Virus record (IMG/VR): IMGVR_UViG_3300032053_000007
Direction: 5' to 3' (one strand)
Origin: a virus
Lineage: Duplodnaviria; Heunggongvirae; Uroviricota; Caudoviricetes
Length of the DNA stretch: 64,000 nucleotides
The number at the start of each line of letters is the position of its first letter. The stretch's first letter is position 1. The notes under the pieces were generated by a model. It made no database searches. It was not told the origin of the DNA and saw only the letters and a program-made list of their open reading frames with translations. The position numbers were made by a program, and so were the translations under genes. Shown here piece by piece: positions 1 to 64,000 of this stretch.

Positions 1-43
1 CAAGAATAAGAACTACCTTCACTCTCCCTCTTTTTCCGCAAGA

Positions 44-51
44 TTTAAATA
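44..51 (+). promoter_or_regulatory. TATA box (promoter without GAGCATGG box)
   Basis: TTTAAATA about 37 nt before ATG 88. Confidence 0.35.
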
Positions 52-87
52 CTTCCTTTACTCTATGTTATCCCTTAGTGAGAAAAT

Positions 88-408
88 ATGCCTAACCCGA
101 AAATTCATGAAGATATTGATTGGAAAATTTTTGGAGAATCTTATCCCGAAGTTCATAAGTGGATAGATGGAACATATAATGGAACTAACGGACGTACTCA
201 TTGGATAGATACACACTATACAATTGCAATTTATGATAAATACAACCCAGAGGATTACCCAGATATAAAACAACGTGAAAGATTTATTGAAGTAGCAAAG
301 ATGCACGTTATGTTCGATTGGGCACTCTATTATAAGAGAATACTTCTACCAATTTCTCGTGACGATGTAATTAGAGAATTAAGGTCCGAGGGTATATTGA
401 TTGAGTGA
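88..408 (+). CDS. hypothetical protein
   Basis: track ORF; TATA upstream; no recognisable domain. Confidence 0.6.
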   Translation: MPNPKIHEDIDWKIFGESYPEVHKWIDGTYNGTNGRTHWIDTHYTIAIYDKYNPEDYPDIKQRERFIEVAKMHVMFDWALYYKRILLPISRDDVIRELRSEGILIE

Positions 409-802
409 ACGAAAGGTATATACAAAGCATGACCTATTAGGTTTCAAATTTACATGTGTTCATGAATGTAGTGAATGGAAACATGATATATGTAAACATT
501 GTCGTTCTCGACATTTATGCAATGACCATGTTCGCCCAGTTTATCTTTCCGAAACTGGGGTTTGTTTTGCAACAGAAACAGTAGAAATTGCTCCCAGATA
601 TTCTCAGGATTTAGGAACATATATTCATGAATTCACAGAAGTTGAGATTATCAAAATCCTAATAAAGTATCGCAAAGATTGGAATGCAGACTTTAACATT
701 AAAGGATATAGAGGAACTTTCATAGCTCACTTCATTTCTTTGTATGGAGTAAATGGCACTTGCCTAGAACCTGTAACAAAGAGAAATAGACCAAGATGGT
801 AA
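401..802 (+). CDS. hypothetical Cys/His-rich protein (paralog of 52399..52782)
   Basis: TTG start overlapping previous stop; YIHEFTEVEI resembles FVHEFNEVAI of 52399 gene. Confidence 0.55.
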   Translation: MSERKVYTKHDLLGFKFTCVHECSEWKHDICKHCRSRHLCNDHVRPVYLSETGVCFATETVEIAPRYSQDLGTYIHEFTEVEIIKILIKYRKDWNADFNIKGYRGTFIAHFISLYGVNGTCLEPVTKRNRPRW

Positions 803-803
803 T

Positions 804-962
804 ATGAGTTTCGAATATGATGGACTTTGGATTCATGCAACCGATAGATATAGTATAGAATGGAAAATGAAGGGCGAAAATCTTATTCCACCAGTTGAGG
901 GATTTCATCATCAATTTATTATTCTGAGACATCTTGGAAAAGAACAGAGACTCGAAAGTTGA
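804..962 (+). CDS. hypothetical small protein (52 aa)
   Basis: ATG 2 nt after previous stop; its TGA is the first 3 nt of the promoter cassette at 960; below track cutoff. Confidence 0.45.
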   Translation: MSFEYDGLWIHATDRYSIEWKMKGENLIPPVEGFHHQFIILRHLGKEQRLES

Positions 963-992
963 GCATGGTCTTTCTAGGGCAAGGTTTATATA
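960..992 (+). promoter_or_regulatory. GAGCATGG-box/TATA promoter cassette
   Basis: tGAGCATGGtctTTCT..TTTATATA; box-to-TATA offset 24; drives 1029 gene. Confidence 0.65.
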
Positions 993-1028
993 GGACGAAT
1001 GCGTGTATATATTCAAGGTAAGAAAAAA

Positions 1029-1298
1029 ATGATAAAACAAATCCGAAGTTGTATGCGGATTCCTTTAGAAAACATAAGCGAAGACGAGAAACGAAAAATC
1101 AAGGAAATGGATGGGCGAATCGTTGTAGTTAATGTTGAAGAACCGTGTCTTACTTGTGGACGACATAAACGTATGAAGTACACACAACATATTGACGGAA
1201 AGCTATTCGTTATTGAGGAATGTCTCTACTGCACAATCAACAACGGGAATGGCAAATTACATGGGATTCTCACATACGCCAATAGACAAACGAAGTAG
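1029..1298 (+). CDS. zinc-ribbon protein
   Basis: track ORF 999..1298 trimmed: ATG 999 lies 7 nt after the TATA box; ATG 1029 fits TSS; CLTC..CLYC. Confidence 0.55.
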   Translation: MIKQIRSCMRIPLENISEDEKRKIKEMDGRIVVVNVEEPCLTCGRHKRMKYTQHIDGKLFVIEECLYCTINNGNGKLHGILTYANRQTK

Positions 1299-1306
1299 AT
1301 GGTTTT

Positions 1307-1537
1307 ATGCCAGATTATATGTCAATGGTTTACATCGGAGAAAAAACTTATCTTGTTGACCGAGAAGCATACTATTTGCTTTGTAAGTTACAAGAGAAGA
1401 AGATGCCGAGAACCCCATATGAGACTATCTATCTAAAAGTTCTTAGCTGGCTAGTGGATAATAAAAAAGCCATTGAATTATCGCAGAAACCAATACAATT
1501 GGTAATACCGCATTTCAATCAATGGAGCGAAGAATAA
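1307..1537 (+). CDS. hypothetical protein
   Basis: track ORF. Confidence 0.55.
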   Translation: MPDYMSMVYIGEKTYLVDREAYYLLCKLQEKKMPRTPYETIYLKVLSWLVDNKKAIELSQKPIQLVIPHFNQWSEE

Positions 1538-1546
1538 AGGTGGTGA

Positions 1547-1933
1547 ATGAGTTTGAACCCTAGATGTCCAGAACCAAAATGTATTAGATTACTGCGAACC
1601 AGAAAACTCATAACTAACTTGGGATTATCCGAATGCCCTAACTGTAAAAGAAGTCAATCTAAGCCATTCATCTTGACCGAGAAAAAGAAAGGTATGCGTA
1701 AATGCTTGAAATGCCGCAAAGATTTCATGCCTAAATGCCGAGAAGGACTCACCAAATATTTCATATGCCAAGACCATCCGTGGCAGAAATTCAAAGTTGG
1801 TGCAGAAGTCATCTCATACAAGACTAAACCAAAGACGGCAGAAGAATTAGTTAGAGATGCTGGCGCAAAGAAACCATTCCAAGCGAAGAAGAAACAGAGG
1901 CAATCTAATGTCCAAATGCGACCACGAGCATAA
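1547..1933 (+). CDS. basic zinc-ribbon protein
   Basis: CPEPKC..CPNC, CLKC; K/R-rich. Confidence 0.6.
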   Translation: MSLNPRCPEPKCIRLLRTRKLITNLGLSECPNCKRSQSKPFILTEKKKGMRKCLKCRKDFMPKCREGLTKYFICQDHPWQKFKVGAEVISYKTKPKTAEELVRDAGAKKPFQAKKKQRQSNVQMRPRA

Positions 1934-2165
1934 GGTCTGCGAAAGTCGTTTGCGTACAGTCCTTAAAGGTGTAACCGCAAAGATGTTGGAAGTAGTATTT
2001 GACTTCATAGTTCTCGACCTTATCTTCCAACGTCCAGCGGAATCTTTAGGCGTAGCAATTGGGATAGAAGGACTTTGTTATGCTATTACCTATTTCAATG
2101 AACGTGGATGGAATAGAATACAATGGGGAAGAAAAATAATCAATGTTGCCACTAATAGAAATTGA
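1908..2165 (+). CDS. hypothetical protein, possibly membrane
   Basis: track ORF 1857..2165 trimmed to ATG 1908; hydrophobic stretches. Confidence 0.35.
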   Translation: MSKCDHEHKVCESRLRTVLKGVTAKMLEVVFDFIVLDLIFQRPAESLGVAIGIEGLCYAITYFNERGWNRIQWGRKIINVATNRN

Positions 2166-3078
2166 GGGCTTCAAAGTTTCTTTCACTCTTCTTTGGGTTA
2201 GAGATGATACCCCATTTTTAGGGAAAGTAGCTAAAGATGTAGTTCTTCTTGTGCCTATTTACAATACTACAAGACGTTGCTGGAAAGTTTTCGAACGAGC
2301 ACTTTATCGCTTAGACCCACAGCCTGAAAAAGTCATCTTCTGCGAAAACAATAGCGTAGATAATACTCTTGAACTGATTGAAAAGTTTCAGTTGCCACAC
2401 GAAGTTATTCGTATTTGGTTCAAAGAAGATGCCGCTAAGGGACAACCTTATGAGCCAATAGCTAATGTTCGTCAACTGCTTTTAACACGGGCAAGAACAT
2501 TTGGTGCAAACATAGCGATATTTCTCGATGATGACTGTATCCCACAGGATAAAGATTTTATTCAAAGGTTTTTGGATAATATTTATTACGACAATAATCT
2601 CGATATTTGTGGCGGGTCATATACTAGGGATTTTCCACAAGAAACTATGGTAGCAACCGTATGGTCTATTGATGCTCCTATTAAGGACATGCCGAAAGGG
2701 ACTGTTCCGATTATAAAACGAGGAATTGCAAAAGAGATAAGAAAAGCCAGACAACTTAATCTTAATGTTCTCGGCTTTAAATATCAAGATTATGACGAGG
2801 GAAAGATATACAAAGCGACTTGCACAAGTGCTGGTGCTTTGGCGTTAAGCAGAAAAATTCTTAATGATAAAAGATTGAATTTTGTTCCTATACGCCATGA
2901 TTTGGCTAAACAAGAAGAGGGGGCAAGCGAAGACTTTGGATTTTGTCTTTTAGCTGGTAGTTTGGGATATTCAGTTCATCTTGATTTCAGAATAAAGTTC
3001 GCTCATTTGGGTGCTATGTCTAATGAAACGGCAAAAAACCGTCCGTGGGCTACCTATGTGAAAGATTTCAAATATTGA
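2143..3078 (+). CDS. glycosyltransferase family 2-like
   Basis: VLLVPIYNT N-terminus, FLDDDC DxD motif; stop TGA inside cassette 3076. Confidence 0.65.
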   Translation: MLPLIEIEGFKVSFTLLWVRDDTPFLGKVAKDVVLLVPIYNTTRRCWKVFERALYRLDPQPEKVIFCENNSVDNTLELIEKFQLPHEVIRIWFKEDAAKGQPYEPIANVRQLLLTRARTFGANIAIFLDDDCIPQDKDFIQRFLDNIYYDNNLDICGGSYTRDFPQETMVATVWSIDAPIKDMPKGTVPIIKRGIAKEIRKARQLNLNVLGFKYQDYDEGKIYKATCTSAGALALSRKILNDKRLNFVPIRHDLAKQEEGASEDFGFCLLAGSLGYSVHLDFRIKFAHLGAMSNETAKNRPWATYVKDFKY

Positions 3079-3108
3079 GCATGGTGTTTTTTACGCAAGA
3101 TTTATATA
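3076..3108 (+). promoter_or_regulatory. GAGCATGG-box/TATA promoter cassette
   Basis: tGAGCATGGtgtTTTT..TTTATATA; offset 24. Confidence 0.65.
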
Positions 3109-3141
3109 GGACGACTGATATAATAGGATAGTGACCTAAAA

Positions 3142-3309
3142 ATGGGTAAAATAACTATAAGGGATTACGAGAGCTTGAGAAGATGGGCACAAAGAAAAAT
3201 AGGCGAATCCTATAATCTTTGGATAATGGAACAAGCTCTTAGGGAAATAAATGAAGCATTCAAAGCCTATATCGTTATGGGAGCCAAATCAGTAGAGGTT
3301 AATGAATAA
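3142..3309 (+). CDS. hypothetical small protein (55 aa)
   Basis: first ATG after cassette; TAATG overlap with next gene. Confidence 0.45.
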   Translation: MGKITIRDYESLRRWAQRKIGESYNLWIMEQALREINEAFKAYIVMGAKSVEVNE

Positions 3310-3698
3310 TGCCAGAAATACCGAAAGTACCAACAATCAAGCCAGTTCTTCCTATCAATCAAGAGAAATGTCCGAAGTGCGGCTCAATAGAAGTCAAACT
3401 TACATATGTTTCAGAAACTTATACAAAGATGGAATGTCGTAAATGTGGTTATCGGGTTGGTGACGATTGGAGACAACCAGCACCACTTAAGGAAGGATGG
3501 GTTTGGTTTCTTAATAGCAAAAAGGCACATTATGTCAAGGAACATCGTGCGCTTTGCGGACGTTGGCTATATCTAGGAAACACTTATGAGTTAGGAAATG
3601 ACGACAGCGTAGATAATTGTGCGGAATGCAAACGAAAATTGCTCAAAACGAATTGGAGAGAAGCAAAGAAATTAGCAAAGGAAGGATTGATACAATAA
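3309..3698 (+). CDS. zinc-ribbon protein
   Basis: CPKCGS..CRKCGY and CAEC. Confidence 0.6.
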   Translation: MPEIPKVPTIKPVLPINQEKCPKCGSIEVKLTYVSETYTKMECRKCGYRVGDDWRQPAPLKEGWVWFLNSKKAHYVKEHRALCGRWLYLGNTYELGNDDSVDNCAECKRKLLKTNWREAKKLAKEGLIQ

Positions 3699-4012
3699 TG
3701 CCAGTAACCATTCATTGTCCACATTGTAACGCAGAACTTCAACTCAAAGAAGAGAATAAAGGTCCAGAAGGTTTACTTGAATGTCCTAAATGTAAATGCA
3801 CATTCAGAGTTTGCTTGGCTACTTTTAATAGAGAATGTTTTGCTAAAATTTATCCAAAAACTGAGTGGAAAGCAGACAAAGACATTCAGATGGAAATTGG
3901 GGAAACTCTTGAGAAACGAAAGCGTGGGCGACCAAAGAAGGATAAAGTAGAATGGCAAGGTGGTCCTATGCAAGAAGTACCAAAAGAGAAGGAAGAAAAA
4001 AATGCCTCTTGA
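3698..4012 (+). CDS. zinc-ribbon protein
   Basis: track ORF 3617.. trimmed to ATG 3698 (TAATG overlap); CPHC..CPKCKC. Confidence 0.55.
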   Translation: MPVTIHCPHCNAELQLKEENKGPEGLLECPKCKCTFRVCLATFNRECFAKIYPKTEWKADKDIQMEIGETLEKRKRGRPKKDKVEWQGGPMQEVPKEKEEKNAS

Positions 4013-4358
4013 ATTGAATTTTCCTAATGCACCACAGATAAAGACAATACGAATAAAAGACAAGTATATATTCAAAGAACCTGATATAGATGAAGACCCC
4101 TATATTATCTGGGTCTGGAACAAAAGACTTCAATCTGGAAATACATTCTATGCAAAGCCTATTAACTTGGTGACGATGAATCTTTATATGGCTAAGAAGA
4201 TGCATGACTGTCCAGAGGATATGGTCGGAATAAGTCAATTCATGAGTGCTGTCTTGGTTGAGGAACTTTCTCATTGTGCAACTCGTTCAATGAAGAATCA
4301 TGAGAATTGGATTAGTTTCTTAGTCAAACTACAGGAGCAACTTCATTATGGCGTATAA
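4002..4358 (+). CDS. hypothetical protein
   Basis: track ORF 3960.. trimmed to ATG 4002. Confidence 0.5.
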   Translation: MPLELNFPNAPQIKTIRIKDKYIFKEPDIDEDPYIIWVWNKRLQSGNTFYAKPINLVTMNLYMAKKMHDCPEDMVGISQFMSAVLVEELSHCATRSMKNHENWISFLVKLQEQLHYGV

Positions 4359-4524
4359 GAGAAAAACTGTTGAAGAAATTCATATGATGATTGATTCTTT
4401 CAAGAAGTTGAGAGAAAAAGCTAAAGTTGACCACGAGTGGGCGATGTTCCATATTTTGAAAAGTTACATAGATTTGTTAGAATGGACTTTAGGAGAAAAA
4501 GAACTCAATGTGCCAAGTAAATGA
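4348..4524 (+). CDS. hypothetical small protein (58 aa)
   Basis: ATG overlapping the end of the previous gene; below cutoff. Confidence 0.4.
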   Translation: MAYKRKTVEEIHMMIDSFKKLREKAKVDHEWAMFHILKSYIDLLEWTLGEKELNVPSK

Positions 4525-4525
4525 A

Positions 4526-4786
4526 ATGAAACTTCACGTTCGGTGCAAGACTCTCGAAGACCCAGCCATTGTTTATATAACTTGGAAAAAGAAGGGTCAA
4601 ATAGGTGTATGTGCCAAATGCTGGGAGCGTATTGCAGATAAGGATTGGGAAACTGGTGATAGTCCCAAATCAACTATGGAAGAAATACTTTCCGATAAAG
4701 CTAGGTTCGGAGAAAATCCAGTAGAAACCGAATACAAACTTAGAGGTAAGAAACTTGAAGAGCAAAAAGACGAAGAAGATTTCTAA
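4526..4786 (+). CDS. hypothetical protein
   Basis: track ORF 4508.. trimmed to ATG 4526 just after previous stop; CAKCW. Confidence 0.5.
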   Translation: MKLHVRCKTLEDPAIVYITWKKKGQIGVCAKCWERIADKDWETGDSPKSTMEEILSDKARFGENPVETEYKLRGKKLEEQKDEEDF

Positions 4787-5030
4787 GTCCTATCGCACAT
4801 TTCTTTTTAAAGAACGCATGATAAACATAATTTCTATAATGCAAAGGTCTAATCCAACAATATGCTACTTTTGTGGTTTGCCTTTTGATGCATCCGATTT
4901 TCCGATTGATGGAAGGGACAAAGTTGATATTCACCATGTTTCTTATTCTCCTGAATATCTAGTATTGGCTCACACAAAATGTCACAAAAAGTTTCACGCC
5001 AAGCAGAAAAAAATCAGAACTAAAGTTTGA
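4755..5030 (+). CDS. HNH endonuclease-like protein
   Basis: CYFCG, DIHHVS, AHTKCHKKFH; start uncertain (alternative ATG 4818). Confidence 0.5.
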   Translation: MKSKKTKKISKSYRTFLFKERMINIISIMQRSNPTICYFCGLPFDASDFPIDGRDKVDIHHVSYSPEYLVLAHTKCHKKFHAKQKKIRTKV

Positions 5031-5096
5031 TAACTATATTATAAAGCATGTTGAAAGCATGGGAAAACGGCGGAGAAGGTTATCAAAACCAATATT

Positions 5097-5112
5097 TTAA
5101 TCAGTTGATTAA
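5097..5112. promoter_or_regulatory. TTAATCA-NN-TGATTAA palindrome (operator candidate)
   Basis: ttaatcagttgattaa, 22 nt upstream of box 5134. Confidence 0.55.
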
Positions 5113-5133
5113 CTGGCATCATAACCTTTAAAT

Positions 5134-5166
5134 TGAGCATGGTTATTCTAGCGTAAGGTTTATAAG
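5134..5166 (+). promoter_or_regulatory. GAGCATGG-box/TATA promoter cassette
   Basis: tGAGCATGGttaTTCT..TTTATAAG; offset 24. Confidence 0.65.
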
Positions 5167-5204
5167 GGACGGAGAGATTATAGTAGTTGGAGTATTGATG
5201 TATA

Positions 5205-5897
5205 ATGGCTCTTAATATAGATATGAGATTTTGGATTAACACGTTAATTTTCAATAATCTAGCTGAAATTTGTCCATTGCTAAGTCTTACTGGCGAAGAC
5301 CGAAAGGTTTATGAAATCTGCATTGAAGACTTTAAGAATTATACTGAATATCTTGACAGAAACCATATGAGTGTTGATAAACAAATATCTCAAGAGTTTC
5401 TACCTTCGCAACAAGTAATCATGGAAGAGATTATATCATTAATTGTAGAAAATTTTGGCGTAACCAAAAATTTGCAAGATATAAAAGACACAGAGGAATT
5501 TGTTCATTTTTGGGTTCAGTCGTGGTGGAAGAAATGGCAATATAGGACGAAAATTATTTTCAAAGACCAACCACATATGATTAATGTTAATTCACACTTT
5601 ACGGTGAATGATTTTACAGGAGAAGAACTTAACGAATTAACTCATGTCGTGACTGACAGACTTATACAATGTGGTGAGATATGCTGTGTCAACATTATGG
5701 CTGATGCCCTTATTAAGAAAGATATTCAAGCCGCTCAAAAATCAGAATGGACCGTTCAAGATAAACTTAATCTGATTCCAAGATTGCAAAGAGAAGTTAA
5801 GGAAATGAGTTATACCCACGGTCCACTCGTGTTCATTAAGGCAAACAAAAGTTACGGACTGAGGGAATGGCGGGATGGCTCAAACAAAATTATATAG
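5205..5897 (+). CDS. hypothetical protein
   Basis: track ORF, 230 aa, no recognisable domain. Confidence 0.6.
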   Translation: MALNIDMRFWINTLIFNNLAEICPLLSLTGEDRKVYEICIEDFKNYTEYLDRNHMSVDKQISQEFLPSQQVIMEEIISLIVENFGVTKNLQDIKDTEEFVHFWVQSWWKKWQYRTKIIFKDQPHMINVNSHFTVNDFTGEELNELTHVVTDRLIQCGEICCVNIMADALIKKDIQAAQKSEWTVQDKLNLIPRLQREVKEMSYTHGPLVFIKANKSYGLREWRDGSNKII

Positions 5898-6021
5898 GCA
5901 AATCCATAATCACAAATTTCGACTTGGAAATAACAAATGCAGAGCGGCTTTAGGATGGTACACTCGTTTTATTATGATGGCAATTAAATTTGTAGAAGAA
6001 GAAAAGGTTACGTTCACATGA
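5875..6021 (+). CDS. VxFT-tail mini-protein (48 aa)
   Basis: ends EEKVTFT, ovl ATGA; W-x-R..A..E motif shared with 6018 and 16732 ORFs. Confidence 0.4.
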   Translation: MAQTKLYRQIHNHKFRLGNNKCRAALGWYTRFIMMAIKFVEEEKVTFT

Positions 6022-6167
6022 AACCAAAAAATACATGGGGATGTATAATACCACCACCGACCACTCAATGTGGTAGTAATCATAGAGCATGTATGAGATG
6101 GTTTGTACGACTTGCTCACGAATATTACAACTATTTTCATAAAATAGAGAAGGTCCAATTCGATTGA
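6018..6167 (+). CDS. VxFT-tail mini-protein (49 aa)
   Basis: ends EKVQFD, ovl TTGA. Confidence 0.55.
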   Translation: MKPKNTWGCIIPPPTTQCGSNHRACMRWFVRLAHEYYNYFHKIEKVQFD

Positions 6168-6343
6168 AATGCCTTAATTGCGGTATCGAATTCGAATGTG
6201 ATGCCAAGTTTAAAGACTGTAGAACCAAAGAATGTTTCTGTAGAAAATGTTGGAAGAAAACTCGTTCGTATATTGAGAATCCCCATGCATTTGATGACTG
6301 TTATAAAGTTCGTGTAGAGTCTGAAAAGGTGAAGTTCGATTGA
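6164..6343 (+). CDS. ZR-F family zinc-ribbon mini-protein (59 aa)
   Basis: CLNCGIEFEC..CFCRKC; ends EKVKFD, ovl TTGA. Confidence 0.6.
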   Translation: MKCLNCGIEFECDAKFKDCRTKECFCRKCWKKTRSYIENPHAFDDCYKVRVESEKVKFD

Positions 6344-6519
6344 TAAAAGAACTTAGAATACGTCCTTCGATGGTTCAAAGAATTTATTGGACAGACCGAA
6401 AGCCTTACTTCTTTATCGAGTTGTTTCTATTTTTAGATATTCCAGAGTTTCCAAAATACCCAGATGACATTATGGTTCTCGTCAATGAATGGTTGACCCT
6501 CTCATTGATTAGAAGTTGA
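6340..6519 (+). CDS. hypothetical small protein (59 aa)
   Basis: TTG in junction; stop TGA opens cassette 6517. Confidence 0.5.
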   Translation: MIKELRIRPSMVQRIYWTDRKPYFFIELFLFLDIPEFPKYPDDIMVLVNEWLTLSLIRS

Positions 6520-6549
6520 GCATGGAGTTTCTGACGCAAAGTTTAAATA
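6517..6549 (+). promoter_or_regulatory. GAGCATGG-box/TATA promoter cassette
   Basis: tGAGCATGGagtTTCT..TTTAAATA; offset 24. Confidence 0.65.
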
Positions 6550-6584
6550 GGACGAGTGCGTAATACCTTTATAGTGATTGAAAT

Positions 6585-7298
6585 ATGAAACAAAAACAGA
6601 AATGTTCATCATGTGGACAAGATTATTTCGTAACAATGTTGAAGGTTTACGTCTTCAAGAAACATACTTGCCCTGACGACAAAACAGAATTGGCGAAGTC
6701 TATTGATGGGAATATTTTTGGTTGCCCTAAATGTAAGAAGGTATTTCGTAAAACTGTTCCAACCGAATGGAATAGTATGGGCACAAAAATTGAGGGTTCA
6801 ACTCGAAGTCTCGAAGAAAAAGGAAAAAGACTAATAAAGGAACCGAACACAGAGGTTGACAATGTTATGATTCCAGAGAAATCAATGTGCCAGAAATGTC
6901 GTAATTGGCAAATTAGAAGCGAACAAGCTACCAAGAATCGTGAACGAAAAATTGCAATGGGTGTGCCTGATGACATAAAGGTGGTTCCAGATTCGATAAG
7001 TAACGCTGATATTTACAAATATGAAATTTTCAGAAAAACCCAGACAGACTATCAGGAAACTAGAAAAGCGGAAGCATATGAACTACAGAAGAAAGAACGT
7101 GCCGCAATGGAAGCTGAACGCCAAGCAAAACTAGCCGAACAATTTAAGAAACCAGAAACTATGATACCCACAAAAGAAGAAATGATACCATTGATTGACC
7201 CCGAAACTGCAAAAATCATAGAAGAAGTAAAGAAGAAAGACGCTCACATAGCCGAACTGAAAAAGAAACTTGAGAAAGCACAAAAGGCTGAGAAGTAA
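6585..7298 (+). CDS. zinc-ribbon / coiled-coil protein
   Basis: CSSC, CPKC, CQKC; K/E-rich helical C-terminus; SD GTGATTGAA. Confidence 0.6.
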   Translation: MKQKQKCSSCGQDYFVTMLKVYVFKKHTCPDDKTELAKSIDGNIFGCPKCKKVFRKTVPTEWNSMGTKIEGSTRSLEEKGKRLIKEPNTEVDNVMIPEKSMCQKCRNWQIRSEQATKNRERKIAMGVPDDIKVVPDSISNADIYKYEIFRKTQTDYQETRKAEAYELQKKERAAMEAERQAKLAEQFKKPETMIPTKEEMIPLIDPETAKIIEEVKKKDAHIAELKKKLEKAQKAEK

Positions 7299-8416
7299 TG
7301 ACAGGCGCAGATAATCCAGACGAAATCTGGAAACCTTCCAAAGTATTCAAAAGGTTGGAGAAATTAGGAAAGAAGATGAGAAAACCACGAAAGATTCCAG
7401 AAGGATTCGAATGGGACCCTAAAGCTAAAGAATTGATTGATACTAGATGTAATAATGCAAAACTGAGAAAGTTGGTTAAGGAATCTGTTAAGGTTGATTT
7501 CGATAAACCAGCCATATGTATATCTCCATTCTTTACTGGAACAAAGAAACGCCAAAAAGAACTTCCGTGGGAACACTACCCTCATATTCCTATTTTGACA
7601 ACTAATGCCAGACTTAGAAGGTCATTGCTCGGACTTAGACTTCAATGGACAATAAAAGAAGATGGTGAAAATGTTACCATATGGAAGAGAAAGAAACCAC
7701 ATACGCGGAAACAGTTCGAGTTTGTCATATCAAGTCATAATCAAGAGATAGCCGCTAAGGATATTCAAGCCAGAGTAAGAAAAGATTGTGTAGAGGATTA
7801 TGAGAAAATCGTAGCACTAATCGAAGCTAATCCAACATTCAGAGTAATTGTAGAAGAATGTGCCAAAGGTGCAAGCGTCACAGGGATAAGAAGGTATGAA
7901 AAGCCTATCCTGTTCGTTGTTGACATCTACGATACCGCACTCAAGAATTTCCTTCCTTATACACAGGTATATCAATATTGTTATCACTCTAAAATTCCAG
8001 TTGTCCAGCTTTACGCATCAACAAGACACAGAACAATAAAGGATTTGATAAAGTTTTCTAATCACGTTCTGGAATACTGTAACACCGAAAAGGATTACGG
8101 CAAAGATGAAGGTATGGTACTGAAAACATTCGATAAAGAAGGAGAGTATATTCAAGCAAAAGTGAAACTAGATATTCCAAAGCCAATAGTCGAACGGATA
8201 CGAGAGGGACCGCCAAAGTTACCACAAATTCCAGAGAGCGAAATCATGGGTGCAATAAGCCATGTCGAAGCGGACTTTGGATTAGATGGTACACCAAAAC
8301 ATGATATGCCACTTATTGCTAAAGCCGTTTCAGAAGAATGCCGAAAACATCTCTACTCAAGTCGTGGAAACTTGTTCACATTCTATGAAGATTACATGGA
8401 GCGAAGAAAGAAATGA
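7298..8416 (+). CDS. ATP-dependent RNA/DNA ligase-like nucleotidyltransferase
   Basis: motif I KEDG (K120), motif IV EGMVLK, motif V AKVK. Confidence 0.6.
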   Translation: MTGADNPDEIWKPSKVFKRLEKLGKKMRKPRKIPEGFEWDPKAKELIDTRCNNAKLRKLVKESVKVDFDKPAICISPFFTGTKKRQKELPWEHYPHIPILTTNARLRRSLLGLRLQWTIKEDGENVTIWKRKKPHTRKQFEFVISSHNQEIAAKDIQARVRKDCVEDYEKIVALIEANPTFRVIVEECAKGASVTGIRRYEKPILFVVDIYDTALKNFLPYTQVYQYCYHSKIPVVQLYASTRHRTIKDLIKFSNHVLEYCNTEKDYGKDEGMVLKTFDKEGEYIQAKVKLDIPKPIVERIREGPPKLPQIPESEIMGAISHVEADFGLDGTPKHDMPLIAKAVSEECRKHLYSSRGNLFTFYEDYMERRKK

Positions 8417-8529
8417 GAAGGTATCCCGTTAACTTTAGACCGTATAATTGTTGTGCAACCTGTGGAAATGAAGAATGCACCCATAGATGGTGGGGAAGTT
8501 GCAGAGAATGGACGGAGAAGAAAAAATGA
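8413..8529 (+). CDS. Cys-rich mini-protein (38 aa)
   Basis: ATGA overlap at both ends; CCATCG..C..C. Confidence 0.45.
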   Translation: MRRYPVNFRPYNCCATCGNEECTHRWWGSCREWTEKKK

Positions 8530-8810
8530 AAGCTACATTTGAAGGAATATTAAATCTTTCTAATGAGGAATGGGAACAGAAAAAGAAAGAGATAGAATCC
8601 TTTCGAAATTGTACTATTTGTAATGCACGGCTTGTTATGAATCTTTGTCATCTTTACGAAGACAAATACTATTGTGAAGAACATTGCCCAGAACATAAAT
8701 GGCAAAGTGATTATGATTGGGTTACAGAATGTGCCAAATGTGGATTACATTACGAACATTATCTCCAAAAACTTCTCGAAGATAATAAAATTTCTTATTT
8801 AAAAAGATGA
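8526..8810 (+). CDS. Cys/His-rich protein
   Basis: track ORF 8487.. trimmed to ATG 8526 (ovl). Confidence 0.55.
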   Translation: MKATFEGILNLSNEEWEQKKKEIESFRNCTICNARLVMNLCHLYEDKYYCEEHCPEHKWQSDYDWVTECAKCGLHYEHYLQKLLEDNKISYLKR

Positions 8811-8839
8811 TGATAGTGATATATGGAGAGTAGAAAGAA

Positions 8840-8956
8840 ATGACCGATGAAGAATTACGAATAATTTCAGAAAGTCTTAAAGAATATTTGGAAGCAAGGC
8901 GAGAATATAACAGAGTCTATAGGTATCTTAAAGTTGTAAAGGTAATGAGAAAATGA
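8840..8956 (+). CDS. hypothetical mini-protein (38 aa)
   Basis: ATGA overlap with 8953 gene. Confidence 0.4.
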   Translation: MTDEELRIISESLKEYLEARREYNRVYRYLKVVKVMRK

Positions 8957-9174
8957 TATGTCCACATTGCAGAAAAGGAGAATTAGTAAATCCCAGACAT
9001 AACGTTCAACTAGATGCCGACCTTTATACTTGTAATGTTTGTCATCGTGGTTGGCATCAGGATAAAAAGAAGAGATGGCACAGTCACTTTGCGGCAGACG
9101 TTGAAGTATATAGTGAAAATGGGCATACTCTAATAGACTGTTCAACTTGGCACATAAATGAGGGAAGAAAATGA
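8953..9174 (+). CDS. zinc-ribbon protein
   Basis: CPHC..CNVC. Confidence 0.6.
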   Translation: MICPHCRKGELVNPRHNVQLDADLYTCNVCHRGWHQDKKKRWHSHFAADVEVYSENGHTLIDCSTWHINEGRK

Positions 9175-9596
9175 ACTGGCTTAAAAAAGCTAAAAAGAGT
9201 CTTAAAGAAAAATATAACCCCGATACACAGATAGATAAATGTGAATTGTGCGTATGTTGCTTCAAGAAATATAGAGAAGAATATGCCGTGGATTTTAACG
9301 ATGTATTTTTGAGGGCTTCTAATCTCGATAGTCGTATTAGTGGGGAATATTCACCTTATTACAACCTTATTAGGTTGAACAAAATGTATTTGAAACGTTT
9401 GTTCCAATTGAAAACCGTTGATGATGTAATTAGCCACGAGTTGGAACATGCATTAATTTATCGAATAATGCGGCGATTTGGTTTTTCAGAAGAAGTAAGC
9501 GATATTGGTTCTCTCTGTGTTTCCAAACCGTCACAATTTGATTTAAAAGATTTACGAGAGAAACTACATAAAAGGAAGCCAAAAAAATATGCCTGA
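9171..9596 (+). CDS. small HExxH metallopeptidase-like protein
   Basis: VISHELEHALIY. Confidence 0.55.
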   Translation: MNWLKKAKKSLKEKYNPDTQIDKCELCVCCFKKYREEYAVDFNDVFLRASNLDSRISGEYSPYYNLIRLNKMYLKRLFQLKTVDDVISHELEHALIYRIMRRFGFSEEVSDIGSLCVSKPSQFDLKDLREKLHKRKPKKYA

Positions 9597-10266
9597 TGAA
9601 GAGAAAAGAAAAGAAATAAGACACCCAAGTTTTGGTGTAATAAATATCTCTAGGGGCGTTTGCTCAGAGAAAATGAATTTGTTTGGAAGCAGTATCCAGC
9701 AGAGAACATTCATCAGAGTAGATATTAGCAAAGCTATTCTTATGAGGGACCTTTACAAAGATTGGATTATGTCGGACCACGGCGTACCGATAGTATCCGT
9801 TTATCTTTCGCCGTCACAGTTTGCAGATGCTATAACATCTTTGAATCAGGGTGAAGGAACCCCATGCACAATACGTTACATGGATGGACATGAAGTAAAA
9901 GAGGCACAATTTGAAAGTAAACGTGTGCAGTTCGATACCGAATTCGAAGATAAGATGAAGGAAGTCGCATCGACTACTAACCAATTTTACACCAAGATTG
10001 CTGGGATACTAGCGAAGCCGAGCATAGGAAAACATGATAGGGAAGAAATTCAAAAGCAACTCGACCAGTTAAAGATGCAGATAGAAAATAATGTTCCTTT
10101 TATAAAAAGACAATTCTCAGAACAGATGGATGAAACTGTAGTCGAAGCAAAGAATGAAGTTACCGCATTCATAGAAGACAAAATAAAGAAGTTGGGCTTA
10201 GAGGGATACAAAAAGGAACTACAGAAATCTTTAGAATTCAAGGAAGAAAAGAAGGAAGAACCATGA
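9589..10266 (+). CDS. hypothetical protein
   Basis: track ORF 225 aa; helical K/E-rich C-terminal half. Confidence 0.6.
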   Translation: MPDEEKRKEIRHPSFGVINISRGVCSEKMNLFGSSIQQRTFIRVDISKAILMRDLYKDWIMSDHGVPIVSVYLSPSQFADAITSLNQGEGTPCTIRYMDGHEVKEAQFESKRVQFDTEFEDKMKEVASTTNQFYTKIAGILAKPSIGKHDREEIQKQLDQLKMQIENNVPFIKRQFSEQMDETVVEAKNEVTAFIEDKIKKLGLEGYKKELQKSLEFKEEKKEEP

Positions 10267-10430
10267 ACTTTAACGAAGCCAGATGGAAAATTCAAGTGGA
10301 CATAATGTTTTTCCTAGATAGAAAAAATATTCCAATGGCTCTTGAAATTAGTCTATGGCTTACAACCCCGATAACTCTTTGGTACTGGATTATAGGAACA
10401 TTCGTCAAATTGGGGATTCTCGATTTATGA
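10263..10430 (+). CDS. small membrane protein (55 aa)
   Basis: ATGA overlap at both ends; W-rich TM segment. Confidence 0.4.
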   Translation: MNFNEARWKIQVDIMFFLDRKNIPMALEISLWLTTPITLWYWIIGTFVKLGILDL

Positions 10431-10615
10431 CCGAGGAAGTTAAACTTCTTAAATGCCCCAAATGTGGTGAATTGCTTATTCGGGTTAATGAAGAGAAGGA
10501 ACGTCAGCGTGTCGATTGCAAATGGATGTGTATTAACCAAGATTGTAGAAAAGGTTTAGAGTTTCCTGTCTATTATGGTTATACACAAAAAGATATTGAC
10601 AATCAGGTGAAATAA
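10427..10615 (+). CDS. zinc-ribbon protein
   Basis: track ORF 10355.. trimmed to ATG 10427; CPKCG..C..C. Confidence 0.5.
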   Translation: MTEEVKLLKCPKCGELLIRVNEEKERQRVDCKWMCINQDCRKGLEFPVYYGYTQKDIDNQVK

Positions 10616-10746
10616 TGGTTGCTATTAAATCTTGTGACCATTGTGGAAACGATGTTCTCGTTCAAGAAGTTCATCTTTACTGGAACGGCACTTCAATGTC
10701 ATGGATATGTGAAGTGTGTTGGAATAAATGTGGTAGTAAAAATTGA
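10615..10746 (+). CDS. zinc-ribbon mini-protein (43 aa)
   Basis: TAATG overlap; CDHCG..CEVCWNKC. Confidence 0.5.
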   Translation: MVAIKSCDHCGNDVLVQEVHLYWNGTSMSWICEVCWNKCGSKN

Positions 10747-10754
10747 ATGAAACA

Positions 10755-10922
10755 ATGAAACAATGGGTTAAGTCGTCTGGTAAAAAATGTAAAAGTTGTA
10801 AAAGAGAATTAACAGAAATCGAAGCGGCATATTGTGAGAATTTGCATACCTGTGCATACTATTGTATTAACTGTCTTTCAAAGAAGTATTATCTAATGCC
10901 AAAATTGCATGAGGACGATTGA
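10755..10922 (+). CDS. Cys-rich mini-protein (55 aa)
   Basis: CKSC..C..C..CINC. Confidence 0.45.
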   Translation: MKQWVKSSGKKCKSCKRELTEIEAAYCENLHTCAYYCINCLSKKYYLMPKLHEDD

Positions 10923-10936
10923 TATGTTCGAAATTT

Positions 10937-10969
10937 TGAGCATGGGCGTTCTACCACAAAGTTTATAAG
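10937..10969 (+). promoter_or_regulatory. GAGCATGG-box/TATA promoter cassette
   Basis: tGAGCATGGgcgTTCT..TTTATAAG; offset 24. Confidence 0.65.
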
Positions 10970-11008
10970 GAATGAATGCGTATTAGTGTGTAGATAGGTG
11001 AAACAGTA

Positions 11009-11404
11009 ATGTTTGAAATCTGGAAAGACCATTTGGCAACTTGTAACATCTTAGAATCTATGACTCCCGAAGGATGGATAATCGTAGATGTTAGAGATAT
11101 AAAGGATGGAACTGGCAACGATATTGAAGCTATAAAAACCAAAATACAAATCATAGCTAACCTTCTTTCTGTCGGGCAAAAAGTTGTAGTTAGATGTTGC
11201 GGCGGAATATCTCGGTCAAATACTATCGCATGTGCCGTAATGGTATTTATGCTTAATATTGACGGCAGAGATTTCGCTTATCATTGGGCAAAAGTTCGAA
11301 AAGCATGTCCACGGGCACTTATAAATATGGGATTCTTTGATGAAGTAAAGAAAGCCTTAGAAGAATTAGGCGTTGAAGAGAAACGGTTATTCTATGATAC
11401 CTAA
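11009..11404 (+). CDS. Cys-based (dual-specificity-type) protein phosphatase
   Basis: C-X5-R signature VVVRCCGGISRSNT. Confidence 0.7.
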   Translation: MFEIWKDHLATCNILESMTPEGWIIVDVRDIKDGTGNDIEAIKTKIQIIANLLSVGQKVVVRCCGGISRSNTIACAVMVFMLNIDGRDFAYHWAKVRKACPRALINMGFFDEVKKALEELGVEEKRLFYDT

Positions 11405-11651
11405 AAAGAAAGTATGGTTAGTCTGGGAATTTCAAATAGTAACTATAGAAACTGCTAAAGTTCAGTTACAGAGTCTTAGAGTTATCGCTGATACGGAAGA
11501 GAAAGGCGTTATCTATAAAGCCATATTTGAAAGAGAGAAACAATGGAAGTTTACTAAAGATGAATTATGGTTTGAACTTGAGGAAAGAGAGGTTAATCAT
11601 ATGTTCGGAATAGAAGACTTGAACAGATATGTGAGTAGAAATAGAATATGA
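11394..11651 (+). CDS. hypothetical protein
   Basis: track ORF 11373.. trimmed to ATG 11394. Confidence 0.5.
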   Translation: MIPKKKVWLVWEFQIVTIETAKVQLQSLRVIADTEEKGVIYKAIFEREKQWKFTKDELWFELEEREVNHMFGIEDLNRYVSRNRI

Positions 11652-12304
11652 ACAAACTTATTTGCTTAATGCCAGTTTACAACTCGGCTGATGTAGTTCT
11701 AGAAGCCTTAAAATCTATAGACGGCAAAGTTGATGAGATATTTTGTCTTGACGGGCGATGGATTGGTACGAGTGGTTTAGACCATTCAACTGATGAAACA
11801 CAGGAAATAATTTTGAATTTTTCTGAACATTCAAAATCTCGTGTTTGTTACACAAGATTACGACCTATGCATCAATGGGAAGCTAGGACAGAATCATTAA
11901 AATTTTGTGGTGATGGAGATTGGGCAATTTTTCTCGACTCAGATGAGATAATAATCATGTGGGGCGATAATGTTCGTAAAACGCTTGAAATATCAAATGA
12001 GAAAGTATATCGTATTTATTGGAAATTTTATAAACCTCATACGGCACTTCTAAGATATGGACTTGTTAAAAAGACAGAAACAATACATTGGTCAACAGAC
12101 CATAGGAGAATATTTGATAAAGATGGTGAATTAGATATAGTACATGCTCCAATAATCAATATTGTATTTGACCATCAAAAAATAGCCGACATAAAGAAGA
12201 TGCGTAAACGAGAGGAAGAATACAAACATTGGCTTCACGAATATGAAACTACACATTGGAATTTAGAAGATGGTCCAGACCCCAATCAAATTGATTTGGG
12301 ATAA
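11648..12304 (+). CDS. glycosyltransferase family 2-like
   Basis: LMPVYNSADVV N-terminus; FLDSDE DxD motif. Confidence 0.6.
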   Translation: MNKLICLMPVYNSADVVLEALKSIDGKVDEIFCLDGRWIGTSGLDHSTDETQEIILNFSEHSKSRVCYTRLRPMHQWEARTESLKFCGDGDWAIFLDSDEIIIMWGDNVRKTLEISNEKVYRIYWKFYKPHTALLRYGLVKKTETIHWSTDHRRIFDKDGELDIVHAPIINIVFDHQKIADIKKMRKREEEYKHWLHEYETTHWNLEDGPDPNQIDLG

Positions 12305-12555
12305 TCAAGATAGGAATTAGGTGGGTAATAAATTTTCCCATCAAAACATGGTATTTCTTTATAGTTCAATTCTTTACAACAAAAGTACCGATGATGACCA
12401 TTCAGAATTATGGCTTTTCCATCTTCACGAAACATTACTCGCAAAGGCTCTTTTAATCCATTAACTCGAATATCTTCAAGTAATACCTTCTCAACTTTGG
12501 GATTTCCTCTTGGAATTATTTTGTCTATGGGAACCATAATTATAGGGATTTTCAA
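12286..12555 (-). CDS. ParB/sulfiredoxin-like N-terminal domain protein (nuclease-type)
   Basis: PLRV..ILNGHHRYFCC..IPC; TTG start in junction. Confidence 0.65.
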   Translation of the reverse strand: MKIPIIMVPIDKIIPRGNPKVEKVLLEDIRVNGLKEPLRVMFREDGKAIILNGHHRYFCCKELNYKEIPCFDGKIYYPPNSYLDYPKSI

Positions 12556-12671
12556 GTGAACTGCACCTTAGTTTTTTCTTTTATATGTTTACAATTCTCA
12601 CAGAGCCATCGTGTCGTCTTTGGCTTCTTGTATAATACTTGAACATCTTTGCCACACCCATCGCAAATCAA
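12552..12671 (-). CDS. zinc-ribbon VxFT-tail mini-protein (39 aa)
   Basis: CDGCGK..CENC; ends TKVQFT; ovl at both ends. Confidence 0.55.
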   Translation of the reverse strand: MICDGCGKDVQVLYKKPKTTRWLCENCKHIKEKTKVQFT

Positions 12672-12850
12672 GTGAACTCGACCTTCTCTCCAAGTTCTCT
12701 ATAACCACATTCTTTAATTTGACCTTTACTTTTACAAGTGCATTTTTTACAAAGACAAACAGAAAGTCCTTTTGACACACTTTCCTCACACACTATATCA
12801 CCTTTACAGAAAAATTCTTTTCCACAATCAACACATTTCATTTTTATCAA
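12668..12850 (-). CDS. ZR-F family zinc-ribbon mini-protein
   Basis: CVDCGKEFFCKGDIVC..CLCKKC; ends EKVEFT. Confidence 0.65.
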   Translation of the reverse strand: MIKMKCVDCGKEFFCKGDIVCEESVSKGLSVCLCKKCTCKSKGQIKECGYRELGEKVEFT

Positions 12851-12960
12851 TCGAACTGCACCTTTACCCTCTCATCTTCTTTTTTCGGAAATTTAGGTTT
12901 CATTTTGTCGGCTGGAAGTAGAACAATGTTGTAATAGTCATCCCAACGATAGTTGCACAT
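12847..12960 (-). CDS. VxFT-tail mini-protein (37 aa)
   Basis: track ORF ..13089 trimmed to ATG 12960, 30 nt from TATA; ends VKVQFD. Confidence 0.45.
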   Translation of the reverse strand: MCNYRWDDYYNIVLLPADKMKPKFPKKEDERVKVQFD

Positions 12961-12985
12961 GGTAATCAATAGAACAATAACCATA

Positions 12986-13016
12986 AGACTTATATATACC
13001 TTTCTCCTTCTATATA
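12986..13016. promoter_or_regulatory. divergent promoter region (TATA boxes for minus operon and 13037 gene)
   Basis: cttatatatac plus ctatatac between divergent starts 12960(-) and 13037(+). Confidence 0.45.
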
Positions 13017-13036
13017 CAGATTGTGTAGTGATAAGC

Positions 13037-13201
13037 ATGGCAAAGCCATTTATTCCTTTGACAAAAGAGGAACAACAGGCTAGAGCCACTAGGATAGCAC
13101 AACGGGTTTGTACTTCATGCCGTTACGACTACGAAACTGGATGCAAAAAATGTATCTGGTATTTCATAATGAATGGAATGATAGGAGAGGAAGAATTTTG
13201 A
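13037..13201 (+). CDS. Cys-rich small protein
   Basis: track ORF 12953.. trimmed to ATG 13037 after SD GTGATAAGC; CTSC..CKKC. Confidence 0.5.
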   Translation: MAKPFIPLTKEEQQARATRIAQRVCTSCRYDYETGCKKCIWYFIMNGMIGEEEF

Positions 13202-13274
13202 GCGAGGAAGAATTAGAAGACGGTTCATTATTCTGGCAAGCATATCTTACTGACAATTGGGTGTTTAATCCTTC

Positions 13275-13481
13275 ATGAATCCCCTCAAGAAACTCTGGAA
13301 TCTTTTCATTACTCTACAGCTTTCTCTAATGTGGTGGCTTCTAACGGCTGTGATTCTTTTCAATTACTTTGGGTTTCTGGGATTGGTATGGGCGTTTTTT
13401 ATCATGTATTATGCCCGATACGCTAAACGAGAAGACCTCAAAAAGATGAGAGAAACCGCAAGGTTTATTAGTGACCGATAG
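13275..13481 (+). CDS. small membrane protein (2 TM)
   Basis: two hydrophobic helices. Confidence 0.55.
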   Translation: MNPLKKLWNLFITLQLSLMWWLLTAVILFNYFGFLGLVWAFFIMYYARYAKREDLKKMRETARFISDR

Positions 13482-13494
13482 ATACATTCTATAG

Positions 13495-14250
13495 ATGACT
13501 AATATGGCAAAATATATGATATGTATTTGCGGTTGGGTAAGTGAAGAATATCCAGATAATTGGATGCCTATAGGTTTAGGCGGAGTATTGGACTGTCCAA
13601 TATGTCATGCTCAACAACGAAATGCTACACTTGAAATGTGTTACGGTCACGTTTCTGTAGTTACCTTAAAGGAACTCAAAATGATTAGAGAATTTGAAGC
13701 AAGAGATATTCCGTGGGAAAAAGCAATATCGTTGTATCATGAAATAAAAATATGGGAAGGAGCTAGTGTGGAAAACTTGGCTAAAACTTATGAAAAACTT
13801 GAAACCAAATCTATTCATTGTCATCTTGCGTGGTTTGGTAGCGAGTTGGTTTGCAAAGAATGTAACCCAGTTTGCTATAAGAATCACCAGATGGGCAACC
13901 CAAATCATCTCAAATGGTGTGGCGAAGAGAAGTGTCCGATAAATCCCGAAAGATTCAAGAAACCAACATTTCCAGTAACATATAACCAAGAATTAGCTGA
14001 CTATCTAAGTTCTCCGCGAGAAGGTGTTTCTCCTAGAGAAAAAAAGGAAATAAAAAAGGGATTAGACGCATTAAAGACAGAAGAGGCTAAACCATTTGTT
14101 CCTGTAATACGTTCTCGAAGTGATGAATGCTGGGAAGAAGAGGAAGAACTGGAAGCAAAAGAGGATGCTATTCGAATGTCAAAGCGCAAGTCAATTCGCA
14201 AGGGTGGAAAATATAAAGAGCGAGGCAAGGAAAAACGGCGTGAACCATGA
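13495..14250 (+). CDS. Cys-rich protein with K/E-rich tail
   Basis: track ORF; several CxxC/CxxH pairs. Confidence 0.6.
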   Translation: MTNMAKYMICICGWVSEEYPDNWMPIGLGGVLDCPICHAQQRNATLEMCYGHVSVVTLKELKMIREFEARDIPWEKAISLYHEIKIWEGASVENLAKTYEKLETKSIHCHLAWFGSELVCKECNPVCYKNHQMGNPNHLKWCGEEKCPINPERFKKPTFPVTYNQELADYLSSPREGVSPREKKEIKKGLDALKTEEAKPFVPVIRSRSDECWEEEEELEAKEDAIRMSKRKSIRKGGKYKERGKEKRREP

Positions 14251-14411
14251 GTGATTGTAATAGATGTCCATATTGTGGTTCTGTTCCTATTCATGACCCA
14301 ATAATGTGTATAAATAAGTGCCCCCATTGTGGACGAATATGGTCTGATATTTACGCTGAGAATTATCTTTCAGATTTTTGGAACCGACCAGTAAAGGTAC
14401 AATTCGACTAA
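14247..14411 (+). CDS. zinc-ribbon VxFT-tail mini-protein (54 aa)
   Basis: CNRCPYCG..CPHCG; ends VKVQFD; stop TAA. Confidence 0.55.
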   Translation: MSDCNRCPYCGSVPIHDPIMCINKCPHCGRIWSDIYAENYLSDFWNRPVKVQFD

Positions 14412-14449
14412 CCGTAAAGTTTATATACTTCTTTTAATACAGTATCTCT

Positions 14450-14735
14450 TAGACACGGGTAATTGTTCACAACTTACATAGATGGACATGCCCCATGTTA
14501 GGACCTTTCGGGTACACGATTGGCGACAACATGATTGGTCGGACAACGAACAAGACCTATAGGAGTTGGGTGAACCCGCCAGCAATGCATTGGGGGTGGC
14601 GAAACCCTGACAAAACCGTGTCATGACCGAAGACCCACGGTGGGAGCGAAACGTACACTATGATATACGGATTGGCAGAACGGCTCGCCGTGATAGCTAT
14701 GGGGTCGGGTGTACTTTACCCGTCCCCACATTCTA
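14450..14735 (+). ncRNA. candidate structured ncRNA, class unknown
   Basis: own TATA (14420-14427); GC-richer than flanks; no + ORF; ends pair (acgggtaa 14455 / ttacccgt 14718); internal hairpins and GATTGG..ACAAC repeats. Confidence 0.45.
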
Positions 14736-14785
14736 TTTCCATAACCTTTAAATACCCGTTTTTCTTCTCATTCTAATGGATAGCA

Positions 14786-15229
14786 ATGGCTAGAATAAAG
14801 AAAAACATCAAAGGTATTCCGTTATTTTTATACGACTTTTTACAAATTTCCTTGTCAGCCTTCAAAGATTATTATCTAAAATTGAAGGTTTCTATAACAG
14901 GAGAAAATTATATTGGTCGTTATGTGGGAATCATTAGTTCATCTGAAAGACGACTTAGTTTTGAGAAATGCATAGCTGGTGGCTATACGGGGTATGTTCA
15001 GATAAAACTTTTCTCAAATCCAGATTGTGATGATTATGAAGAATGTGCAGAAGAAATTCTCAATCATGAAATACTTCATCAAGTGCTTGACAAAGTTGTG
15101 GGGCATGAAGCCAAAATGGGATTAGATAATATTCACAAGTCTTTCTATGTTCTCGATTGCAATGATAATAAGTGGCGGTTTGTGATAAAATTCATTAGCA
15201 AGAAAAAAGGGAATGTAGCCATTATCTGA
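14786..15229 (+). CDS. small HExxH metallopeptidase-like protein
   Basis: ILNHEILHQV; TATA TTTAAATA at 14747. Confidence 0.55.
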   Translation: MARIKKNIKGIPLFLYDFLQISLSAFKDYYLKLKVSITGENYIGRYVGIISSSERRLSFEKCIAGGYTGYVQIKLFSNPDCDDYEECAEEILNHEILHQVLDKVVGHEAKMGLDNIHKSFYVLDCNDNKWRFVIKFISKKKGNVAII

Positions 15230-15301
15230 GGTAAACAAAAACCTATAAGATGAACCGAAAGATTTATATATTAGTTAGAAGTATATAAGTTTGTGATTTC
15301 A

Positions 15302-15679
15302 ATGTCATTAAAAGATAGAAAACAAAAAAGACAATATATGAAAGATTATTGGATAACTCATCCAGAGAAATATGCGGACCAAAAGAAATCCATGACAAAA
15401 TTTCATAGAAAACAAAGACAATCGTTGAGAGTTGAGATTATTCAACTGCTCGGTAGCAAGTGTTCTAATACAGATTGTCCTATTCCACCTGAAAAGATGG
15501 ATATTAGATGTTTGCAAATAGACCATATAAATGGAAACGGAAATAAAGAACGAAGTCAATTTAGCAATTATAACCAATGGTTGAAATTTATCTTACCAAA
15601 AATACAAGTTGGTTCTAAAGATTATCAACTTCTTTGTGCATATTGTAATTGGATAAAACGTTATACTGAAAAATCCTAG
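15302..15679 (+). CDS. HNH endonuclease
   Basis: CLQIDHINGNGN..LLCAYCNWIK; trimmed to ATG 15302; TATA 15263. Confidence 0.65.
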   Translation: MSLKDRKQKRQYMKDYWITHPEKYADQKKSMTKFHRKQRQSLRVEIIQLLGSKCSNTDCPIPPEKMDIRCLQIDHINGNGNKERSQFSNYNQWLKFILPKIQVGSKDYQLLCAYCNWIKRYTEKS

Positions 15680-15727
15680 TATAAAAACCTATCGCAAGAT
15701 GTAAATAGGCGTTATACGTGAATTCTT

Positions 15728-15743
15728 TTAATCATATGATTAA
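15728..15743. promoter_or_regulatory. TTAATCA-NN-TGATTAA palindrome
   Basis: ttaatcatatgattaa. Confidence 0.5.
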
Positions 15744-15845
15744 ACTTTCAAAATGTGCGATTGGGCAAAAAGCGATTTCAAATCTTAACACCGTGGCTCT
15801 GCTCCGCACCATATGTTCAAACCGACTTATAAATGTTGCGGAAAT

Positions 15846-15878
15846 TGAGTATGGAGTTTCTAGCGCAAGGTTTATAAG
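15846..15878 (+). promoter_or_regulatory. GAGCATGG-box/TATA promoter cassette
   Basis: tGAGTATGGagtTTCT..TTTATAAG; offset 24; heads array 1. Confidence 0.65.
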
Positions 15879-15910
15879 GGACGAAAGACATTATTATTCC
15901 CAGATGGAAA

Positions 15911-16153
15911 ATGAGCGACAATCGTAAAACCCCATTCGGAAAACTCAACAGACGAGCAGAGCAAATTGCTGGTGATATTGATACAAAGAAGTTGGAAGAC
16001 GAGATTGGTGAGGCATTAGCAGATGCATGGCAAGCTGGCTATGACGAAGGATGCGGTACAGCACATGATGAGGGTTATCAGGAAGGAAAGGCAGAGGGCA
16101 TAAGGGAAGCCGAAGAGAAGTTTAAAGCCAAAGAGAAAGTGACGTTCACATGA
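15911..16153 (+). CDS. acidic VxFT-tail mini-protein
   Basis: ends EKVTFT, ovl ATGA. Confidence 0.6.
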   Translation: MSDNRKTPFGKLNRRAEQIAGDIDTKKLEDEIGEALADAWQAGYDEGCGTAHDEGYQEGKAEGIREAEEKFKAKEKVTFT

Positions 16154-16287
16154 TGAAGCCACCGAAAGAATGTTTTGTTTGTAGAGGAATTGGTTACGTG
16201 ATAGAAAGAAATCCAGACCCAAAAGGAGATAGATGGATTAGAGTTATGTGTAGAAGATGTAAAGGAGCGGGGTTTCTGAGAGAATGA
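16150..16287 (+). CDS. DnaJ-type CxxCxGxG zinc-finger mini-protein (45 aa)
   Basis: CFVCRGIG and CRRCKGAG; ATGA overlap at both ends. Confidence 0.55.
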   Translation: MMKPPKECFVCRGIGYVIERNPDPKGDRWIRVMCRRCKGAGFLRE

Positions 16288-16502
16288 TTCATTGTGAATG
16301 GAGAGGGTGTTCTAAGAAATCGGAATATGTTATCAATTGGAAAAACGAGCCTAGACCAATAATCATTGAACCTTTTGCGGACCATAACTTTCTTTGTGGA
16401 ACACACTTCAAAAAATTACAGCATGATTTTCCTGAGACAAAACAGAAACCTATAGAAATCTATGAACTTACAGACCCAGTTATAAAGGTGACATTTACTT
16501 GA
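16284..16502 (+). CDS. VxFT-tail mini-protein
   Basis: ends IKVTFT, ovl TTGA. Confidence 0.6.
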   Translation: MIHCEWRGCSKKSEYVINWKNEPRPIIIEPFADHNFLCGTHFKKLQHDFPETKQKPIEIYELTDPVIKVTFT

Positions 16503-16735
16503 ACTTTGACAAAATAAGGGCTGGCGACATTGTAATGTTCGAGCGAGAAGGAAAAATGCTTCATGGCAGAGTGTCAGCTAAAGGTTATCGTTATGTTGTT
16601 AGACCATTTGTGAATACTGATGAGCCAATTCTTTTCATTAGAGTGATTGAACATCCAGAATGGAAGGAAATAACTTTGTCTAGTAAAGAAGTAAAAAATA
16701 TTATCACAATAGGAGAAGTAGTGCATTTCACATGA
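16499..16735 (+). CDS. VxFT-tail mini-protein
   Basis: TTG start; ends EVVHFT. Confidence 0.6.
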   Translation: MNFDKIRAGDIVMFEREGKMLHGRVSAKGYRYVVRPFVNTDEPILFIRVIEHPEWKEITLSSKEVKNIITIGEVVHFT

Positions 16736-16833
16736 ACAGAAAAGATATAGACTATCCTCTCATCTTTAGACGACTTCGCTGGTTTAAACGACTTGCTAAA
16801 GAATATCAGAAAGAAAAGGTGCAGTTCACATGA
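16732..16833 (+). CDS. VxFT-tail mini-protein (33 aa)
   Basis: ends EKVQFT; ovl at both ends. Confidence 0.5.
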   Translation: MNRKDIDYPLIFRRLRWFKRLAKEYQKEKVQFT

Positions 16834-17102
16834 CAATCATACTTAAAAAGAACTTCAAGAAATGTCCTATGTGCGGCTCACGAAATTTAGCCCCTCATCT
16901 TCATAGCCAACATACTGAAAAGGAAGTACCGTGGGTTCGTTGCGAAGATTGTACGGCAATGTTTGTTAGAAGTTGTTCAAGTAATTCCCCAACAGAATCT
17001 ATTGTTATTTGGAATCGTAGAGGAAATGGCACTAAAATTGAGCCTGAAAGCACTAGCGTCTTTGTAACGCCAGAAGACCCAGAGGTTGTGCATTTTACAT
17101 GA
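16830..17102 (+). CDS. Lar-like (restriction-alleviation family) zinc-ribbon protein
   Basis: KCPMCGS..VRCEDC..IVIWNRR pattern; ends EVVHFT. Confidence 0.5.
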   Translation: MTIILKKNFKKCPMCGSRNLAPHLHSQHTEKEVPWVRCEDCTAMFVRSCSSNSPTESIVIWNRRGNGTKIEPESTSVFVTPEDPEVVHFT

Positions 17103-17347
17103 TTGGGTCAACTATTGCTAATATAAGAAAAGACGGACACACTAGATGTGTAGCAATGCATGGTCGGAGTGACCAATGCCCAAAAGAGGCAGAATTCTTA
17201 CTTTACTATAAAATACAAGGAAGAGTTAATGTTGAACCGTTTTGCGAAGATGACGCATATGAATTCTCAATGTATTTCTCGAATTATCTAGGGCTAAAAG
17301 TAATAATCGAAGAGATGAGACTTAAAGAGAGGGTACAATTTACATGA
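17099..17347 (+). CDS. Cys-rich VxFT-tail protein (paralog of 18682)
   Basis: AYEFSMYFSNYLGLKV shared; ends ERVQFT. Confidence 0.6.
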   Translation: MIGSTIANIRKDGHTRCVAMHGRSDQCPKEAEFLLYYKIQGRVNVEPFCEDDAYEFSMYFSNYLGLKVIIEEMRLKERVQFT

Positions 17348-17595
17348 TGAAGAGACCATGTGACAAGTGCAATAATATGTCTGATGCGTTAGTAAGAGTA
17401 CATCCAATTGATAAAAATGGACAAAATTTGGAAACTGTTTATCTTTGCCCAAATTGTCGTGCGGCGTGGGGAAAAGTTTATGATAAGGAAGTAAAGAATG
17501 TTGATTCTATTAAATTCCAAAGTGCGTGGACTAATTCTTGGGAAAACTTTATGAGTGGGAAATATGAAGAACGAGAAGTGGTGCAGTTTACATGA
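17344..17595 (+). CDS. ZR-W family zinc-ribbon mini-protein
   Basis: CDKC..CPNCRAAW; ends EVVQFT. Confidence 0.65.
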   Translation: MMKRPCDKCNNMSDALVRVHPIDKNGQNLETVYLCPNCRAAWGKVYDKEVKNVDSIKFQSAWTNSWENFMSGKYEEREVVQFT

Positions 17596-17774
17596 GTGCT
17601 GAACCAGTTCTTTTAACGCATCCTTCTAAACTGAACGTTAAATGGAGTATTTCGGGATGCACAGTACATAATTCGCTTAACAAAGAATATTGCATAAAAT
17701 CTTGCAGAATAAGAGAACATTGTACGGTTTATGTGTCAATTATGAATGAACGGGAGAAGGTTCAATTCACATGA
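17592..17774 (+). CDS. VxFT-tail mini-protein
   Basis: ends EKVQFT. Confidence 0.55.
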   Translation: MSAEPVLLTHPSKLNVKWSISGCTVHNSLNKEYCIKSCRIREHCTVYVSIMNEREKVQFT

Positions 17775-17998
17775 AACAACTCAAAGTTTTGCATTATGAT
17801 AAAGATTGTGGTTTGGTTCGTTTGACTACGCGAGAACATAGGTCTATACATTCTAATATTTGTTTCGGTTGTGGATATAATGGAGCAATAAAATGGAATT
17901 CTTATAACAAAGTTGTTCAATGTCACAATTGCGGACAGATAATAGCTAAACCAGAAAGTCATCCAGAATTAGAACGAGAGGTAGTGCAATTTACATGA
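17771..17998 (+). CDS. zinc-ribbon VxFT-tail mini-protein
   Basis: CFGCG..CHNCG; ends EVVQFT. Confidence 0.6.
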   Translation: MKQLKVLHYDKDCGLVRLTTREHRSIHSNICFGCGYNGAIKWNSYNKVVQCHNCGQIIAKPESHPELEREVVQFT

Positions 17999-18210
17999 CT
18001 GAACTACTAATTATTGGAATGATAAGTACAATTTGTGGTCTAATTATTGCAATGGTATTAGAGGCAAAAAGACAAAAACGCAAAATGATAAAAAGAGTAA
18101 GAATATATATCAAAGACCGTAATAAAACTTTACGTCTTTCAAAATGGAAAAGAATTGCTACTGAATGGAGAGAAGAATTAAAGAGACCTGTAAAGGTGAA
18201 GTTTACATGA
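17995..18210 (+). CDS. N-terminal-TM VxFT-tail mini-protein
   Basis: hydrophobic N-terminus; ends VKVKFT. Confidence 0.6.
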   Translation: MTELLIIGMISTICGLIIAMVLEAKRQKRKMIKRVRIYIKDRNKTLRLSKWKRIATEWREELKRPVKVKFT

Positions 18211-18560
18211 GCAAATTTTTACGGGCATATCTAGTTCAGGGTAACAAGAAATATGAGGGGATTTCATCAGTCGATATGACAGTAAAAGTGAATGGTGGCG
18301 ACATTTGGGAAATCGAACTTAAAATAGATAACGCACAGAAATTATGTAAAGATTGTGATAATAACAAAATGTTCAGGCTTCATATAGAAAGTACATCAAT
18401 GAAGGATTCAAAACCAATGATTGAAACTACTACAGGGGAAATACTAATAACTGAGATTGAATTTTTATCACAAACTCAATGTCGTGTAAATGGAATCGCA
18501 TCTAATATACGTTGGGCTTCCAGAGAAGGAATCACTAGAGAAAAGGTGCAATTTACGTGA
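18207..18560 (+). CDS. VxFT-tail protein
   Basis: track ORF 18165.. trimmed to junction ATG 18207; ends EKVQFT. Confidence 0.55.
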   Translation: MSKFLRAYLVQGNKKYEGISSVDMTVKVNGGDIWEIELKIDNAQKLCKDCDNNKMFRLHIESTSMKDSKPMIETTTGEILITEIEFLSQTQCRVNGIASNIRWASREGITREKVQFT

Positions 18561-18685
18561 AGTCAAAGTTATTTGATAATTGGGATACAGAAATTCAATA
18601 CAAAGCTAGAGTAATAGATTGGATGCTTGTTGTTGCAATTTGGAGACAGAACAAACACAGAAGGGAAAAGGTGCAGTTTACTTGA
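18557..18685 (+). CDS. VxFT-tail mini-protein (42 aa)
   Basis: GTG in junction ACGTGA; ends EKVQFT. Confidence 0.45.
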   Translation: MKSKLFDNWDTEIQYKARVIDWMLVVAIWRQNKHRREKVQFT

Positions 18686-18930
18686 ATGGTCGTGTTTTAA
18701 CCTGTTGTCTCGCGGTTGATTGTAGAAAAGAATCAGAGATTATTTTGTCATACAAAATGGTGCGAAGCGAAGGGAGCACTCGTGAATTTGCTACAAAAAT
18801 AACACATATATGCCACGATGAATTTTGTGAAGAACATGCTTATGAGTTCGGTATGTATTTTTCAAATTACTTAGGACTAAAAGTAAGAACAAAGAGAATA
18901 AATAGACCAGTAAAGGTGCAGTTTACATGA
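18682..18930 (+). CDS. Cys-rich VxFT-tail protein (paralog of 17099)
   Basis: track ORF 18619.. trimmed to junction TTG; ends VKVQFT. Confidence 0.6.
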   Translation: MNGRVLTCCLAVDCRKESEIILSYKMVRSEGSTREFATKITHICHDEFCEEHAYEFGMYFSNYLGLKVRTKRINRPVKVQFT

Positions 18931-19157
18931 AACGATGGTATCATAAAAAGTGTTGTTATTGCCATTGCAGTTTTATGTGTCACGGAGAATGTGGAATAGA
19001 ACTTAAAGCTAAACAAGAAACTGCTTGCTATTGTGGGGCTTGCATTCAAGAATTTGAGAGAGAGAAGGGTGGCAGAGAAATTGTCTCTGGAAAAGAGCGT
19101 TGTAGAAGTAGAATGGATTTTGGAATTGATGCAAAGGAGAAGGTGGAATTCACATAG
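18927..19157 (+). CDS. Cys-rich VxFT-tail mini-protein
   Basis: ends EKVEFT but stop is TAG (ACATAG), junction start lost. Confidence 0.6.
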   Translation: MKRWYHKKCCYCHCSFMCHGECGIELKAKQETACYCGACIQEFEREKGGREIVSGKERCRSRMDFGIDAKEKVEFT

Positions 19158-19201
19158 CTCTCAATACTTTTGGTTTAAAATTCAACTTCACTAAATGCCC
19201 T

Positions 19202-19405
19202 ATGTGCCATTCACGAAATATAGAAAAGAAAGAAGTATGTATGGAATGTAAAGATTGTCATGCTCAGTTTGTTCGAAGAGTACATCTTTTCGACAAAGAA
19301 TCATTGACGTGTATTTGGAATAGAAAAACAGATGGGACATATTTTGAGCATAGCAACAAAGTTTTTATAGTACCAGAGGACCCAGAGGTAGTGCAGTTCA
19401 CATGA
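19202..19405 (+). CDS. Lar-like zinc-ribbon protein, N-terminally compromised paralog of 16830
   Basis: homology continues upstream (FNFTKCPMC) to ATA 19154; first ATG removes first Cys; ends EVVQFT. Confidence 0.45.
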   Translation: MCHSRNIEKKEVCMECKDCHAQFVRRVHLFDKESLTCIWNRKTDGTYFEHSNKVFIVPEDPEVVQFT

Positions 19406-19692
19406 CTGTTTGGATTTGTCCGTTCTGTAAAAGTGAACTGATATTTACTGGAAAACGAAATGGCATAGGTTGGTTTGGAGATTTAGGCGCGAGTTTCTAT
19501 GCTTGTGAGTGCGGGCACAATATTATTAGCGAGGCATTCAAAAATGAAGATGGGACTCCAAAGATTTTCTATGATAATAAATGGGAACATCTTCTTAATG
19601 ACAAATGGAGATTTTATGATGAAAGGGATATGTGGGGAACGCCTAAAGATGTGCCGAAAGAATTAAAGAGAATAAAGGTGCAGTTTACTTGA
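19402..19692 (+). CDS. zinc-ribbon VxFT-tail protein
   Basis: CPFC..CECG; ends IKVQFT. Confidence 0.6.
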   Translation: MTVWICPFCKSELIFTGKRNGIGWFGDLGASFYACECGHNIISEAFKNEDGTPKIFYDNKWEHLLNDKWRFYDERDMWGTPKDVPKELKRIKVQFT

Positions 19693-19868
19693 CTGAATAT
19701 AAATGTACTTGTTGCACACTTACCAAAGGATGCATATTACGGACTAACAAACATGGAGAAATTTTTTGCACTCATGGTGGTAAAAGTATCAAAATTCCAA
19801 TTGAAAGGGAAATAAAACGTGGGGATTTAAAAGTGATAATACCGAGAGAGGTAGTGCAATTCACATGA
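19689..19868 (+). CDS. Cys-rich VxFT-tail mini-protein (59 aa)
   Basis: TTG junction start; ends EVVQFT. Confidence 0.5.
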   Translation: MTEYKCTCCTLTKGCILRTNKHGEIFCTHGGKSIKIPIEREIKRGDLKVIIPREVVQFT

Positions 19869-20104
19869 GAGCTAATTGGCTTAAAGGTAGAAAATGTGAC
19901 CGTTGTGGAAAAGAATCTGAATTGGTTTTAGGCAAATTTGAACATTTTCTTTGCAGAGAATGTAGTACAGAATGGGGTAATTTTATACAACCATTTCTTT
20001 CCAAACTTCATGATGTAGCGAGAACTCCTAAATGGTCTGAATTATGGGAAAAAATTTACGCCAAGTTTTTGGCTGAATGGATAGAGAAGGTACAATTCAC
20101 TTGA
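19865..20104 (+). CDS. ZR-W family zinc-ribbon mini-protein
   Basis: CDRCGK..CRECSTEW; ends EKVQFT. Confidence 0.65.
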   Translation: MRANWLKGRKCDRCGKESELVLGKFEHFLCRECSTEWGNFIQPFLSKLHDVARTPKWSELWEKIYAKFLAEWIEKVQFT

Positions 20105-20385
20105 CCGAAGAAATAAATCTTGAAAACCTCATTATTAAGGTGCGAAAAAGTACGCCTAAAAATCATAGACGAGCAAAAATTTGGGTTAAAAAAGGTTCGG
20201 CTAAAGTGGAGATTACTGACCAAGAAAAGTGGCTTAATGTAGAAGATATGTGTTGCGTTCTTAATCACGAGTTTCTTCATTGGATAATTACAAATATGAC
20301 AAAAACAAGACCTAAACAATATGACAAATACTTAGAGAGTCTTGGATTGTACTACCACGAAATATTAAGGGAAATATGGCAATAA
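20101..20385 (+). CDS. small HExxH metallopeptidase-like protein
   Basis: track ORF 20077.. trimmed to junction TTG; VLNHEFLHWI. Confidence 0.55.
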   Translation: MTEEINLENLIIKVRKSTPKNHRRAKIWVKKGSAKVEITDQEKWLNVEDMCCVLNHEFLHWIITNMTKTRPKQYDKYLESLGLYYHEILREIWQ

Positions 20386-20564
20386 GGGTAGTGAATAAGA
20401 TACCATTTGAAGAGATAAAGGAACGTGCAAAATGTAAGGAATGTTTAAGGGAAGAATACTGCAAGCGTATTCCAGTAAACGACCTTATCGTTCAGGCAAT
20501 AAAGGAGAATGGCAAGTGCCCAGACTTTATTACAACAGCTTCCCCGCCACCCGCTTCCTTCTGA
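20376..20564 (+). CDS. Cys-rich small protein
   Basis: CKEC..C..C; last gene of array 1. Confidence 0.5.
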   Translation: MAIRVVNKIPFEEIKERAKCKECLREEYCKRIPVNDLIVQAIKENGKCPDFITTASPPPASF

Positions 20565-20978
20565 GCATATACCAACTTTCTCTGGGATAGTCCCCTACCC
20601 CTAGCTCCCCTAGACGTTCAAAACTCCCTGAAAAAAAGACGTTTTCAGTTATTTTCTTTTCTCGAATCCTTAGTAAATCTAAATCGAAATGCTCAGGAAA
20701 TAGGAAATAAAAATAATACCAAAATAACAATCATAACAGAAATCACAAAGTTCGCCGACCAAAATCAAATTTTCGCCTGCGCGCCGCCTATGTGTGGGTA
20801 TGTGGTTTCAAAAAGTGTGACCGATGGTTTTTTCCTAAAGGTTTTTCTGCGTTACCCTTTTCCGTGTTTCCGTCTGGGTCACTTTCGAGGTTACGGTTAG
20901 TGTAACTTTCTGTGTCATTGAAAGTTCAACTCTTCCTTATATAATACGAGTTGCACCATATAAACCTTTCGGTAGTTA

Positions 20979-20994
20979 TTAATCAACTGATTAA
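20979..20994. promoter_or_regulatory. TTAATCA-NN-TGATTAA palindrome
   Basis: ttaatcaactgattaa. Confidence 0.55.
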
Positions 20995-21042
20995 AAGTTT
21001 GGGGCATGGAGCCGAGGGGGTGGAAAAAAGCCATCTGACCCC

Positions 21043-21174
21043 CGAACTGAATCGAACTCGGCAATACGAGCAAATTTCGGGGCGATTTGGCTCCCGCCCT
21101 TTCCCACCGAGAAAATTTCCCATAGGGTGAGTTTCGAACTGAGTCGAATTTCCGAAAACGAGCAAATTTCGAGG
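21043..21174 (+). repeat. two 40-nt imperfect direct repeats (period 92)
   Basis: cgaactgaRtcgaa..acgagcaaatttcgRgg at 21043-21082 and 21135-21174. Confidence 0.6.
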
Positions 21175-21311
21175 CAGATAATTTTTACAGGTCTCGCAAA
21201 TGACCATCACTTTTTTGCTGGTTGGGGATGTTTGTATGGAGAGAATGGCTTTCGAAATTTTTCGAAGTGCCAAAAAAGCTCCCAACCCTGCTGGTCATGG
21301 AAACCGAATGT

Positions 21312-21327
21312 TTAATCAACTGATTAA
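21312..21327. promoter_or_regulatory. TTAATCA-NN-TGATTAA palindrome
   Basis: ttaatcaactgattaa. Confidence 0.55.
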
Positions 21328-21392
21328 AATAGTTCCTTTTATGACCTTCGGCATGGAGAAGTCCATGCAAACCAGCGATACTCATAGGGTTT

Positions 21393-21425
21393 TGAGCATG
21401 GGAGTTCTTACTAAACCTTTATATA
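21393..21425 (+). promoter_or_regulatory. GAGCATGG-box/TATA promoter cassette
   Basis: tGAGCATGGgagTTCT..TTTATATA; offset 24. Confidence 0.65.
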
Positions 21426-21459
21426 GGGGAAAGCTATATCTCTAGGTAGTGACCGATTA

Positions 21460-21681
21460 ATGGGAAAAGTTAGAGATACAATGAAGCAGATAGGAATCAG
21501 GAACAGACCGAAAACCAATCTCGATAATGCTCAATGTCTCATTCAATGGGTTGCAAAGAAACACCCAAAAGTCTTAACTGAATATCTTGACTCCGAATTT
21601 TTCAAGATTCTAACGAGAACAAACCAATACGTTAGCGTCATGGAAGCAATGCACTTTCTTGATACAGGGAAGGATGAATAA
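21460..21681 (+). CDS. hypothetical protein
   Basis: track ORF. Confidence 0.55.
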   Translation: MGKVRDTMKQIGIRNRPKTNLDNAQCLIQWVAKKHPKVLTEYLDSEFFKILTRTNQYVSVMEAMHFLDTGKDE

Positions 21682-22337
21682 TGATTGAGGAAAAGAGAAA
21701 GAAAATTATAGTTACAATGGAACGGTTGCAAGACCTTCACCATTTAGCTATTCGACACCCGTTTCGTGTGAGTAGAAAAGGTACAACAGATGAATATTAT
21801 GACGTTCTTGATGAACTCGGTGAAGTTTTTCTAGCGTTAGTAAAGAAGTCTTTCGAGAACTCGGACATACCTTATCCGTGGTATCCGACAGGTAGATGGA
21901 TTTGGTCACACCAATATTGGTCATGCCTTCTTTCTCTCAGAGGGGAGATTGACGCTCAAACACCCGAATACATGGAAACTGTCGAACATTACCTAAATAC
22001 AATTCATCAATTCATGGAAAGAGAAAAACTCGAATCTTTCTATATGCACTCTGGTTATTCAACTTATGACAAGAAACAGCATGAAGAAAATCCCATGCGA
22101 AGTATGTTGTATGTCTATTATCCGAAAAGTAAAAGATGGGATTTGACAAAGTTCTGGGCTGAACGGGAATTGGAATATTGGAAGAAAGAACTAGCCGATG
22201 ATTTGGAACAAGTCAGGAAAGCAAAAAAAGATAAGGGACAATTCGTAAAAGTAAACGTCAACTATTATGAACGAAACACATATTACGATAGAAGAAGAAT
22301 AAAGGAATTGAAGGAGATAATAAATGGTGAAGCATAG
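21681..22337 (+). CDS. hypothetical protein
   Basis: track ORF 218 aa; TAATG overlap with previous. Confidence 0.6.
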   Translation: MIEEKRKKIIVTMERLQDLHHLAIRHPFRVSRKGTTDEYYDVLDELGEVFLALVKKSFENSDIPYPWYPTGRWIWSHQYWSCLLSLRGEIDAQTPEYMETVEHYLNTIHQFMEREKLESFYMHSGYSTYDKKQHEENPMRSMLYVYYPKSKRWDLTKFWAERELEYWKKELADDLEQVRKAKKDKGQFVKVNVNYYERNTYYDRRRIKELKEIINGEA

Positions 22338-22428
22338 ATTCATTCCGCGTCCTTTCATTGAGGACGATGAACGCCCGACTAGACCGATGCCTCACGGGAA
22401 TCCATTCGACTTAGGAGAACTTGATTAA
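22324..22428 (+). CDS. hypothetical mini-protein (34 aa)
   Basis: TAATG overlap with 22428 gene. Confidence 0.35.
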   Translation: MVKHRFIPRPFIEDDERPTRPMPHGNPFDLGELD

Positions 22429-22661
22429 TGCCTAAGAAATTCTACGCGCGTTGTGGTTTGTGCAAGAAAAACTTTGCAACAAAGAGAGGCGTTGATACTC
22501 ATTTTAAAAGTGAAGAACATCTCAGACGACTTGCAAGATGGTATGAACTTTGTACGGAAGGTAAAGAAAAAGGATTCACTTATATTTTAGGAAACATGGA
22601 AGGAAGTGCAAAGGAAGTTCTTGCAGAAGAGGAACGTCCAGAAGTTGTTAGCTTTGACTAA
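22428..22661 (+). CDS. C2H2 zinc-finger protein with VxFD tail
   Basis: C-x2-C-x12-H-x5-H (CGLCKKNF..HFKSEEH); ends EVVSFD. Confidence 0.55.
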   Translation: MPKKFYARCGLCKKNFATKRGVDTHFKSEEHLRRLARWYELCTEGKEKGFTYILGNMEGSAKEVLAEEERPEVVSFD

Positions 22662-22893
22662 AAGAAACTGTGAGAAATGTGGACGAGTTTTCACGGTGAC
22701 AGAAGATAAACTAAAATATCCTCATTCTATAGACGCTATTCTTTGTGGTTCTTGTCTAAGAAAATGGCTAGAGTTTTTTGCTGACCATAATACATTTTTT
22801 GTTGCTAAATATCCTAAGAAAATAAACCCAACTTGGGAAGTATTTAAGGGGAAAATTGCAGACTATACTAGAGAGAAGGTTGTGTTCACTTGA
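22654..22893 (+). CDS. ZR-W family zinc-ribbon mini-protein
   Basis: track ORF 22606.. trimmed to TTG 22654; CEKCG..CGSCLRKW; ends EKVVFT. Confidence 0.6.
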   Translation: MTKRNCEKCGRVFTVTEDKLKYPHSIDAILCGSCLRKWLEFFADHNTFFVAKYPKKINPTWEVFKGKIADYTREKVVFT

Positions 22894-23078
22894 CGACTTG
22901 GCAAATTGTTAAGTGTGACGTTTGCGGACGGTCTTATGAACAATACGGGGACGCTCACGATATTGGTGAACAAAACTTCTGCTGTGAACATTGCCTCTGG
23001 ACAGCAGTTAGTAATAGTGGAGAACCACAACCTAGACATACTTGCATAGAGGTAAAGGAAAAGGTGAACTTTACTTGA
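22890..23078 (+). CDS. zinc-ribbon VxFT-tail mini-protein
   Basis: CDVCG..CCEHC; ends EKVNFT. Confidence 0.6.
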   Translation: MTTWQIVKCDVCGRSYEQYGDAHDIGEQNFCCEHCLWTAVSNSGEPQPRHTCIEVKEKVNFT

Positions 23079-23263
23079 GTGGTTTATCAATTAATCGTGG
23101 TTGCTTCAACTGTAAGAAATACAAAAATTGTCGTGGTTCCATAGATAGTGAAAAAGGAATAGACCCAAAAGAAATTCAGAAAGGTAGAAATAATATACCT
23201 TATCGTGCTGGCTGTTGTTGCCAAAATTACGAGTTTGTCAAAGAAAAGGTGCTGTTCACATGA
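23075..23263 (+). CDS. GCFNC family mini-protein
   Basis: trimmed to junction TTG; RGCFNCKKYKNC..YRAGCCC; ends EKVLFT. Confidence 0.6.
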   Translation: MSGLSINRGCFNCKKYKNCRGSIDSEKGIDPKEIQKGRNNIPYRAGCCCQNYEFVKEKVLFT

Positions 23264-23535
23264 TTTGTGCTAAATGCGGAAAGGAAAACGGAAAAGCCAC
23301 GATGTTTAGGGAAACGGGGACAACCAACATTCTTAAACTAAATCCTGTATTTTATATTGGTGCTGATTGTGGTTGTTTTTGGAAGTGGTTGAAATTTCTT
23401 AAAGAGAAAGACCCAAATATCAAAATTGAAAAGAAAAGATGGGGCGCGTCTATAATATTTTCAAAGGGAATAGGTGAAGCAAACGAATTAGCCAAAGAGT
23501 TCGCGGACGATTTTGTGAAGGTGCAATTCACTTGA
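23260..23535 (+). CDS. zinc-ribbon VxFT-tail protein
   Basis: trimmed to junction ATG; ICAKCGK..CGCFWKW; ends VKVQFT. Confidence 0.6.
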   Translation: MICAKCGKENGKATMFRETGTTNILKLNPVFYIGADCGCFWKWLKFLKEKDPNIKIEKKRWGASIIFSKGIGEANELAKEFADDFVKVQFT

Positions 23536-23735
23536 AATGCCAAATTCCGATGTGCAATAAAGAAGCTGTAAAAGAAGTTCACGTTTACAAAAAGGTGAAC
23601 AGAGTAGAAATAATTTTTCTTTGTGAAGAACATTTTAAACAAGAAAATAAATGGCTCAGATATAAGAATATACAGCGAGAGATTTTCGACTTGAAACCTA
23701 AAGTGGATGATAGAATAAGGGTGCAATTTACTTGA
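23532..23735 (+). CDS. VxFT-tail mini-protein
   Basis: CQIPMC..CEEH; ends IRVQFT. Confidence 0.6.
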   Translation: MKCQIPMCNKEAVKEVHVYKKVNRVEIIFLCEEHFKQENKWLRYKNIQREIFDLKPKVDDRIRVQFT

Positions 23736-23968
23736 AACCGAAAAATAGACAAAACGTAAAATGTCCTAAATGTGGAAACGGATGGAATGAATGGGGATTT
23801 GCTTTTGAGCAAAAAGACATAAAATGGGTTCCGAACGGACATAAATTCTTAATGGGATATAAAGTTGTTGAAGGACACGACCCTTATCCTCTTAAAGTAA
23901 CTTGCAAGAAATGTGGTAAAGTTTTCAGAATAGAGTATGTTGATAAGGAAAAGGTCGAGTTCACTTGA
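23732..23968 (+). CDS. zinc-ribbon VxFT-tail mini-protein
   Basis: CPKCG..CKKCG; ends EKVEFT. Confidence 0.6.
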   Translation: MKPKNRQNVKCPKCGNGWNEWGFAFEQKDIKWVPNGHKFLMGYKVVEGHDPYPLKVTCKKCGKVFRIEYVDKEKVEFT

Positions 23969-24288
23969 CTTACTATTGTCCCTTCTGCAAACAAAAAATG
24001 TTTCATCAACCGAACAACCAAAGCGTAACTCAAGACGAAAAACTGAAAGCCAAAGTTGGAGACACTTTCAAATGTAGTTGCAGTATTTTTCAAGAAGATT
24101 CAGACGGGCAAGTTTACCAACTAAATTCGTGGAAACTTGAAAATGATGGATGGTATCATTTCGGCTCAACAAACGGCAAACCAATTAGAGAACATTTTCA
24201 CATGCACAACGAAAATGAGTGGGTAAAAATTTGTGGCAGAACTAGCGAACCATTTGATACACTTCCAGAGGTTGTGAGTTTTACTTGA
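23965..24288 (+). CDS. zinc-ribbon VxFT-tail protein
   Basis: CPFC..CSC; ends EVVSFT. Confidence 0.6.
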   Translation: MTYYCPFCKQKMFHQPNNQSVTQDEKLKAKVGDTFKCSCSIFQEDSDGQVYQLNSWKLENDGWYHFGSTNGKPIREHFHMHNENEWVKICGRTSEPFDTLPEVVSFT

Positions 24289-24443
24289 GCAAAAGAATCA
24301 CTATGAGTATAGACTACGCTGACATTCAGAAAGCCATAGAAATAATGGAGAAAGACGGGTTCTTGGTTGCTATTAGAGGAGATAAAATGATTGTCATGGG
24401 AAAACCAATAAAGGATACAAAGGAGAAGGTACAGTTTACATGA
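24285..24443 (+). CDS. VxFT-tail mini-protein (52 aa)
   Basis: junction TTG; ends EKVQFT. Confidence 0.5.
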   Translation: MSKRITMSIDYADIQKAIEIMEKDGFLVAIRGDKMIVMGKPIKDTKEKVQFT

Positions 24444-24580
24444 CCGAACTTCCAGAACATAAGTGCAAAGGTTGTCAAATGGATTGTTGGGGCAAAGAAT
24501 GGGACGATGAGAAGAAACAATATTTCTGTATAGCTGACGGATTTTATATTCAACAGAAAGAAAGAGTTGAGTTTACTTGA
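24440..24580 (+). CDS. Cys-rich VxFT-tail mini-protein (46 aa)
   Basis: CKGCQMDC; ends ERVEFT. Confidence 0.5.
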   Translation: MTELPEHKCKGCQMDCWGKEWDDEKKQYFCIADGFYIQQKERVEFT

Positions 24581-24870
24581 CAGACCTGAAAATTTGTTCT
24601 GTTTGTAATGAGGAAAAGACATGCCATTCTATTGCCCCATATACTATATGTAAAGATTGTTTTTCAAAATGGACACACTTTCTTGACAAAGGAAGTAGAA
24701 TACAAAGATTAAATGATGCTCGTAAAAATTATAACAATAGTGCAAAATTTGGAAATGATAACGATGAGGGTGAAAAAGCGTGGAAAGAATTCAGCGAAAT
24801 TTGGAACAAATATTTTGAAGAGTTTTTGAAAAACATAGAAACCAGAAAAGAGAAGGTTGCATTTACATGA
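24577..24870 (+). CDS. ZR-W family zinc-ribbon mini-protein
   Basis: CSVC..CKDCFSKW; ends EKVAFT. Confidence 0.65.
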   Translation: MTDLKICSVCNEEKTCHSIAPYTICKDCFSKWTHFLDKGSRIQRLNDARKNYNNSAKFGNDNDEGEKAWKEFSEIWNKYFEEFLKNIETRKEKVAFT

Positions 24871-25013
24871 ATGCCAAAATCACTATGGCTTATACAGGAT
24901 TAACGTGTGACGGATGCGGAAGAAAACAGATTGTGGTAGTTCTTAAAGGAAGAAAGTGGCTTTGTTATGACTGTATGCACAAAATGGACGTGGAGAAAGT
25001 AACCTTTACTTGA
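24867..25013 (+). CDS. zinc-ribbon VxFT-tail mini-protein (48 aa)
   Basis: CDGCG..CYDC; ends EKVTFT; TGA opens cassette 25011. Confidence 0.55.
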   Translation: MNAKITMAYTGLTCDGCGRKQIVVVLKGRKWLCYDCMHKMDVEKVTFT

Positions 25014-25043
25014 GCATGGTTCTTCTACCACAACCTTTATATA
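25011..25043 (+). promoter_or_regulatory. GAGCATGG-box/TATA promoter cassette
   Basis: offset 24; downstream only a 31-aa ORF (25071..25166) or noncoding RNA. Confidence 0.55.
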
Positions 25044-25369
25044 GTAGTTTGCACATACTACTTCTCAGCTATGGGTGATAGCATGGAAAACTACACCACA
25101 ACGAATCGTCTGAATGCTAGAATAGGACTTGAAACAACGATTACTGTTTCCATTATATATATTTAATGAATTGGTATATAGAATTAAAATGCGTGTAGAA
25201 AGAAACACGTACTTCTAGCCTAATCGTGCCCGTCCCGTTCAAGTGGACGAAGCGAAACCCCCTAACGGCTGTTCCGTTTTGGATGTTTCATTTTCAATTT
25301 TTCTACGTTAGTTTTTTTTCGAATGCTCAAAATTTTGCGCGAGCGCGACTCACCCGATTTTTCGAATTT

Positions 25370-25385
25370 TTAATCAGTTGATTAA
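25370..25385. promoter_or_regulatory. TTAATCA-NN-TGATTAA palindrome
   Basis: ttaatcagttgattaa. Confidence 0.55.
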
Positions 25386-25420
25386 TTATCCTATATTGTC
25401 CATGCAATATACGACCACGG

Positions 25421-25436
25421 TTAATCACCTGATTAA
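25421..25436. promoter_or_regulatory. TTAATCA-NN-TGATTAA palindrome
   Basis: ttaatcacctgattaa. Confidence 0.55.
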
Positions 25437-25439
25437 AAT

Positions 25440-25762
25440 TCTAAAATATAATTTTAATATTTTTTATATCTATGTCCTTTTGTCAAACGGGGCATTCTTA
25501 TGGCTTCTCTGGGCAATCGGATAGTTATTTTAATCCATAAAATCCTAAATAATTATATTTTCTTTTCGAAAATTGTTCGAATAGTCTATGGTAAAAGTAT
25601 GGACTTTTTGATGTTTCGAACTAACTCCGAAATCTATCAAGGATTATATTTAGGATTTATGGAATAGTTTATAACCTATGGGAAAAGACCATGAAAAATT
25701 ATATAACAGTCCCATTAAATCTTAAATTTAATTCATATACTTTTTCGAACTAACTTCGAAAC
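25440..25762. other. AT-rich noncoding block with inverted and direct repeats (origin-like)
   Basis: IR arms 25534-25558 / 25643-25663; tttcgaactaacYYcgaaa at 25614 and 25743. Confidence 0.35.
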
Positions 25763-25795
25763 TGAGCATGGCAATTCTTAGGGAAAGTTTATAAG
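25763..25795 (+). promoter_or_regulatory. GAGCATGG-box/TATA promoter cassette
   Basis: tGAGCATGGcaaTTCT..TTTATAAG; offset 24. Confidence 0.65.
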
Positions 25796-25827
25796 GGACA
25801 TTGCTATCTTAGTGTGTAGTGATTGAA

Positions 25828-26235
25828 ATGAACGACAAGAAATCAACTCAAGTCGTAGTAAAAACCTATGGAACTTCGTGGATAACTTCGCTGATTATCG
25901 CACTCATAGTCGGTGCTGTCGGCTTTCTAATTACGTCAAGCATACAAGGATTCATAGTCGGCTTCGTTATGGTTTTCCTGACTGAACTCATAATGCTGGC
26001 TTCGCTTATTCCCTACGTTGGCATATATCTCTATTGGGTCTGGGCGATACAACTAAATCAATTACTGATTAGTCTGGGAAACTTTACAACTGCACAAACA
26101 GCAACCTTCACAAACTTGCTAATCTATGCCCCATTGATTTACTGCCTGATTATCGGAATAATTCTTTTTGCCGTTTCAACACTCGTAGTCACGGTGTTCA
26201 TAGGAGCTTTGATAGGAGCATTGCTATCTCGATGA
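25828..26235 (+). CDS. polytopic membrane protein
   Basis: ATG after SD GTGATTGAA; about 4 TM helices. Confidence 0.6.
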   Translation: MNDKKSTQVVVKTYGTSWITSLIIALIVGAVGFLITSSIQGFIVGFVMVFLTELIMLASLIPYVGIYLYWVWAIQLNQLLISLGNFTTAQTATFTNLLIYAPLIYCLIIGIILFAVSTLVVTVFIGALIGALLSR

Positions 26236-26429
26236 ACACGATAAAAACCAAAAAACTTCACCTTTTTTTAGAAGGAAAGAAAATAAAACAAACGTCCGAA
26301 GAAAAAGAATGGGAAGCACATGAAGCTGGATTTTCAGAGGGTTATGACGCTGGCGCGGACGATTTTGAAGAGGTTGCAAGACGTAAAGCAAAACTTAGAG
26401 CAAAAGGAATCCCCGTGATGCACGATTAA
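26232..26429 (+). CDS. hypothetical acidic small protein
   Basis: track ORF; ATGA overlap. Confidence 0.5.
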   Translation: MNTIKTKKLHLFLEGKKIKQTSEEKEWEAHEAGFSEGYDAGADDFEEVARRKAKLRAKGIPVMHD

Positions 26430-26430
26430 T

Positions 26431-26463
26431 CGAGCATGGACGTTCTAACGCAAAGTTTATAAG
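26431..26463 (+). promoter_or_regulatory. GAGCATGG-box/TATA promoter cassette
   Basis: cGAGCATGGacgTTCT..TTTATAAG; offset 24. Confidence 0.65.
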
Positions 26464-26498
26464 TCACATTGAGATAGTATAGAAGTAAAGTGATTGAA

Positions 26499-26657
26499 AT
26501 GGTTGACAGAGATACGAAAAAGATAGATACCAAGTCCGAGAAGATTTGGATAACACAAATTCAACAAAGACATGGCTACGATACGTTAGTCACGATGCTT
26601 GTTCCAAACCCGAATTTGGGTGGAAAAAAGAACAAACGAAAACGTAGAGAAGATTAG
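26499..26657 (+). CDS. hypothetical small protein (52 aa), basic C-terminus
   Basis: ATG after SD GTGATTGAA. Confidence 0.45.
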   Translation: MVDRDTKKIDTKSEKIWITQIQQRHGYDTLVTMLVPNPNLGGKKNKRKRRED

Positions 26658-26658
26658 A

Positions 26659-26928
26659 ATGCAAGTAGAAAAACACGACAAATGGAATGCAAAAATAGGT
26701 TTCATAGTTCCAGAAGAGAAGCAACGGGGAGCAGAGTATCATTATACTGCTTATGCAGAAGGGAAAACTCCTAAAGAGTTGCGAAAAGCGATACGCGAGA
26801 AGATAAAATATCTTGAAAACAACGGAAGAGTAGTGAAAACGATTGAATTAGTTCACGATGTTAGTTTGGCTCTTATTTTTTCAAAAGAAGAATATCTAAG
26901 CGGAAAGGCAAAGGGGAAAAGAGAATGA
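26659..26928 (+). CDS. hypothetical protein
   Basis: track ORF 26599.. trimmed to ATG 26659. Confidence 0.5.
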   Translation: MQVEKHDKWNAKIGFIVPEEKQRGAEYHYTAYAEGKTPKELRKAIREKIKYLENNGRVVKTIELVHDVSLALIFSKEEYLSGKAKGKRE

Positions 26929-27242
26929 TAGACCCCTCAATGCTTTTCAACATTTCTAACATTCTCTTTCTGCTTGGCACATCTGCGCTGATTAGGGCAG
27001 TATTGAAGAACCGAAACATCTTGAAAGGCTACGATTGGCTAGGGGCATTGCTAACTTTGTCGGCGATGGCTTGCGTTCAGGGAGCGTATATTGTCTTTAT
27101 CGGACAGGGTTTGGGAAATTATTGGGTTTCATTTTTCTTCGCTCTTCCAACAGTTGCATATTGGGTTCTAGTCACAGTTTACTCGGTAAAGAACAAAATA
27201 CAAAAAGGCAAAATCGAAATCAAAGAAATAGAGGACGATTGA
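26925..27242 (+). CDS. small 3-TM membrane protein
   Basis: three hydrophobic helices; ATGA overlap. Confidence 0.55.
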   Translation: MIDPSMLFNISNILFLLGTSALIRAVLKNRNILKGYDWLGALLTLSAMACVQGAYIVFIGQGLGNYWVSFFFALPTVAYWVLVTVYSVKNKIQKGKIEIKEIEDD

Positions 27243-27243
27243 A

Positions 27244-27477
27244 ATGTTCGGATGGGGAAAGAAAGATAAATGCGATAGTTGTCCAACAGCGAAAATTTTA
27301 GAGGACGCAATGAGATTAGAGAGCGAAACGATTCGTACTTACCGCGACAGAATGGAAACACTTACGAATTATCTTCACCATTTCGAATTACGATACTTAG
27401 ACTTGAAAGAGGAAAACGAAGGTTTAAGAAAAGAGTTAAAGAAGTTGACGGGAAAAGAAAAGGTTCAATTCACTTGA
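27244..27477 (+). CDS. coiled-coil VxFT-tail protein
   Basis: heptad-like LKEENEGLRKELKKL; ends EKVQFT. Confidence 0.6.
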   Translation: MFGWGKKDKCDSCPTAKILEDAMRLESETIRTYRDRMETLTNYLHHFELRYLDLKEENEGLRKELKKLTGKEKVQFT

Positions 27478-27487
27478 GTTGATTGAA

Positions 27488-27679
27488 ATGTCCGAAATAA
27501 AATTCGTAGGTACTTTCCATTTAGGCGAAAGATTCTACGCGATGCTTTCTAATCTAGCTTTCTATTTCCAGATAGGCATAGTTCCAAACCCAAAGATAGA
27601 ACATTTTATCTATTTGCAGATAGACTTTGAGGACAAGAAGATTCATTGGAGATTCTTTAAATTCACTAATTTAAGGTGA
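27488..27679 (+). CDS. hypothetical protein
   Basis: ATG after GTTGATTGAA. Confidence 0.5.
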   Translation: MSEIKFVGTFHLGERFYAMLSNLAFYFQIGIVPNPKIEHFIYLQIDFEDKKIHWRFFKFTNLR

Positions 27680-27684
27680 TTGAA

Positions 27685-27894
27685 ATGTCTGAAAAACAAA
27701 AAGCACAAGCACAGGGAATACTAGACGCGCTGAAAGAATTAGGTTACTTGTCGATTGAATATGATTGTGGACATAGAGTAACCGTTTCTATAAGTGCTGG
27801 CGATGCACAGCGTTCAAGACCGAAAGCAACTGCGCTGGCTGTTGTAAAACTTCGAGAAATTATCCTTCAAGCGATAGTAAAGACAGAGGAATAA
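27685..27894 (+). CDS. hypothetical protein
   Basis: ATG after GGTGATTGAA. Confidence 0.5.
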   Translation: MSEKQKAQAQGILDALKELGYLSIEYDCGHRVTVSISAGDAQRSRPKATALAVVKLREIILQAIVKTEE

Positions 27895-27896
27895 AA

Positions 27897-28841
27897 ATGA
27901 GCGAAGAACAAAGTAAAAAAGAACTAGAGGAAAGAGCTAAATCTGTAATGGAGAGAATGGAAGAGATAATCGCTAAGGCTCAGAATGATGGAACGCTAGA
28001 GAGTTTTAACAAACCAATTCAACTTACTAAAGACTTTCTGACCACTAGACCGAACGATGCAAAGATAAAGACACAAATAGCATTATTCAAAAGCAGAACC
28101 TTCCTAGACAATTTCTTCTTAGACAAAGACGATAAACCTATGGGGGGCATTCCGAAAGTTGCACAGATAGGTGTGGTCGGAAACCCAGATGTCGGCAAGT
28201 CTTTAATCGCTCAGGAAGTTGCGCTCAGATTAGCTAGTGACGGAAACAAAGTTATTTTCACAACTAGCGAAGATATTTTCCAAGCTGACAACGACAGATT
28301 TGATTTGCAGAGTCGAATGAAACAGATGGCAACTTTTCTGGGACTGAGTTGGGAAAACATAAAGCAGAATCTTTTTGTGCTGGACGTTATTGCACACGGC
28401 GAACTTAGAGAATGGAATACACTTGTTTCAACTTATCGCGTACTCGTAGAACAGGAAAAGGCTGAGTTTCTAATTGTCGATTCGTTAACTCTCCTAGATG
28501 ATTATCGTGCTGGACTGAAATTCCACTTAGGCGAATTTGTCCGCTATAATCAGAAGAAAGGCGTGACAGGAATCTTTATCTCACAGAAAGCAAATGAGGA
28601 ATCAGTTGACCAACACGGACTTGCAGGGGGCATTGCATTAAGCCATTTGCTAGACGTGGAGTTTGAAATCAACTTTAAGAAACTCTCAAGTTGGGACGCT
28701 CAAATGAAAATCGACACCGAAGCAAAACAAGGCGAACTTCTACACTTCATACGGGTTCTCAAGTGTCGGCTAGGCAAGGCTGATATGCGATACCACAAAC
28801 TCCAAATAAGTAAAGATGGGATACTTCAATTAATCAAGTGA
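27897..28841 (+). CDS. KaiC/RadA-like RecA-superfamily ATPase
   Basis: Walker A GNPDVGKS, Walker B FLIVDSLT. Confidence 0.7.
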   Translation: MSEEQSKKELEERAKSVMERMEEIIAKAQNDGTLESFNKPIQLTKDFLTTRPNDAKIKTQIALFKSRTFLDNFFLDKDDKPMGGIPKVAQIGVVGNPDVGKSLIAQEVALRLASDGNKVIFTTSEDIFQADNDRFDLQSRMKQMATFLGLSWENIKQNLFVLDVIAHGELREWNTLVSTYRVLVEQEKAEFLIVDSLTLLDDYRAGLKFHLGEFVRYNQKKGVTGIFISQKANEESVDQHGLAGGIALSHLLDVEFEINFKKLSSWDAQMKIDTEAKQGELLHFIRVLKCRLGKADMRYHKLQISKDGILQLIK

Positions 28842-28846
28842 TTAAT

Positions 28847-28963
28847 ATGTTGACCGAACTTCAATTCTACGGCTTGATGGCTCTCTACTTTCTCGGTGTG
28901 GTTATATTCGCTCACTTGAAGTATGAGAAGCACAAACCCCCAGAACCGTTCAAACGTGATTGA
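28847..28963 (+). CDS. small TM protein (38 aa)
   Basis: hydrophobic core; TGA opens cassette 28961. Confidence 0.45.
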   Translation: MLTELQFYGLMALYFLGVVIFAHLKYEKHKPPEPFKRD

Positions 28964-28993
28964 GTATGGTCTTTCTAGGGAAACCTTTATTAG
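28961..28993 (+). promoter_or_regulatory. GAGCATGG-box/TATA promoter cassette
   Basis: tGAGTATGGtctTTCT..TTTATTAG; offset 24. Confidence 0.6.
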
Positions 28994-29028
28994 TTACGCT
29001 GTTATAACATAAGTATAAAGTGGTTGAA

Positions 29029-29136
29029 ATGACAAAGAAGATATTGGGCTACACAACTCAATTCGGAAAAGTTTGCGAAATCGTTGAGAAGGATAAAGAA
29101 ATAGTTGTCGAAGAAACAAACATAGATAGTGACTGA
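29029..29136 (+). CDS. hypothetical mini-protein (35 aa)
   Basis: ATG after GTGGTTGAA. Confidence 0.4.
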   Translation: MTKKILGYTTQFGKVCEIVEKDKEIVVEETNIDSD

Positions 29137-29138
29137 AG

Positions 29139-29408
29139 ATGGAAACAAGAAAACGAAAACTCGAAAGCGAATTGACGAAGATTGCAGAGATGGAAAAAGA
29201 ATCAAAACAACTCAGAACTTTTGAATCTTTTACAGACAAAGAAAAGATAGAATATTTCCGTAAAGTTTACGCATTCGCCAAAAAAATCATGGACGAAAAA
29301 CTCGGCGAAGATTGGTGTGAAGATAACGATAATGACCACTATGCTTTCGAGTTAGTTATGGAAATCTTCGGCAAAGACATTTGGAAACTCTACAATGGAA
29401 GCGATTAA
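29139..29408 (+). CDS. hypothetical protein
   Basis: track ORF. Confidence 0.55.
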   Translation: METRKRKLESELTKIAEMEKESKQLRTFESFTDKEKIEYFRKVYAFAKKIMDEKLGEDWCEDNDNDHYAFELVMEIFGKDIWKLYNGSD

Positions 29409-29409
29409 A

Positions 29410-29586
29410 ATGAAGTGTCCTAATTGCGGAAGTTCAAAAATCGCATACGATGTGAATCGTTCAAAGTTATCGAAGAAAGCAAAGGCAGAAGCGTACAGGC
29501 ATATTGAGGGAATAGTAAAGTCAGAGGGTCGGACAGATTTTCACGCAACATGTAAAAAGTGTGGCTATAAAGGAGAAATAAGATAA
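29410..29586 (+). CDS. zinc-ribbon protein
   Basis: CPNCGS..CKKCGY; alternative start 29395. Confidence 0.55.
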   Translation: MKCPNCGSSKIAYDVNRSKLSKKAKAEAYRHIEGIVKSEGRTDFHATCKKCGYKGEIR

Positions 29587-29843
29587 TGGCACACGTTAGA
29601 CTTAGAAATCGGGAAACTCCAAAGAGTGAAATAGAATGTCAAATAGGGGAAACGGTTAACCCAAAAAAGGTTTGTCCGAAATGTGCTTATGCAACGGGAT
29701 GCTCTGATTATGAGAATTATCTAAGCGAAAGGCATAGACGACATCAGGTATTAACAAAAATCAAACTAGAATTACAATATCGGTATTGGCAACTTAGAGT
29801 TTGGCTTGACAACTACAAACTGAGGTATTGGAACTATGAATAG
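29586..29843 (+). CDS. hypothetical protein
   Basis: track ORF; CPKC. Confidence 0.5.
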   Translation: MAHVRLRNRETPKSEIECQIGETVNPKKVCPKCAYATGCSDYENYLSERHRRHQVLTKIKLELQYRYWQLRVWLDNYKLRYWNYE

Positions 29844-30057
29844 CGGTTGTAACTGTCACGAGTGCAACGGTTGTCGTGAAGTTCCCCGTAAAATGCTCAA
29901 AGAAAGACTGAAAATAATTCGAACACAAGATAAACGAATCGAAAGGGATTTAGAAAAAATGATTGCTCAAGAAACCATTCGAATACTGATAATGAATATA
30001 GGTGAACTAATAGAATATTCAGACCTATACCTAGAAAGCAAAGGTGTTTTCAGATGA
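29836..30057 (+). CDS. hypothetical protein
   Basis: track ORF. Confidence 0.5.
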   Translation: MNSGCNCHECNGCREVPRKMLKERLKIIRTQDKRIERDLEKMIAQETIRILIMNIGELIEYSDLYLESKGVFR

Positions 30058-30317
30058 GCGAATGTCGAGAACATCATTGGGGTTCTAACGGGCGATGCTC
30101 AGTTTGCAGTATGCAAGCTAGATATTACGGTGAAGGTATGGGAAATTTGAGGGCTTGGTCGAAAAGAGAAATTGTTGGCGATAAGGCTCATTATGAAAGT
30201 TGTCTTGAATCTATGAAGTGTCATCCTCACGTTCATTGGTTACACACATCTCACATAATGTTGCCAACTGAGAAATCTCCACTAGCACAACTTTACAATA
30301 TGGAAGGGAACCAATAA
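30054..30317 (+). CDS. hypothetical Cys/His-rich protein
   Basis: track ORF; ATGA overlap. Confidence 0.5.
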   Translation: MSECREHHWGSNGRCSVCSMQARYYGEGMGNLRAWSKREIVGDKAHYESCLESMKCHPHVHWLHTSHIMLPTEKSPLAQLYNMEGNQ

Positions 30318-30469
30318 TGAACAAAATAAATTGGAAGAAAGAAATCCGAGATTGGCGAAATTGGGTGTGGATTGGTATGTCTAGCTTTGGAACTTGGATA
30401 TGGTTTCTTAGTTGGGTTACTTCACCACAGGGACAGCAATTCATTCAACATCTGGGGCGTTTAGCATGA
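30317..30469 (+). CDS. Trp-rich small membrane protein (50 aa)
   Basis: TAATG and ATGA overlaps. Confidence 0.4.
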   Translation: MNKINWKKEIRDWRNWVWIGMSSFGTWIWFLSWVTSPQGQQFIQHLGRLA

Positions 30470-30678
30470 ACGTAAGATGTATGAATAGGGGACAATTACG
30501 AAAACATCTTGCCATTTGGGATTATCTGGGAATATCCGAAGAGGAATTTCGAAAACGTGCGCTATATGGGTCGTGTGTCAAATGCGGTCAAACAGCAAGA
30601 GTACCAGATTCTTGTTTGTGTTTAGCGCACACGAGAGGATACCACAAATGGAGAAACACTAGAGAGCGAAAACTATGA
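30466..30678 (+). CDS. hypothetical protein
   Basis: track ORF 30412.. trimmed to ATG 30466; CVKCG. Confidence 0.5.
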   Translation: MNVRCMNRGQLRKHLAIWDYLGISEEEFRKRALYGSCVKCGQTARVPDSCLCLAHTRGYHKWRNTRERKL

Positions 30679-30839
30679 ATCAAGACGAACGCCGAGCATT
30701 GAAACTTCTTCGTGAACGATGCTTCTTAGTTGACGAAATGGAATTTAGAAAGTGGTGCGATAGCAGAGTAAAAGGCGAACGTGAAGGGCAATTACAAATA
30801 TCAGAACTTTGGTTAGCAAGGAATAGGTTGAATCAATGA
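30675..30839 (+). CDS. hypothetical small protein (54 aa)
   Basis: ATGA overlap at both ends. Confidence 0.45.
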   Translation: MNQDERRALKLLRERCFLVDEMEFRKWCDSRVKGEREGQLQISELWLARNRLNQ

Positions 30840-31060
30840 CTAAAGAAAGACATTGTATTCGATGCGGACGGAGAATCTTTAATCCTTCGGACACTTGTTT
30901 TGAATGCAATAAAGAATGGCAGACGTATATGAAAACTCATCCTTTGAAAACTAACATAGATTATTCCAGAGATAACGTAGAACAAAAACTTAGAGAAATG
31001 AGAGAGGAATCAAACAAACGCTGGAAAGGCTTTATTAGCGAAAAGGTGATGTTCACTTGA
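30836..31060 (+). CDS. ZR-W family zinc-ribbon mini-protein
   Basis: CIRCG..CFECNKEW; ends EKVMFT. Confidence 0.6.
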   Translation: MTKERHCIRCGRRIFNPSDTCFECNKEWQTYMKTHPLKTNIDYSRDNVEQKLREMREESNKRWKGFISEKVMFT

Positions 31061-31197
31061 AGTGGACAGTTGTAACTAGCAAACGTAAATTTGAAGTTAA
31101 GGCTAAAAGAAAAGCAGACGCGGAGCGAGAGGCGTGGAAACTAGCCGAGAAAGGCGAAGAAATTCTTTTTGTCGTTCCTAAATTTCCCTCTGACTAA
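31057..31197 (+). CDS. hypothetical mini-protein (46 aa), paralog of 37318
   Basis: VTSKR..EILF shared with 37318..37482. Confidence 0.45.
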   Translation: MKWTVVTSKRKFEVKAKRKADAEREAWKLAEKGEEILFVVPKFPSD

Positions 31198-31213
31198 TTA
31201 ATCAGGTGTTTAA
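31198..31213. promoter_or_regulatory. degenerate TTAATCA-NN-TGATTAA palindrome
   Basis: ttaatcaggtgtttaa. Confidence 0.4.
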
Positions 31214-31215
31214 CC

Positions 31216-31485
31216 GTGAGTGAAAAAGTAAAACAATATCTGCAATGTGGATGCAAAACAAAATTTATTCTTCTTGCTAGAGAGGAACACGAGAAACTTC
31301 ACAGAGATGCGTTTATACATTCTCTTGCACTATATAATGGTGCGATTGTTCACAACAACGTGGCACTACTTCATAGCGGAGAATCTTATTATCCTTCTAT
31401 TTCACTTAATTTAGGGGTTCGCCGTTTAGCTTGGCAAAGACGAGTTGAAATCTGGAACGAACCCGAACGTGTTCAATTTACTTGA
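31216..31485 (+). CDS. VxFT-tail protein
   Basis: GTG start; ends ERVQFT; TGA opens cassette 31483. Confidence 0.55.
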   Translation: MSEKVKQYLQCGCKTKFILLAREEHEKLHRDAFIHSLALYNGAIVHNNVALLHSGESYYPSISLNLGVRRLAWQRRVEIWNEPERVQFT

Positions 31486-31515
31486 ACATGGACTTTCTTA
31501 GCGAAGGTTTATAAG
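31483..31515 (+). promoter_or_regulatory. GAGCATGG-box/TATA promoter cassette
   Basis: tGAACATGGactTTCT..TTTATAAG; offset 24. Confidence 0.6.
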
Positions 31516-31553
31516 TGACGCTGATAACTTACTTTCAGTAAGGTCGAGAATAA

Positions 31554-32450
31554 ATGAGAAATATACTAAAGAATAAAAACGGCGAATGGAGCATTATTCG
31601 AATTGCTATTGTTGTCATCATTTCCGCATTTCTAGTGTTGACAGGCGTTCTAGGAATCAGGACTGTTCCAAGCGGTTACATAGGCGTTTCTACTCAATTC
31701 GGGCAAATTACAGGCACAACGGGTGAAGGCATTCATTGGGTCAACATTTGGTTTGGACAAGACATAGTGAACATTGACTTGCAGATTCATAAAGCAGAAC
31801 TAGCAAACATGTCTTGTGGAACTAACGACATGCAAGAAGTCACAACCACAGTTGCAATAAACTATCGAATTGAGTCTGGATTTGCAGAGGATATTTACAG
31901 AACACTCCGCACAGATTGGGAATCACGGGTTATAATCAACAACATGCAAGAAAGTCTAAAAGGTTCAATCTCTACTTTCAAAGCAGAAGAACTTCTCCAA
32001 AAACGAGATGCAGTAAAAGTTCTCTTTTTAGACACACTTCGCTCACGAATAAAGGATTATCACATAACAGTCGTTGACGTTCAGCTAGAGAACTTCGCAT
32101 TCTCAACAAAGTTCAACGAAGCCATTGAGAACAAAGTAACAGCCGAACAGCAAGCAATCACAGAAAAGAACAACTTAGAAATAGTTCGCTATCAACAGGA
32201 ACAGGAAATTCTCAAGCAACAAGCACAAGCAAACATGACAAGAATTGAAGCAGACGCATACGCATACGCAACTTTGGCAAAAGCCAATGCAGACGCGGAA
32301 GCATTGCAATTAATCGCACAGAAACTAAATGTTAGCCCAGAATATCTTCAATATCTCTATCTGCAACAATGGGACGGCAAACTGCCGACCTATTACGGAA
32401 GCGGTATAATTCCGTTCTTCCAACTGCCAACCAATTCGACAACTCCATAA
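31554..32450 (+). CDS. SPFH/band-7 (prohibitin-like) membrane protein
   Basis: N-terminal TM, RTVPSGYIGVSTQFGQ SPFH core, A/Q/E-rich coiled C-terminus. Confidence 0.75.
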   Translation: MRNILKNKNGEWSIIRIAIVVIISAFLVLTGVLGIRTVPSGYIGVSTQFGQITGTTGEGIHWVNIWFGQDIVNIDLQIHKAELANMSCGTNDMQEVTTTVAINYRIESGFAEDIYRTLRTDWESRVIINNMQESLKGSISTFKAEELLQKRDAVKVLFLDTLRSRIKDYHITVVDVQLENFAFSTKFNEAIENKVTAEQQAITEKNNLEIVRYQQEQEILKQQAQANMTRIEADAYAYATLAKANADAEALQLIAQKLNVSPEYLQYLYLQQWDGKLPTYYGSGIIPFFQLPTNSTTP

Positions 32451-32451
32451 A

Positions 32452-32470
32452 ATCTTCCTTTCTTTTTTTG
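32452..32470 (+). terminator. oligo-T terminator
   Basis: cttcctttctttttttg directly after stop. Confidence 0.5.
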
Positions 32471-32501
32471 TATATGGGTTTTCTTAGTAAACATTTATAT
32501 A
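32470..32501 (+). promoter_or_regulatory. degenerate box/TATA promoter cassette
   Basis: gtatATGGgttTTCT..TTTATATA; offset 24. Confidence 0.5.
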
Positions 32502-32537
32502 GAGGATTGTTATAGTATTCTAGTAAGGTCGAGAAAA

Positions 32538-33218
32538 ATGAAAAAAAGAAATTTGATAATAATCGCGCTTTTGATTGCGTTAGTGATACCAATAGTGATA
32601 GTTCCAGCATTTGCTTCTGACGACAATGATAAGCCAAATTGCAATGACGGTGACGATGGCAACTCTTGTAACAACAAGACCAAAATAATCTACGTGGACA
32701 GAATTGTTTACGTCAACCAAACGGTTGAAGTTCCTGTTTACGTGGACAGAATAGTGTACGTTGACAGAGTTGTTGAGAAAATCGTTTACAAAGACAGAAT
32801 AGTGGAAAAGACTGTTTACATTGACAGAATAGTTGAAAAGATTGTCTATGTTGACAAAGTTGTTGAAACAGTCGTTTACGTTGAAGTGCCAATAGAGGTC
32901 ATCAAAGAAGTCATTAAGGAAGTGCCTGTCGAAGTCATCAAGGAAGTCGAAATAATCAAATACTGCAACAACACGGTCTATATCGAAGTGCCAAAAGAAG
33001 TCATCAAGTACATCGAGAAAGTCCTTTACGTGAACAGAGTTGTTTACGTTGACAAGCCATTCTACGTCTATATCACCGACAACAAGAAAGACTGTAACCC
33101 ATGTTGGCTCTTGATAATCATACTGACTTTCATACTAGGACTGATAATTGGGGCATTGCTCAACAATCGAAAGTGTGTTTGCGTCAAAGAAACCAAAAAC
33201 AAAAATACCAAACAATAG
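32538..33218 (+). CDS. secreted/anchored repeat protein (x-V-Y-x-D-R-I-V-E-K decapeptide repeats)
   Basis: N-terminal signal/TM, Cys/Asp/Asn-rich stretch, about 10 repeats, then (E)VIKEV repeats, C-terminal TM. Confidence 0.65.
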   Translation: MKKRNLIIIALLIALVIPIVIVPAFASDDNDKPNCNDGDDGNSCNNKTKIIYVDRIVYVNQTVEVPVYVDRIVYVDRVVEKIVYKDRIVEKTVYIDRIVEKIVYVDKVVETVVYVEVPIEVIKEVIKEVPVEVIKEVEIIKYCNNTVYIEVPKEVIKYIEKVLYVNRVVYVDKPFYVYITDNKKDCNPCWLLIIILTFILGLIIGALLNNRKCVCVKETKNKNTKQ

Positions 33219-33256
33219 AGCATTTTTTTAATTGCTCTCTATATTTCTCTTTTTTA
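33217..33256 (+). terminator. hairpin plus T-run terminator
   Basis: agagca-tttttttaat-tgctct then tttctctttttt. Confidence 0.55.
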
Positions 33257-33388
33257 ATCTAGTTATCCATTTTAGGGCATACTGCTTTAATTTTCTGTAA
33301 CTTTAAAACATAACAAACTCTTCTGGTTTTATATATGAACCCTTCTTAAACACTACTACTGTGGGCGGAACGGCAAATTTGAGAAATT

Positions 33389-33404
33389 TTAATCAGTTGA
33401 TTAA
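33389..33404. promoter_or_regulatory. TTAATCA-NN-TGATTAA palindrome
   Basis: ttaatcagttgattaa. Confidence 0.55.
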
Positions 33405-33446
33405 TTAATTTATTGGAAAGACCGTGGAATTTTTTCCAAAGTCGAG

Positions 33447-33462
33447 TTAATCAACTGTTTAA
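33447..33462. promoter_or_regulatory. degenerate palindrome
   Basis: ttaatcaactgtttaa. Confidence 0.45.
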
Positions 33463-33506
33463 AAAAGTGGCTTTTGATGGCACAAGGGCTTGGACAGACG
33501 GTTATA

Positions 33507-33539
33507 TTGGCATGGATGTTCTAGGCAAAAGTTTATAAG
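33507..33539 (+). promoter_or_regulatory. GAGCATGG-box/TATA promoter cassette
   Basis: ttGGCATGGatgTTCT..TTTATAAG; offset 24; leaderless ATG 33563. Confidence 0.6.
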
Positions 33540-33562
33540 GGACGCTGATAATATATCCTAAT

Positions 33563-33853
33563 ATGACAACAAGAGAAGATGCAATAAAGCACATTCAGAA
33601 TTATAACAAGCCAAACGAACATATCTGTCTAATAATTTGGAATGTTGAGGACGTTCTGGGACGGGCAAAAGACAGGGGTATGAAAATTACCAAAAATGAA
33701 GCAGAGGAAATTATTGACATAATGGAACATAGACATGACGCAACAATAGGTGTAACTTGGGATACTATTGACTGTTATCTAGGAGATTTAGATGACAAAC
33801 GCCAAGAAGAGGAAAAGGCAAAGAATGGGGCAGAAAAGGTGTCCTTCACTTGA
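33563..33853 (+). CDS. VxFT-tail protein
   Basis: ends EKVSFT; TGA opens cassette 33851. Confidence 0.6.
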   Translation: MTTREDAIKHIQNYNKPNEHICLIIWNVEDVLGRAKDRGMKITKNEAEEIIDIMEHRHDATIGVTWDTIDCYLGDLDDKRQEEEKAKNGAEKVSFT

Positions 33854-33883
33854 GTATGGGGTTTTAGGGCAAAGGTTTATAAG
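33851..33883 (+). promoter_or_regulatory. GAGCATGG-box/TATA promoter cassette
   Basis: tGAGTATGGggtTTTA..TTTATAAG; offset 24. Confidence 0.6.
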
Positions 33884-33916
33884 GGTCGATGCTATTAATA
33901 ATTCAGGGTAGATTAG

Positions 33917-34174
33917 ATGACAAAGAAAAAAGAAACATTAATGCGTGATTTGAGTGTTAATCCAGAAAACGAAATGGATATTGAAACGGCAGTTCAAAAG
34001 CTAAAAGAAAGACAACGTAGAGCAATGCTTGTTCGAGATAAACGTATGGAAGAGTTTTCAATGTTCCGTTCGAAGAAACTTGCGTGTTTTTGGATTTTCG
34101 GGGGTTTGTTGTTAGCTTTGGCATTCATAGAGTTTATGAATGTACTATTAAGCAGTATGGCAACACCACTTTAG
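33917..34174 (+). CDS. C-terminal-TM small protein
   Basis: track ORF; hydrophobic C-terminus. Confidence 0.55.
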   Translation: MTKKKETLMRDLSVNPENEMDIETAVQKLKERQRRAMLVRDKRMEEFSMFRSKKLACFWIFGGLLLALAFIEFMNVLLSSMATPL

Positions 34175-34183
34175 GTGAATGGA

Positions 34184-35041
34184 ATGACCGAAACAGAAAA
34201 TAAAATCGCGGTTGAAATATCTGAACCCGATAAGGTTCAAGAAATGAGCGATGCAATACTTGAAATGATAGTGAAGAACCTAGTCGATAACGGAAGATTG
34301 CTTGTTATTGGGCTAGGGGGAACGGGCAAGACAAACGCCGTGAAGCACATAGTAAGATACATTCGAAACTCACAAAGATATAAAGAGGGAAAAATAGTAA
34401 TTCGAATAGGCGATAGTGCTAATACATGGAAACTCACATTTGATGAAATACCCTACGTTGACATAACAAAGAAACCGAGCATTCCAGAGGACGAGAAAAC
34501 AGTTTTGCTTGATTTGGGATTCTTATCAACTGCAAAAAATGTTAGCCTAGTCGAAAACTTAGTCGGACAAGACTATTACATTCAGAGAGAATCAATGAAC
34601 AAGAACAACGGGACGGCAGAAATCCAGAGAATCTACGTTCTGGAAGAGATTCAGAACTTGTTTGGTTCTTACAAGAAATCTGACTTCTGGTTGAAGATTT
34701 GGAGCGAATCAAGAAATTATAGTCAATTCTTCATAGGAATAGGTCAACGTCTGAGTGACATTTCTACTCAGATAGTTGAGCGCACAAAATATCTACTGAT
34801 AGGTTCTCTCGCTGGCGATAACGACATCTCGAAATTGAAAAGGGCATTTGGTTCAGAGAAGGGACAGAGAATAGCAAATGTAGTTATGAGTTTGCGAAAA
34901 GGCGAATTTCTCTGGGTTGACAGAGAGGGCGAAAACTCTATGAAAATTTCGTTTCCAAAGTTCGAACAGAACGGTAAACCTTATGAATTTAACGACAAAA
35001 CCATTAACACAAGGATTCATGCCGAGAGAGTTTTCCTATGA
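34184..35041 (+). CDS. P-loop NTPase (FtsK/HerA/A32-type candidate)
   Basis: Walker A GLGGTGKT, Walker B-like RIYVLEE; ATG 34184 after SD AGGTGA (track used GTG 34175). Confidence 0.6.
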   Translation: MTETENKIAVEISEPDKVQEMSDAILEMIVKNLVDNGRLLVIGLGGTGKTNAVKHIVRYIRNSQRYKEGKIVIRIGDSANTWKLTFDEIPYVDITKKPSIPEDEKTVLLDLGFLSTAKNVSLVENLVGQDYYIQRESMNKNNGTAEIQRIYVLEEIQNLFGSYKKSDFWLKIWSESRNYSQFFIGIGQRLSDISTQIVERTKYLLIGSLAGDNDISKLKRAFGSEKGQRIANVVMSLRKGEFLWVDREGENSMKISFPKFEQNGKPYEFNDKTINTRIHAERVFL

Positions 35042-35187
35042 ATTTCTGGAAAGTTTATCAGAAATGGGTTTTGGTTACGGGCAATATTATTGCCTATTAC
35101 ACCCATTCTGAATTTCTTCTTTTCCTTTTTTTCCTTCTCAATGACCCATTAATAGTTTTAGCATTGAAAGGGAGAACAACAGAATGA
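35038..35187 (+). CDS. small hydrophobic protein (49 aa)
   Basis: ATGA overlap at both ends. Confidence 0.4.
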   Translation: MNFWKVYQKWVLVTGNIIAYYTHSEFLLFLFFLLNDPLIVLALKGRTTE

Positions 35188-35405
35188 TTAAGGTCAGATG
35201 TGCGAATTGCAAAAAAGAATTTTACTGTAATGGTAATGATATGTGTTCTGTCGGCATTCGAGTTTCACAATTTCACAAAAAGATACATGAATGTTATTGT
35301 GAAGAATGTACGAGAAAACAACGCTTAGATACCGCGAAAGGAATTAAAAAATGCGGTTACAGAAAAGTTGAGGACGTAGAACCAGAAATGGTGAAATTCA
35401 CATGA
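35184..35405 (+). CDS. ZR-F family zinc-ribbon mini-protein
   Basis: CANCKKEFYCNGNDMC..CYCEEC; ends EMVKFT. Confidence 0.65.
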   Translation: MIKVRCANCKKEFYCNGNDMCSVGIRVSQFHKKIHECYCEECTRKQRLDTAKGIKKCGYRKVEDVEPEMVKFT

Positions 35406-35725
35406 TTGTCGGATTAAAAATCTTAGATGATTTTCAAGTTGGGGACGCGGAAGAGTTAGTCGAACAACTGAGAAAACGCGGTTTGCTAGATTTGACTCTT
35501 GAACAAGTGAAAGAGAAAGTTAAGAAAGAATATAATGGCACAGATTTTGAGGACGTAGTTTGTAACGATGATTGTATAGACTATATTCTCAAAGATTTAG
35601 CTGACGGTTGTTTTTATTGGGAATACCACAATAGTTCAGAACAATTTACGATAAACATAATTGACCCTAATAAACCATTCACTAAAGACGGTAAAGAACC
35701 AAAGGTTAAGGTGCAATTCAGTTGA
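35402..35725 (+). CDS. acidic VxFS-tail protein
   Basis: ends VKVQFS (AGTTGA junction). Confidence 0.6.
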   Translation: MIVGLKILDDFQVGDAEELVEQLRKRGLLDLTLEQVKEKVKKEYNGTDFEDVVCNDDCIDYILKDLADGCFYWEYHNSSEQFTINIIDPNKPFTKDGKEPKVKVQFS

Positions 35726-35949
35726 GTTTACCAACACAGGGCTGTTTCAACTGTTTGTTTAACAACCGAAAAAAAGGATATTGTGATACGAAAGGAGAAC
35801 AATATGGAACGAGATATGAGAATATAGGAAAACACAGCGAAAAATCCATTAAGACGACAGGAAGCAGTTGTATAACTTGGAAACAAGGAATAGACCTTTT
35901 CGCAAAATGGGATAAAGAGAAAGTAAAGGAAAGGGTGAAGTTTACTTGA
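35722..35949 (+). CDS. GCFNC family mini-protein
   Basis: QGCFNC..GSSC; ends ERVKFT. Confidence 0.6.
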   Translation: MSLPTQGCFNCLFNNRKKGYCDTKGEQYGTRYENIGKHSEKSIKTTGSSCITWKQGIDLFAKWDKEKVKERVKFT

Positions 35950-36119
35950 AGTGTAAAAATTGTAAAAAAGAGTTTAATTGCAAGCAATCATGTGATGCGA
36001 AAAATAGAAAGATGAACCAATGTTTATGTCCTGATTGTTGGGTGAAAAAGAAAGAAAGACTTGTAGAATGTCTTAAAGTCAAGCAACCAAATGAAAGGGA
36101 AATAGTGATGTTCACTTGA
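35946..36119 (+). CDS. ZR-F family zinc-ribbon mini-protein (57 aa)
   Basis: CKNCKKEFNCKQSC..CLCPDC; ends EIVMFT. Confidence 0.6.
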   Translation: MKCKNCKKEFNCKQSCDAKNRKMNQCLCPDCWVKKKERLVECLKVKQPNEREIVMFT

Positions 36120-36265
36120 ACAAAATAATACCCAGAGGACAAGCCAACAGAGAAGAGTTGAAAGTTGGAGATGTCTTTCACAAAAACGGTTATCGTTATC
36201 TGGTTCAAAAAATAGTTCATGGGATTCCATATTTAGAAGAACAAGAGGAAGTGCAATTCACTTGA
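36116..36265 (+). CDS. VxFT-tail mini-protein (49 aa)
   Basis: ends EEVQFT. Confidence 0.5.
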   Translation: MNKIIPRGQANREELKVGDVFHKNGYRYLVQKIVHGIPYLEEQEEVQFT

Positions 36266-36390
36266 ATCGAGAACAGATAATCAAAAATCTAAAATCTGTT
36301 CCAACAGGAAATGTCCAACAGAATCAGCAAATAATTGCTCAGGCATTAATTTACATCTTGGAGAATAAAGAAAAGGTGTCCTTCACTTGA
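36262..36390 (+). CDS. VxFT-tail mini-protein (42 aa)
   Basis: ends EKVSFT. Confidence 0.5.
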   Translation: MNREQIIKNLKSVPTGNVQQNQQIIAQALIYILENKEKVSFT

Positions 36391-36551
36391 GAAGAATGCA
36401 ACTGCAAGCTAACATAAAAACGGGCGTAACTACTCTGAAAGTTTTGATATGCACAAACTATTTACAAGACAGATGCCAAAAGTGTGACATGTATTCTGTG
36501 TGCGATGTTAGTGGCAAAAAGCCTAAAAAGGAAGTTGTGTGTTTCACTTGA
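36387..36551 (+). CDS. Cys-rich VxFT-tail mini-protein (54 aa)
   Basis: CQKCDMYSVC; ends EVVCFT. Confidence 0.5.
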   Translation: MRRMQLQANIKTGVTTLKVLICTNYLQDRCQKCDMYSVCDVSGKKPKKEVVCFT

Positions 36552-36763
36552 CCGAAAAAATTCCGCTAGAAGAAGATTATGACCCCCCAGATTATAGAGA
36601 GAAACTTACTTGTTATAATTGTGAGAAGTTCGCAAGTAGTATTAGAGAAATAGGCAATGGGGGAAGAGTAAAATTTGCTCACAAGTTTTGGTGGCTTTGT
36701 CCCGAATGTTTCAAAAAGCTAATTTTGAAAGAAAAAAGAAAAGAGAGGGTTGAGTTCACATGA
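36548..36763 (+). CDS. zinc-ribbon VxFT-tail mini-protein
   Basis: trimmed to junction TTG; CYNC..CPEC; ends ERVEFT. Confidence 0.6.
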   Translation: MTEKIPLEEDYDPPDYREKLTCYNCEKFASSIREIGNGGRVKFAHKFWWLCPECFKKLILKEKRKERVEFT

Positions 36764-37047
36764 CACGTAAAGTTAGTTTAAGATGGCTTGCGTATTCTAA
36801 TGACCCTCTTGCAGTAAAATTTAGAGGGGGTATAAGTGGGGGTTCAGAGGAATGTGCTCTTTGCTCTATGTTTTTTGAAGATGACTACGATGACGGAGAA
36901 CATATATCTAAATGTTCATTTGAAGAGATACACGAAAGCGAGATAGAACACTTTCAACAGATGGCAGATGAGATGATTTTGGATATTAAAATTACTTCAC
37001 TAGGCGATATAAGGAACGCTATAAAAGAAGTAGTTCAGTTCACTTGA
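36760..37047 (+). CDS. VxFT-tail protein
   Basis: ends EVVQFT; TGA opens cassette 37045. Confidence 0.6.
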   Translation: MTRKVSLRWLAYSNDPLAVKFRGGISGGSEECALCSMFFEDDYDDGEHISKCSFEEIHESEIEHFQQMADEMILDIKITSLGDIRNAIKEVVQFT

Positions 37048-37077
37048 GTATGGTAGTTCTGGGCTAAGGTTTATATA
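37045..37077 (+). promoter_or_regulatory. GAGCATGG-box/TATA promoter cassette
   Basis: tGAGTATGGtagTTCT..TTTATATA; offset 24. Confidence 0.6.
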
Positions 37078-37108
37078 GGACGATGCTAATATACTCTTGT
37101 TGATAAAA

Positions 37109-37318
37109 ATGGACTCCGAAGTTGATTTGATTATCGCCTACGAATCAGGCGAACTAGACGAACAGAAAACTCTGGAACTTTTCTCGATGCTAGTGAAAAA
37201 CGGACACGCTTGGAGTTTACAGGGAACCTACGGACGCATGGCTCACCAATTAATCGAAGCTGGCTACCTAGATAAACAGGGAAATATAACTCGAACATTC
37301 GAAGAGGACGAAGGTTAA
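37109..37318 (+). CDS. hypothetical protein
   Basis: trimmed to ATG 37109. Confidence 0.5.
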   Translation: MDSEVDLIIAYESGELDEQKTLELFSMLVKNGHAWSLQGTYGRMAHQLIEAGYLDKQGNITRTFEEDEG

Positions 37319-37482
37319 TGCCTGAACCGAAATTCAAAATAGTTACGAGTAAACGCAATTGGGTTGAGAAAGCGAAGGACAAGCAAACAGCCTACATACA
37401 GGCAGAGAAAAAGTTGGACAGGGACGAAAAGATTCTCTTCAACTTAGCATGGAATCAGGAAGCAAAACTTAGCGGTGAATGA
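37318..37482 (+). CDS. hypothetical small protein (54 aa), paralog of 31057
   Basis: TAATG overlap. Confidence 0.45.
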   Translation: MPEPKFKIVTSKRNWVEKAKDKQTAYIQAEKKLDRDEKILFNLAWNQEAKLSGE

Positions 37483-37483
37483 A

Positions 37484-37618
37484 ATGCCAAAAACCCTTTA
37501 TGATGTTGTCTTAAAGGAATTGGACAAACAATTGAAATACTACGGAGAAGATGTCGATTCAGAAATAGTTGCTTCGGAGATTGTAAAAAAAGTTGAGAAG
37601 TTTCTAGGAGAAAAGTAA
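37484..37618 (+). CDS. hypothetical mini-protein (44 aa)
   Basis: ATG 1 nt after previous stop. Confidence 0.4.
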   Translation: MPKTLYDVVLKELDKQLKYYGEDVDSEIVASEIVKKVEKFLGEK

Positions 37619-37619
37619 A

Positions 37620-37790
37620 ATGCCAAAACAAGCAACAGATGAACAAGTAAAAGACCTAGTTCGAAAGATAGACTTTCGGTCAAGAGTTTACGAAAGACTC
37701 AGAGTTCTAGGCTATTCAAAAGAAGATGCAACAGAAATAGTTATCGAATTAAGAAAAGCAATGGAGAAAATAGACGATGCCAACGCTTGA
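37620..37790 (+). CDS. hypothetical small helical protein (56 aa)
   Basis: ATG 1 nt after previous stop. Confidence 0.4.
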   Translation: MPKQATDEQVKDLVRKIDFRSRVYERLRVLGYSKEDATEIVIELRKAMEKIDDANA

Positions 37791-38013
37791 ATCTTCGATT
37801 TACATTGAAGCCCAAAAGAAAAAGAAAGACCCGAATGCAGAACTTAGACGAATGAAGGGAACGGCGATTCTTTTCATCTGCGATAATCCGACCCCGATAT
37901 TCACACGACAATTTAATGCGGAGAAACAAGCCGTTTCCGAGTTGGCGTTTTCGGAAGAAATGGTTGAGAACCCCGAAAAAAGGAAGGAAAGACTTAGAGG
38001 TTACGTTTGCTGA
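37777..38013 (+). CDS. hypothetical protein
   Basis: track ORF; TGA opens cassette 38011. Confidence 0.5.
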   Translation: MPTLESSIYIEAQKKKKDPNAELRRMKGTAILFICDNPTPIFTRQFNAEKQAVSELAFSEEMVENPEKRKERLRGYVC

Positions 38014-38043
38014 GTACGTTCGTTCTAGGCATACATTTATATA
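38011..38043 (+). promoter_or_regulatory. GAGCATGG-box/TATA promoter cassette (variant box)
   Basis: tGAGTACGTtcgTTCT..TTTATATA; offset 24; heads 17-gene array. Confidence 0.6.
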
Positions 38044-38076
38044 GGACGAACACATAGACATAACTGAGTGTCTGCA

Positions 38077-38343
38077 ATGGAAGGAAGTAAAGCGTTTCGC
38101 GCTCAGATAGACAAACTTGTTAAGCAACGAACAAAACTTAAACTAGACGATGACGTAAAAATATTGAGGGGGGAAAACAAAGGCAAGATAGGGTTCATTG
38201 ACAAAATAGGCTCTATAACAGACATTAAAGACGTAAATTCTACACACGTTCAATATCTTGTTCGTGTTGGCAAAGACCTTCTTGCATACGATGATTTTGA
38301 ATTACAGGTAACAATGAAACCTGAGAAAGTGGACTTCACATGA
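38077..38343 (+). CDS. VxFT-tail protein
   Basis: trimmed to ATG 38077; ends EKVDFT. Confidence 0.6.
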   Translation: MEGSKAFRAQIDKLVKQRTKLKLDDDVKILRGENKGKIGFIDKIGSITDIKDVNSTHVQYLVRVGKDLLAYDDFELQVTMKPEKVDFT

Positions 38344-38606
38344 TGTTGAAAACGGATTGTCTAAAATGTGGTGCATGGGTTCCTGAATATAATCGGGACG
38401 ATGATATGATAGACGTTTCTTTGTGCAAAGATTGTCTTGCGATGTGGCACAAATTTCATCACAAATATGGAAGGGATATTGAAAGAAAATATACTCAGGG
38501 CATAAATGGACATCACGCAAGTTGGGCTGTTTTTCTAGGCGAACTTCCTAACTTCTGGGATAAGAGTATAGACAAACCTAAAAAAGAACGAGTGCAATTT
38601 ACATGA
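38340..38606 (+). CDS. ZR-W family zinc-ribbon mini-protein
   Basis: CLKCG..CKDCLAMW; ends ERVQFT. Confidence 0.65.
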   Translation: MMLKTDCLKCGAWVPEYNRDDDMIDVSLCKDCLAMWHKFHHKYGRDIERKYTQGINGHHASWAVFLGELPNFWDKSIDKPKKERVQFT

Positions 38607-38761
38607 ATAACCCCGATTGTGAAAAGTGTCATTGCAACGGTTGTGCTAACTTCTGCTATAAAACTTGTAAAAGTCATTCATGTGGTGCTGACAGAGAAAA
38701 TTATCCTTACAAAATTTTGTGCAGAGAAATCAAAATCAGAGAGAAGGTATTGTTCACTTGA
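38603..38761 (+). CDS. Cys-rich VxFT-tail mini-protein (52 aa)
   Basis: 9 Cys; ends EKVLFT. Confidence 0.5.
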   Translation: MNNPDCEKCHCNGCANFCYKTCKSHSCGADRENYPYKILCREIKIREKVLFT

Positions 38762-38985
38762 AGTGCGCTAAATGTCACAAAGAAATTCAGGGACGAGAAG
38801 TTAAGATAGGAGAATCTAAAGAAACTATGAGAATTATTTGTATGGGGTGCAGAACAGTTTGGATAAAAATTTATGAGAAAAAGATTCAGATATTAGAAGG
38901 TTTCCAACTTCAAAATAAAGTTTGGAAAGAAGAGTATCACAAGTTCATAGGAATTATAGACAAAGAACAGGTAGAATTTACATGA
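38758..38985 (+). CDS. ZR-W family zinc-ribbon mini-protein
   Basis: trimmed to junction TTG; CAKC..CMGCRTVW; ends EQVEFT. Confidence 0.6.
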   Translation: MKCAKCHKEIQGREVKIGESKETMRIICMGCRTVWIKIYEKKIQILEGFQLQNKVWKEEYHKFIGIIDKEQVEFT

Positions 38986-39128
38986 ATCGAAACGAACAAC
39001 CTGATTATTGCAAAAAGTGTGAGTTGGATTGTGAGGGAAGAGTATGGGATTCAAAAAGAGGATTGTGGTATTGCACAAGTTGGACTTGCTTTATTCCAGA
39101 TAACAGAGAGCGAGTTGAGTTTACTTGA
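38982..39128 (+). CDS. Cys-rich VxFT-tail mini-protein (48 aa)
   Basis: trimmed to junction ATG; CKKCELDC; ends ERVEFT. Confidence 0.55.
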   Translation: MNRNEQPDYCKKCELDCEGRVWDSKRGLWYCTSWTCFIPDNRERVEFT

Positions 39129-39505
39129 GTGGCACTTTTTCGAATTGGACTTTACGCAAAGAACCTGAGTTTGAAACCGAACTAACAGATATTATGGAAG
39201 AATATTCAGATGACACGATAGAGAAAAATATCCTTATCATTTTGAAACGGGAGAAATTATGGGATAAGGGGTTTGAACTGATTTTTCCTATTGGAGCTTT
39301 CAAAGAGATAGATAAAGAAAATGATAGCTACCAATTTGACTATGAGATTTGGAAGGGCGATAAGGTAATTGCTAGTGGAACTTGTTACGGGACTGTCACA
39401 ACCGACTTGGCATATTCAGAAATTTTAGATATGACACTAGAAATAAATGAGGGATATAGCGAACTTGTACGTTTACATTCAAAAGAAAAGGTTGAGTTTA
39501 CATGA
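39125..39505 (+). CDS. acidic VxFT-tail protein
   Basis: ends EKVEFT. Confidence 0.6.
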   Translation: MSGTFSNWTLRKEPEFETELTDIMEEYSDDTIEKNILIILKREKLWDKGFELIFPIGAFKEIDKENDSYQFDYEIWKGDKVIASGTCYGTVTTDLAYSEILDMTLEINEGYSELVRLHSKEKVEFT

Positions 39506-39717
39506 TAGTCCCCGAACTTTTCAAAAGAACTTGTAGAACGTGTGGACGAATTTTTTACTGTGATAATGATTGTGGAAAACTTGAAAAGAGCAAACATAGT
39601 AATGGTTGTGAATGTGGATTATGCCACGCAAAAACAGTAAGGGAAAATGGTCGTTCTTGCGAAGAACGAATGGAGCGAAACAAATATCGTTATCAAGAGG
39701 TTGTACAATTTACATGA
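39502..39717 (+). CDS. ZR-F family zinc-ribbon mini-protein
   Basis: CRTCGRIFYCDNDC..CECGLC; ends EVVQFT. Confidence 0.65.
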   Translation: MIVPELFKRTCRTCGRIFYCDNDCGKLEKSKHSNGCECGLCHAKTVRENGRSCEERMERNKYRYQEVVQFT

Positions 39718-39815
39718 ACCATCTACAACATATTTTTACAAAATATAGAAGTCTCAAAAAATGGTATGACCGTTTTGAAATTGAGAAAGAACCCGTGAGA
39801 GTGCAATTCACATGA
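39714..39815 (+). CDS. VxFT-tail mini-protein (33 aa)
   Basis: trimmed to junction ATG; ends VRVQFT. Confidence 0.5.
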   Translation: MNHLQHIFTKYRSLKKWYDRFEIEKEPVRVQFT

Positions 39816-40027
39816 CACAAAAATCCTATAATCGTATTTGTGAAAAATGCGGTGAATCTTTTCAAACGAATAACGATATTCTTTGTCAAAAATGCAGAGA
39901 AAAATGGTATAATTTTTACGAACTTCACAAAAACGATGCCGACATTCCAGAATCCGAAGCAAAAGCAACCTTTCTCTGGGACAAGTTTATTAAAAGGGTA
40001 GATAAAGAGGTAGTGCAATTTACATGA
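39812..40027 (+). CDS. ZR-W family zinc-ribbon mini-protein
   Basis: CEKCG..CQKCREKW; ends EVVQFT. Confidence 0.65.
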   Translation: MTQKSYNRICEKCGESFQTNNDILCQKCREKWYNFYELHKNDADIPESEAKATFLWDKFIKRVDKEVVQFT

Positions 40028-40233
40028 AGAAATATCCATTAGCTCTAACAAAGAAGTGCGGTAATTGTGGTAGAACTTTCACTTGTAAAGGGAGAGGATG
40101 GACTAAATCTTCAATAACGGGAAAATGTCCTCACGAATATAGCGTTTGTTGGTGTGAAAAATGCAATCATGGGTCGGGTCGTCCAGAAGGTTGCGAAGAG
40201 GTTGACTTAAAAGAAGTGGTGCAATTCACATGA
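40024..40233 (+). CDS. ZR-F family zinc-ribbon mini-protein
   Basis: CGNCGRTFTCKG..CWCEKC; ends EVVQFT. Confidence 0.65.
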   Translation: MKKYPLALTKKCGNCGRTFTCKGRGWTKSSITGKCPHEYSVCWCEKCNHGSGRPEGCEEVDLKEVVQFT

Positions 40234-40373
40234 CGGAAATATACTGCGCTGGAAAAATAATTTACTGCGATGTCGGGGAGATAAATCATTATGACGATTT
40301 TTGTCAAAAGAGTTGCAGACAACGTTCGATTTGTGAAGTGAGAAAACAAAAAGAAGAGGTTCAATTCACTTGA
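40230..40373 (+). CDS. Cys-rich VxFT-tail mini-protein (47 aa)
   Basis: ends EEVQFT. Confidence 0.5.
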   Translation: MTEIYCAGKIIYCDVGEINHYDDFCQKSCRQRSICEVRKQKEEVQFT

Positions 40374-40567
40374 AAGAAATGACGTGCCAAGTTTGCGGAA
40401 AAAAGTTCTTCTGTAATTGTGACGAAGAATGTTCCCCAGACGCTACATTATGCTATTGTAAAGAATGTTCAATCAAAAAATGGGGAACAAAATTTACTGA
40501 AGATATAGGGTCACTTGAATTGTGCTATGGGGGAATACCCGAAAAAGAGAAGGTGTTATTCACTTGA
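40370..40567 (+). CDS. ZR-F family zinc-ribbon mini-protein
   Basis: CQVCGKKFFCNC..CYCKEC; ends EKVLFT. Confidence 0.65.
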   Translation: MKEMTCQVCGKKFFCNCDEECSPDATLCYCKECSIKKWGTKFTEDIGSLELCYGGIPEKEKVLFT

Positions 40568-40773
40568 CAAACAAACTCGTTGATAAAGAAGAACTTCCAG
40601 ATTTTTGTCCCGTGTGCGGAGAAAAGAATAACGGAAAATGGGCGTTTCTTTGTATAAAATGTTGGATGGTTTTTGTCAAGTGGAGTCATGAAAAATATCC
40701 GAATGACATAATAATTTCAGACCATATTCCAGAATATTTAGCCAAACTCAAAGAGAAGGTAGAGTTCACTTGA
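40564..40773 (+). CDS. ZR-W family zinc-ribbon mini-protein
   Basis: trimmed to junction TTG; CPVCG..CIKCWMVF; ends EKVEFT. Confidence 0.6.
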   Translation: MTNKLVDKEELPDFCPVCGEKNNGKWAFLCIKCWMVFVKWSHEKYPNDIIISDHIPEYLAKLKEKVEFT

Positions 40774-41048
40774 AATGTTCGAAATGTGGAAAACCAATAA
40801 CTGTAACTCTTCCAAAAAAGAAATGGTTCCACGTAAGCAATTCTAATAATTTTGAACATAAAGACGAAGATACCAAAACGATAGATGCGGTTTTAATCTT
40901 TTTAGTAAATAGCGGATTTAAACATAACATCTGGATTTGTAGAGGATGTTATGACGAATGGGGCATCTTTCATGGGAAACATTTTGGAAGATGGGAATAT
41001 TGCTGGAATCTCTGGTTTAATATGAGAGAGGTTGTTCGATTCACATGA
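40770..41048 (+). CDS. ZR-W family zinc-ribbon mini-protein
   Basis: CSKCGK..CRGCYDEW; ends EVVRFT. Confidence 0.65.
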   Translation: MKCSKCGKPITVTLPKKKWFHVSNSNNFEHKDEDTKTIDAVLIFLVNSGFKHNIWICRGCYDEWGIFHGKHFGRWEYCWNLWFNMREVVRFT

Positions 41049-41260
41049 ACAAAATTTGTGGAAAATGCGGAAAACATTTCGTGTGCAATAATGGGTGCGC
41101 TAGATTAGGTCTTAGTCATGGCAAAGTGCAATACGGGGGTTGTTATTGCTCCGATTGTGCGCGAAAGTTTGAGAAATCCGAAGTTGGGGAATACCCAAAA
41201 GATTTGAAAGAAGTTTGTTCACGATTCTGTAAAGCTAAAGAAACGGTGTCATTCACATGA
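41045..41260 (+). CDS. ZR-F family zinc-ribbon mini-protein
   Basis: CGKCGKHFVCNNGC..CYCSDC; ends ETVSFT. Confidence 0.65.
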   Translation: MNKICGKCGKHFVCNNGCARLGLSHGKVQYGGCYCSDCARKFEKSEVGEYPKDLKEVCSRFCKAKETVSFT

Positions 41261-41487
41261 CCCATAAATCTCCGCTTGCACAATGGAAAAAGAAACCACT
41301 TGTCGAATTGAAAAGTGAAATTCATACTTTACAAGCATTGAGCAACCGATTAACTAGGTCTGCGGAACTACATAAAAAAGAGAGAAATTTTCCAATGCAA
41401 ATGGTTTGTCTGATAAAGAAGAGAAAAGTCGATATTAGAATTTCTGAACTTATGTTTCGGATTCCAGAAAAGGTGAGTTTCGATTGA
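41257..41487 (+). CDS. VxFD-tail protein
   Basis: ends EKVSFD. Confidence 0.6.
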   Translation: MTHKSPLAQWKKKPLVELKSEIHTLQALSNRLTRSAELHKKERNFPMQMVCLIKKRKVDIRISELMFRIPEKVSFD

Positions 41488-41624
41488 CAGAAGAGAAAAT
41501 GATAGAATGTTTTAGATGTGGAAAACTTTGGTTCTGCAAACCCTTCGCTGGAAGTCGTGCACTTTTTTGTCCCGAATGTCTAAAACTATTGTATAAACAA
41601 AAAGAGAAAGTTCGGTTCGATTAG
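41484..41624 (+). CDS. zinc-ribbon VxFD-tail mini-protein (46 aa)
   Basis: CFRCGKLWFC..CPEC; ends EKVRFD; stop TAG, last gene of array. Confidence 0.55.
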   Translation: MTEEKMIECFRCGKLWFCKPFAGSRALFCPECLKLLYKQKEKVRFD

Positions 41625-41729
41625 TCCCCTACCCCTAGCTACATTTGACAGGTAAATAGACTAGGGAAAAAGACGTTCTGGATGCTAGGGCGAAGCCAAT
41701 GGGAACTGAAGCCTGAAGTCGGTGCTTTT

Positions 41730-41745
41730 TTAATCAGTTGATTAA
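41730..41745. promoter_or_regulatory. TTAATCA-NN-TGATTAA palindrome
   Basis: ttaatcagttgattaa. Confidence 0.55.
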
Positions 41746-41899
41746 AAGTCTGGGGAATACGTTGGGGGCTGGCAGAGGGCTTCACCATAAACCGAAATCT
41801 AATTGGGAAGAAAAAACGCCTATGTGCGTTATGTGACACTCAGGATTCTACTAAAAATTTAATTTTCGAGGGGACGGAAAGTTACACCGAAAGTGTGAC

Positions 41900-42031
41900 C
41901 TAGCCTTCGTCCTCTAGTGCTTCCTCAAGTTCTGACGGGTCGGGACAACCAACGGGTCGCCTGAAAGTTTTAACTACTTTTGCAAGAACAATTAAACCTA
42001 TTATGAAACCCAGAGTATCAAACGGAAACAT
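41900..42031 (-). CDS. small membrane protein (43 aa)
   Basis: MFPFDTLGFIIGLIVLAKVV..; ATG about 12 nt after TSS predicted from minus-strand cassette 42067-42099. Confidence 0.4.
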   Translation of the reverse strand: MFPFDTLGFIIGLIVLAKVVKTFRRPVGCPDPSELEEALEDEG

Positions 42032-42066
42032 ATTTGTGCCTCTTTGTGAATACTACAACACGGTAG

Positions 42067-42099
42067 CTTATAAATCTTTCCCTAAAAACGCCATGCTCA
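42067..42099 (-). promoter_or_regulatory. GAGCATGG-box/TATA promoter cassette (minus strand)
   Basis: reverse complement reads tGAGCATGGcgtTTTT..TTTATAAG; offset 24. Confidence 0.55.
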
Positions 42100-42164
42100 A
42101 TTTCCAGCACAGCTTTCACAATGGTCGCTTTTGCCAAACGGGACGCGGTGCGAGGCGCATTTAA

Positions 42165-42180
42165 TTAATCAGGTGATTAA
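42165..42180. promoter_or_regulatory. TTAATCA-NN-TGATTAA palindrome
   Basis: ttaatcaggtgattaa. Confidence 0.55.
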
Positions 42181-42230
42181 CTGCTTCACGCCCCTTCACG
42201 CCGAGGCACGATGCGAACTGTTGAGCTTAT

Positions 42231-42246
42231 TTAATCAAATGATTAA
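42231..42246. promoter_or_regulatory. TTAATCA-NN-TGATTAA palindrome
   Basis: ttaatcaaatgattaa. Confidence 0.5.
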
Positions 42247-42340
42247 TTTCAAAACTCGAAGCCTTTACATTCGAAGTCTGCGCGTTGCCGTTTTCCAAGA
42301 CTGATTTTCCAAAACGAACCCGAACGAAACCCAGATTCCA

Positions 42341-42520
42341 TAGGACTGATGGTCTTTTTAACATCGTTTCCATTGGTCGAAAAGCATTATTTGAGCCTCT
42401 TCGAACAAAAGAAGGACACTCGTTCAATATCGTTTATATATGTTCGAAATTATTGAACGATTTGCCCCGAAGAGAACGCTCAGGGGATGAAATTGAGAGT
42501 CGGGCATTATCCACAGTCCT
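42341..42520 (+). repeat. conserved 180-nt noncoding element, copy 1 (candidate structured RNA)
   Basis: collinear with 56347-56526: taggactgatg .. hairpin cgttcaat/attgaacg .. cgggcattatccacagtcct. Confidence 0.5.
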
Positions 42521-42629
42521 TTGGGGGACACTACTTCGGGGCACAGTTAAACTCTAGGTGTAATAAAAGTTTCGACCATGCCTTTGACCATCAACATTTA
42601 AGTCACTCAGAGTGCAACCTTTCACTTTT

Positions 42630-42645
42630 TTAAACAGTTGATTAA
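42630..42645. promoter_or_regulatory. palindrome (one mismatch)
   Basis: ttaaacagttgattaa, 7 nt upstream of box. Confidence 0.5.
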
Positions 42646-42651
42646 CTAAAA

Positions 42652-42684
42652 CGAGCATGGTCGTTCTGGGGAAACCTTTATAAG
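42652..42684 (+). promoter_or_regulatory. GAGCATGG-box/TATA promoter cassette
   Basis: cGAGCATGGtcgTTCT..TTTATAAG; offset 24; leader cgctggcatctata shared with 44919 cassette. Confidence 0.65.
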
Positions 42685-42714
42685 CTACGCTGGCATCTAT
42701 AAAGGTGTGGAAAA

Positions 42715-44442
42715 ATGACAAAGCAGAAACAAGCAAAGACGAACAACTTCTCTAAGATACTTGACGAGATGAGGAATCTTGCCATAGCAATTACGAAGGA
42801 CAAACGGATTCGTATCAAGTATATTCCAGAACAACCAACTTCTGCTTTCAATATGGAAAACTTTGAGATTTCTTTGAGTTTACAGAGTTATCCCGATTTC
42901 GTGAAAACATCGCCCCGTCTATTCCGAAAAATCCTAGACGGTGACATGGTTCACGAGTGCGGTCATCTGATTCTAACAAAACCGAATTGGGAATTTTTCA
43001 ACAATTGGACAACAAAAATCAAACGACAGAGAGGATTTTACAAGCTGGCTCACGAAGTTTGCAACATAGTTGAAGATAAGCGCGTGAATCATTTCATAAT
43101 TCTCAGATACAGGTTTGATGTCGGCAAGAGGCTACTTTTGGCGAATTTGATACTAAAAGACATGATAGACAACACAATTGAAAAGCCACAAATAGCCATG
43201 TCAACCATCTTACCGAAGGGCGAAAACTTAGGCGAAAACGAAATTCCAAACATGACAATTCAAGCTGGACAACAAGACGGGGTTTACATGGTTGCAATTT
43301 TGTGCAATGAAGGTCTATATGAGGCTAAATGCACAGAGTTATGGAACAAACTAAGCCCAGATGCTAGAAAGGACTGTGAAACAGCCCTTAAAGTGCTAGA
43401 GGGGACGAAATATCAACGTGTCAAACTCGACATAATAAGGTCTTGCCAAACGATTTATGAATTGGTAGCTAAACACTTGAACGCTGACTATACGACAAAG
43501 GAATATGTCGTTTCTAGAAGAGGGGGCAACGTAAAGGGCAAAATATCGGACAGACTTAGGCAATTACTAGAAAAAGAGGAAGAGCAAGAAAAGGCAGAAG
43601 AGGACAAGAAGAAACACCTAGAAGATTTGCAGAAAGGTTCGGGTGCTGGCGAAGGCACAGGCGAAGAGATTCCAGCCCCAGACCCAGATTTTGAGGCGTA
43701 TTCGAAACTTCTGGACGAATGCAAGCCTGAAATTTCCGAGCTATTGAATCAACTAAAGAAGAAAATGAAACCGAGAGTTCAACGGGACATTTTCCAGAAA
43801 CGCGGAAAAATGATGAGTCCAATTGTTCCACGCATCTACACAAACAGCTTTAGGGGAACCGTTCGCAATGTGTATCTGCGTACAACAACAAAATTTGAGA
43901 AGGAACAAGTCGCAATTCAATTTTGGTTCGATTTCTCAGGGTCAGTTAGTCGAATAGAGGCTGAAAAGATAACCACTATACTGAATGAGGTCTTTGGACA
44001 TTACGTTGACGATTACGGGTTCAGTATTGGGTGCTTTGGGGCAGATACCCAGAAAGTAAAGACTTTCTTTGAAACCTTCGAAAACACACGGGCAAGAATT
44101 GGAGCTATTTCGGTGAATGCTGGCGGTACTGAGGTTTCCGTTGGATTAGAGGCAAGCCTGAGAATGTTCAATACGATTAAAGGCGAACGCCGAAAGATTC
44201 TGGTCATTGCGTCCGATTTCTGCTTCTGTGGTGATGAAGAAACGAAAGCAGAGGAATTAATCGACCAATATGCGAAAGCTGGAATTGAATGTATCTTCAT
44301 AGGTTTCTGTGACTGTGAGAATGTAGAAACCTTCGCAAGCAAAGTGAAAAACTTGAAGTGCTCACGAACACGGATAAACCAAATATCCGAATTACCTCAG
44401 AGATTCCTAAACGTGTATCTAAACGTAGAAACCCAGAAGTGA
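42715..44442 (+). CDS. vWA-domain protein with N-terminal HExxH putative metallopeptidase domain
   Basis: MVHECGHLI; MIDAS-like FDFSGSVS; E/K-rich linker; architecture as in metallopeptidase-plus-VWA proteins partnered with MoxR ATPases. Confidence 0.65.
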   Translation: MTKQKQAKTNNFSKILDEMRNLAIAITKDKRIRIKYIPEQPTSAFNMENFEISLSLQSYPDFVKTSPRLFRKILDGDMVHECGHLILTKPNWEFFNNWTTKIKRQRGFYKLAHEVCNIVEDKRVNHFIILRYRFDVGKRLLLANLILKDMIDNTIEKPQIAMSTILPKGENLGENEIPNMTIQAGQQDGVYMVAILCNEGLYEAKCTELWNKLSPDARKDCETALKVLEGTKYQRVKLDIIRSCQTIYELVAKHLNADYTTKEYVVSRRGGNVKGKISDRLRQLLEKEEEQEKAEEDKKKHLEDLQKGSGAGEGTGEEIPAPDPDFEAYSKLLDECKPEISELLNQLKKKMKPRVQRDIFQKRGKMMSPIVPRIYTNSFRGTVRNVYLRTTTKFEKEQVAIQFWFDFSGSVSRIEAEKITTILNEVFGHYVDDYGFSIGCFGADTQKVKTFFETFENTRARIGAISVNAGGTEVSVGLEASLRMFNTIKGERRKILVIASDFCFCGDEETKAEELIDQYAKAGIECIFIGFCDCENVETFASKVKNLKCSRTRINQISELPQRFLNVYLNVETQK

Positions 44443-44448
44443 GTAAAA

Positions 44449-44613
44449 ATGGTTTGCATAATTGACGATAAAGAATGTAGAAAATTGGCAGACGAAATTT
44501 CTAAAGACCTCTTCGAATACAATAAACACAAGATAAAGCTAACCAAAAAATTCTTGTGGACTATGCTTTATTGCGAATTGAAACGAAGTAAACTTAACAA
44601 AACTCGAATGTGA
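44449..44613 (+). CDS. hypothetical small protein (54 aa)
   Basis: ATG 6 nt after vWA stop. Confidence 0.4.
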   Translation: MVCIIDDKECRKLADEISKDLFEYNKHKIKLTKKFLWTMLYCELKRSKLNKTRM

Positions 44614-44619
44614 TAACTT

Positions 44620-44847
44620 GTGAAATATAAAAGACATTGCACACATTGTAAGAACAATTTTTTCTGCAACGGAAAATGCAAAAGTGATAGACTTAAAAAT
44701 CCGAATGACTGTTATTGTCTTGAGTGTGTAAAAAAAGTTTCGGAAGAGTTTTCAAAGTTGTCTGGGGCAGACTCTACTTATGAATCTTTTAACGTTGTTC
44801 AATTTCATTGCCAAGAATCGGGCAGAGAAGAAGTGCAATTTACTTAA
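44620..44847 (+). CDS. ZR-F family zinc-ribbon mini-protein
   Basis: CTHCKNNFFCNGKC..CYCLEC; ends EEVQFT with TAA and no downstream gene. Confidence 0.65.
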   Translation: MKYKRHCTHCKNNFFCNGKCKSDRLKNPNDCYCLECVKKVSEEFSKLSGADSTYESFNVVQFHCQESGREEVQFT

Positions 44848-44896
44848 ACTTTTGGTGCAACCTTTGGTTCGGGCGGGAGAGGGGTTTTGAGAAATT

Positions 44897-44912
44897 TTAA
44901 TCAGTTGATTAA
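44897..44912. promoter_or_regulatory. TTAATCA-NN-TGATTAA palindrome
   Basis: ttaatcagttgattaa, 7 nt upstream of box. Confidence 0.55.
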
Positions 44913-44918
44913 CTAAAA

Positions 44919-44951
44919 TGAACATGGTCTTTCTAAGCAAACATTTAAATA
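44919..44951 (+). promoter_or_regulatory. GAGCATGG-box/TATA promoter cassette
   Basis: tGAACATGGtctTTCT..TTTAAATA; offset 24. Confidence 0.65.
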
Positions 44952-44985
44952 GGACGCTGGCATCTATACTCGTAAGGTAATAAAG

Positions 44986-45873
44986 ATGAACTCAGAATTT
45001 GAAAAGATTCATGCAAAGGTCGAATCAGCACTTGAAGGTGCTGGCATCTACGTCAAAGGCATCGAGTTCGTGGACGAACATGGCTACATTGAAAAGTCAA
45101 GAGCGATTCTTGAAATTGTCGGCAACCTTAGATTAGTCGGCGAAACGGGGACGGGCAAAACAACTCTTGTTCACAAGTTGGCTGAATTGTTAGAGGTTCC
45201 GCTTTTTGAAATTGTCTTAACACGGGACGTGACAAAGTGGGATTTGCTGGCATGTGATACTCTGAAAGCTGGAAGCACAGAAACAAGAGATGGAATCATA
45301 ATTCAATGGTTGAACAGCGAGAAAGGTCTGCTTTACATAGACGGGTTCAACTATGCAGAACCATCGATAATTTCACTTCTGGAATCATTGGCAGACTTTA
45401 GGGGAAACGTGTATATTCCAGAATACAAGAAGCAATTCACACGGACAGCACAGCACTATCTCGTTATCAGCTATAACCCCTCAGAAAAATCGGGTTACTC
45501 TGGGACATTCATCGAGAACATTGCAACCATTAGACGATTTGAAGGTCTGATAATCGAATACCTTAGCCCCCAGAAAGAACGCGAATTGGTAAAGAAGTTC
45601 TCTGGAAACTATGACTTTTCTGCGAAGTTCGTAGAAATTGCCAAAAAGACGCGAACCGAATACGAGAACGGAAAACTTAGAACGCCCCTCACGACAGGCA
45701 ACCTAATAAACTACGGCAAACTCTACAAAGCGAAGATGTCCGAAGAGGACATAATCGATATAGCAAGTTCGCTTTACACCGCAAGAGAAGAGCGCAATTT
45801 ATTTAGGTCGTTCTTCGAAGATAGCTCTGAGATAGACGTAGAAAAGTTGAAAAAGAAAGAAGAGGATACCTAA
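44986..45873 (+). CDS. AAA+ ATPase, MoxR/CbbQ/CobS-like (AAA_5 type)
   Basis: Walker A GETGTGKTT; LLYIDGFNYA Walker B region (Gly where Glu is expected); IRRFEG like the MoxR DRF motif. Confidence 0.7.
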   Translation: MNSEFEKIHAKVESALEGAGIYVKGIEFVDEHGYIEKSRAILEIVGNLRLVGETGTGKTTLVHKLAELLEVPLFEIVLTRDVTKWDLLACDTLKAGSTETRDGIIIQWLNSEKGLLYIDGFNYAEPSIISLLESLADFRGNVYIPEYKKQFTRTAQHYLVISYNPSEKSGYSGTFIENIATIRRFEGLIIEYLSPQKERELVKKFSGNYDFSAKFVEIAKKTRTEYENGKLRTPLTTGNLINYGKLYKAKMSEEDIIDIASSLYTAREERNLFRSFFEDSSEIDVEKLKKKEEDT

Positions 45874-46200
45874 ATGAATAGATTCTTTTGCAATAGAAAA
45901 ATTATAGTAGCGAACCCTGCTGGCGAAGAACCCCCAACACCACAACCGACACGAAAAACTTTGCAGAAACCGTTTGACCCCAAAAACCCCCCGAAAGGTA
46001 TCTGTGAAATTTGCCTAGACCCGAAACACAAAACTGCACATTGCGAAGCACACGGACGGATTCACTATATTCACAAAAAATGCCACAAAATTGCAGATGG
46101 AAAACTTCTCGAATTCATACGTCATTTCTACTGTAAAGAATTCGAAGAGTTACCAATTGAACAACGTGCAATTTGGCTATGGCTACACGATAAATGGTAA
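45874..46200 (+). CDS. Cys/His-rich (zinc-binding?) protein
   Basis: CEIC..HC..H..C..H; starts right after AAA+ stop. Confidence 0.5.
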   Translation: MNRFFCNRKIIVANPAGEEPPTPQPTRKTLQKPFDPKNPPKGICEICLDPKHKTAHCEAHGRIHYIHKKCHKIADGKLLEFIRHFYCKEFEELPIEQRAIWLWLHDKW

Positions 46201-46233
46201 ACCCAAAATTCCACTTTTTTGAGGAAAACCAAA

Positions 46234-46386
46234 ATGACTGATTATATTGAAGAGGCGTTAGCGCGAAGAGAAATGCAAGAATTTCTAATCGAGAGAAGAA
46301 AAGACTATCAGAAAAAATACGCTCAAACTCACAAACGAAAATCGAAACCGAAAAAGAAAGTTGAACGGGAAATTTTCCATTGGTGA
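46234..46386 (+). CDS. basic small protein (50 aa)
   Basis: below cutoff; K/R-rich. Confidence 0.4.
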   Translation: MTDYIEEALARREMQEFLIERRKDYQKKYAQTHKRKSKPKKKVEREIFHW

Positions 46387-46390
46387 AAAA

Positions 46391-46606
46391 ATGACATATA
46401 TCGGGCAAGACGAAGAATTAACGATAGAGCGTGGTTGTTTTAATTGCGCTCGATTCAAAAAATGTCATCTTATTGAGGGACAAAGAAGAAATGGAATTAA
46501 TTTTATGGAGATTTTGAAGGACGGTGCGGAAGATTATCGTTATGGTTGTTGTTGCACAACTTATCTAGCAGAATCCGAAGCTAGAGAACAGGTGCAATTT
46601 ACTTGA
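46391..46606 (+). CDS. GCFNC family mini-protein
   Basis: trimmed to ATG 46391; RGCFNCARFKKC..YRYGCCC; ends EQVQFT. Confidence 0.6.
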   Translation: MTYIGQDEELTIERGCFNCARFKKCHLIEGQRRNGINFMEILKDGAEDYRYGCCCTTYLAESEAREQVQFT

Positions 46607-46890
46607 TTCAAAATTGTCCGTCTTGCGGTTCAATTCGCTTGACTCGAAAATGTCCGTCTTGTGGTTCTATTCTGGAAGAACAAAGTGGAACACTTTTTTT
46701 CACAGATAGTTTTTCACAACACGATAGACAAAAAATAAGGGAAACTCACTTTTTGCATTATTTTTGCGAAGTTTGTCGTAAAAATGATTTGCCTTTTGAC
46801 TTTTTATTTTTCAAAGGAAAACAATTCATTTATGATAAGGGCAGATGGAACCTCTTAGCTCCTGAGAGAGAATGTGTTCAATTCACCTAA
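46603..46890 (+). CDS. zinc-ribbon VxFT-tail protein
   Basis: CPSCGS..CPSCGS; ends ECVQFT encoded GAATGTGTTCAATTCACCTAA (no SD, TAA stop). Confidence 0.6.
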   Translation: MIQNCPSCGSIRLTRKCPSCGSILEEQSGTLFFTDSFSQHDRQKIRETHFLHYFCEVCRKNDLPFDFLFFKGKQFIYDKGRWNLLAPERECVQFT

Positions 46891-46946
46891 TTAATCAACC
46901 ATAAGACTTAAATACTTAATTAACCATCTATTAATTAGTGTTTCAA

Positions 46947-47300
46947 ATGAAATGTCAAGACTGTGAAAAAGAAACAAATACAAAATCTCAAAGATGTCCT
47001 GAATGCCAAAAGATATATCACCAAAAATGGCTAGAAGAATTAAAACTCTGGGCGATTCAAAAGTTAGGCGATAAGTGTTTTCATTGCGATAAACATTTTG
47101 ATTCTTGTGTTTATGATTTTCACCATGAAGGAAACGATACATGGCTTCGTTGCAATGAACAACAAAAAAATGCGAATCGAAGAGTAAAAGAATTGGTTCG
47201 TTGGAGAAGGGCAGAGAAAATTCCAGAGGACGTTCGATTAGTCTGCGCGAATTGTCACAGAATTATTAGTCATAAATCGTTTAATCACCTGATTAAGTAA
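46947..47300 (+). CDS. HNH endonuclease
   Basis: CFHCDK..DFHHEGN..LVCANCHRIISH; 3-prime end encodes palindrome 47281 (FNHLIK). Confidence 0.65.
   Translation: MKCQDCEKETNTKSQRCPECQKIYHQKWLEELKLWAIQKLGDKCFHCDKHFDSCVYDFHHEGNDTWLRCNEQQKNANRRVKELVRWRRAEKIPEDVRLVCANCHRIISHKSFNHLIK
47281..47296. promoter_or_regulatory. TTAATCA-NN-TGATTAA palindrome
   Basis: ttaatcacctgattaa inside end of HNH CDS, 7 nt upstream of box. Confidence 0.55.
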
Positions 47301-47302
47301 AA

Positions 47303-47335
47303 TGAGAATGGAGATTCCTAGCAAACGTTTATATA
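47303..47335 (+). promoter_or_regulatory. GAGCATGG-box/TATA promoter cassette
   Basis: tGAGAATGGagaTTCC..TTTATATA; offset 24. Confidence 0.6.
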
Positions 47336-47352
47336 GGACGCTGTATTTATAG

Positions 47353-47368
47353 TTAATCAAGTGATTAA
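47353..47368. promoter_or_regulatory. TTAATCA-NN-TGATTAA palindrome on predicted TSS
   Basis: ttaatcaagtgattaa centred about 27 nt after TATA centre. Confidence 0.55.
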
Positions 47369-47369
47369 A

Positions 47370-48059
47370 ATGGCTGACCAAAAAACGACAAACAAACTCA
47401 TCATAGACGAAAAGGCTCTTGAATCGTTAGGACTACACGGCGAAACGATTTATACAATAGAGTATGACCTTTACAGCGAGAAATATCTGACGGACGCGGA
47501 AAAGAAAAAGTTGACAAAAGAACAACGGGACGCAAACACGCGATTCAACAAACTTGCGCGAATTTTCAGAAACGCAATTGTGTTCGCTCTGAAATTCAAG
47601 CTGGACGCTGTGAAACATCTCGAAAGCAGTTGGCTTCTGGACGGCGATAAGCTGGACTTAGCTGTTGCAGAAATTGAAGAGATAAAGGCAAAGGCAAAGA
47701 GCAAAGGATTTGAGGACATCGACAGACGCATAAAAATCATTCCGATTTTCACGACCCCAGAAGGATTCGAAAACTACAAAGACAAGAAAGCAGAGTTCAT
47801 TCTTAACTTCATAATGGAACACGTCAAGATGGCAGAGGACGGGTTAAAAGACAAACGCATGGCTCAGAGCACACTTTGGAGATGTCGAAAAGCAGTTGAG
47901 ATTTGCAATTCACACATCGAAAGCATGAAGGGACACGAGCGATATAACGAAATGTTAGACACCGTGAATATGCTGGACGAATTGAACGGGCAATGCGAAA
48001 GTTTTCTCTGTGACCAAAAGGCAGAAAAGGCAAAGAAGAACAAGAAAGAAGAGGACTGA
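47370..48059 (+). CDS. hypothetical helical protein
   Basis: trimmed to ATG 47370; K/E-rich. Confidence 0.55.
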   Translation: MADQKTTNKLIIDEKALESLGLHGETIYTIEYDLYSEKYLTDAEKKKLTKEQRDANTRFNKLARIFRNAIVFALKFKLDAVKHLESSWLLDGDKLDLAVAEIEEIKAKAKSKGFEDIDRRIKIIPIFTTPEGFENYKDKKAEFILNFIMEHVKMAEDGLKDKRMAQSTLWRCRKAVEICNSHIESMKGHERYNEMLDTVNMLDELNGQCESFLCDQKAEKAKKNKKEED

Positions 48060-48091
48060 AAACTTAGACAAAAATTCGAGCGTGAAAGAAA

Positions 48092-48370
48092 ATGTTTCAA
48101 TTCAATATAATTTCAACCAAAGAAATAGAAGAGGACGCTAAACTGTTCTCAAACCTTAAAGTACCATGTTCTCTGTTGCTCATTAGAAAAGACGGTTTCG
48201 ACATAGAAGAACAGGAAGATATTGACCTTATATGCAACCTTCTTTCTCAATTTGAATATGAGGTTAGTACCGAGTCCACTTTTTATGTTTCGACAAAAGA
48301 CATAGGCAAAATTAAAGAAGTCTTAGTTGCCTACGGAATTGCATTAAATCCACACATTAAGGAAGATTAA
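48092..48370 (+). CDS. hypothetical acidic protein
   Basis: track ORF. Confidence 0.5.
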   Translation: MFQFNIISTKEIEEDAKLFSNLKVPCSLLLIRKDGFDIEEQEDIDLICNLLSQFEYEVSTESTFYVSTKDIGKIKEVLVAYGIALNPHIKED

Positions 48371-48373
48371 AAA

Positions 48374-48490
48374 ATGAGTAAAGAACTAACGGGCTACGAA
48401 ATATTTCGTAAAATCTTTAGTGAAACTGAGGGTGGCAAAAAGTTTTCAGAACACCCGTTAGCGAAAAAAATCTTTAAGGAACGGACGTGA
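48374..48490 (+). CDS. hypothetical mini-protein (38 aa)
   Basis: GTGA overlap with next. Confidence 0.35.
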   Translation: MSKELTGYEIFRKIFSETEGGKKFSEHPLAKKIFKERT

Positions 48491-48648
48491 AAACTTTGAC
48501 AAAACAACCTTCGTGGACGGATAACCGAATTTTGACACGCAACGAAGTTAGACGGGGATTAGTAGAAAATTGGCTGAACGGTTGTGAATTTTCCGAAGCG
48601 TTTCTTAATTCAGACCTTTACAAACTAGAGAACAAGAGCGTGAAATAA
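48487..48648 (+). CDS. hypothetical small protein (53 aa)
   Basis: GTG start; TAATG overlap with next. Confidence 0.4.
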   Translation: MKTLTKQPSWTDNRILTRNEVRRGLVENWLNGCEFSEAFLNSDLYKLENKSVK

Positions 48649-48803
48649 TGTCTAAAAAGAAATTCTTAGTTACATACGAAGGGGACGACCCCCCGACATT
48701 GCTCGACATGAAAGACTGTCTGTTATCAAACGGAATGGACGAAGGGGGCATTCTCACAGTCGTAGAGGTCAAACGGACGAAGGAAAAGGTTGCATTTACA
48801 TGA
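48648..48803 (+). CDS. VxFT-tail mini-protein (51 aa)
   Basis: ends EKVAFT. Confidence 0.5.
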   Translation: MSKKKFLVTYEGDDPPTLLDMKDCLLSNGMDEGGILTVVEVKRTKEKVAFT

Positions 48804-49021
48804 ATCAAATAATAAAAGCTGGCGATTTTGTACGGTTGCTTAAATCAAATAATCCTTACGTTCCCGTAGGCACGATACTAGAAGTTGAATCAATTACAAA
48901 AAAAACCCCACTTGTTTTTACCGTGTGTGTGGTAAAACGAAAATGGTCAAAGTATTTCGTTCACGGTGACATAATTCGAAAGGTGAAATTCATGGTTCCT
49001 GAGAGGGTTGAATTTACATGA
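48800..49021 (+). CDS. VxFT-tail mini-protein
   Basis: ends ERVEFT. Confidence 0.6.
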   Translation: MNQIIKAGDFVRLLKSNNPYVPVGTILEVESITKKTPLVFTVCVVKRKWSKYFVHGDIIRKVKFMVPERVEFT

Positions 49022-49266
49022 CTGATTTGAAGAACGTAGCTCGAAAACTTGGGCATATTGGATTTGGAGTTCGAATTGAGGGGGACAAACTAATCGTTTA
49101 TGAGGGATGGATGAAAGATTGTCTGCTCATTCTGGGCGTTAAATCCTATAAGGACGGGCTGGCGAAGAGGGCGAAGCAATTAGAGGCTGAATATGGGCTT
49201 AAACTCGAAAGTTGTAAGATACGGAACAGTATTTCGAGAATGGTCTTTCTGGAACAACCTTTATAA
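49018..49266 (+). CDS. hypothetical protein
   Basis: track ORF; reads through cassette 49235 and stops in its TATA (tttaTAAg). Confidence 0.5.
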   Translation: MTDLKNVARKLGHIGFGVRIEGDKLIVYEGWMKDCLLILGVKSYKDGLAKRAKQLEAEYGLKLESCKIRNSISRMVFLEQPL

Positions 49267-49267
49267 G
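49235..49267 (+). promoter_or_regulatory. GAGCATGG-box/TATA promoter cassette
   Basis: cGAGAATGGtctTTCT..TTTATAAG; offset 24. Confidence 0.6.
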
Positions 49268-49284
49268 TCACGGTGTTGTTCTAG

Positions 49285-49300
49285 TTAATCAGGTGATTAA
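49285..49300. promoter_or_regulatory. TTAATCA-NN-TGATTAA palindrome on predicted TSS
   Basis: ttaatcaggtgattaa. Confidence 0.55.
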
Positions 49301-49464
49301 TACGGGAAAACTTCATAGGATAAAGCGCAAACTCGCAAAACGCAAAGTCACGGGGGTCTGCCGTTGAACGTCCGAAAACTTAGACGTTTCTATTCAAGTC
49401 TGCCGACAGGCTCACATCACGGTCAACCGTTCGCACATGGCAAGTTTAGAGAGGGGTTGAAAGC

Positions 49465-49662
49465 GTGACGGATTTAAACTTAAAGGCTCTTCTGAAAAAT
49501 CACGATGTCCCTATTTGCATTGATGAGGCAGAATGTCCTCATAAGGTTCACAGAAAGAACCCCTATAAACCTCTATGCTTATTGCCTTTTCTTAACTATA
49601 AACATAAAGAATGCAAAGCGCAAAGATACCCAGACGCAAAGGAAAAGGTGAACTTTACATGA
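49465..49662 (+). CDS. VxFT-tail mini-protein
   Basis: GTG start; ends EKVNFT. Confidence 0.55.
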   Translation: MTDLNLKALLKNHDVPICIDEAECPHKVHRKNPYKPLCLLPFLNYKHKECKAQRYPDAKEKVNFT

Positions 49663-49952
49663 CGGGTAAATGGGTCTGGGATGGAACTAATTCGTGGAGA
49701 ATAGGAACCGAATTTCTTAGTTTAGACGTTTATGAAGATTGTGAAACTCATACTCCCAATGAATGTGAGTGCACAGAGATTTGGCTCAGAGATGATAAAA
49801 CAGGAAAATACGATACTGAGGGAATCTTTAACACTTATGAAGAGGCAAAAAGTCATGCTGAACAATTTATGAGAGAAAATCCGAATGGATGGCTTTTAAA
49901 GGACAGTTTAAAAACAGAATACGACAAAAGGGAAAAGGTGACGTTTACATGA
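49659..49952 (+). CDS. VxFT-tail protein
   Basis: trimmed to junction ATG; ends EKVTFT. Confidence 0.6.
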   Translation: MTGKWVWDGTNSWRIGTEFLSLDVYEDCETHTPNECECTEIWLRDDKTGKYDTEGIFNTYEEAKSHAEQFMRENPNGWLLKDSLKTEYDKREKVTFT

Positions 49953-50068
49953 CTGACTGTGCTATAATAGTGTTCGACAAAGATACAGGAAAACTTAGAT
50001 GTTTCATTCATACGGCAGAGTTTAATCGCTGGCTAGACAGAAGAAAAGAACGGGTGATTTTCTCGTGA
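49949..50068 (+). CDS. VxFS-tail mini-protein (39 aa)
   Basis: ends ERVIFS, GTGA junction. Confidence 0.45.
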   Translation: MTDCAIIVFDKDTGKLRCFIHTAEFNRWLDRRKERVIFS

Positions 50069-50259
50069 CGTTTCAAGTTGGCGATAAGGCAAAGCTAAAA
50101 TACGCTGGCTTTAGGCATTGCCCCAAAGGTTCATTTGTTAAAATTACAAGAATTATGTCAAACAGAACCATTGATATAAGATATAAAACCGAAAGGTATG
50201 TTGTATCTGATACAGATTTAATCGAATTACAACAAAAGGAGAAGGTATGTTTCACATGA
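50065..50259 (+). CDS. VxFT-tail mini-protein
   Basis: ends EKVCFT. Confidence 0.6.
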   Translation: MTFQVGDKAKLKYAGFRHCPKGSFVKITRIMSNRTIDIRYKTERYVVSDTDLIELQQKEKVCFT

Positions 50260-50462
50260 CAACAATAGACGATAACGGTTATATCGAGTACGATTATGAG
50301 GATTTGTGTACGGAATGCAAGATGCACGATAAATGTCACGAAAACAGTATTGATTATGATGAAATTGATAAATGTTGTCAAGAACTTAATTCTCAAATGA
50401 AAGCGCGAGGAACCAAACTATATAAAACCCCAGAGCCAAAAGAGAAGGTGTTATTCACATGA
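50256..50462 (+). CDS. acidic Cys-rich VxFT-tail mini-protein
   Basis: trimmed to junction ATG; CTECKMHDKC; ends EKVLFT. Confidence 0.6.
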   Translation: MTTIDDNGYIEYDYEDLCTECKMHDKCHENSIDYDEIDKCCQELNSQMKARGTKLYKTPEPKEKVLFT

Positions 50463-50605
50463 CGGGCGTTCTCGTTATACCGTGTTCAAAATGTGGCAGA
50501 CCTCTCAATATTCCCGTTAAAAACTATGCGGATGCAAAGAAGATAGGTTCAAGAATGTGTAAGCAATGCAACAACAAAGGAAGAGAAAAGGTCTGTTTCA
50601 CATGA
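50459..50605 (+). CDS. zinc-ribbon VxFT-tail mini-protein (48 aa)
   Basis: CSKCG..CKQC; ends EKVCFT. Confidence 0.55.
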   Translation: MTGVLVIPCSKCGRPLNIPVKNYADAKKIGSRMCKQCNNKGREKVCFT

Positions 50606-50820
50606 TTTGTTCTAAATGTGGAAACGAGTTCAAACAACGAATTAACGAGAAATTATGCTTTAATTGTATGATGTACGAGCTAGACAGGCTCAGAGAGCAA
50701 GGCGAACGCATAGACAAGTTACTTTCCGATAACCCAGAGATAATGGAACTCTTAGACAAAATGAAGGCGCGAGAGATTATTAACCGTCTAAAGGGACGGG
50801 AAACGGTGACGTTCACATGA
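50602..50820 (+). CDS. zinc-ribbon VxFT-tail mini-protein
   Basis: trimmed to junction ATG; CSKCG..CFNC; ends ETVTFT. Confidence 0.6.
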   Translation: MICSKCGNEFKQRINEKLCFNCMMYELDRLREQGERIDKLLSDNPEIMELLDKMKAREIINRLKGRETVTFT

Positions 50821-50996
50821 TTTGTAAAGTTTGTGGAAAGAGATTCACTTGCAATAATATATGTGATAGTTTGCATAAATTGAGCGCGAACGTGTGTTAT
50901 TGCAAACCATGTTCAATAGAAAGAGGATTCAAAGGCAATACCCTAAATGTTTGTTATAAAAAGGCTAACGAAAAAGAACAGGTCGAGTTCACATGA
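50817..50996 (+). CDS. ZR-F family zinc-ribbon mini-protein (59 aa)
   Basis: CKVCGKRFTCNNIC..CYCKPC; ends EQVEFT. Confidence 0.6.
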   Translation: MICKVCGKRFTCNNICDSLHKLSANVCYCKPCSIERGFKGNTLNVCYKKANEKEQVEFT

Positions 50997-51232
50997 TAAA
51001 TTCAAACCGTAAAAAGTGTTGTATTTGCGGTAAAAAAGGTTATGCAAATTATCACGATATACAGACTGAGGAAAAACTTTATCTTTGCGACTCACATGGT
51101 ATTTTGTGGGAAAAATCACAAGAACGACATGACTTCTTTCACGATAGAAGAGATAATACTTGGGAGTCTTTTTTCAAAAAGTGGCTATTAAAACGCAAAG
51201 TAACAACAAAAGAGAAGGTCAATTTCACTTGA
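50993..51232 (+). CDS. zinc-ribbon VxFT-tail mini-protein (ZR-W-like)
   Basis: CCICGK..CDSHGILW; ends EKVNFT. Confidence 0.6.
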   Translation: MINSNRKKCCICGKKGYANYHDIQTEEKLYLCDSHGILWEKSQERHDFFHDRRDNTWESFFKKWLLKRKVTTKEKVNFT

Positions 51233-51456
51233 AAGAGAAAGGTTGCTTTAACTGTTCGAACAAGAGGAATCTCGACAAGATTTATTATAAATGCACAGAG
51301 ATGCGCTCACAACCTAACTTAACTGAACCGAACGGGAAAGCTACAGGATTTTTAAGGGACGTGAAAACTCCGTTAGGTAGTCCTAGACATTCTTATCGTT
51401 TAGGTTGTTCATGTGAGTATTGGAAGAGTGAACGGGAAACGGTTGAATTTACATGA
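51229..51456 (+). CDS. GCFNC family mini-protein
   Basis: trimmed to junction TTG; KGCFNC..YRLGCSC; ends ETVEFT. Confidence 0.6.
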   Translation: MKEKGCFNCSNKRNLDKIYYKCTEMRSQPNLTEPNGKATGFLRDVKTPLGSPRHSYRLGCSCEYWKSERETVEFT

Positions 51457-51695
51457 CAAAATTTAAAGGACGTTGTAGAAAATGCAAAAGAATAGTTAGC
51501 GGTCAATTTCCAATTAAACTATTATTGGCTGTTCTCTGCGAAAGTTGTAACGAAGAATGGAAGAGATATTTTTCAAAAAGGTTTGACAAAGAACATGGGA
51601 CGCTTTTAGGTTTTCATACGCCCATTGAAGAATGGGAAAAGGAAAAGTGGTTTAAGGATTTTCTCAACAGCAAAGAGAAGGTAGAGTTTACATGA
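51453..51695 (+). CDS. ZR-W family zinc-ribbon mini-protein
   Basis: CRKCK..CESCNEEW; ends EKVEFT. Confidence 0.65.
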   Translation: MTKFKGRCRKCKRIVSGQFPIKLLLAVLCESCNEEWKRYFSKRFDKEHGTLLGFHTPIEEWEKEKWFKDFLNSKEKVEFT

Positions 51696-51907
51696 TTCAA
51701 CTAACAAAAACCGATTATAATATTTGTATTTCATCAATAAGCTATTATAGTTGCACTAATTGTTGGAAAAACAGCCTAAAAGTTTATCGTTTGAAAGGAA
51801 AAGTACAAGAAAGAGGAAAAATTGGCATAACTTTAACGTGGCTCTGCCCTGACTGTTTCGAAAAAATCATCAAAAAGAAAGACATAGAACAGGTTCAATT
51901 TACATAA
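51692..51907 (+). CDS. zinc-ribbon VxFT-tail mini-protein
   Basis: CTNC..CPDC; ends EQVQFT with ACATAA (no start formed). Confidence 0.6.
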   Translation: MIQLTKTDYNICISSISYYSCTNCWKNSLKVYRLKGKVQERGKIGITLTWLCPDCFEKIIKKKDIEQVQFT

Positions 51908-51948
51908 ACCATAACCTTTATAAGCAACTTCTACTATTTTATCTTTAG

Positions 51949-52275
51949 ATGATTCAGATGCGATTAAAGTCTATTGGAAATTTTGACGTTGAAATAAAAG
52001 AGAAAACTGAATCACAAAAAAAGAGACAACGAGAACAAATAAAAATGTGGGGAAAAAAACACCCAGAGCGAACTAAAATGAAGAATGCAAAACGGCGAGA
52101 ATTAGGGTTTGACCCTTTTAATGGGAGATTTATTGGCTCTGTTGCTCATCATATAGATTTTGAATGTGTTATCTATATTCCCAGAGAACTTCATATTTCT
52201 ATTCATCATTGCGTTTGGACAGGTCAGGGTATGGCAGAAATAAATGATAAAGTTTTCGAATGGCTTACCACATAA
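51949..52275 (+). CDS. HNH-like protein (weak)
   Basis: VAHHIDFE..LHISIHH; TATA 51917; alternative ATG 51958. Confidence 0.4.
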   Translation: MIQMRLKSIGNFDVEIKEKTESQKKRQREQIKMWGKKHPERTKMKNAKRRELGFDPFNGRFIGSVAHHIDFECVIYIPRELHISIHHCVWTGQGMAEINDKVFEWLTT

Positions 52276-52305
52276 ACGTGGCGACAAGTGGTTTTTAGCG
52301 AATTT

Positions 52306-52321
52306 TTAATCAGTTGATTAA
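52306..52321. promoter_or_regulatory. TTAATCA-NN-TGATTAA palindrome
   Basis: ttaatcagttgattaa, 3 nt upstream of box. Confidence 0.55.
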
Positions 52322-52323
52322 CT

Positions 52324-52356
52324 CGAACATGGACGTTCTAGGCGAAACTTTATATA
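52324..52356 (+). promoter_or_regulatory. GAGCATGG-box/TATA promoter cassette
   Basis: cGAACATGGacgTTCT..TTTATATA; offset 24. Confidence 0.6.
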
Positions 52357-52370
52357 GCGCGCTGTACTGA

Positions 52371-52386
52371 TTAATCAGTTGATTAA
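52371..52386. promoter_or_regulatory. TTAATCA-NN-TGATTAA palindrome on predicted TSS
   Basis: ttaatcagttgattaa. Confidence 0.55.
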
Positions 52387-52398
52387 TTGGTGAACGCG

Positions 52399-52782
52399 AT
52401 GAACACGGAGAAAATTTACTTCGATAACGCTGAACTCGATGGAACAGCTTTGGCTTCTGGGACTATTTCAAGATATGATACTAAAATTACCAAAGTTATC
52501 TATTCCATTGACGGTATAATCGCTGATGATATTGGTGCTGAGTTGTTCGTTCACGAATTCAATGAAGTTGCAATTTATGAAGTATTGAATCGAATTCTTC
52601 CATACGAAAGTTTATCAGCTATTTCTCACAACTTGAACGCTGAAAGCGATAACGAGTATGTAGAAGAGAGAAACCTTTTACATGGTTATGTAAAGAGCGA
52701 TAGACTTCCAGCTATTGACAAAGTTTTCACACAACAAGAAACAGACGAGTTTAGGGCAAGAGCAAACAAACCTAGACGATAA
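52399..52782 (+). CDS. hypothetical protein (paralog of 401..802)
   Basis: trimmed to ATG 52399 after SD TGGTGA; FVHEFNEVAIYEVL. Confidence 0.55.
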   Translation: MNTEKIYFDNAELDGTALASGTISRYDTKITKVIYSIDGIIADDIGAELFVHEFNEVAIYEVLNRILPYESLSAISHNLNAESDNEYVEERNLLHGYVKSDRLPAIDKVFTQQETDEFRARANKPRR

Positions 52783-52783
52783 A

Positions 52784-52816
52784 CGAGCATGGACTTTTTC
52801 CCGAAACATTTATATA
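52784..52816 (+). promoter_or_regulatory. GAGCATGG-box/TATA promoter cassette
   Basis: cGAGCATGGactTTTT..TTTATATA; offset 24. Confidence 0.6.
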
Positions 52817-52837
52817 CTTGATTGACATCTGTAATAA

Positions 52838-53090
52838 CATGACGCACTCGCGTCTAACTAAAGGGCGCGTAAGACCGAAGGACGCACAACGTCCAAAAAC
52901 TTACCGACCCTTCAAAGTCGCTAGGGTTACGTTCGAAATAAGCGACAAGAACGGAACCGCACAAGACCGAAGGTTTGTCTCGCGGTAAAACGGGGCATTC
53001 CACCAACTTGTGCTTCAACTGACAAAAAAACCACAAACCACGTCCGAAAACGGGGCATGGCACACTCTCCATGCCCCCTCTCTCCTTTTT
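52838..53090 (+). other. promoter-to-terminator unit: GC-rich RNA or leaderless 49-aa basic ORF (52838..52987)
   Basis: ATG at predicted TSS; atypically GC-rich; repeats aagaccgaagg x2 and aaacggggcat x2; ends in hairpin plus T5. Confidence 0.35.
53052..53090 (+). terminator. hairpin plus T-run terminator
   Basis: ggggcatgg-cacactct-ccatgcccc ..ccttttt. Confidence 0.55.
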
Positions 53091-53122
53091 AAGTATGGTC
53101 TTTCTATGACAAGGTTTATATA
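53091..53122 (+). promoter_or_regulatory. GAGCATGG-box/TATA promoter cassette (variant box)
   Basis: aAGTATGGtctTTCT..TTTATATA; offset 24. Confidence 0.55.
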
Positions 53123-53144
53123 GGACGCAGACATATTACTTTTG

Positions 53145-53262
53145 GGTTCGTGCGGAACACTCTCAGATAGTCGGCGAGTTAATGAGCCATGAAAAACCGC
53201 TAGGGTATGGGAGTTAGGCGTGGGTAATGGCACTCACGGTGTATCAGCCACACGAACTCACT
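53145..53262 (+). ncRNA. candidate small RNA (about 120 nt)
   Basis: cassette-driven; no ORF over 11 aa; terminal 10-bp stem gttcgtgcgg / ccacacgaac. Confidence 0.4.
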
Positions 53263-53265
53263 AAT

Positions 53266-53298
53266 TGAATATGGTCTTTCTTAGCGAAAGTTTATATA
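53266..53298 (+). promoter_or_regulatory. GAGCATGG-box/TATA promoter cassette (variant box)
   Basis: tGAATATGGtctTTCT..TTTATATA; offset 24. Confidence 0.55.
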
Positions 53299-53319
53299 GT
53301 TGGGTGTGTATTATACTCT

Positions 53320-53436
53320 TCCGCACGTTGAAAAATCCTTATGCGGTGCGATACGACATAGGGCAAATTTCAACCTCTACATTAAATAAAACTAGGGTCA
53401 CGGCGAAACGCACTAGCCAAGACCCCCCTAAAATTT
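53320..53436 (+). ncRNA. candidate small RNA (about 115 nt)
   Basis: cassette-driven; no ORF over 6 aa before next cassette. Confidence 0.4.
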
Positions 53437-53469
53437 TGAGCACGTTCTTTCTTAGCAAACCTTTATATA
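53437..53469 (+). promoter_or_regulatory. GAGCATGG-box/TATA promoter cassette (variant box)
   Basis: tGAGCACGTtctTTCT..TTTATATA; offset 24. Confidence 0.6.
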
Positions 53470-53503
53470 GGACGGCGAACACTACATCTCAAAGGTTGAA
53501 ACT

Positions 53504-53893
53504 ATGAAATTGCAAGAACTTAGGGAAAAGTTGACATCGAAGGACGTTAAACCCTCAGAGTCATGGCTAGAAAATCAATATCCAGCACAACCATCTGAAC
53601 GATACTCTAAGCTAACATATTTGAACCTAGCGAACATTGAGGACAATTTCGGCAAAGAGGCAAAAGAACAACTAGAAAAATATCTTCTAAAGAACCCAGA
53701 AAAACGTGTCGTTGTTCTCGCGGAACTCACAGAGAAGGGCAATGTCAAAAAGCGACCCAGAATCTTCGTAGATTCAGGTGTTGGTTATGACAACTTTGCG
53801 TCATACTACGGAATCTATGAGCTATTCGCGTGTTCCGTTCACATGCACGGATTCATTGAAGTTTTCCAGAATATCAAAGACGGACAACAATAG
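53504..53893 (+). CDS. hypothetical protein
   Basis: track ORF. Confidence 0.6.
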   Translation: MKLQELREKLTSKDVKPSESWLENQYPAQPSERYSKLTYLNLANIEDNFGKEAKEQLEKYLLKNPEKRVVVLAELTEKGNVKKRPRIFVDSGVGYDNFASYYGIYELFACSVHMHGFIEVFQNIKDGQQ

Positions 53894-53904
53894 GTGACTG
53901 AGCA

Positions 53905-54252
53905 ATGAAGAACTTCCTAACATCAAAAGACAAATTCCCACCCGTCCATTGCAATGTTTTCCAAGACTATGACAGATTAGACGCGCTGGCAAAGAAACGG
54001 GGCTACCACGCTATTGAACTAGGAAATGACGACAAAATTACGACCCGTTCAGGCACAGGGCTTCAAAATGAACACCTTCATTCTGGATGGATAACAACTA
54101 TGGGTGAATCTGGAACAGACCCGAAAGCAATGACCGAATTGCTGAAAGACAAGATAAAAGAGTGCGAAACGCGCGGAGAAACCGTTATTATTGGCTTCTG
54201 CCAAACGGGATGGTTCTCAGTCGGATATACGCTTTACTTGAAGGACGCTTAA
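53905..54252 (+). CDS. hypothetical protein
   Basis: track ORF. Confidence 0.6.
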   Translation: MKNFLTSKDKFPPVHCNVFQDYDRLDALAKKRGYHAIELGNDDKITTRSGTGLQNEHLHSGWITTMGESGTDPKAMTELLKDKIKECETRGETVIIGFCQTGWFSVGYTLYLKDA

Positions 54253-54255
54253 GCC

Positions 54256-54435
54256 ATGATGGACAAAGAGTTTAAGGTCAAAATAACCCCTAAACAAGCT
54301 CGATACGTCATAAAGCTCTTGAAAGATGCCGTAAAGACGAAAAGACGCAAAAAACAGCAAAACATCGACAGCATTGAAATACTCGTCACGGACATCGACA
54401 TTCAGGTATCAACCGAGAACACACGATTTCTCTAA
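54256..54435 (+). CDS. small basic protein (59 aa), possible DNA binder
   Basis: below cutoff; KVKITPKQARYVIKLLKD strand-helix pattern (weak). Confidence 0.4.
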   Translation: MMDKEFKVKITPKQARYVIKLLKDAVKTKRRKKQQNIDSIEILVTDIDIQVSTENTRFL

Positions 54436-54450
54436 CCTTCTCTTTTTTTG
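54436..54450 (+). terminator. oligo-T terminator
   Basis: ccttctctttttttg. Confidence 0.5.
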
Positions 54451-54481
54451 TGCATGGACGTTCTACCACAATCTTTATATA
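54449..54481 (+). promoter_or_regulatory. GAGCATGG-box/TATA promoter cassette (variant box)
   Basis: tGTGCATGGacgTTCT..TTTATATA; offset 24; about 105-nt leader. Confidence 0.55.
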
Positions 54482-54608
54482 GCTGTTTGATTATTGTATT
54501 ACTCGTATGAGCACGGGAACAAGGTTTCCAAACTACGTCCTTAGCTGACGAGTGATGGACGCTTATTGGAGAATCGTCCGTGTTCCGCGCTAATCTAAGT
54601 GGTCTAAA

Positions 54609-54746
54609 ATGATAACACTAAAAACCGTGATTAAGAAAGTAAAAGAGAACGCTGGCATAATCATGGCATTTGCCCCGATAGCCTTTTTCGTAGTTGTAAT
54701 AGCTCTAATACTTTCTGGAATACTCAAAGTTCACATTGAATTTTGA
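54609..54746 (+). CDS. small TM protein (45 aa)
   Basis: hydrophobic core; TGA opens cassette 54744. Confidence 0.45.
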   Translation: MITLKTVIKKVKENAGIIMAFAPIAFFVVVIALILSGILKVHIEF

Positions 54747-54776
54747 GCATGGACGTTCTTAGGAAACCTTTATATA
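54744..54776 (+). promoter_or_regulatory. GAGCATGG-box/TATA promoter cassette
   Basis: tGAGCATGGacgTTCT..TTTATATA; offset 24. Confidence 0.65.
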
Positions 54777-54809
54777 GCTCGGTGTTGTTGTTATTATCAA
54801 GTGAACAAG

Positions 54810-55028
54810 ATGGTCAAGCAAAAAATAGGATTCTTTAAGTGGCTCTACACAAGAACCATCGAAGTCATACGTGACCCTCTAACCCAAAGTATAGGGGCAA
54901 TTCTGGGTGGAATTTTCATTTTCGCTTTTTCTGCTACTTTTGGTGCGCTATTCTCGCCTCTTCTATTTTTGGGTGTCCCTGTTGGAATATTGGTACTACT
55001 CTACGGAGTCTATAAAGTCGAACACTAG
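54810..55028 (+). CDS. small 2-TM membrane protein
   Basis: trimmed to ATG 54810. Confidence 0.55.
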   Translation: MVKQKIGFFKWLYTRTIEVIRDPLTQSIGAILGGIFIFAFSATFGALFSPLLFLGVPVGILVLLYGVYKVEH

Positions 55029-55031
55029 ATT

Positions 55032-55064
55032 CGAGCATGGTCTTTCTACCACAACCTTTATATA
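55032..55064 (+). promoter_or_regulatory. GAGCATGG-box/TATA promoter cassette
   Basis: cGAGCATGGtctTTCT..TTTATATA; offset 24; no CDS downstream. Confidence 0.6.
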
Positions 55065-55089
55065 CCCGTTTGACATACTACTCTATCAA

Positions 55090-55147
55090 GGGCGAAGGGA
55101 TATTGTTCCATTTTTTCACCGTCCTTTCTCGCGCTTTCCCTTCGCCC
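55090..55147 (+). other. 11-bp perfect hairpin at 5-prime end of a noncoding transcript
   Basis: gggcgaaggga (55090) / tcccttcgccc (55137), followed by C/T-rich tract to about 55330. Confidence 0.4.
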
Positions 55148-55335
55148 GTTCTACTCATTCCTTCTAACCTCTCTAACCCTCTACAAACTTAGACGATTTC
55201 ACTAACACTTTTTGTTAAAGACCTCAGAACCCCCGACCCAGAGAGCCTTTACACTTTTTGATTTCACCACGTCAACCGAAACTGACCCAAGTTCTGCCCA
55301 AGCCGTCTTGAGCCTCTCTCACGAAACCCAGATTT

Positions 55336-55351
55336 TTAATCAACTGATTAA
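55336..55351. promoter_or_regulatory. TTAATCA-NN-TGATTAA palindrome
   Basis: ttaatcaactgattaa. Confidence 0.55.
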
Positions 55352-55672
55352 CGAATCGTAGCTCGTAACGAGGCTGTGCACCCTTTACCCCGACCTCTAA
55401 CCATATAACACAAATTGTTAAGCAAATTCCCGAACCCCAGAGAACCCACGTCCGACCCCTAACCCAGACCCTCTAACGACCTCTAATCACTAACCCCCCC
55501 AAGAGAGCCATATACCCCCAAAAGTGGAGTCCATGCTTAAAAGAAATGCTCGATAAAAGATACTGATGACCTTTACATACGTAAAGGAAAGGGTTGTCAT
55601 ACGTAAAGGGTCTATGGAGTGGAATGTTGGCATACGACAACGGCGTGATTGACATAGTGCTGTAGCTCTATT

Positions 55673-55688
55673 TTAAACAGGTGATTAA
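55673..55688. promoter_or_regulatory. palindrome (one mismatch)
   Basis: ttaaacaggtgattaa. Confidence 0.5.
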
Positions 55689-55813
55689 CGACCCCATTAT
55701 AAAGAAGTCCCCCCCCTCTAGCTCCCCTGAATGCCAAAACAAGCCTAGAAAAAAGACGTTTTGGCAAACGGTGACTTTATTATCCGAAAGGCTCGCGGAA
55801 CTGTGGAGAATTT

Positions 55814-55829
55814 TTAATCAGGTGATTAA
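55814..55829. promoter_or_regulatory. TTAATCA-NN-TGATTAA palindrome
   Basis: ttaatcaggtgattaa. Confidence 0.55.
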
Positions 55830-56192
55830 GCAGGGCGAACCGACAGGTAGAAGGGACGGCGTGAACTCTCTGACCAGAAAATAATTGGAACCAAAAAAAC
55901 GCCTATGTGCGCTTATGTGATATTCTCAGTTGCATTCTATGGACAATTTCCTGTTAACCGAGGCGTTACCCCAAAAGTTGCACTTTTTGTTACACTAGAA
56001 GTTGTGCTAGACCAAAACGTTTATATACCCCCTATTTAAGCGTATCGCCGATAGCCTTATATAGTAGCTATTTAAACCTATCGGTTGCTTATATATGTGC
56101 AAACTTAGCAAAATTCGAACCATAAAGTACAACTCTCTATTATCACGTCCTTCGAACCATATACCGCAACTCTTATATAGATGCCATACTTA

Positions 56193-56225
56193 CTTATAAA
56201 CGTTTGCCCAGAACGACCATGCTCG
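56193..56225 (-). promoter_or_regulatory. GAGCATGG-box/TATA promoter cassette (minus strand)
   Basis: reverse complement reads cGAGCATGGtcgTTCT..TTTATAAG; offset 24; no convincing CDS downstream. Confidence 0.5.
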
Positions 56226-56346
56226 ATTTAGAGGCTGATTCAGGGCGGAAACAACTAACGGAGCACACTTACAGATTCGAACTCGCGCCGATGACTAGCT
56301 CTGAGACTGATTAACTAAAACGAACGTCATCGAACGGTGAATTCAT

Positions 56347-56526
56347 TAGGACTGATGACAATTTTGACGTTCTAACATTACCCCGAACTCCACGATTTAG
56401 CCTTATTCGACTAAACGGGGCGTACTCGCTCAATATCGTTGAGCAAATATAAAGGGAATTGAGCGTATTGCTCCGAACGACCCGCTCACAGGTTGATTTT
56501 AGAAAACGGGCATTATCCACAGTCCT
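56347..56526 (+). repeat. conserved 180-nt noncoding element, copy 2
   Basis: same landmarks and spacing as 42341-42520; hairpin cgctcaat/attgagcg shows a compensatory T-A to C-G change. Confidence 0.5.
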
Positions 56527-56792
56527 ACCCGCCATTGCTGGCGCGAACGGGCTTCGAACTTGGTTGTACTTTGAGTTACATTGAATATACATCATGCGTT
56601 ACTATGTAATATACGCTTAACGCGAACAACTCCAACTCTCTCAAACATACGTTCTCAGCGCACTATATATACGTTTGCTTTTTCCTGTACGACACATCTA
56701 CAAGTCAATGGTCGAACTGTTGGTTTAAGCTACACTTTAATGGAAACGTTTATAAGAGAGGGTGCGAACGTTATTCTAAGGACGTGAAACAC

Positions 56793-57287
56793 TTGAACGA
56801 TAAGGACGAATTGACACGACTTGAAAACTTAGCGCAAAAACTAGGTTTTACCGTGATATATAATTTAACCCTTAGCTGGAATCATTCGAAGGTTTCCTTT
56901 TATCCATGTCGAAGAATCCTTATCGGAACTAAGAACTATTCACCAAATTCAAATATCGGTTATGGAACCATACCTGATAAGGTTAAAGCGTTAATTCTGA
57001 ATCACGAGCTAGGGCATATTGTCGTATATGAAACGCTTTACCCTAACATGGATTTAGCTGATTTTTGTCTCTCAAATGATTCAAAATTCTTGGTACAACA
57101 AGAGATGTACGCATGGAAAACCGCAATAAATGAATCGCTCGATGATAATTCTGACCCTCTAGTGTTGGAATTGATACAAGAATCGATAAACCAATACATT
57201 TATTGTGAGTATATCGGAACATGCACAATAGAATCTCAGCAAGAACTACAGCAAAAAATAATTACTAAGTTTACACGTACAAAATAG
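56793..57287 (+). CDS. small HExxH metallopeptidase-like protein
   Basis: LNHELGHIVVYE; TTG 56793 six nt after AAGGACGTG (track used GTG 56784). Confidence 0.55.
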   Translation: MNDKDELTRLENLAQKLGFTVIYNLTLSWNHSKVSFYPCRRILIGTKNYSPNSNIGYGTIPDKVKALILNHELGHIVVYETLYPNMDLADFCLSNDSKFLVQQEMYAWKTAINESLDDNSDPLVLELIQESINQYIYCEYIGTCTIESQQELQQKIITKFTRTK

Positions 57288-57340
57288 TACACAAAGGTTT
57301 ATTAAGGACGGTGCTATTATACTCTTAAGGACGTGGAAAG

Positions 57341-57634
57341 ATGGTCGAAATAAAAATCTATGTCGTAACAACGGAAAACCCAGATAAGACAAAACTAGAT
57401 TCTGTGAAAGTTCAACTATGCGGTGCATTCGGCGGTTTAACCGTCATTAATAACTGTGAGGGTCTATGGCTAGATAACGGAAAATTATACGCGGACAACG
57501 TACAGATTTGGCTCATAGAAAGTTCAACTGTGGTTTCTCCTGAACAAATAATGAAATATGGTGAAGACTTAAAGGCAATATGCAAACAAAAATCTCAAAT
57601 GATAAGCATAAACGGACACCCATATTTTGTTTGA
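57341..57634 (+). CDS. hypothetical protein
   Basis: own TATA, tatact initiator region, AAGGACGTG SD. Confidence 0.6.
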   Translation: MVEIKIYVVTTENPDKTKLDSVKVQLCGAFGGLTVINNCEGLWLDNGKLYADNVQIWLIESSTVVSPEQIMKYGEDLKAICKQKSQMISINGHPYFV

Positions 57635-57645
57635 AACAATTTCCC

Positions 57646-57655
57646 TCTTTTTTTG
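57646..57655 (+). terminator. oligo-T terminator
   Basis: ctctttttttg after stop 57634. Confidence 0.45.
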
Positions 57656-57708
57656 ATATAAACCTTTATATAGAACGCTGACATTATACTATTGAAGGAC
57701 GTGTGAAC

Positions 57709-58302
57709 GTGGAACACTTACAACTTAGCGCAATATGCGAACACTTAACACAACTAGAGGACACGGACGCGGAAGGACTCTTCGATTTAAGCCTAGAATC
57801 ACAAGTGCAGTTCTTAGAATTCTTTAAACACTATAAGGACTGTGAAAAAGGCAAGGCTAAAGGAAAGGGCTTTGGAAATTGCTGGAAATTGAATTCTAAG
57901 CGTAATCCTAACGTATTTACCCATTTAGAGGCACAATTTAAGAGATTAGTGGACGACTTTAACCTAGAGTTGAACCATGAGGTACGCATAAAAGTTAAGG
58001 ATAGGTGCAACCGCTGGCACATTTTCAAATTAGACTTCTTTGACCCTAAGACCCAAATTGACATAGAAATAAGCCCAAATTGGCACAAGAATTACCTTTT
58101 AGTCGTAAGACGTGACGCATTGCGTAGAAGGCTCTTAAAACGGGTCGGGATTCGAAGTCTAACGGTTCCTGTAGTATATAAGGGCAAACACGGACACATA
58201 GATTATATAAGAGCGAAACGAATAATAAAGATAATCAAAAGTGCAACCGTCAGCCCTAACTCACTAGACTACTATACAACTAATAAAGAGGTGAATGAAT
58301 AA
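57709..58302 (+). CDS. endonuclease-fold protein (DUF559/Vsr-like, weak)
   Basis: KLDFFDPKTQIDIEISPNWH resembles DF..(h)IE.DG..H core; GTG 57709 after AAGGACGTG. Confidence 0.4.
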   Translation: MEHLQLSAICEHLTQLEDTDAEGLFDLSLESQVQFLEFFKHYKDCEKGKAKGKGFGNCWKLNSKRNPNVFTHLEAQFKRLVDDFNLELNHEVRIKVKDRCNRWHIFKLDFFDPKTQIDIEISPNWHKNYLLVVRRDALRRRLLKRVGIRSLTVPVVYKGKHGHIDYIRAKRIIKIIKSATVSPNSLDYYTTNKEVNE

Positions 58303-58535
58303 TGGAATATTTCGGAAATTGTCCCAAATGCAGACACCACACGATAGTTAAATCCGTGAAGGCTATAAAAAGTGCAACTGCGAGACTACCACAGCGTACA
58401 AGCGAATGTATCAACTGCGGAACAACTGCAAGAATAACCATAATCGGCGAAATAGTTAAACTTGCAGGGATAACTAACGTGGTCAACCCAGAGTTTGCAA
58501 CGGTAAACAGACTTGTGGTGCGCCTGTGGAGTTAA
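58302..58535 (+). CDS. zinc-ribbon protein
   Basis: CPKCRHH..CINCGT; TAATG overlap. Confidence 0.55.
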   Translation: MEYFGNCPKCRHHTIVKSVKAIKSATARLPQRTSECINCGTTARITIIGEIVKLAGITNVVNPEFATVNRLVVRLWS

Positions 58536-58537
58536 AC

Positions 58538-58577
58538 CACCGTGACATGCACGGTGCAACTTTCCCTTCTTTTTTTA
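58538..58577 (+). terminator. hairpin plus T-run terminator
   Basis: caccgtg-acatg-cacggtg ..cttcttttttt. Confidence 0.55.
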
Positions 58578-58642
58578 GTACAACTTTCTATTAACTGAAA
58601 ACTTAGCGAATTTTTAATTTTCTTCCCTGTTCGAATATTGTC

Positions 58643-58762
58643 TTCGATTCACCACAATGACGTGCTATTGAACCATACTCTCCATTGTGATGAATTTGTG
58701 TCCCACTTCGAGGTATGGTCTTTTCCCATGCTTTTCTTCGAATGTTGACTTCGATTCATCAC
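58643..58762. repeat. TTCGATTCAYCAC iteron-like repeats with hairpin
   Basis: ttcgattcaccac 58643, gtgatgaat 58687 (inverted), ttcgattcatcac 58750; related set at 59592-59780. Confidence 0.5.
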
Positions 58763-58830
58763 GAATTTTGGAAACATTGTTGGCATGGATGGAACGGTAC
58801 GGCGGAGCCGTGCGGCGAACTTAGCATTTT

Positions 58831-58846
58831 TTAATCAACTGATTAA
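58831..58846. promoter_or_regulatory. TTAATCA-NN-TGATTAA palindrome
   Basis: ttaatcaactgattaa, 20 nt upstream of TATA 58867. Confidence 0.55.
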
Positions 58847-58909
58847 CTCAGGACTGAGTAGGAATGTTTATAAGACTCGATGCTATTATACTCTTAAGGA
58901 CGTGGAATA

Positions 58910-59170
58910 ATGGCAAGAATCTTTAAAGTGAATGAAACCACAGAAATACTCTGTGAATTTGTGAGCACAAGAAGCGGTTTTAGACATGATGCAAGGCTGT
59001 TCAAAAATGGCAATGAATACGAAAAGGCTAAAGTATGCTACGTAAACAGAACATGGGAGAAATTTGACTTCGAAACCGTCATACATAAACTGCTAGAAAA
59101 GACGGACGCTTTGACCGAAACAGAAAAAGAGCAATTCAGAACCGAATTAAACAACAAATACGGCTATTAA
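58910..59170 (+). CDS. hypothetical protein
   Basis: TATA 58867, AAGGACGTG SD. Confidence 0.6.
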   Translation: MARIFKVNETTEILCEFVSTRSGFRHDARLFKNGNEYEKAKVCYVNRTWEKFDFETVIHKLLEKTDALTETEKEQFRTELNNKYGY

Positions 59171-59206
59171 CCCCCCTACCCCCTTTTTGTTTTTTTGGTG
59201 ATAATC

Positions 59207-59308
59207 ATGGAACAAAAAAGACGAATTCGGACACAACCGAAATTAAAAGGAAATCTCGGCAAACTGTTTAATAAGCGATTTTTTGAACTGCTCGAACAGA
59301 ACCGATAA
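59207..59308 (+). CDS. basic mini-protein (33 aa)
   Basis: SD TGGTGATAATC-ATG; flanked by T-run terminators. Confidence 0.4.
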   Translation: MEQKRRIRTQPKLKGNLGKLFNKRFFELLEQNR

Positions 59309-59445
59309 AACTCCCTCTTTTTTTGACTTGCAAACTTAGCGGAAAAACAAATTTTAACTTAATATATACCTATGTGCGTTACACCCCAGACAGTTACCCC
59401 CAGAAGTTCAACTTTCGGTTGACCACAACCTTTATATAGGTCGCC

Positions 59446-59497
59446 ATACCGAAACGTTTATATACTACCCTATACCGAAACCCTTATATACTACCTA
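59446..59497 (+). repeat. two 26-bp tandem repeats each carrying a TATA box
   Basis: ataccgaaacSYttatatactaccYt x2. Confidence 0.55.
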
Positions 59498-59591
59498 TTT
59501 GACTTCATAGTTCCTGTTCTAACCATACAACACCGTCACTTATAAACCTTCCTATTTAACTGTTCAACAATAATACAGTTAGTACATTGTG

Positions 59592-59780
59592 TTCGATTCA
59601 TCACAACGATGAGAGCGAAAATTTCGTTCGAGAAAATATACATGAAAACACCATAGTACGAGTAACCACTTCGAAAACACACATATGGGGCAATAAAAAG
59701 ACCATTGTGGTGAATCGTAGCCAATTTCGAAGCATGGGAAAAGCATGGTAAATTCTCGAATCGTGACTTCGATTCACCAC
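59592..59780. repeat. TTCGATTCAYCAC iteron-like repeats (second set)
   Basis: 59592 (+), 59707 (inverted), 59768 (+); central ttcgaagcatgggaaaagcatgg resembles reverse complement of 58716-58752. Confidence 0.5.
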
Positions 59781-60024
59781 GCATAGGAACAAAAGTTCAC
59801 CGTGAGTTCAACTGTGGGTGACATTCAATTCAAGTGATGCGTGTCCATGTAATATACGCTTAACGCGAGGCTCTGGTTATGAACGTGGGCACGGGACTAT
59901 TTAAACGTTTGCTTTTAACTGTTTAACGTGACTACACATGACCATATAAACTGTATATTTGACCTACACTTTAAAGCCAACCTTTAAATACTACGTTCGA
60001 CACGTTACCTAATGGTGAACAAGG

Positions 60025-60498
60025 ATGCCAATAAAAACCGTGGAATTTGTCTTATATCTCTCGGACGTTGTAAACTTAGGCTTTTCAGAATTGACGATTC
60101 AAAAAATTAAGCAGAGATTGATAGACCACTTTTCATTTGGTACGAATTTACCAGAGAATTACGTTGTAATTTATCCTCATATTGTAGCGTTTGAGATGCA
60201 CAACGAGGATAAAATTGTTCGCAAATTTAACTATACAGTTCTGCATGAATTGATACACGGATTACTTGAAGAGAGTGAACTTAATACAGAAGAGATGTGC
60301 CACGCTTGGAGTATGATACTAACCGATGACCGTGAATCAAATGTAAGCGGTCAAGGACACCACTATTATCAAATGTTAAAAGGACGAACAGAAATCGTTG
60401 TAAACGAAGAACCCAAATTCGAGGCGGAAAAGCTAAACGCGGCGCGGAATTTGTCCAGAATGCGATTAGTGAAACACCATGAGCTAACAGGACTTTAA
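60025..60498 (+). CDS. small HExxH metallopeptidase-like protein
   Basis: VLHELIHGLLEE. Confidence 0.55.
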   Translation: MPIKTVEFVLYLSDVVNLGFSELTIQKIKQRLIDHFSFGTNLPENYVVIYPHIVAFEMHNEDKIVRKFNYTVLHELIHGLLEESELNTEEMCHAWSMILTDDRESNVSGQGHHYYQMLKGRTEIVVNEEPKFEAEKLNAARNLSRMRLVKHHELTGL

Positions 60499-60581
60499 AC
60501 CGCGAAGTATATAAACCTTCTGGTTTTACCCAAACCTTTATTAATGACCGTGCTATATTATATCTCAAGGATGTTGAAAAA

Positions 60582-60884
60582 ATGGCAAACGTATTTAGTG
60601 TTAAACACTACGTAAAAATTGCCGAGCTAATAGGCAAGGCAAAAGACTTAGACGAATTTTACAGATTTTTCGTAAAGTTCGCACAAGCCGAAAACCCAAA
60701 ATTCTCTATTGAGAAGTTCTATAAAGCGGTTCAGAAAAGCCACCAATTCGGCGGAATCGGGTGCGGTGCGCCCGAATTAGCCGAGAAACCCCAAAAAGAG
60801 TGGGAATTTCCTCAAGAGGCTATAGAATCGGACGGTCAACCTGACGAAGCCCAAGAATGGCACGATTTCGACCCTGACGCTTAA
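60582..60884 (+). CDS. hypothetical protein
   Basis: own TATA (tttattaa); track ORF. Confidence 0.6.
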   Translation: MANVFSVKHYVKIAELIGKAKDLDEFYRFFVKFAQAENPKFSIEKFYKAVQKSHQFGGIGCGAPELAEKPQKEWEFPQEAIESDGQPDEAQEWHDFDPDA

Positions 60885-60901
60885 AGCGTCCCTCTTTTTT
60901 T
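60876..60901 (+). terminator. hairpin plus T-run terminator
   Basis: gacgc-ttaaa-gcgtc cctcttttttt (overlaps stop). Confidence 0.55.
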
Positions 60902-60992
60902 ATCCATAACATGTAACATAACATGTTTTCCATGCTTTGACCATGCCTGACATGACATAAAGGTTTATATAAGTCGGTTGATATAGTAGTAC

Positions 60993-61166
60993 ATGGCGAG
61001 AAAAATGAACACACACAACAACACACAAGTAAAAACTCATGTCGGGACTTTTCAAGTGAAATACCACCGTGACGGCGGAAAAGTCGGCAGTACGAGCGTG
61101 ATTATCCGAAAGAAGCTCGTTTATGAACCCTATGACATTTTAGCCTATAAATTCGGAGCAAAATAA
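60993..61166 (+). CDS. hypothetical small protein (57 aa), leaderless
   Basis: ATG 22 nt after TATA 60964-60971. Confidence 0.45.
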   Translation: MARKMNTHNNTQVKTHVGTFQVKYHRDGGKVGSTSVIIRKKLVYEPYDILAYKFGAK

Positions 61167-61168
61167 AA

Positions 61169-61291
61169 ATGCCAAAAACTTGTTTAGGAAATTTGACTCG
61201 TGACTGTTCTGGGACATGTCCAGATTATCAGGAATGCCTTAAAAAATACATGGACATGGAAATAAGAACGTCAGAACATAACAGAGATTAA
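61169..61291 (+). CDS. Cys-rich mini-protein (40 aa)
   Basis: C..C..C..C; ATG 2 nt after previous stop. Confidence 0.4.
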   Translation: MPKTCLGNLTRDCSGTCPDYQECLKKYMDMEIRTSEHNRD

Positions 61292-61522
61292 TGCAACCGA
61301 GGCGGTTCACGGGAAGTTTAACTTTAAGTTGGTTTCTAATCATGGTATCCGTGTCCATGTAATATCCCGTTTTTTCTCGCGCTGAGGTTGTCGCCCTCAA
61401 TAGTAACGTGTGCATCGAGGTATATAAACGTTTGCTTTCAAGTGTAGAACAGGACTACAGTTTAGCTACACAACAACGTTTATAAGTCACGGTGATATAA
61501 TATAGTTAAGGACGTGTGTGAC

Positions 61523-62035
61523 ATGGACGCATTAAAAAAAGCTCTTGCGGTTAAGCGTAAAATGATTCACCCAGAACGACAAAATTTTTGTCTAAACAAA
61601 CTTAGTGAATTCTCGAAACGCTTAATATTAGGAATTCAAGACACACCTTATATTTTGCTTCCTGACCAAAAACAAACCTATTCTATCGATTTGAACCTTA
61701 AGCAATGCCGAAAAGCTAAACGGGACGGTTTACAGAACGTAATTCGTGCATCATGGTCAAATCTGCCTTTTAGAAATAAAAGCGAATTTGATATTATTTA
61801 TGCTGATAATTTCGGCGATAGAAAAGACATTAACGAAATAGCGCACGAAGTAAATCGACTGAAAACCAAAAAGCTCATCGTTTTAGGTGCGGCTAGAGCA
61901 TTCAGGAAGCCAGCGAAGCGTAAATGGAAATATCTGCTCAAAACGAGGTTCCCTAAGCTAAAGCTCCAAGAATTACGGAAGGACGGCGGTTATTGTTCCA
62001 CGGTGCAATGGACAGCAATACTGTATAAGCGTTGA
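61523..62035 (+). CDS. hypothetical protein
   Basis: trimmed to ATG 61523 after AAGGACGTG; NLPFRNKSEFDIIYAD only weakly methyltransferase-like. Confidence 0.55.
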   Translation: MDALKKALAVKRKMIHPERQNFCLNKLSEFSKRLILGIQDTPYILLPDQKQTYSIDLNLKQCRKAKRDGLQNVIRASWSNLPFRNKSEFDIIYADNFGDRKDINEIAHEVNRLKTKKLIVLGAARAFRKPAKRKWKYLLKTRFPKLKLQELRKDGGYCSTVQWTAILYKR

Positions 62036-62091
62036 ACACTTAAATAGGAACGTTTATATAGCTCGCCGCATACGTTACTATTGGTGAAAAA

Positions 62092-62223
62092 ATGACCAAC
62101 AACAAAAAGCCCAAAAAGTTGAGCACGGAAGACTTTAACGCGATATTTGACGCGATAAGGAACACGGAAAAACACCCAAAAATAAAATTCTCATGTCGAA
62201 CGTTCAGAGGAGTCAGGGACTAA
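62092..62223 (+). CDS. hypothetical mini-protein (43 aa)
   Basis: TATA 62053, SD TGGTGA, T-run after stop. Confidence 0.45.
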   Translation: MTNNKKPKKLSTEDFNAIFDAIRNTEKHPKIKFSCRTFRGVRD

Positions 62224-62310
62224 AACCCTTTTTCTTTTGTAGTTCTGTTGTACACTTGAATCGAAAGGTATATAAGGAACGGTGTACACATACTATTGAG
62301 GGAAAAACTC

Positions 62311-62538
62311 ATGGCAAGGACAATAAGGGTTAACGTGGTTGTGTGCTACAGAAATAGGCTTACAAGAATGTTTAAAAACGTTGAACTTGACATAACACAC
62401 ATAAACGAACTTAATAACCGTAACATGTCAAGAGCGTTCGAAGAACAATACCCTAAACTCGTGGCAAAAATCCCAACGTGGACGGACAACCGAGGGTTTA
62501 CTTTTAGGGCTAACTTCGAATGTGAACCGCTCTACTAA
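62311..62538 (+). CDS. hypothetical protein
   Basis: trimmed to ATG 62311; TATA 62266; T-run after stop. Confidence 0.55.
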   Translation: MARTIRVNVVVCYRNRLTRMFKNVELDITHINELNNRNMSRAFEEQYPKLVAKIPTWTDNRGFTFRANFECEPLY

Positions 62539-62758
62539 AACCCCAATTTTTTGTGTATTTCTGTTCTACAGTTAAAAGCGAAGGTTTAAATAGGTCGGCG
62601 ATATACTATATTTGTCGAGCGCGGGACTCGGCGGCGCGAGCTATCGGATATTACATGGGCACGGACGGCAAGAATCCACCGAAACGTTTATAAGCAACCG
62701 CCTCACCAGAACCTTTATAAGTCTCTGTGCTATACTATTCTATAAGGACTGTGAAAAC

Positions 62759-63052
62759 ATGATAGACATGAATAAGGTCAGTATGGCGTTAACTCTAACA
62801 AACGCGAAGTTAAACGCTCTCTCAACAGAAAAATACAACACACTAAAAGCCTCTGTTGACGTACCACTTGAACCGCTGGAAATAGTGAAATATCAGAATC
62901 TAAAAGCTATCGCCCAAATAGAACAGAAAATTTCACTCGAAGTTGCACTCTGGATATACACGGCAATTGAGCATTGGGCAAAAACGACACTAGGAGAAAA
63001 AATTCTGATAACTCAAATGATAGCTGGCTGGGCTGGGATTCTTCGCAAATAA
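62759..63052 (+). CDS. hypothetical protein
   Basis: track ORF 62612.. trimmed: its 5-prime part covers two TATA boxes and a GC-rich hairpin. Confidence 0.55.
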   Translation: MIDMNKVSMALTLTNAKLNALSTEKYNTLKASVDVPLEPLEIVKYQNLKAIAQIEQKISLEVALWIYTAIEHWAKTTLGEKILITQMIAGWAGILRK

Positions 63053-63141
63053 ACCCTTTCTTTTCTGTATTATTGTTCTACAGTCAAAAGCAAACGTTTA
63101 AATACCTCTCTGAACATATACTATTATTGGTGAAAAGCGCA

Positions 63142-63288
63142 ATGAGAAACCGAAAAAGAGAATTTAGTTATGAAGAGCAACCTAGACAAATAGCTCTAGC
63201 ATTTGAACGTGAGCTATTGATAATCTGCGCTCAAGTAGAACAAGCCGAAAAAATCGAAGCACAAAAAAGACGAGGTTATCAAGTATGA
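63142..63288 (+). CDS. hypothetical mini-protein (48 aa)
   Basis: track ORF 62974.. trimmed to ATG 63142 after TATA 63097 and SD TGGTGA. Confidence 0.45.
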   Translation: MRNRKREFSYEEQPRQIALAFERELLIICAQVEQAEKIEAQKRRGYQV

Positions 63289-63377
63289 GCGAATTACTAA
63301 TAGCTCTCTTAGGCATCTTTTCAGCGTGGTTTATCTCTGACCAACTGATACAGAACGTAGGCAAAAAGAAAAAGTAA
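63285..63377 (+). CDS. TM mini-protein (30 aa)
   Basis: ATGA overlap; LLIALLGIFSAWFI. Confidence 0.4.
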   Translation: MSELLIALLGIFSAWFISDQLIQNVGKKKK

Positions 63378-63393
63378 GAGGGCTTCAATACAG

Positions 63394-63412
63394 CACGGGC
63401 TAATTGCCCGTG
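63394..63412 (+). terminator. terminator-like hairpin
   Basis: cacgggc-taatt-gcccgtg. Confidence 0.4.
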
Positions 63413-63573
63413 TTCCTAGTGATTAGCCTCTAGGTAGAATATAGCTAACTGATGAACCTTATAGGCTATGGTTTATAGGGTCAAGGTTGTTGCACTACAC
63501 TTGCAAGCTAGAGGCTATCACACAATAATACTTTTAGTACAACTAATTAGTTACACTTTTAGTTATACCAAAT

Positions 63574-63751
63574 CCTTATATACTAGCCTGTTTCACTTGT
63601 GCACAACACTACTATATAAACCTTTCACAACCCTTATATACTAGAGCCTCACTCACGAGCACAGCACTACTATATAAGGCTTACGCAACCCTTATATACT
63701 ACACCCTACCCCCTACCCCTATTTAAACTTATCGCAACGCTTATATACTAG
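63574..63751. repeat. 58-bp tandem repeats carrying inverted pairs of TATA boxes
   Basis: ccttatatactag at 63574, 63632, 63690 (and 63739); ctactatataa at 63610, 63668. Confidence 0.6.
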
Positions 63752-64000
63752 ACCCGCCCCTCTACCCCCTTATAAAGCTATCGGACAATTCTCAGTTGCA
63801 CTTTCGGTTGCACCCACAAGAGCACTAACAATTATCACAAAAAGTACAACTTTCAGTTACATCAACAAGTCCCCCGCCAGTTCCACCCACAGGCGAATCA
63901 GAGGTAATATAGTCCCCCCCTAAACACAGGAATTCGATTTTGGTGGATGGGACTAAGCTGGGTAAATTGCCCTATGTTTCAACTGGGTCATGATGTTTCA

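What the first reader, a model, noticed from the sequence alone, without database searches (positions are those of the whole stretch)
52306..52386. A 16-bp palindrome TTAATCA-NN-TGATTAA (23 copies) positioned as an operator, upstream of the box or centred on the TSS, with two promoters bracketed by both
Perfect or near-perfect copies occur at 5097, 15728, 20979, 21312, 25370, 25421, 31198, 33389, 33447, 41730, 42165, 42231, 42630, 44897, 47281, 47353, 49285, 52306, 52371, 55336, 55673, 55814 and 58831.

Their positions relative to promoters fall into three groups:
- At the promoters of 47370 and 52399, one copy lies 3-7 nt upstream of the GAGCATGG box and a second sits on the predicted +1. This geometry suits a clamp or a repression loop.
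- At 49235, a single copy sits on +1.
- At the vWA (42652) and AAA+ (44919) promoters, one copy lies 7 nt upstream of the box.

Many other copies cluster in the noncoding hubs. This is a classic dimeric-repressor site and defines a regulon. The cognate regulator is not identifiable from sequence.
Basis: partly seen in the sequence, partly recalled or inferred. Interest (0 to 1): 0.72.

Follow-up and report, generated by a model that had tools for sequence, protein, structure and literature searches.

The report
Conserved 16-bp operator of archaeal virus
A 16-base palindrome (TTAATCA-NN-TGATTAA) is repeated 24 times between the genes of a large uncultivated, probably archaeal, virus, is kept at the same promoter positions in its distant relatives, and is almost certainly the docking site of one still-unidentified gene regulator.

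Summary
The window holds 20 perfect and 4 one-mismatch copies of TTAATCA-NN-TGATTAA, against 0 expected by chance. Twenty-two of the 24 copies lie outside called genes (P~1e-10).

The promoter geometry is as described:
- Copies end 7 nt (3 nt at 52306) upstream of the GAGCATGG box at 42653, 44920, 47304 and 52325.
- Copies lie over the predicted start site at 47353, 49285 and 52371.

The strongest new evidence is comparative. The same palindrome is abundant in relatives whose vWA protein is only 85% to 44% identical. In these relatives it falls in the same two position classes relative to the TATA box. Together with the TATA box it is the only invariant block in orthologous upstream regions.

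One lineage (L003) instead uses a different 16-bp palindrome, TTAAGAAGCTTCTTAA.

The element looks archaeal: BRE/TATA-like promoters, no sigma-70 or intrinsic-terminator enrichment, Alba in a relative, and a relative binned in an archaeal MAG.

The best reading is an operator for a dimeric regulator. It probably represses at the start site. Its effect from upstream sites is unknown. DNA looping is not supported, because paired sites show no helical phasing. This is a new member of a known kind.

The parts
5097..5112 (.). palindrome TTAATCAGTTGATTAA, 22 nt upstream of the GAGCATGG box at 5135
15728..15743 (.). palindrome (centre TA), 48 nt after the HNH gene 15293-15679 and 103 nt before the box at 15847
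20979..20994 (.). palindrome in noncoding hub 20.6-21.5 kb
21312..21327 (.). palindrome in the same hub, 66 nt before the box at 21394
25370..25385 (.). palindrome, first of a pair 51 bp apart in hub 24.9-25.8 kb; preceded by T-runs
   Evidence: (D18)
25421..25436 (.). palindrome, second of the pair
31198..31213 (.). one-mismatch copy (TTAATCAGGTGTTTAA), intergenic
33389..33404 (.). palindrome, first of a pair 58 bp apart upstream of promoter 33508
33447..33462 (.). one-mismatch copy, second of the pair, 45 nt before the box at 33508
41730..41745 (.). palindrome in the middle of a ~190-nt repeated hub element, between convergent units
42165..42180 (.). palindrome, first of a pair 66 bp apart, upstream of the minus-strand promoter at 42098
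42231..42246 (.). palindrome, second of the pair
42630..42645 (.). one-mismatch copy, 7 nt upstream of the box of the vWA promoter; centre -39.5 from the TATA start
42653..42684 (+). core promoter (GAGCATGG box to TTTATAAG) of the vWA gene 42715-44442
44897..44912 (.). palindrome 7 nt upstream of the box of the AAA+ (MoxR-like) promoter; invariant in six lineages
44920..44951 (+). core promoter of the AAA+ gene 44986-45873
47281..47296 (.). palindrome 7 nt upstream of the box; overlaps the last codons of the HNH gene 46938-47300
47304..47335 (+). core promoter of the conserved 229/232-aa gene (ATG 47370)
47353..47368 (.). palindrome between the TATA box and the ATG (centre +32.5 from the TATA start, about the predicted start site); its right half doubles as a GTGAT ribosome-binding-like sequence
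49236..49267 (+). core promoter followed by a long untranslated stretch
49285..49300 (.). palindrome, centre +32.5 from the TATA start
52306..52321 (.). palindrome 3 nt upstream of the box; 30 nt after the HNH gene 51949-52275; preceded by T-runs
52325..52356 (+). core promoter of the 127-aa gene (ATG 52399); the whole cassette 52245-52802 is absent from variant L009
52371..52386 (.). palindrome, centre +29.5 from the TATA start; its flanks extend it to a 12-bp stem
55336..55351 (.). palindrome in hub 54.4-56.8 kb; kept in variant L009 while the flanks diverge
55673..55688 (.). one-mismatch copy; perfect in variant L009
55814..55829 (.). palindrome in the second copy of the ~190-nt hub element, inside a hyper-conserved noncoding stretch
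58831..58846 (.). palindrome 20 nt upstream of a TATA box (58867) that has no GAGCATGG box; gene 58910-59170

Best explanation
The palindrome is the operator of one sequence-specific, two-fold symmetric (dimeric) DNA-binding protein. This protein controls a subset of the transcription units of a large, uncultivated, most likely archaeal virus.

Shown:
- The site is an over-represented, intergenic 7-2-7 inverted repeat.
- It occupies two conserved position classes relative to the TATA-like box. In one class the centre is about 34-45 bp upstream of the TATA start, just upstream of the virus-specific GAGCATGG element. In the other the centre is 16-33 bp downstream of the TATA start, between the TATA box and the start codon.
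- It is conserved across relatives far more strongly than its surroundings.

Inferred:
- Copies between the TATA box and the start site block recruitment of RNA polymerase, which gives repression.
- Copies upstream of the promoter either help recruit the basal factors (activation), as for archaeal regulators whose effect depends on position, or mark and insulate the start of an independently controlled unit that follows a T-rich terminator.
- Promoters with both copies (the 229-aa gene and the 127-aa gene) would be switched on and then shut off by the same protein.

The binding protein is not identified. It may be encoded by the virus outside the stretch available here, or by the host.
For: Abundance and location.
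- 20 perfect and 4 one-mismatch copies, against 0 / 1.1 expected.
- 22 of 24 lie outside genes, P~1e-10.

Position.
- In the window, centres lie at exactly -39.5 (three promoters), -35.5, +32.5 (twice) and +29.5 from the TATA start.
- Pooled over the window and five relatives, about 19 sites fall at -33.5 to -44.5 and 11 sites at +16.5 to +32.5.

Conservation.
- The same palindrome occurs at 5-14 perfect copies per ~10-22 kb in L131, L132, L133, L135, L137, L138 and L136. Their vWA identity to the window falls from 85% to 44%.
- In alignments of the regions upstream of the AAA+ gene and the 229-aa gene, the invariant columns are essentially the palindrome and the TATA box.
- The 229-aa gene keeps a bracketing pair in four lineages.
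- Variant L009 keeps four copies, and restores one to perfect, in a hub that is only ~83% identical.

Specificity.
- L003 has replaced the motif by another 16-bp palindrome, TTAAGAAGCTTCTTAA. It has about 10 copies, with 4 exact cores against 0.05 expected. This is expected if the site and its binding protein evolve together.

DNA level, not RNA.
- The RNA hairpin is weak: -2.7 to -3.4 kcal/mol, z about -0.3.

Precedent.
- Three unrelated cellular contigs carry a pair of the same palindrome upstream of a TetR-family regulator gene.
- The E. coli TetR-family protein RutR binds the same 7-2-7 layout, TTGACCAnnTGGTCAA (PMC2475637).
- Position-dependent repression and activation by one archaeal regulator is documented for TrmBL1 (PMC4706686).

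Archaeal setting.
- Sigma-70 promoters and intrinsic terminators are not enriched.
- About 29 promoters have a GCAAAnnTTTATATAGG core followed by an A+T-rich stretch.
- One gene starts exactly 31 nt after its TATA start (33563).
- A relative encodes Alba.
- A relative lies on a contig of an 'uncultured archaeon' MAG.
Against: - No DNA-binding protein was found. Pfam and PHROGs on all plus-strand ORFs of the window gave no HTH, RHH or wHTH domain.
- The DUF7417 protein folds into a small helical bundle with no structural match in the PDB.
- The model of the 59-aa ORF has low confidence and does not show a strand-helix-helix (RHH) layout.
- About half of the copies are not within 90 bp of a recognisable TATA box. 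Some sit between convergent units in the hubs.
- The start sites are predicted, not mapped. The TATA-to-ATG distance of 38-50 nt puts the Shine-Dalgarno-like sequences at the very 5' end of the predicted mRNAs. A start site directly after the TATA box, as for a phage-type polymerase, is therefore not excluded. In that case the downstream copies would lie at about +15 to +33.
- The spacing between the upstream copy and the box differs between lineages by 6-9 bp. This argues against a strict face-of-helix activation mechanism.
Confidence: 0.72

Rival explanations
1. The sites belong to replication or partition machinery (parS-like centromere or origin-recognition boxes) bound by a ParB-like or initiator protein, not to a transcription regulator.
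For: - It is a 16-bp palindrome, the same length as parS.
- Copies cluster in long noncoding hubs (41.5-42.7 and 54.4-56.8 kb). One of these contains a hyper-conserved noncoding stretch.
- Cumulative GC skew peaks near 52-54 kb.
- A 93-aa ParB_N protein is encoded 2 kb left of the window.
- The sites are confined to one part of the genome: none in the 10 kb to the left or the 12 kb to the right.
Against: - The fixed distances to the TATA box and to the GAGCATGG box, conserved across lineages, would not be expected.
- Copies lie between the TATA box and the start codon of particular orthologous genes.
- The ParB_N protein is too short to carry the usual DNA-binding domain, and it was not seen near the sites in relatives.
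- A KorB-like double role (partition protein acting as global repressor) would still make the site an operator.
Confidence: 0.08
2. The palindrome is a boundary element for transcription (part of a terminator or roadblock/insulator), acting at the ends of units rather than on initiation.
For: - In the window many copies are preceded by a G+C-rich stretch and one or two T-runs (family D18).
- They lie where independent units begin. Most other genes overlap by ATGA/TTGA without any gap.
- Hub copies 41730 and 55814 sit between convergent units.
Against: - The hairpin is no more stable than shuffled sequence.
- The T-run is not kept in relatives; L137, for example, has AAAAGA-palindrome-TCTTTT.
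- Copies that lie after the TATA box cannot be terminators of the upstream unit.
- A protein roadblock would again be an operator-type site.
Confidence: 0.07
3. The palindrome is the recognition or landing site of the element's free-standing homing endonucleases (HNH family), and its copies mark present or potential insertion points.
For: - All three HNH genes of the window end within 57 nt of a palindrome centre (Fisher p = 9e-6).
- 14 of 24 HNH genes in palindrome-bearing relatives do the same.
- A cassette next to one HNH gene is absent from variant L009.
Against: - 21 of 24 copies have no endonuclease gene next to them.
- Perfect copies persist beside the HNH genes, so the genome would cut itself.
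- In L133 an unrelated LAGLIDADG gene occupies the same slot before the AAA+ promoter. This fits selfish genes settling in the few free intergenic gaps rather than one enzyme recognising the palindrome.
- The idea does not explain the fixed distance to the TATA box, nor the copies over start sites.
Confidence: 0.05

Closest known systems
TrmB/TrmBL1 and the Thermococcales glycolytic motif (TATCAC-N5-GTGATA) in Pyrococcus/Thermococcus
   Same: One palindromic site occurs at many promoters. Copies downstream of the TATA box block polymerase recruitment, and copies upstream of BRE/TATA activate (PMC4706686). Here the same two position classes are seen relative to a BRE/TATA-like core.
   Different: The sequence and spacing differ (7-2-7 rather than 6-5-6). 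No TrmB-family protein was found in the accessible DNA. This is a viral rather than a cellular regulon. An extra virus-specific element (GAGCATGG) lies between the upstream site and BRE/TATA. The effect of binding is untested.
TetR-family operators, e.g. the RutR box TTGACCAnnTGGTCAA of E. coli
   Same: The layout is identical: a 16-bp, 7-2-7 inverted repeat with 5 of 7 bases shared per half-site (PMC2475637). In three cellular metagenome contigs a pair of exactly this palindrome, 66 bp apart, lies upstream of a TetR-family gene.
   Different: No TetR-like ORF exists in any of the viral loci fetched. The cellular loci are unrelated to the virus. The resemblance shows what kind of protein could bind, not which one does.
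Phage lambda-type operators (OR/OL) and looping repressors
   Same: Multiple copies of one palindromic operator overlap or flank promoters. Some promoters are bracketed by two copies.
   Different: Paired copies show no helical phasing. No repressor gene lies beside the operators. The promoters are not sigma-70 type.
KorB (ParB family) and its 12 OB palindromes on plasmid RK2 (recalled from general knowledge, not checked in a paper here)
   Same: One palindrome is scattered over a mobile element at different distances from promoters, giving global control. Some copies are promoter-adjacent and others are far away.
   Different: Only a 93-aa ParB_N protein is seen, and it lies outside the window. 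No evidence links it to the sites.

Membership tests
Operator of a dimeric transcription regulator (generic) | Two-fold symmetric inverted repeat of 12-20 bp | tested here: met
   TTAATCA-NN-TGATTAA. The 14 specified bases are invariant in 20 copies.
Operator of a dimeric transcription regulator (generic) | Over-represented and confined to intergenic, promoter-proximal DNA | tested here: met
   0 expected against 20 found. 22 of 24 lie outside genes, P~1e-10.
Operator of a dimeric transcription regulator (generic) | Fixed position relative to core promoter elements | tested here: met
   Centres cluster at -33.5 to -44.5 and at +16.5 to +32.5 from the TATA start in six genomes.
Operator of a dimeric transcription regulator (generic) | Conserved in relatives at orthologous promoters while the flanks diverge | tested here: met
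   Alignments A3 and A4; counts in relatives.
Operator of a dimeric transcription regulator (generic) | A cognate DNA-binding protein exists and binds the site | tested here: inconclusive
   No HTH, RHH or wHTH domain by Pfam or PHROGs. Two structure predictions were negative or low confidence. Only about 85 kb of an element of at least 152 kb was accessible. Binding itself cannot be tested here.
TetR-family operator | 16-bp 7-2-7 palindrome | tested here: met
   Same layout as the RutR box (PMC2475637).
TetR-family operator | TetR-family regulator encoded in the element, usually next to an operator | tested here: not met
   phmmer with the TetR protein of L141 finds nothing in 4052 ORFs of the viral loci. 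Pfam found no TetR_N domain.
Archaeal position-dependent regulator site (TrmBL1/TGM type) | Sites both upstream of BRE/TATA and between the TATA box and the start site | tested here: met
Archaeal position-dependent regulator site (TrmBL1/TGM type) | Host transcription machinery is archaeal (BRE/TATA promoter, start about 25-31 nt after the TATA box) | tested here: inconclusive
   Promoter consensus and A+T-rich stretch. No sigma-70 enrichment. Alba in relative L003. A relative on an archaeal MAG contig. Start sites are not mapped.
Looping operator pair (lambda/lac/gal type) | Paired sites separated by an integral number of helical turns | tested here: not met
   24 neighbouring pairs; Rayleigh p 0.68-1.0 for periods 10-11 bp.
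parS / ParB centromere | Full-length ParB with an HTH encoded nearby; sites independent of promoter geometry | tested here: not met
   Only a 93-aa ParB_N protein in the left flank. The sites keep fixed distances to the TATA box.
Intrinsic terminator / RNA hairpin | Stable stem-loop, more stable than shuffled sequence, followed by a T-run | tested here: not met
   -2.7 to -3.4 kcal/mol, z -0.1 to -0.8 for three of four sites. The T-run lies before the palindrome, not after it.
Homing-endonuclease target site | Intact site absent beside the endonuclease gene; the site is tied to one enzyme family | tested here: not met
   Perfect copies lie next to all three HNH genes. A LAGLIDADG gene sits in the same slot in L133.

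The most novel reading that the evidence does not exclude
A single master regulator, with a recognition sequence essentially frozen across a whole uncultivated family of large (150 kb or more) archaeal viruses from peat and sediment, switches a conserved set of units on from an upstream site and off from a start-site copy. These units include the MoxR ATPase / 229-aa / vWA module and a minus-strand membrane-peptide gene. Lineages can escape cross-regulation by changing both operator and regulator, as L003 has done with TTAAGAAGCTTCTTAA. That would be an immunity-like specificity system in archaeal viruses.
Probability: 0.3. Interest if true: 0.65.

Novelty: new member of a known kind. Interest (0 to 1): 0.5.

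Why it matters
Gene regulation in archaeal viruses is known from a handful of cultivated hyperthermophile and halophile viruses. This finding gives a clean, statistically unambiguous cis-element with a defined target list in an uncultivated, almost wholly unannotated virus family.

- It offers a direct handle for experiments. DNA-affinity capture, or DAP-seq with synthesised ORFs, could name the regulator.
- It divides about 190 unknown genes into regulatory classes.
- The switch of palindrome in one lineage gives a built-in comparison for finding the regulator by covariation.

Conceptually it is an ordinary operator.

Tried and rejected
- GenBank phage searches, near and distant, found no match.
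- Rfam at gathering thresholds found no family in the window. No tRNAs were found.
- A scan of IMG/VR for palindrome plus box gave 0 hits. A scan for the bare palindrome gave only single chance hits and was uninformative.
- Regulator hunt:
  - Pfam on all plus-strand ORFs, as four concatenated chunks.
  - Ten candidates at relaxed E-values.
  - PHROGs on the 31.5-64 kb half.
  - None of these gave a DNA-binding domain.
- DUF7417 protein 37109-37318: a confident model (pLDDT 86) of a small helical bundle, but no Foldseek match in the PDB (E > 3). Rejected as a candidate.
Its model has pLDDT 68, with one long helix followed by strands and no strand-helix-helix (RHH) layout. Not supported.
- The 229/232-aa protein is present in all 11 genomes compared and sits under a double operator. 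It looks like part of the MoxR-vWA module and has no DNA-binding signature. It was not modelled, because no homologue search was left to build an alignment.
- RHH-looking ORFs next to palindrome pairs in unrelated elements (L168, L155) have no Pfam support and no homologues in the virus.
- Looping was rejected on phasing.
- An RNA hairpin was rejected on energy.
- A MITE or other mobile repeat was rejected: outside the 16 bp, and outside one 190-nt hub element present twice, the copies share no flanks.

Full report
THE OBSERVATION. An exact search for TTAATCANNTGATTAA finds 20 copies in the 64-kb window, where 100 dinucleotide-preserving shuffles give none. Allowing mismatches adds four one-mismatch copies (31198, 33447, 42630, 55673) and nothing else: 24 matches against 1.1 expected. 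A perfect copy at 28830, overlapping the stop codon of a KaiC-like ATPase gene, was missed. The 14 specified bases carry nearly all the information. The two central bases vary (GT 8, AC 5, GG 5, and others). The only flank preference in this genome is a short T-run on the 5' side. No other palindrome is over-represented in the window.

THE ELEMENT.
- The window has 37% G+C, and nearly all genes lie on the plus strand.
- It has no DNA match among GenBank phages.
- Exact-protein look-ups place it on metagenome contigs of 86 and 152 kb.
- Very few proteins have Pfam or PHROG hits. Those that do are two glycosyltransferases, an RNA ligase, a KaiC-like ATPase, an SPFH protein, a MoxR-type AAA+ ATPase and HNH endonucleases.
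- The 575-aa protein at 42715-44442 is vWA-type: its homologues hit Pfam VWA, although the window copy itself had no Pfam hit.
- The left flank encodes sugar-modifying enzymes. The right flank encodes ribonucleotide reductase and dCMP deaminase.

EVIDENCE FOR AN ARCHAEAL HOST.
- Sigma-70-like promoters and intrinsic terminators are not enriched: 33 against 38.7 expected, and 13 against 13.9.
- About 29 copies of a long promoter-like repeat, TTGAGCATGG-N5-TTCT-N5-AA-NN-TTTATATAGGACG, are present. Its AAnnTTTATATA part looks like an archaeal BRE/TATA element, and an A+T-rich stretch follows 18-27 nt after the TATA start.
- One gene (33563) starts exactly 31 nt after its TATA start, as a leaderless archaeal mRNA would.
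- Relative L003 encodes Alba (Pfam E = 3e-17).
- The only hit in 185,579 reference genomes is a contig of an 'uncultured archaeon' MAG.
- This setting is inferred, not proven. The TATA-to-ATG distance of 38-50 nt puts the Shine-Dalgarno-like sequences at the very 5' end of the predicted transcripts. A start directly after the TATA box therefore cannot be excluded.

GEOMETRY IN THE WINDOW.
- Only 2 of the 24 copies lie wholly inside called genes, although 72% of the window is coding (P = 1.2e-10).
- Copies 42630, 44897 and 47281 end exactly 7 nt before the box, with centres 39.5 nt before the TATA start. Copy 52306 ends 3 nt before its box.
- Copies 47353, 49285 and 52371 have centres 32.5, 32.5 and 29.5 nt after the TATA start. 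This is on the predicted start site in the archaeal reading. In any reading they lie between the TATA box and the start codon.
- Promoters with an upstream palindrome are the ones preceded by a G+C-rich stretch and T-runs (family D18). At most other promoters the box overlaps the stop codon of the preceding gene.
- The remaining copies lie in four long noncoding hubs.

COMPARATIVE EVIDENCE.
- The vWA protein has 77 homologues (95% to 31% identity) on large contigs from peat and sediment metagenomes.
- I fetched 10 kb on each side of nine of them and of the MAG contig. The same palindrome is abundant in relatives at the following vWA identity:
  - L131 (85%): 8 perfect copies.
  - L132 (74%): 10 perfect copies, always with centre AT.
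  - L133 (68%): 5 perfect copies and 10 with one mismatch.
  - L135 (59%): 10 perfect copies.
  - L137 (52%): 13 perfect copies.
  - L138 (45%): 7 perfect copies.
  - L136 (44%): 5 perfect copies in 9.9 kb.
- L139 (42%) has a degenerate form that still precedes a CATGG box and a TATA box.
- Pooled over six genomes, the centres fall into two classes relative to the TATA start: -33.5 to -44.5 (about 19 sites) and +16.5 to +32.5 (11 sites).
- In alignments of the DNA upstream of the AAA+ gene (six lineages) and of the 229-aa gene (five lineages), the invariant columns are essentially the palindrome and the TATA box. The GAGCATGG box itself drifts and is absent from L136.
- The 229-aa gene keeps a palindrome on each side of its promoter in four lineages.
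- The ~90%-identical variant L009 keeps all four hub copies, in DNA that is otherwise ~83% identical and rearranged.
- A metagenome scan for two palindromes 51-81 bp apart returned 40 loci, 19 of which share proteins with this family.

A LINEAGE WITH ANOTHER SITE. L003 (vWA 51% identical) has no TTAATCA copy. Instead it has about ten copies of a different 16-bp palindrome, TTAAGAAGCTTCTTAA. Four exact TTAAG-N6-CTTAA cores are found against 0.05 expected. A change of site in one lineage is what co-evolution of an operator and its binding protein would produce. It could also reflect a different host.

WHAT THE SITE IS NOT.
- As RNA the palindrome folds no better than shuffled sequence: -2.7 to -3.4 kcal/mol. 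Only 52371 folds well, because its flanks happen to extend the stem.
- Neighbouring copies prefer a spacing of 51-81 bp (16 of 24 pairs), about the length of a promoter. They show no 10-11 bp periodicity (Rayleigh p 0.7-1.0). A fixed repression loop is therefore not supported.
- The copies share no flanks beyond one ~190-nt hub element that occurs twice. They are therefore not ends of a mobile repeat.

THE HOMING-ENDONUCLEASE ASSOCIATION. All three HNH genes of the window end within 57 nt of a palindrome centre (Fisher p = 9e-6). So do 14 of 24 HNH genes in relatives that carry the palindrome. In L133, however, an unrelated LAGLIDADG gene occupies the same slot. Perfect sites persist beside the HNH genes, and 21 of 24 sites have no such neighbour. 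I read this as selfish genes settling in the few free gaps at unit boundaries, not as the palindrome being their target.

THE REGULATOR.
- None could be named. Pfam and PHROGs found no DNA-binding domain.
- The only protein families present in all 11 genomes compared are the vWA protein, the AAA+ ATPase and the 229-aa protein. These look like one functional module.
- The DUF7417 protein gives a confident helical model with no match in the PDB.
Its model has low confidence and does not show a strand-helix-helix (RHH) layout.
- Only about 85 kb of an element of at least 152 kb could be read, so a virus-encoded regulator elsewhere, or a host protein, remains possible.
- Three cellular contigs unrelated to the virus carry a pair of exactly this palindrome upstream of a TetR-family gene. 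The 7-2-7 layout matches the RutR box TTGACCAnnTGGTCAA (PMC2475637). A helix-turn-helix dimer is therefore the most natural kind of binder.

MECHANISM.
- Shown: the sequence, its abundance, its positions and its conservation.
- Inferred: a dimer binds the site.
- Inferred: copies between the TATA box and the start codon repress by excluding the polymerase.
- Inferred: upstream copies either activate, as TrmBL1 does from sites upstream of BRE/TATA (PMC4706686), or mark insulated, separately controlled units.
- Inferred: promoters with both copies could be turned on and then off by the same protein.

VERDICT. The operator reading is well supported. 'Repressor' holds at best for a subset of sites, and looping is not supported. 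This is a new member of a known kind, and its value lies in opening an uncharacterised virus family to experiment.

Noticed in passing
window, e.g. 16798-16834, 17972-18001, 40736-40773, 50427-50463 (dozens of sites): Most small genes are joined by a conserved ~21-nt junction, GARAAGGTGCAATTCAC(A/T)TGA. It comprises a Shine-Dalgarno-like AAGGTG, an 8-nt spacer and an overlapping ATGA/TTGA stop-start. As a result very many proteins end in ...E(K/R)V(Q/E)FT. The same ending is seen in relative L003. This looks like a translational coupling signal fixed at the nucleotide level.
   Followed up: partly
window, ~29 sites such as 961, 3077, 25764, 42653, 54745; minus strand at 42098 and 56224: A promoter-like repeat of ~45 nt, TTGAGCATGG-N5-TTCT-N5-AA-NN-TTTATATAGGACG-NTG, followed by an A+T-rich stretch. 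The GAGCATGG part is specific to the closer relatives and is missing from L136. It may be the site of a second, virus-specific factor.
   Followed up: partly
window 41620-42650 and 54440-56800: Two paralogous ~1-2 kb noncoding hubs. Each has a minus-strand GAGCATGG promoter and a minus-strand hairpin plus T7 terminator (41830-41808 and 55914-55890). Each also has a shared ~190-nt element with the palindrome at its centre (41662-41840 and 55745-55920) and shared blocks such as GGGCATTATCCACAGTCCT. Window 55689-55900 is almost identical in variant L009 although its flanks are ~83% identical. Rfam finds nothing. These may be ncRNAs or an origin.
   Followed up: partly
window 41900-42031, minus strand: A 43-aa hydrophobic peptide (MFPFDTLGFIIGLIVLAKVV...) is encoded on the minus strand of the hub upstream of the vWA gene. 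Homologues sit in the same place in L132 and in the metagenome loci L166 and L180, downstream of palindrome pairs. The layout (small membrane peptide, convergent transcripts) recalls a type I toxin-antitoxin or a holin-like gene.
   Followed up: partly
window 15293-15679, 46938-47300, 51949-52275; L133 12820-13347: Free-standing HNH endonuclease genes (29 family members in six genomes) end just before palindromes. In L133 a LAGLIDADG gene sits in the same slot between the vWA and AAA+ genes. Several vWA homologues (P0005, P0020, P0059) carry Pfam intein and LAGLIDADG domains, and P0011 (920 aa) is similarly enlarged, though no Pfam domain is recorded for it.
   Followed up: partly
window 52245-52802 versus L009 1933-1958: The whole cassette terminator-palindrome-promoter-palindrome-127-aa gene is absent from the ~93%-identical variant L009. 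There the HNH gene runs straight into the next promoter.
   Followed up: partly
L003 (IMGVR_UViG_3300009034_000042), sites 67, 351, 673, 947, 1099, 1768, 8426, 11149, 11180; Alba gene 13247-13528 minus strand: This relative uses a different 16-bp palindrome, TTAAGAAGCTTCTTAA (about 10 copies, six of them in 1.8 kb upstream of the AAA+ gene). It also encodes an Alba chromatin protein.
   Followed up: partly
L141 8525-8606, L146 2163-2244 (PJEL010000042.1), L174 6120-6201: In cellular, non-viral contigs of 43-51% G+C, two copies of the very same palindrome 66 bp apart lie in the region upstream of a TetR-family regulator gene. Its closest solved structure is 3gzi (E = 2e-41). This is presumably its own operator pair.
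   Followed up: partly
window 47370-48059 and homologues in all 11 genomes compared: A 213-232-aa protein always accompanies the MoxR-type AAA+ ATPase and the vWA protein. In the more distant lineages the three genes are adjacent. It has conserved blocks IEYDL, LKFKLxAxKHLESSW, IIPIxTT and STLWRCKKA and matches no known family. The vWA protein has an invariant N-terminal HExxH motif.
   Followed up: partly
window 16-41 kb and 48-52 kb: Large paralogous expansions of very small cysteine-rich proteins: 8-Cys types such as MKCKNCKKEFNCKQSCDAK..., and 4-Cys zinc-ribbon types followed by W..F helices. Several small HExxH/HEFxE proteins are also present.
   Followed up: no
L004 1-9922 (10 kb left of the window) and L007 16560-19437 (right of the window): The left flank holds a glycan-biosynthesis cluster: SDR, hexapeptide transferase, an Anp1-like glycosyltransferase, asparagine synthase, UDP-GlcNAc 2-epimerase and UDP-glucose dehydrogenase. 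It also holds a 93-aa ParB_N protein and a trypsin-like protease. The right flank holds dCMP deaminase, the ribonucleotide reductase large subunit and another HNH gene. None of these regions contains the palindrome.
   Followed up: no

What the first reader, a model, noticed from the sequence alone, without database searches (positions are those of the whole stretch)
52784..53469. Four promoter cassettes in tandem within 700 bp, three of them driving short noncoding units
Cassettes at 52784, 53091, 53266 and 53437 follow each other at 175-307 bp spacing. Only the last precedes a normal gene (53504).
- Unit 1 (about 52838-53090) is GC-rich, carries internal repeats (aagaccgaagg x2, aaacggggcat x2) and ends in a 9-bp hairpin plus T5. 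It could alternatively be a leaderless, very basic 49-aa ORF.
- Unit 2 (about 53145-53262) is enclosed by a 10-bp terminal stem.
- Unit 3 (about 53320-53436) has no ORF longer than 6 aa.

The 5-prime ends of units 2 (cgtgcgg) and 3 (ccgcacg) are complementary. The whole region looks like a small-RNA cluster using the element's standard promoter.
Basis: seen in the sequence. Interest (0 to 1): 0.68.

Follow-up and report, generated by a model that had tools for sequence, protein, structure and literature searches.

The report
Small structured RNA genes in virus
A 700-base gap between two genes of an uncultivated, probably archaeal, virus-like element holds at least two conserved genes for small folded RNAs of unknown family, each with its own copy of the element's standard promoter.

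Summary
Four copies of the element's promoter cassette (ATGG box, 9 nt, TTTATATA) lie at 52785, 53091, 53267 and 53438. Only the last precedes a gene.

- **Unit 1 (52839-53090) and unit 3 (53320-53437)** are conserved in the three other lineages of this clade for which DNA was recovered.
  - Their helices keep pairing through compensatory changes. The unit 1 terminator hairpin has four different 9-bp stems. The unit 3 hairpin has four doubly changed pairs around an invariant loop.
  - Their reading frames are not conserved, so they are non-coding RNA genes.
  - They match no Rfam family, tRNA, phage or plasmid record.
- **Unit 2 (53144-53262)** is found only in the window's own lineage. It sits in a variable slot that holds a small protein gene in two relatives and about 80 nt in a third.

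Function is inferred, not shown. Unit 1 has a 5' hairpin, an unpaired CA-rich tail with an invariant CACGUCCGA, and a terminator. That motif is complementary to AAGGACGUG, which starts the transcripts of a second promoter class at 56.7-61.5 kb. This suggests translational masking. A protein-binding role is equally open.

These are new RNA families of a familiar kind, in a poorly known virus group.

The parts
52785..52838 (+). Promoter cassette 1: GAGCATGG box at 52785-52792, BRE-like CGAAACA, TATA octamer at 52809-52816, and an A/T-rich stretch before the predicted start
   Evidence: Conserved in L019 and L008 (82-84% identity).
52839..53090 (+). Unit 1 RNA gene, about 250 nt. It has a 5' hairpin GACGC/GCGUC (52841-52854), a second hairpin, the conserved core, an unpaired tail and a terminator.
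   Evidence: Fold z-score is -4.8. Conserved in L019, L005 and L008. RNAalifold predicts 54 pairs, 11 of them with changes on both sides. The 49-codon ORF is not conserved.
52901..53014 (+). Unit 1 conserved core. Helices are GACCCU/AGGGUU, CGUUC/GAACG, GCACAAG/CUUGUGC and UGUCUCG/CGGGGCA. GUCGC/GCGAC is an alternative that would make a pseudoknot.
   Evidence: 86-93% identity in relatives. 98.4% of cells pair against 31-45% when partners are slid, and two pairs changed on both sides. Single copy in every element searched.
53014..53051 (+). Unit 1 unpaired CA-rich tail, with the invariant motif CACGUCCGA at 53039-53047
   Evidence: Unpaired in both the minimum-energy and centroid folds. The motif is invariant in four lineages and duplicated in L005 and L008. 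It is complementary to the GGACGUG(G) leaders. Class-B genes rank 2, 3, 8, 13 and 14 of 178, and 1 of 300 shuffles does as well.
53052..53090 (+). Unit 1 terminator: 9-bp hairpin with loop CACACUCU, then a C/U-rich stretch and T5 (53086-53090)
   Evidence: Four lineages have four different stems, all 9/9 paired, and keep the loop. T runs are enriched just upstream of cassettes: 6 of 27 against 1.9 expected.
53091..53143 (+). Promoter cassette 2: AAGTATGG box, with TATA at 53115-53122
   Evidence: Present only in the window's own lineage.
53144..53262 (+). Unit 2, a lineage-specific ORF-free unit closed by a 9-10 bp terminal stem (53144-53152 with 53251-53259). It has no T-run terminator.
   Evidence: Fold z-score is -1.6. 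No homologue in any locus. Stop codons in all three frames. It fills a slot that holds a 124-aa gene in L019, a 102-aa gene in L008 and about 80 nt in L005.
53267..53319 (+). Promoter cassette 3: GAATATGG box, with TATA at 53291-53298
   Evidence: 86-89% identity in relatives, with the ATGG, BRE-like and TATA parts kept.
53320..53437 (+). Unit 3 RNA gene, about 117 nt.
- Outer stem: GUUGA (53327-31) with UCAAC (53370-74).
- Inner stem: CCUUAUG (53337-43) with CAUAGGG (53357-63).
- Invariant loop: CGGUGCGAUACGA (53344-56).
- 3' hairpin: GGGUC...GACCC (53395-53425).
- End: AAAAUUUU (53430-37).
   Evidence: 117/117 identical in L005 and L019, and 87% in L008. In L008, four inner-stem pairs changed on both sides and one on one side. 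Identity starts at 53319, 21 nt after the TATA octamer. The 3' half differs from L008 by a single 1-nt deletion. Fold z-score is -2.8. No paralogues.
53438..53503 (+). Promoter cassette 4 (GAGCACGT box, TATA at 53462-53469) and the ribosome-binding site AGGUUGAAA (53493-53501) of gene 53504
   Evidence: The ribosome-binding site is a perfect 9-nt complement of UUUCAACCU (53368-53376) in unit 3.
53504..53893 (+). Adjacent 129-aa gene of unknown function. It served as the anchor for finding relatives.

Best explanation
**What it is**

The gap 52783-53503 holds separate transcription units for small structured non-coding RNAs. Each unit uses the element's standard promoter: an ATGG box, a purine-rich BRE-like stretch, and TTTATATA. 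The geometry is archaeal, with the start about 22 nt after the TATA octamer.

Unit 1 (about 250 nt) and unit 3 (about 117 nt) are genuine RNA genes under selection for structure. Unit 2 is a recent, lineage-specific module in a slot that exchanges content between lineages.

**Shown**
- The cassettes are present and enriched.
- Units 1 and 3 are conserved and show compensatory pairing.
- No reading frame is conserved.
- Both units are single-copy.

**Inferred mechanism (about 0.3)**

Unit 1 would act in trans. It has a protective 5' hairpin, a structured core, an unpaired CA-rich tail and a terminator hairpin with a U run. The tail carries CACGUCCGA once or twice. This would pair with the AAGGACGUG(G) sequence that forms the 5' end and ribosome-binding site of the transcripts from the second, box-less promoter class (56780, 57329, 57697, 58898, 61510). 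Translation of that gene set would be held back.

Unit 3 may act on the neighbouring gene 53504. That gene's ribosome-binding site, AGGUUGAAA, is complementary to UUUCAACCU in unit 3. Action could be in trans, or in cis after read-through of its weak T4 stop.
For: **Promoters**
- TTTATATA occurs 31 times against 4.7 expected. The full cassette occurs 9 times against 0.
- Start codons lie 19-39 nt after the octamer at most cassettes.
- The ATGG-box-plus-TATA layout persists in distant relatives L075 and L080.

**Archaeal affinity**
- The TATA sequence equals the methanogen box A consensus (my own knowledge).
- T5 or longer runs are enriched just upstream of cassettes (P = 0.008). They are depleted on the coding strand: 124 against 307 A runs.
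- The best family matches of the KaiC-like ATPase are archaeal: thermo_KaiC_2 at 2e-32, then RadB and ArlH.

**RNA genes**
- Unit 3 is 117/117 identical in L005, where the next gene is 90% identical and third codon positions 82%. It is 87% identical in L008, where third positions are 66%.
- In unit 3, four pairs changed on both sides in one stem around an invariant 13-nt loop.
- In the unit 1 core, 98.4% of cells pair against 31-45% for slid controls.
- The unit 1 terminator has four different stems, all 9/9 paired. The 5' hairpin changed from GACGC/GCGUC to GAAGC/GCUUC.
- Reading frames are broken in relatives.
- G+C is 0.45-0.52 against 0.38 for the window.

**Mechanism lead**
- The tail is unpaired in the predicted folds.
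- The motif is invariant in four lineages and duplicated in two.
- GGACGUG sits at the start of 5-7 transcripts in every lineage that carries unit 1.
- The class-B genes rank 2, 3, 8, 13 and 14 of 178, and only 1 of 300 shuffles does as well.
- A diverged unit after the same upstream gene in L073 also has a CA-rich stretch with CACGUCC.
Against: **General**
- There are no expression data of any kind.
- Only four lineages carry unit 1, and there are only two distinct unit 3 sequences. Covariation statistics are therefore thin: 21 to 31 of 500 shuffles reach the observed values for the unit 1 core.
- Mosaic blocks of identity exist. Gene 53905-54252 is also 100% identical in L019 and 99.7% in L005. 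The perfect identity of unit 3 in L005 and L019 could therefore be recent exchange. The case for selection rests mainly on the comparison with L008.

**Mechanism**
- The class-B target set was defined after I noticed the complementarity, so the test is partly circular.
- Complementarity of the whole units to all 178 ribosome-binding sites is not above chance (P = 0.3-0.7).
- The UUUCAACCU of unit 3 is paired inside its own outer stem. Two other genes have 9-nt matches that are equally long.

**Host and unit 2**
- The host domain is inferred, not shown.
- Unit 2 has no comparative support.
Confidence: 0.55

Rival explanations
1. Units 1 and 3 are structured RNAs that work by binding a protein, not by base-pairing. 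They could be a decoy, a sponge or a scaffold for a viral or host protein. The repeated motifs would be the binding sites: AAGACCGAAGG x2, AAACGGGGCAU x2, CACGUCCGA x1-2, and the shared module CUAGGGUyACG..CGAAA.
For: - The motif repeats are conserved in all lineages.
- The 13-nt apical loop of unit 3 is invariant while its stem was completely replaced. This is typical of a recognition loop.
- CUAGGGU occurs in all three units, which account for 3 of its 4 sites in the window. It recurs upstream of the homologous gene in distant relative L014.
- Overall antisense complementarity to ribosome-binding sites is not above chance.
Against: - No partner protein is identified.
- The neighbouring 129-aa protein has no recognisable fold.
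- CTAGGGT/AACCCTAG also recurs in a non-coding stretch of L075, so the motif may act at the DNA level.
Confidence: 0.25
2. The units are not separate RNAs. Transcription from cassettes 1-3 reads through, so the region is a long, multi-promoter, structured 5' leader that controls gene 53504 in cis. For example, unit 3 would sequester the ribosome-binding site.
For: - Unit 3 ends in only four T residues, and unit 2 has no T run at all.
- Unit 3 always lies directly upstream of this gene in the four lineages that have it.
- UUUCAACCU in unit 3 is a perfect complement of the gene's ribosome-binding site.
Against: - Unit 1 ends in a conserved, compensated 9-bp hairpin plus T5.
- A full cassette with all conserved parts lies between unit 3 and the gene, at the usual 34 nt from the start codon.
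- Homologues of the gene in other lineages lack the units altogether.
- In L019 and L008 a protein gene sits between units 1 and 3.
Confidence: 0.12
3. The conservation reflects DNA-level function, or simply recombination. The stretch would be a regulatory or replication-associated region, or promoter-bounded modules shuffled between lineages, with no functional RNA product.
For: - The stretch lies 1.6 kb from a 1.7-kb ORF-poor region with convergent cassettes, iteron-like CCTCTAAC repeats and palindromes.
- The cumulative GC skew flattens here.
- Modules bounded by cassettes differ between lineages, and blocks of 100% identity occur elsewhere.
Against: - Compensatory changes that keep base pairs in several helices are not expected for DNA sites.
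- Identity in unit 3 starts at the predicted transcription start, not at the cassette.
Confidence: 0.06
4. Unit 1 encodes the leaderless basic 49-aa protein (52839-52988), or unit 3 lies inside an 80-codon gene (53265-53507).
For: - The ATG at 52839 coincides with the predicted transcription start.
- The 80-codon frame is open in the window, L005 and L019, and ends in an ATGA overlap with gene 53504.
Against: - The 49-codon frame stops after about 27 codons in L019. It has no start codon in L005 or L008, and indels shift the frame.
- The 80-codon frame has stops in all frames in L008. It would also have to contain two complete promoter cassettes.
- Substitutions are compensatory in RNA stems rather than synonymous.
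Confidence: 0.02

Closest known systems
Trans-acting small regulatory RNAs that mask ribosome-binding sites. Examples are bacterial Hfq-type sRNAs and archaeal sRNAs such as Methanosarcina mazei sRNA162 and sRNA154 (my own knowledge; review PMC3432209 was listed but not read).
   Same: Unit 1 has its own promoter, a 5' hairpin, an unpaired C/A-rich segment complementary to a purine-rich ribosome-binding sequence, and a terminator hairpin followed by a U run.
   Different: There is no sequence or Rfam relationship. Unit 1 is carried by a virus-like element. The proposed targets are a whole promoter class, not one mRNA. At about 250 nt with a large conserved structured core, it is longer than a simple antisense RNA needs to be.
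Virus-encoded small stable RNAs with their own promoters. Examples are phage phi29 packaging RNA (about 120-174 nt) and phage T4 stable RNAs C and D (my own knowledge).
   Same: They are short, highly structured, abundant-type RNA genes in a viral genome. They lie in tandem and are non-coding.
   Different: There is no similarity to the Rfam models. No packaging-motor gene is adjacent. The T4 RNAs lie within a tRNA cluster, and this window has no tRNA.
Non-coding RNA genes of AT-rich archaea, recognised by locally raised G+C (Klein, Misulovin and Eddy 2002; my own knowledge)
   Same: The units stand out at G+C 0.45-0.53 in a 0.38 background and have archaeal-type promoters.
   Different: Those RNAs were cellular: C/D box, H/ACA and Hgc RNAs. 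These units match none of them.
RNA anti-CRISPRs and solitary repeat units of viruses (Camara-Wilpert et al. 2023; my own knowledge)
   Same: Small promoter-driven non-coding units in a mobile element that are highly conserved in sequence.
   Different: No CRISPR-like repeat or mini-array is present. The host's repeats are unknown, so mimicry could not be tested.

Membership tests
Any Rfam 15 family | Score at or above the family's gathering threshold, or a convincing E-value, against the covariance model | tested here: not met
   No match at gathering thresholds in the whole window. No match at E up to 10 inside 52784-53503.
tRNA / tmRNA / tRNA-like | Cloverleaf detected by ARAGORN | tested here: not met
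   No genes found in the window.
Archaeal H/ACA guide RNA (considered for the unit 3 5' hairpin) | Conserved ACA/ANA box just 3' of the lower stem | tested here: not met
   The window has ACA four nt after the stem (53379-81). L008 has GCC at that position.
Archaeal C/D box sRNA | C box RUGAUGA near the 5' end and D box CUGA near the 3' end, with a size of 50-70 nt | tested here: not met
   Reading the sequence shows no RUGAUGA/CUGA pair in the proper positions in any unit. The sizes are 117-250 nt.
CRISPR mini-array / solitary repeat (RNA anti-CRISPR) | Sequence resembling a CRISPR repeat of the host | not testable with these tools
   No repeat array in the region. The host and its repeats are unknown.
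Retron non-coding RNA | Adjacent reverse transcriptase gene | tested here: not met
   No reverse transcriptase domain in the 19 window ORFs of 150 aa or more that were scanned. The neighbouring genes have no Pfam match.
Trans-acting antisense sRNA (functional class, for unit 1) | Own promoter and terminator, with an accessible conserved seed complementary to target ribosome-binding sites | tested here: inconclusive
   The architecture is met. The seed is invariant. Target ranking is significant, but the target class was defined post hoc. The global test is not significant. There are no expression or interaction data.
Archaeal BRE/TATA promoter (for the cassettes) | TTTAWATA box with a purine-rich element just upstream, a start about 22-27 nt downstream, and oligo-T termination | tested here: met
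   The octamer is enriched and strand-biased. It is preceded by CGAAA/GCAAA-type stretches. Unit 3 identity starts 21 nt after the octamer. T runs are enriched before cassettes and depleted on the coding strand. The transcription start itself is not mapped.
Protein-coding small ORF | Reading frame kept open in relatives | tested here: not met
   Frames are broken in L019, L005 and L008.

The most novel reading that the evidence does not exclude
Unit 1 is a virus-encoded 'anti-leader' RNA. Its repeated CACGUCCGA motif pairs with the common AAGGACGUG 5' end of every transcript from a second promoter class. One small RNA, made from the boxed (presumably earlier) promoter class, would then time the translation of a whole block of genes in an archaeal virus. 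Unit 3, with its invariant loop and possible loop-loop contact (GUGCG with CGCAC), would be a second riboregulator or ribonucleoprotein component of the same switch.
Probability: 0.15. Interest if true: 0.75.

Novelty: new member of a known kind. Interest (0 to 1): 0.5.

Why it matters
Very few non-coding RNAs are known from archaeal viruses, and none from this uncultivated group. The group is broad. Its VWA protein has 77 homologue clusters, on contigs up to about 148 kb, and three relatives are filed as viral genomes in IMG/VR.

Two new structured RNA families with clear boundaries, a uniform promoter and a candidate target motif would be a tractable entry point. They could show how such a virus, built almost entirely of tiny unknown genes, organises its gene expression.

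The result also shows that promoter-cassette counting can find RNA genes in this genome. About eight of roughly 37 cassettes drive ORF-free units.

Tried and rejected
**Searches with no result**
- Rfam at gathering thresholds and at lenient E-values found nothing in the units. ARAGORN found nothing.
- blastn of the region against phage and plasmid records found no match.
- Exact-pattern scans for the unit 3 and unit 1 cores in IMG/VR found nothing.
- The metagenome scan for unit 3 returned only three contigs of the same clade.

**Promoter-pattern scans**
- My first scan of IMG/VR used the wrong spacing, 10 nt instead of 9, so it is void.
- The corrected pattern gave only single hits per contig in GTDB genomes and IMG/VR. 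About 70 such hits would be expected by chance in the genome collection (my estimate), so I read them as chance. They gave no host clue.

**Searches for further copies**
- Covariance models of unit 3 (R1) and the unit 1 core (R2) found no paralogues in the window, and no homologues in 22 further loci.

**Target searches**
- Exact 11-mer complementarity of the units elsewhere in the window was at chance level.
- RNAduplex of whole units against ribosome-binding sites gave uninterpretable long-bulge duplexes.
- The longest-complement test was not significant.

**Other dead ends**
- The H/ACA reading of unit 3 was rejected because the ACA box is not conserved.
- The small-protein readings were rejected.
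- Literature searches for the sample accessions and for DUF7417 found nothing.
- I considered Borg elements as the identity of this element. I saw no pervasive perfect tandem repeats and did not pursue it.

Full report
**1. What the window is**

The window has about 185 small ORFs, almost all on the + strand, at G+C 0.38.

It matches no phage or plasmid record. It matches no representative genome except by single hits of the promoter pattern, which I read as chance.

Near-identical copies occur in several sediment metagenomes. Its largest protein carries an HExxH motif and a VWA domain and sits next to a MoxR-type ATPase. It has 77 homologue clusters, on contigs up to about 148 kb. Three relatives at 42-51% identity are filed as viral genomes in IMG/VR.

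The KaiC-like ATPase matches archaeal families best: thermo_KaiC_2 at 2e-32, then RadB and ArlH. I therefore treat the element as a virus-like element of an archaeon. This is an inference.

**2. The cassettes**

- TTTATATA occurs 31 times against 4.7 expected, almost always on the + strand.
- It is the core of a longer cassette of the form tGAGCATGGtCtTTCT, 9 nt ending in a CGAAA/GCAAA-type stretch, then TTTATATAGGACG. The full pattern occurs 9 times against 0 expected.
- About 35 boxed cassettes lie on the + strand. A start codon usually follows 19-39 nt after the octamer.
- The octamer equals the methanogen box A consensus, and the purine-rich stretch looks like a BRE (my own knowledge).
- T5 or longer runs, mostly without hairpins, are enriched just before cassettes: 6 of 27 against 1.9 expected, P = 0.008. 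They are depleted on the coding strand, at 124 against 307 A runs. This fits oligo-T termination.
- The ATGG-box-plus-TATA layout persists in distant relatives.
- From 56.7 kb onward a second promoter class appears. It lacks the box, and its transcripts would begin with AAGGACGUG a few nt before the start codon.

**3. The observation**

Only cassette 4 has a gene at the usual distance.

One correction is needed. A stop-free 80-codon frame crosses unit 3. It is broken in a relative.

**4. Relatives**

I used the flanking genes to find relatives (plus the pattern scan). Three further lineages carry the locus:

| Locus | Identity of gene 53504 (DNA) |
|---|---|
| L019 | 96% |
| L005 | 90% |
| L008 | 80% |

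More distant homologues of either flanking gene lack the units.

**5. Unit 3**

- It is 117/117 identical in L005 and L019. The promoter before it is 88-89% identical. In L005 the promoter after it is 85% and the following gene 90%; in L019 these are 96% each.
- Identity starts at 53319, which is 21 nt after the octamer. That is where an archaeal transcript would start.
- Against L008 the unit is 87% identical, while third codon positions of the neighbouring gene are 66%.
- The differences from L008 are concentrated in one stem. CCUUAUG/CAUAGGG becomes CUCGAA/UUCGAG. Four pairs changed on both sides and one on one side, around an unchanged 13-nt loop.
- The 3' half, about 52 nt, differs from L008 by one deleted base.
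- Caveat: gene 53905-54252 is also 100% identical in L019 and 99.7% in L005. Mosaic exchange could therefore explain the perfect identity in those two lineages. The L008 comparison carries the argument.

**6. Unit 1**

- The fold is much better than shuffles (z = -4.8).
- The core (52901-53014) is 86-93% identical in relatives.
- With a structure of five helices, 98.4% of cells pair, against 31-45% when partners are slid. Two pairs changed on both sides.
- The inner stem UGUCUCG/CGGGGCA becomes UAUCUCG/CGAGAUA in L005.
- The 5' hairpin changes from GACGC/GCGUC to GAAGC/GCUUC.
- The terminator hairpin has four different 9-bp stems, all fully paired, around the loop CACACUCU.
- GUCGC/GCGAC and GUUACGUUC/GAACGGAAC could form an H-type pseudoknot. 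Both helices are invariant, so this is untested.
- The 49-codon ORF is not kept in any relative.

**7. Unit 2**

Unit 2 is present only in the window's lineage. Its fold is unremarkable and it has no T run.

The same slot holds different content in relatives:
- L019 has a 124-aa gene, a paralogue of window gene 51949-52275 (49% identity, E = 6e-25).
- L008 has a related 102-aa gene.
- L005 has about 80 nt.

Other cassette-bounded modules also differ between lineages. Cassettes may therefore serve as recombination joints.

**8. What the RNAs are not**

They are not any Rfam family, tRNA, H/ACA or C/D RNA, CRISPR-like repeat, retron RNA or protein-coding ORF (see the membership table). Each is single-copy.

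**9. How they may work**

*Unit 1.* It has the layout of a trans-acting regulator. Its unpaired tail (53014-53051) carries CACGUCCGA. This motif is invariant in four lineages and duplicated in two. A similar CA-rich stretch with CACGUCC follows a cassette after the same upstream gene in the more distant L073.

The motif is complementary to GGACGUG(G) at the start of the class-B transcripts. These occur 5-7 times per lineage in every lineage that has unit 1. Duplex energies of the tail against 178 ribosome-binding windows rank the five class-B genes 2, 3, 8, 13 and 14. Only 1 of 300 shuffled tails does as well. I defined the class after seeing the match, so this is a lead and not a test.

*Unit 3.* Its UUUCAACCU is a perfect complement of the ribosome-binding site of the adjacent gene. 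However, that segment is paired inside unit 3, and equally long matches occur with two other genes.

*Global test.* Complementarity of the whole units to all ribosome-binding sites is at chance.

*Alternative.* A protein-binding role is equally compatible with the repeated motifs and the invariant loop. The neighbouring protein gave no clue.

**10. Verdict**

Two of the three units are real, new, structured RNA genes under the element's standard promoter. The third is a recent insertion of unknown value. Function is open.

This is a solid but not extraordinary finding. Its main value is as an entry point into an unstudied virus group.

Noticed in passing
window 16150-17998, 23532-25013, 35402-37047, 39502-41624, 50065-51907 and others: Dozens of tiny genes (40-100 aa, many with CxxC pairs) are chained head to tail by a conserved junction, aaAGAgAAGGTGcAaTTcACATGA. 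Each protein therefore ends in (K/R)E(K/V)V(Q/E)FT. The stop codon overlaps the next start (ATGA/TTGA), and the ribosome-binding site of the next gene lies inside the conserved C-terminus.
   Followed up: no
window 55037-56780: A 1.7-kb ORF-poor, C-rich stretch lies between a + strand cassette (55037) and a - strand cassette (56226 to 56195), so the two promoters converge. It holds iteron-like repeats (CGACCTCTAACCA and similar, CCCAGAGAGCC), three copies of the palindrome, and short tandem duplications at 56021-56083 and 56114-56173. It marks the switch from boxed to box-less promoters and a flattening of the GC skew. It may be a replication or control region.
   Followed up: partly
window 56749-63100: A second promoter class lacks the ATGG box. 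It has TTTATAAG/TTTATTAA, a TATACT-like stretch, and then AAGGACGTG 4-7 nt before the start codon (56780, 57329, 57697, 58898, 61510). The same pattern appears in L005, L008 and L019.
   Followed up: partly
window 52305-52320, 52368-52384, 47350, 49280, 25375, 25420, 55336, 55673, 55814: The palindrome TTAATCAnnTGATTAA recurs. It often overlaps the predicted transcription start or ribosome-binding site of a cassette. It looks like an operator for a dimeric regulator and is conserved in distant relatives L073 and L075.
   Followed up: no
window 25036-25800, 49260-49470, 54474-54608: Other cassettes also lack an ORF at the usual distance.
- 25036 is followed by about 700 nt of AT-rich, ORF-poor sequence.
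- 49260 is followed by about 200 nt containing ACGTCCGAAAAC, the same 12-mer as in the unit 1 tail.
- 54474 is followed by a 127-nt structured leader (fold z = -2.1) before a 45-aa membrane peptide gene.

   Followed up: partly
window 42715-44442 and 44986-45873: The 575-aa protein has an invariant HExxH motif and a C-terminal VWA domain (DxSxS). It sits next to a MoxR-type AAA_5 ATPase. Several homologues carry inteins with LAGLIDADG domains. This protein is a good marker for the whole virus group.
   Followed up: partly
window 51949-52275; L019 12435-12806 (-); L008 813-1121: A small gene family shares a C-terminal motif, HHID..(V/I)(I/F)(Y/F)IP..LH.SI.H.VWTG.GM.EIN. It occurs at different places in different lineages, including the slot between units 1 and 3. 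It has no Pfam match, and its behaviour suggests a mobile gene.
   Followed up: partly
L008 2247-3679: Relative L008 has an IS200/IS605-type insertion (Y1 transposase plus a TnpB-like protein) just downstream of the homologue of gene 53504.
   Followed up: no
window 59431-59495 and 63574-63783: Tandem repeats of 26, 49 and 58 nt each contain a CCTTATATACTA-type TATA-like motif. They could be arrays of promoter-like or protein-binding sites.
   Followed up: no
L075 12170-12260: In a distant relative, CTAGGGT and its complement AACCCTAG are repeated four to five times within 90 nt of a 1.6-kb non-coding stretch. The CTAGGGT motif shared by units 1-3 may therefore also be a DNA-level site.
   Followed up: no
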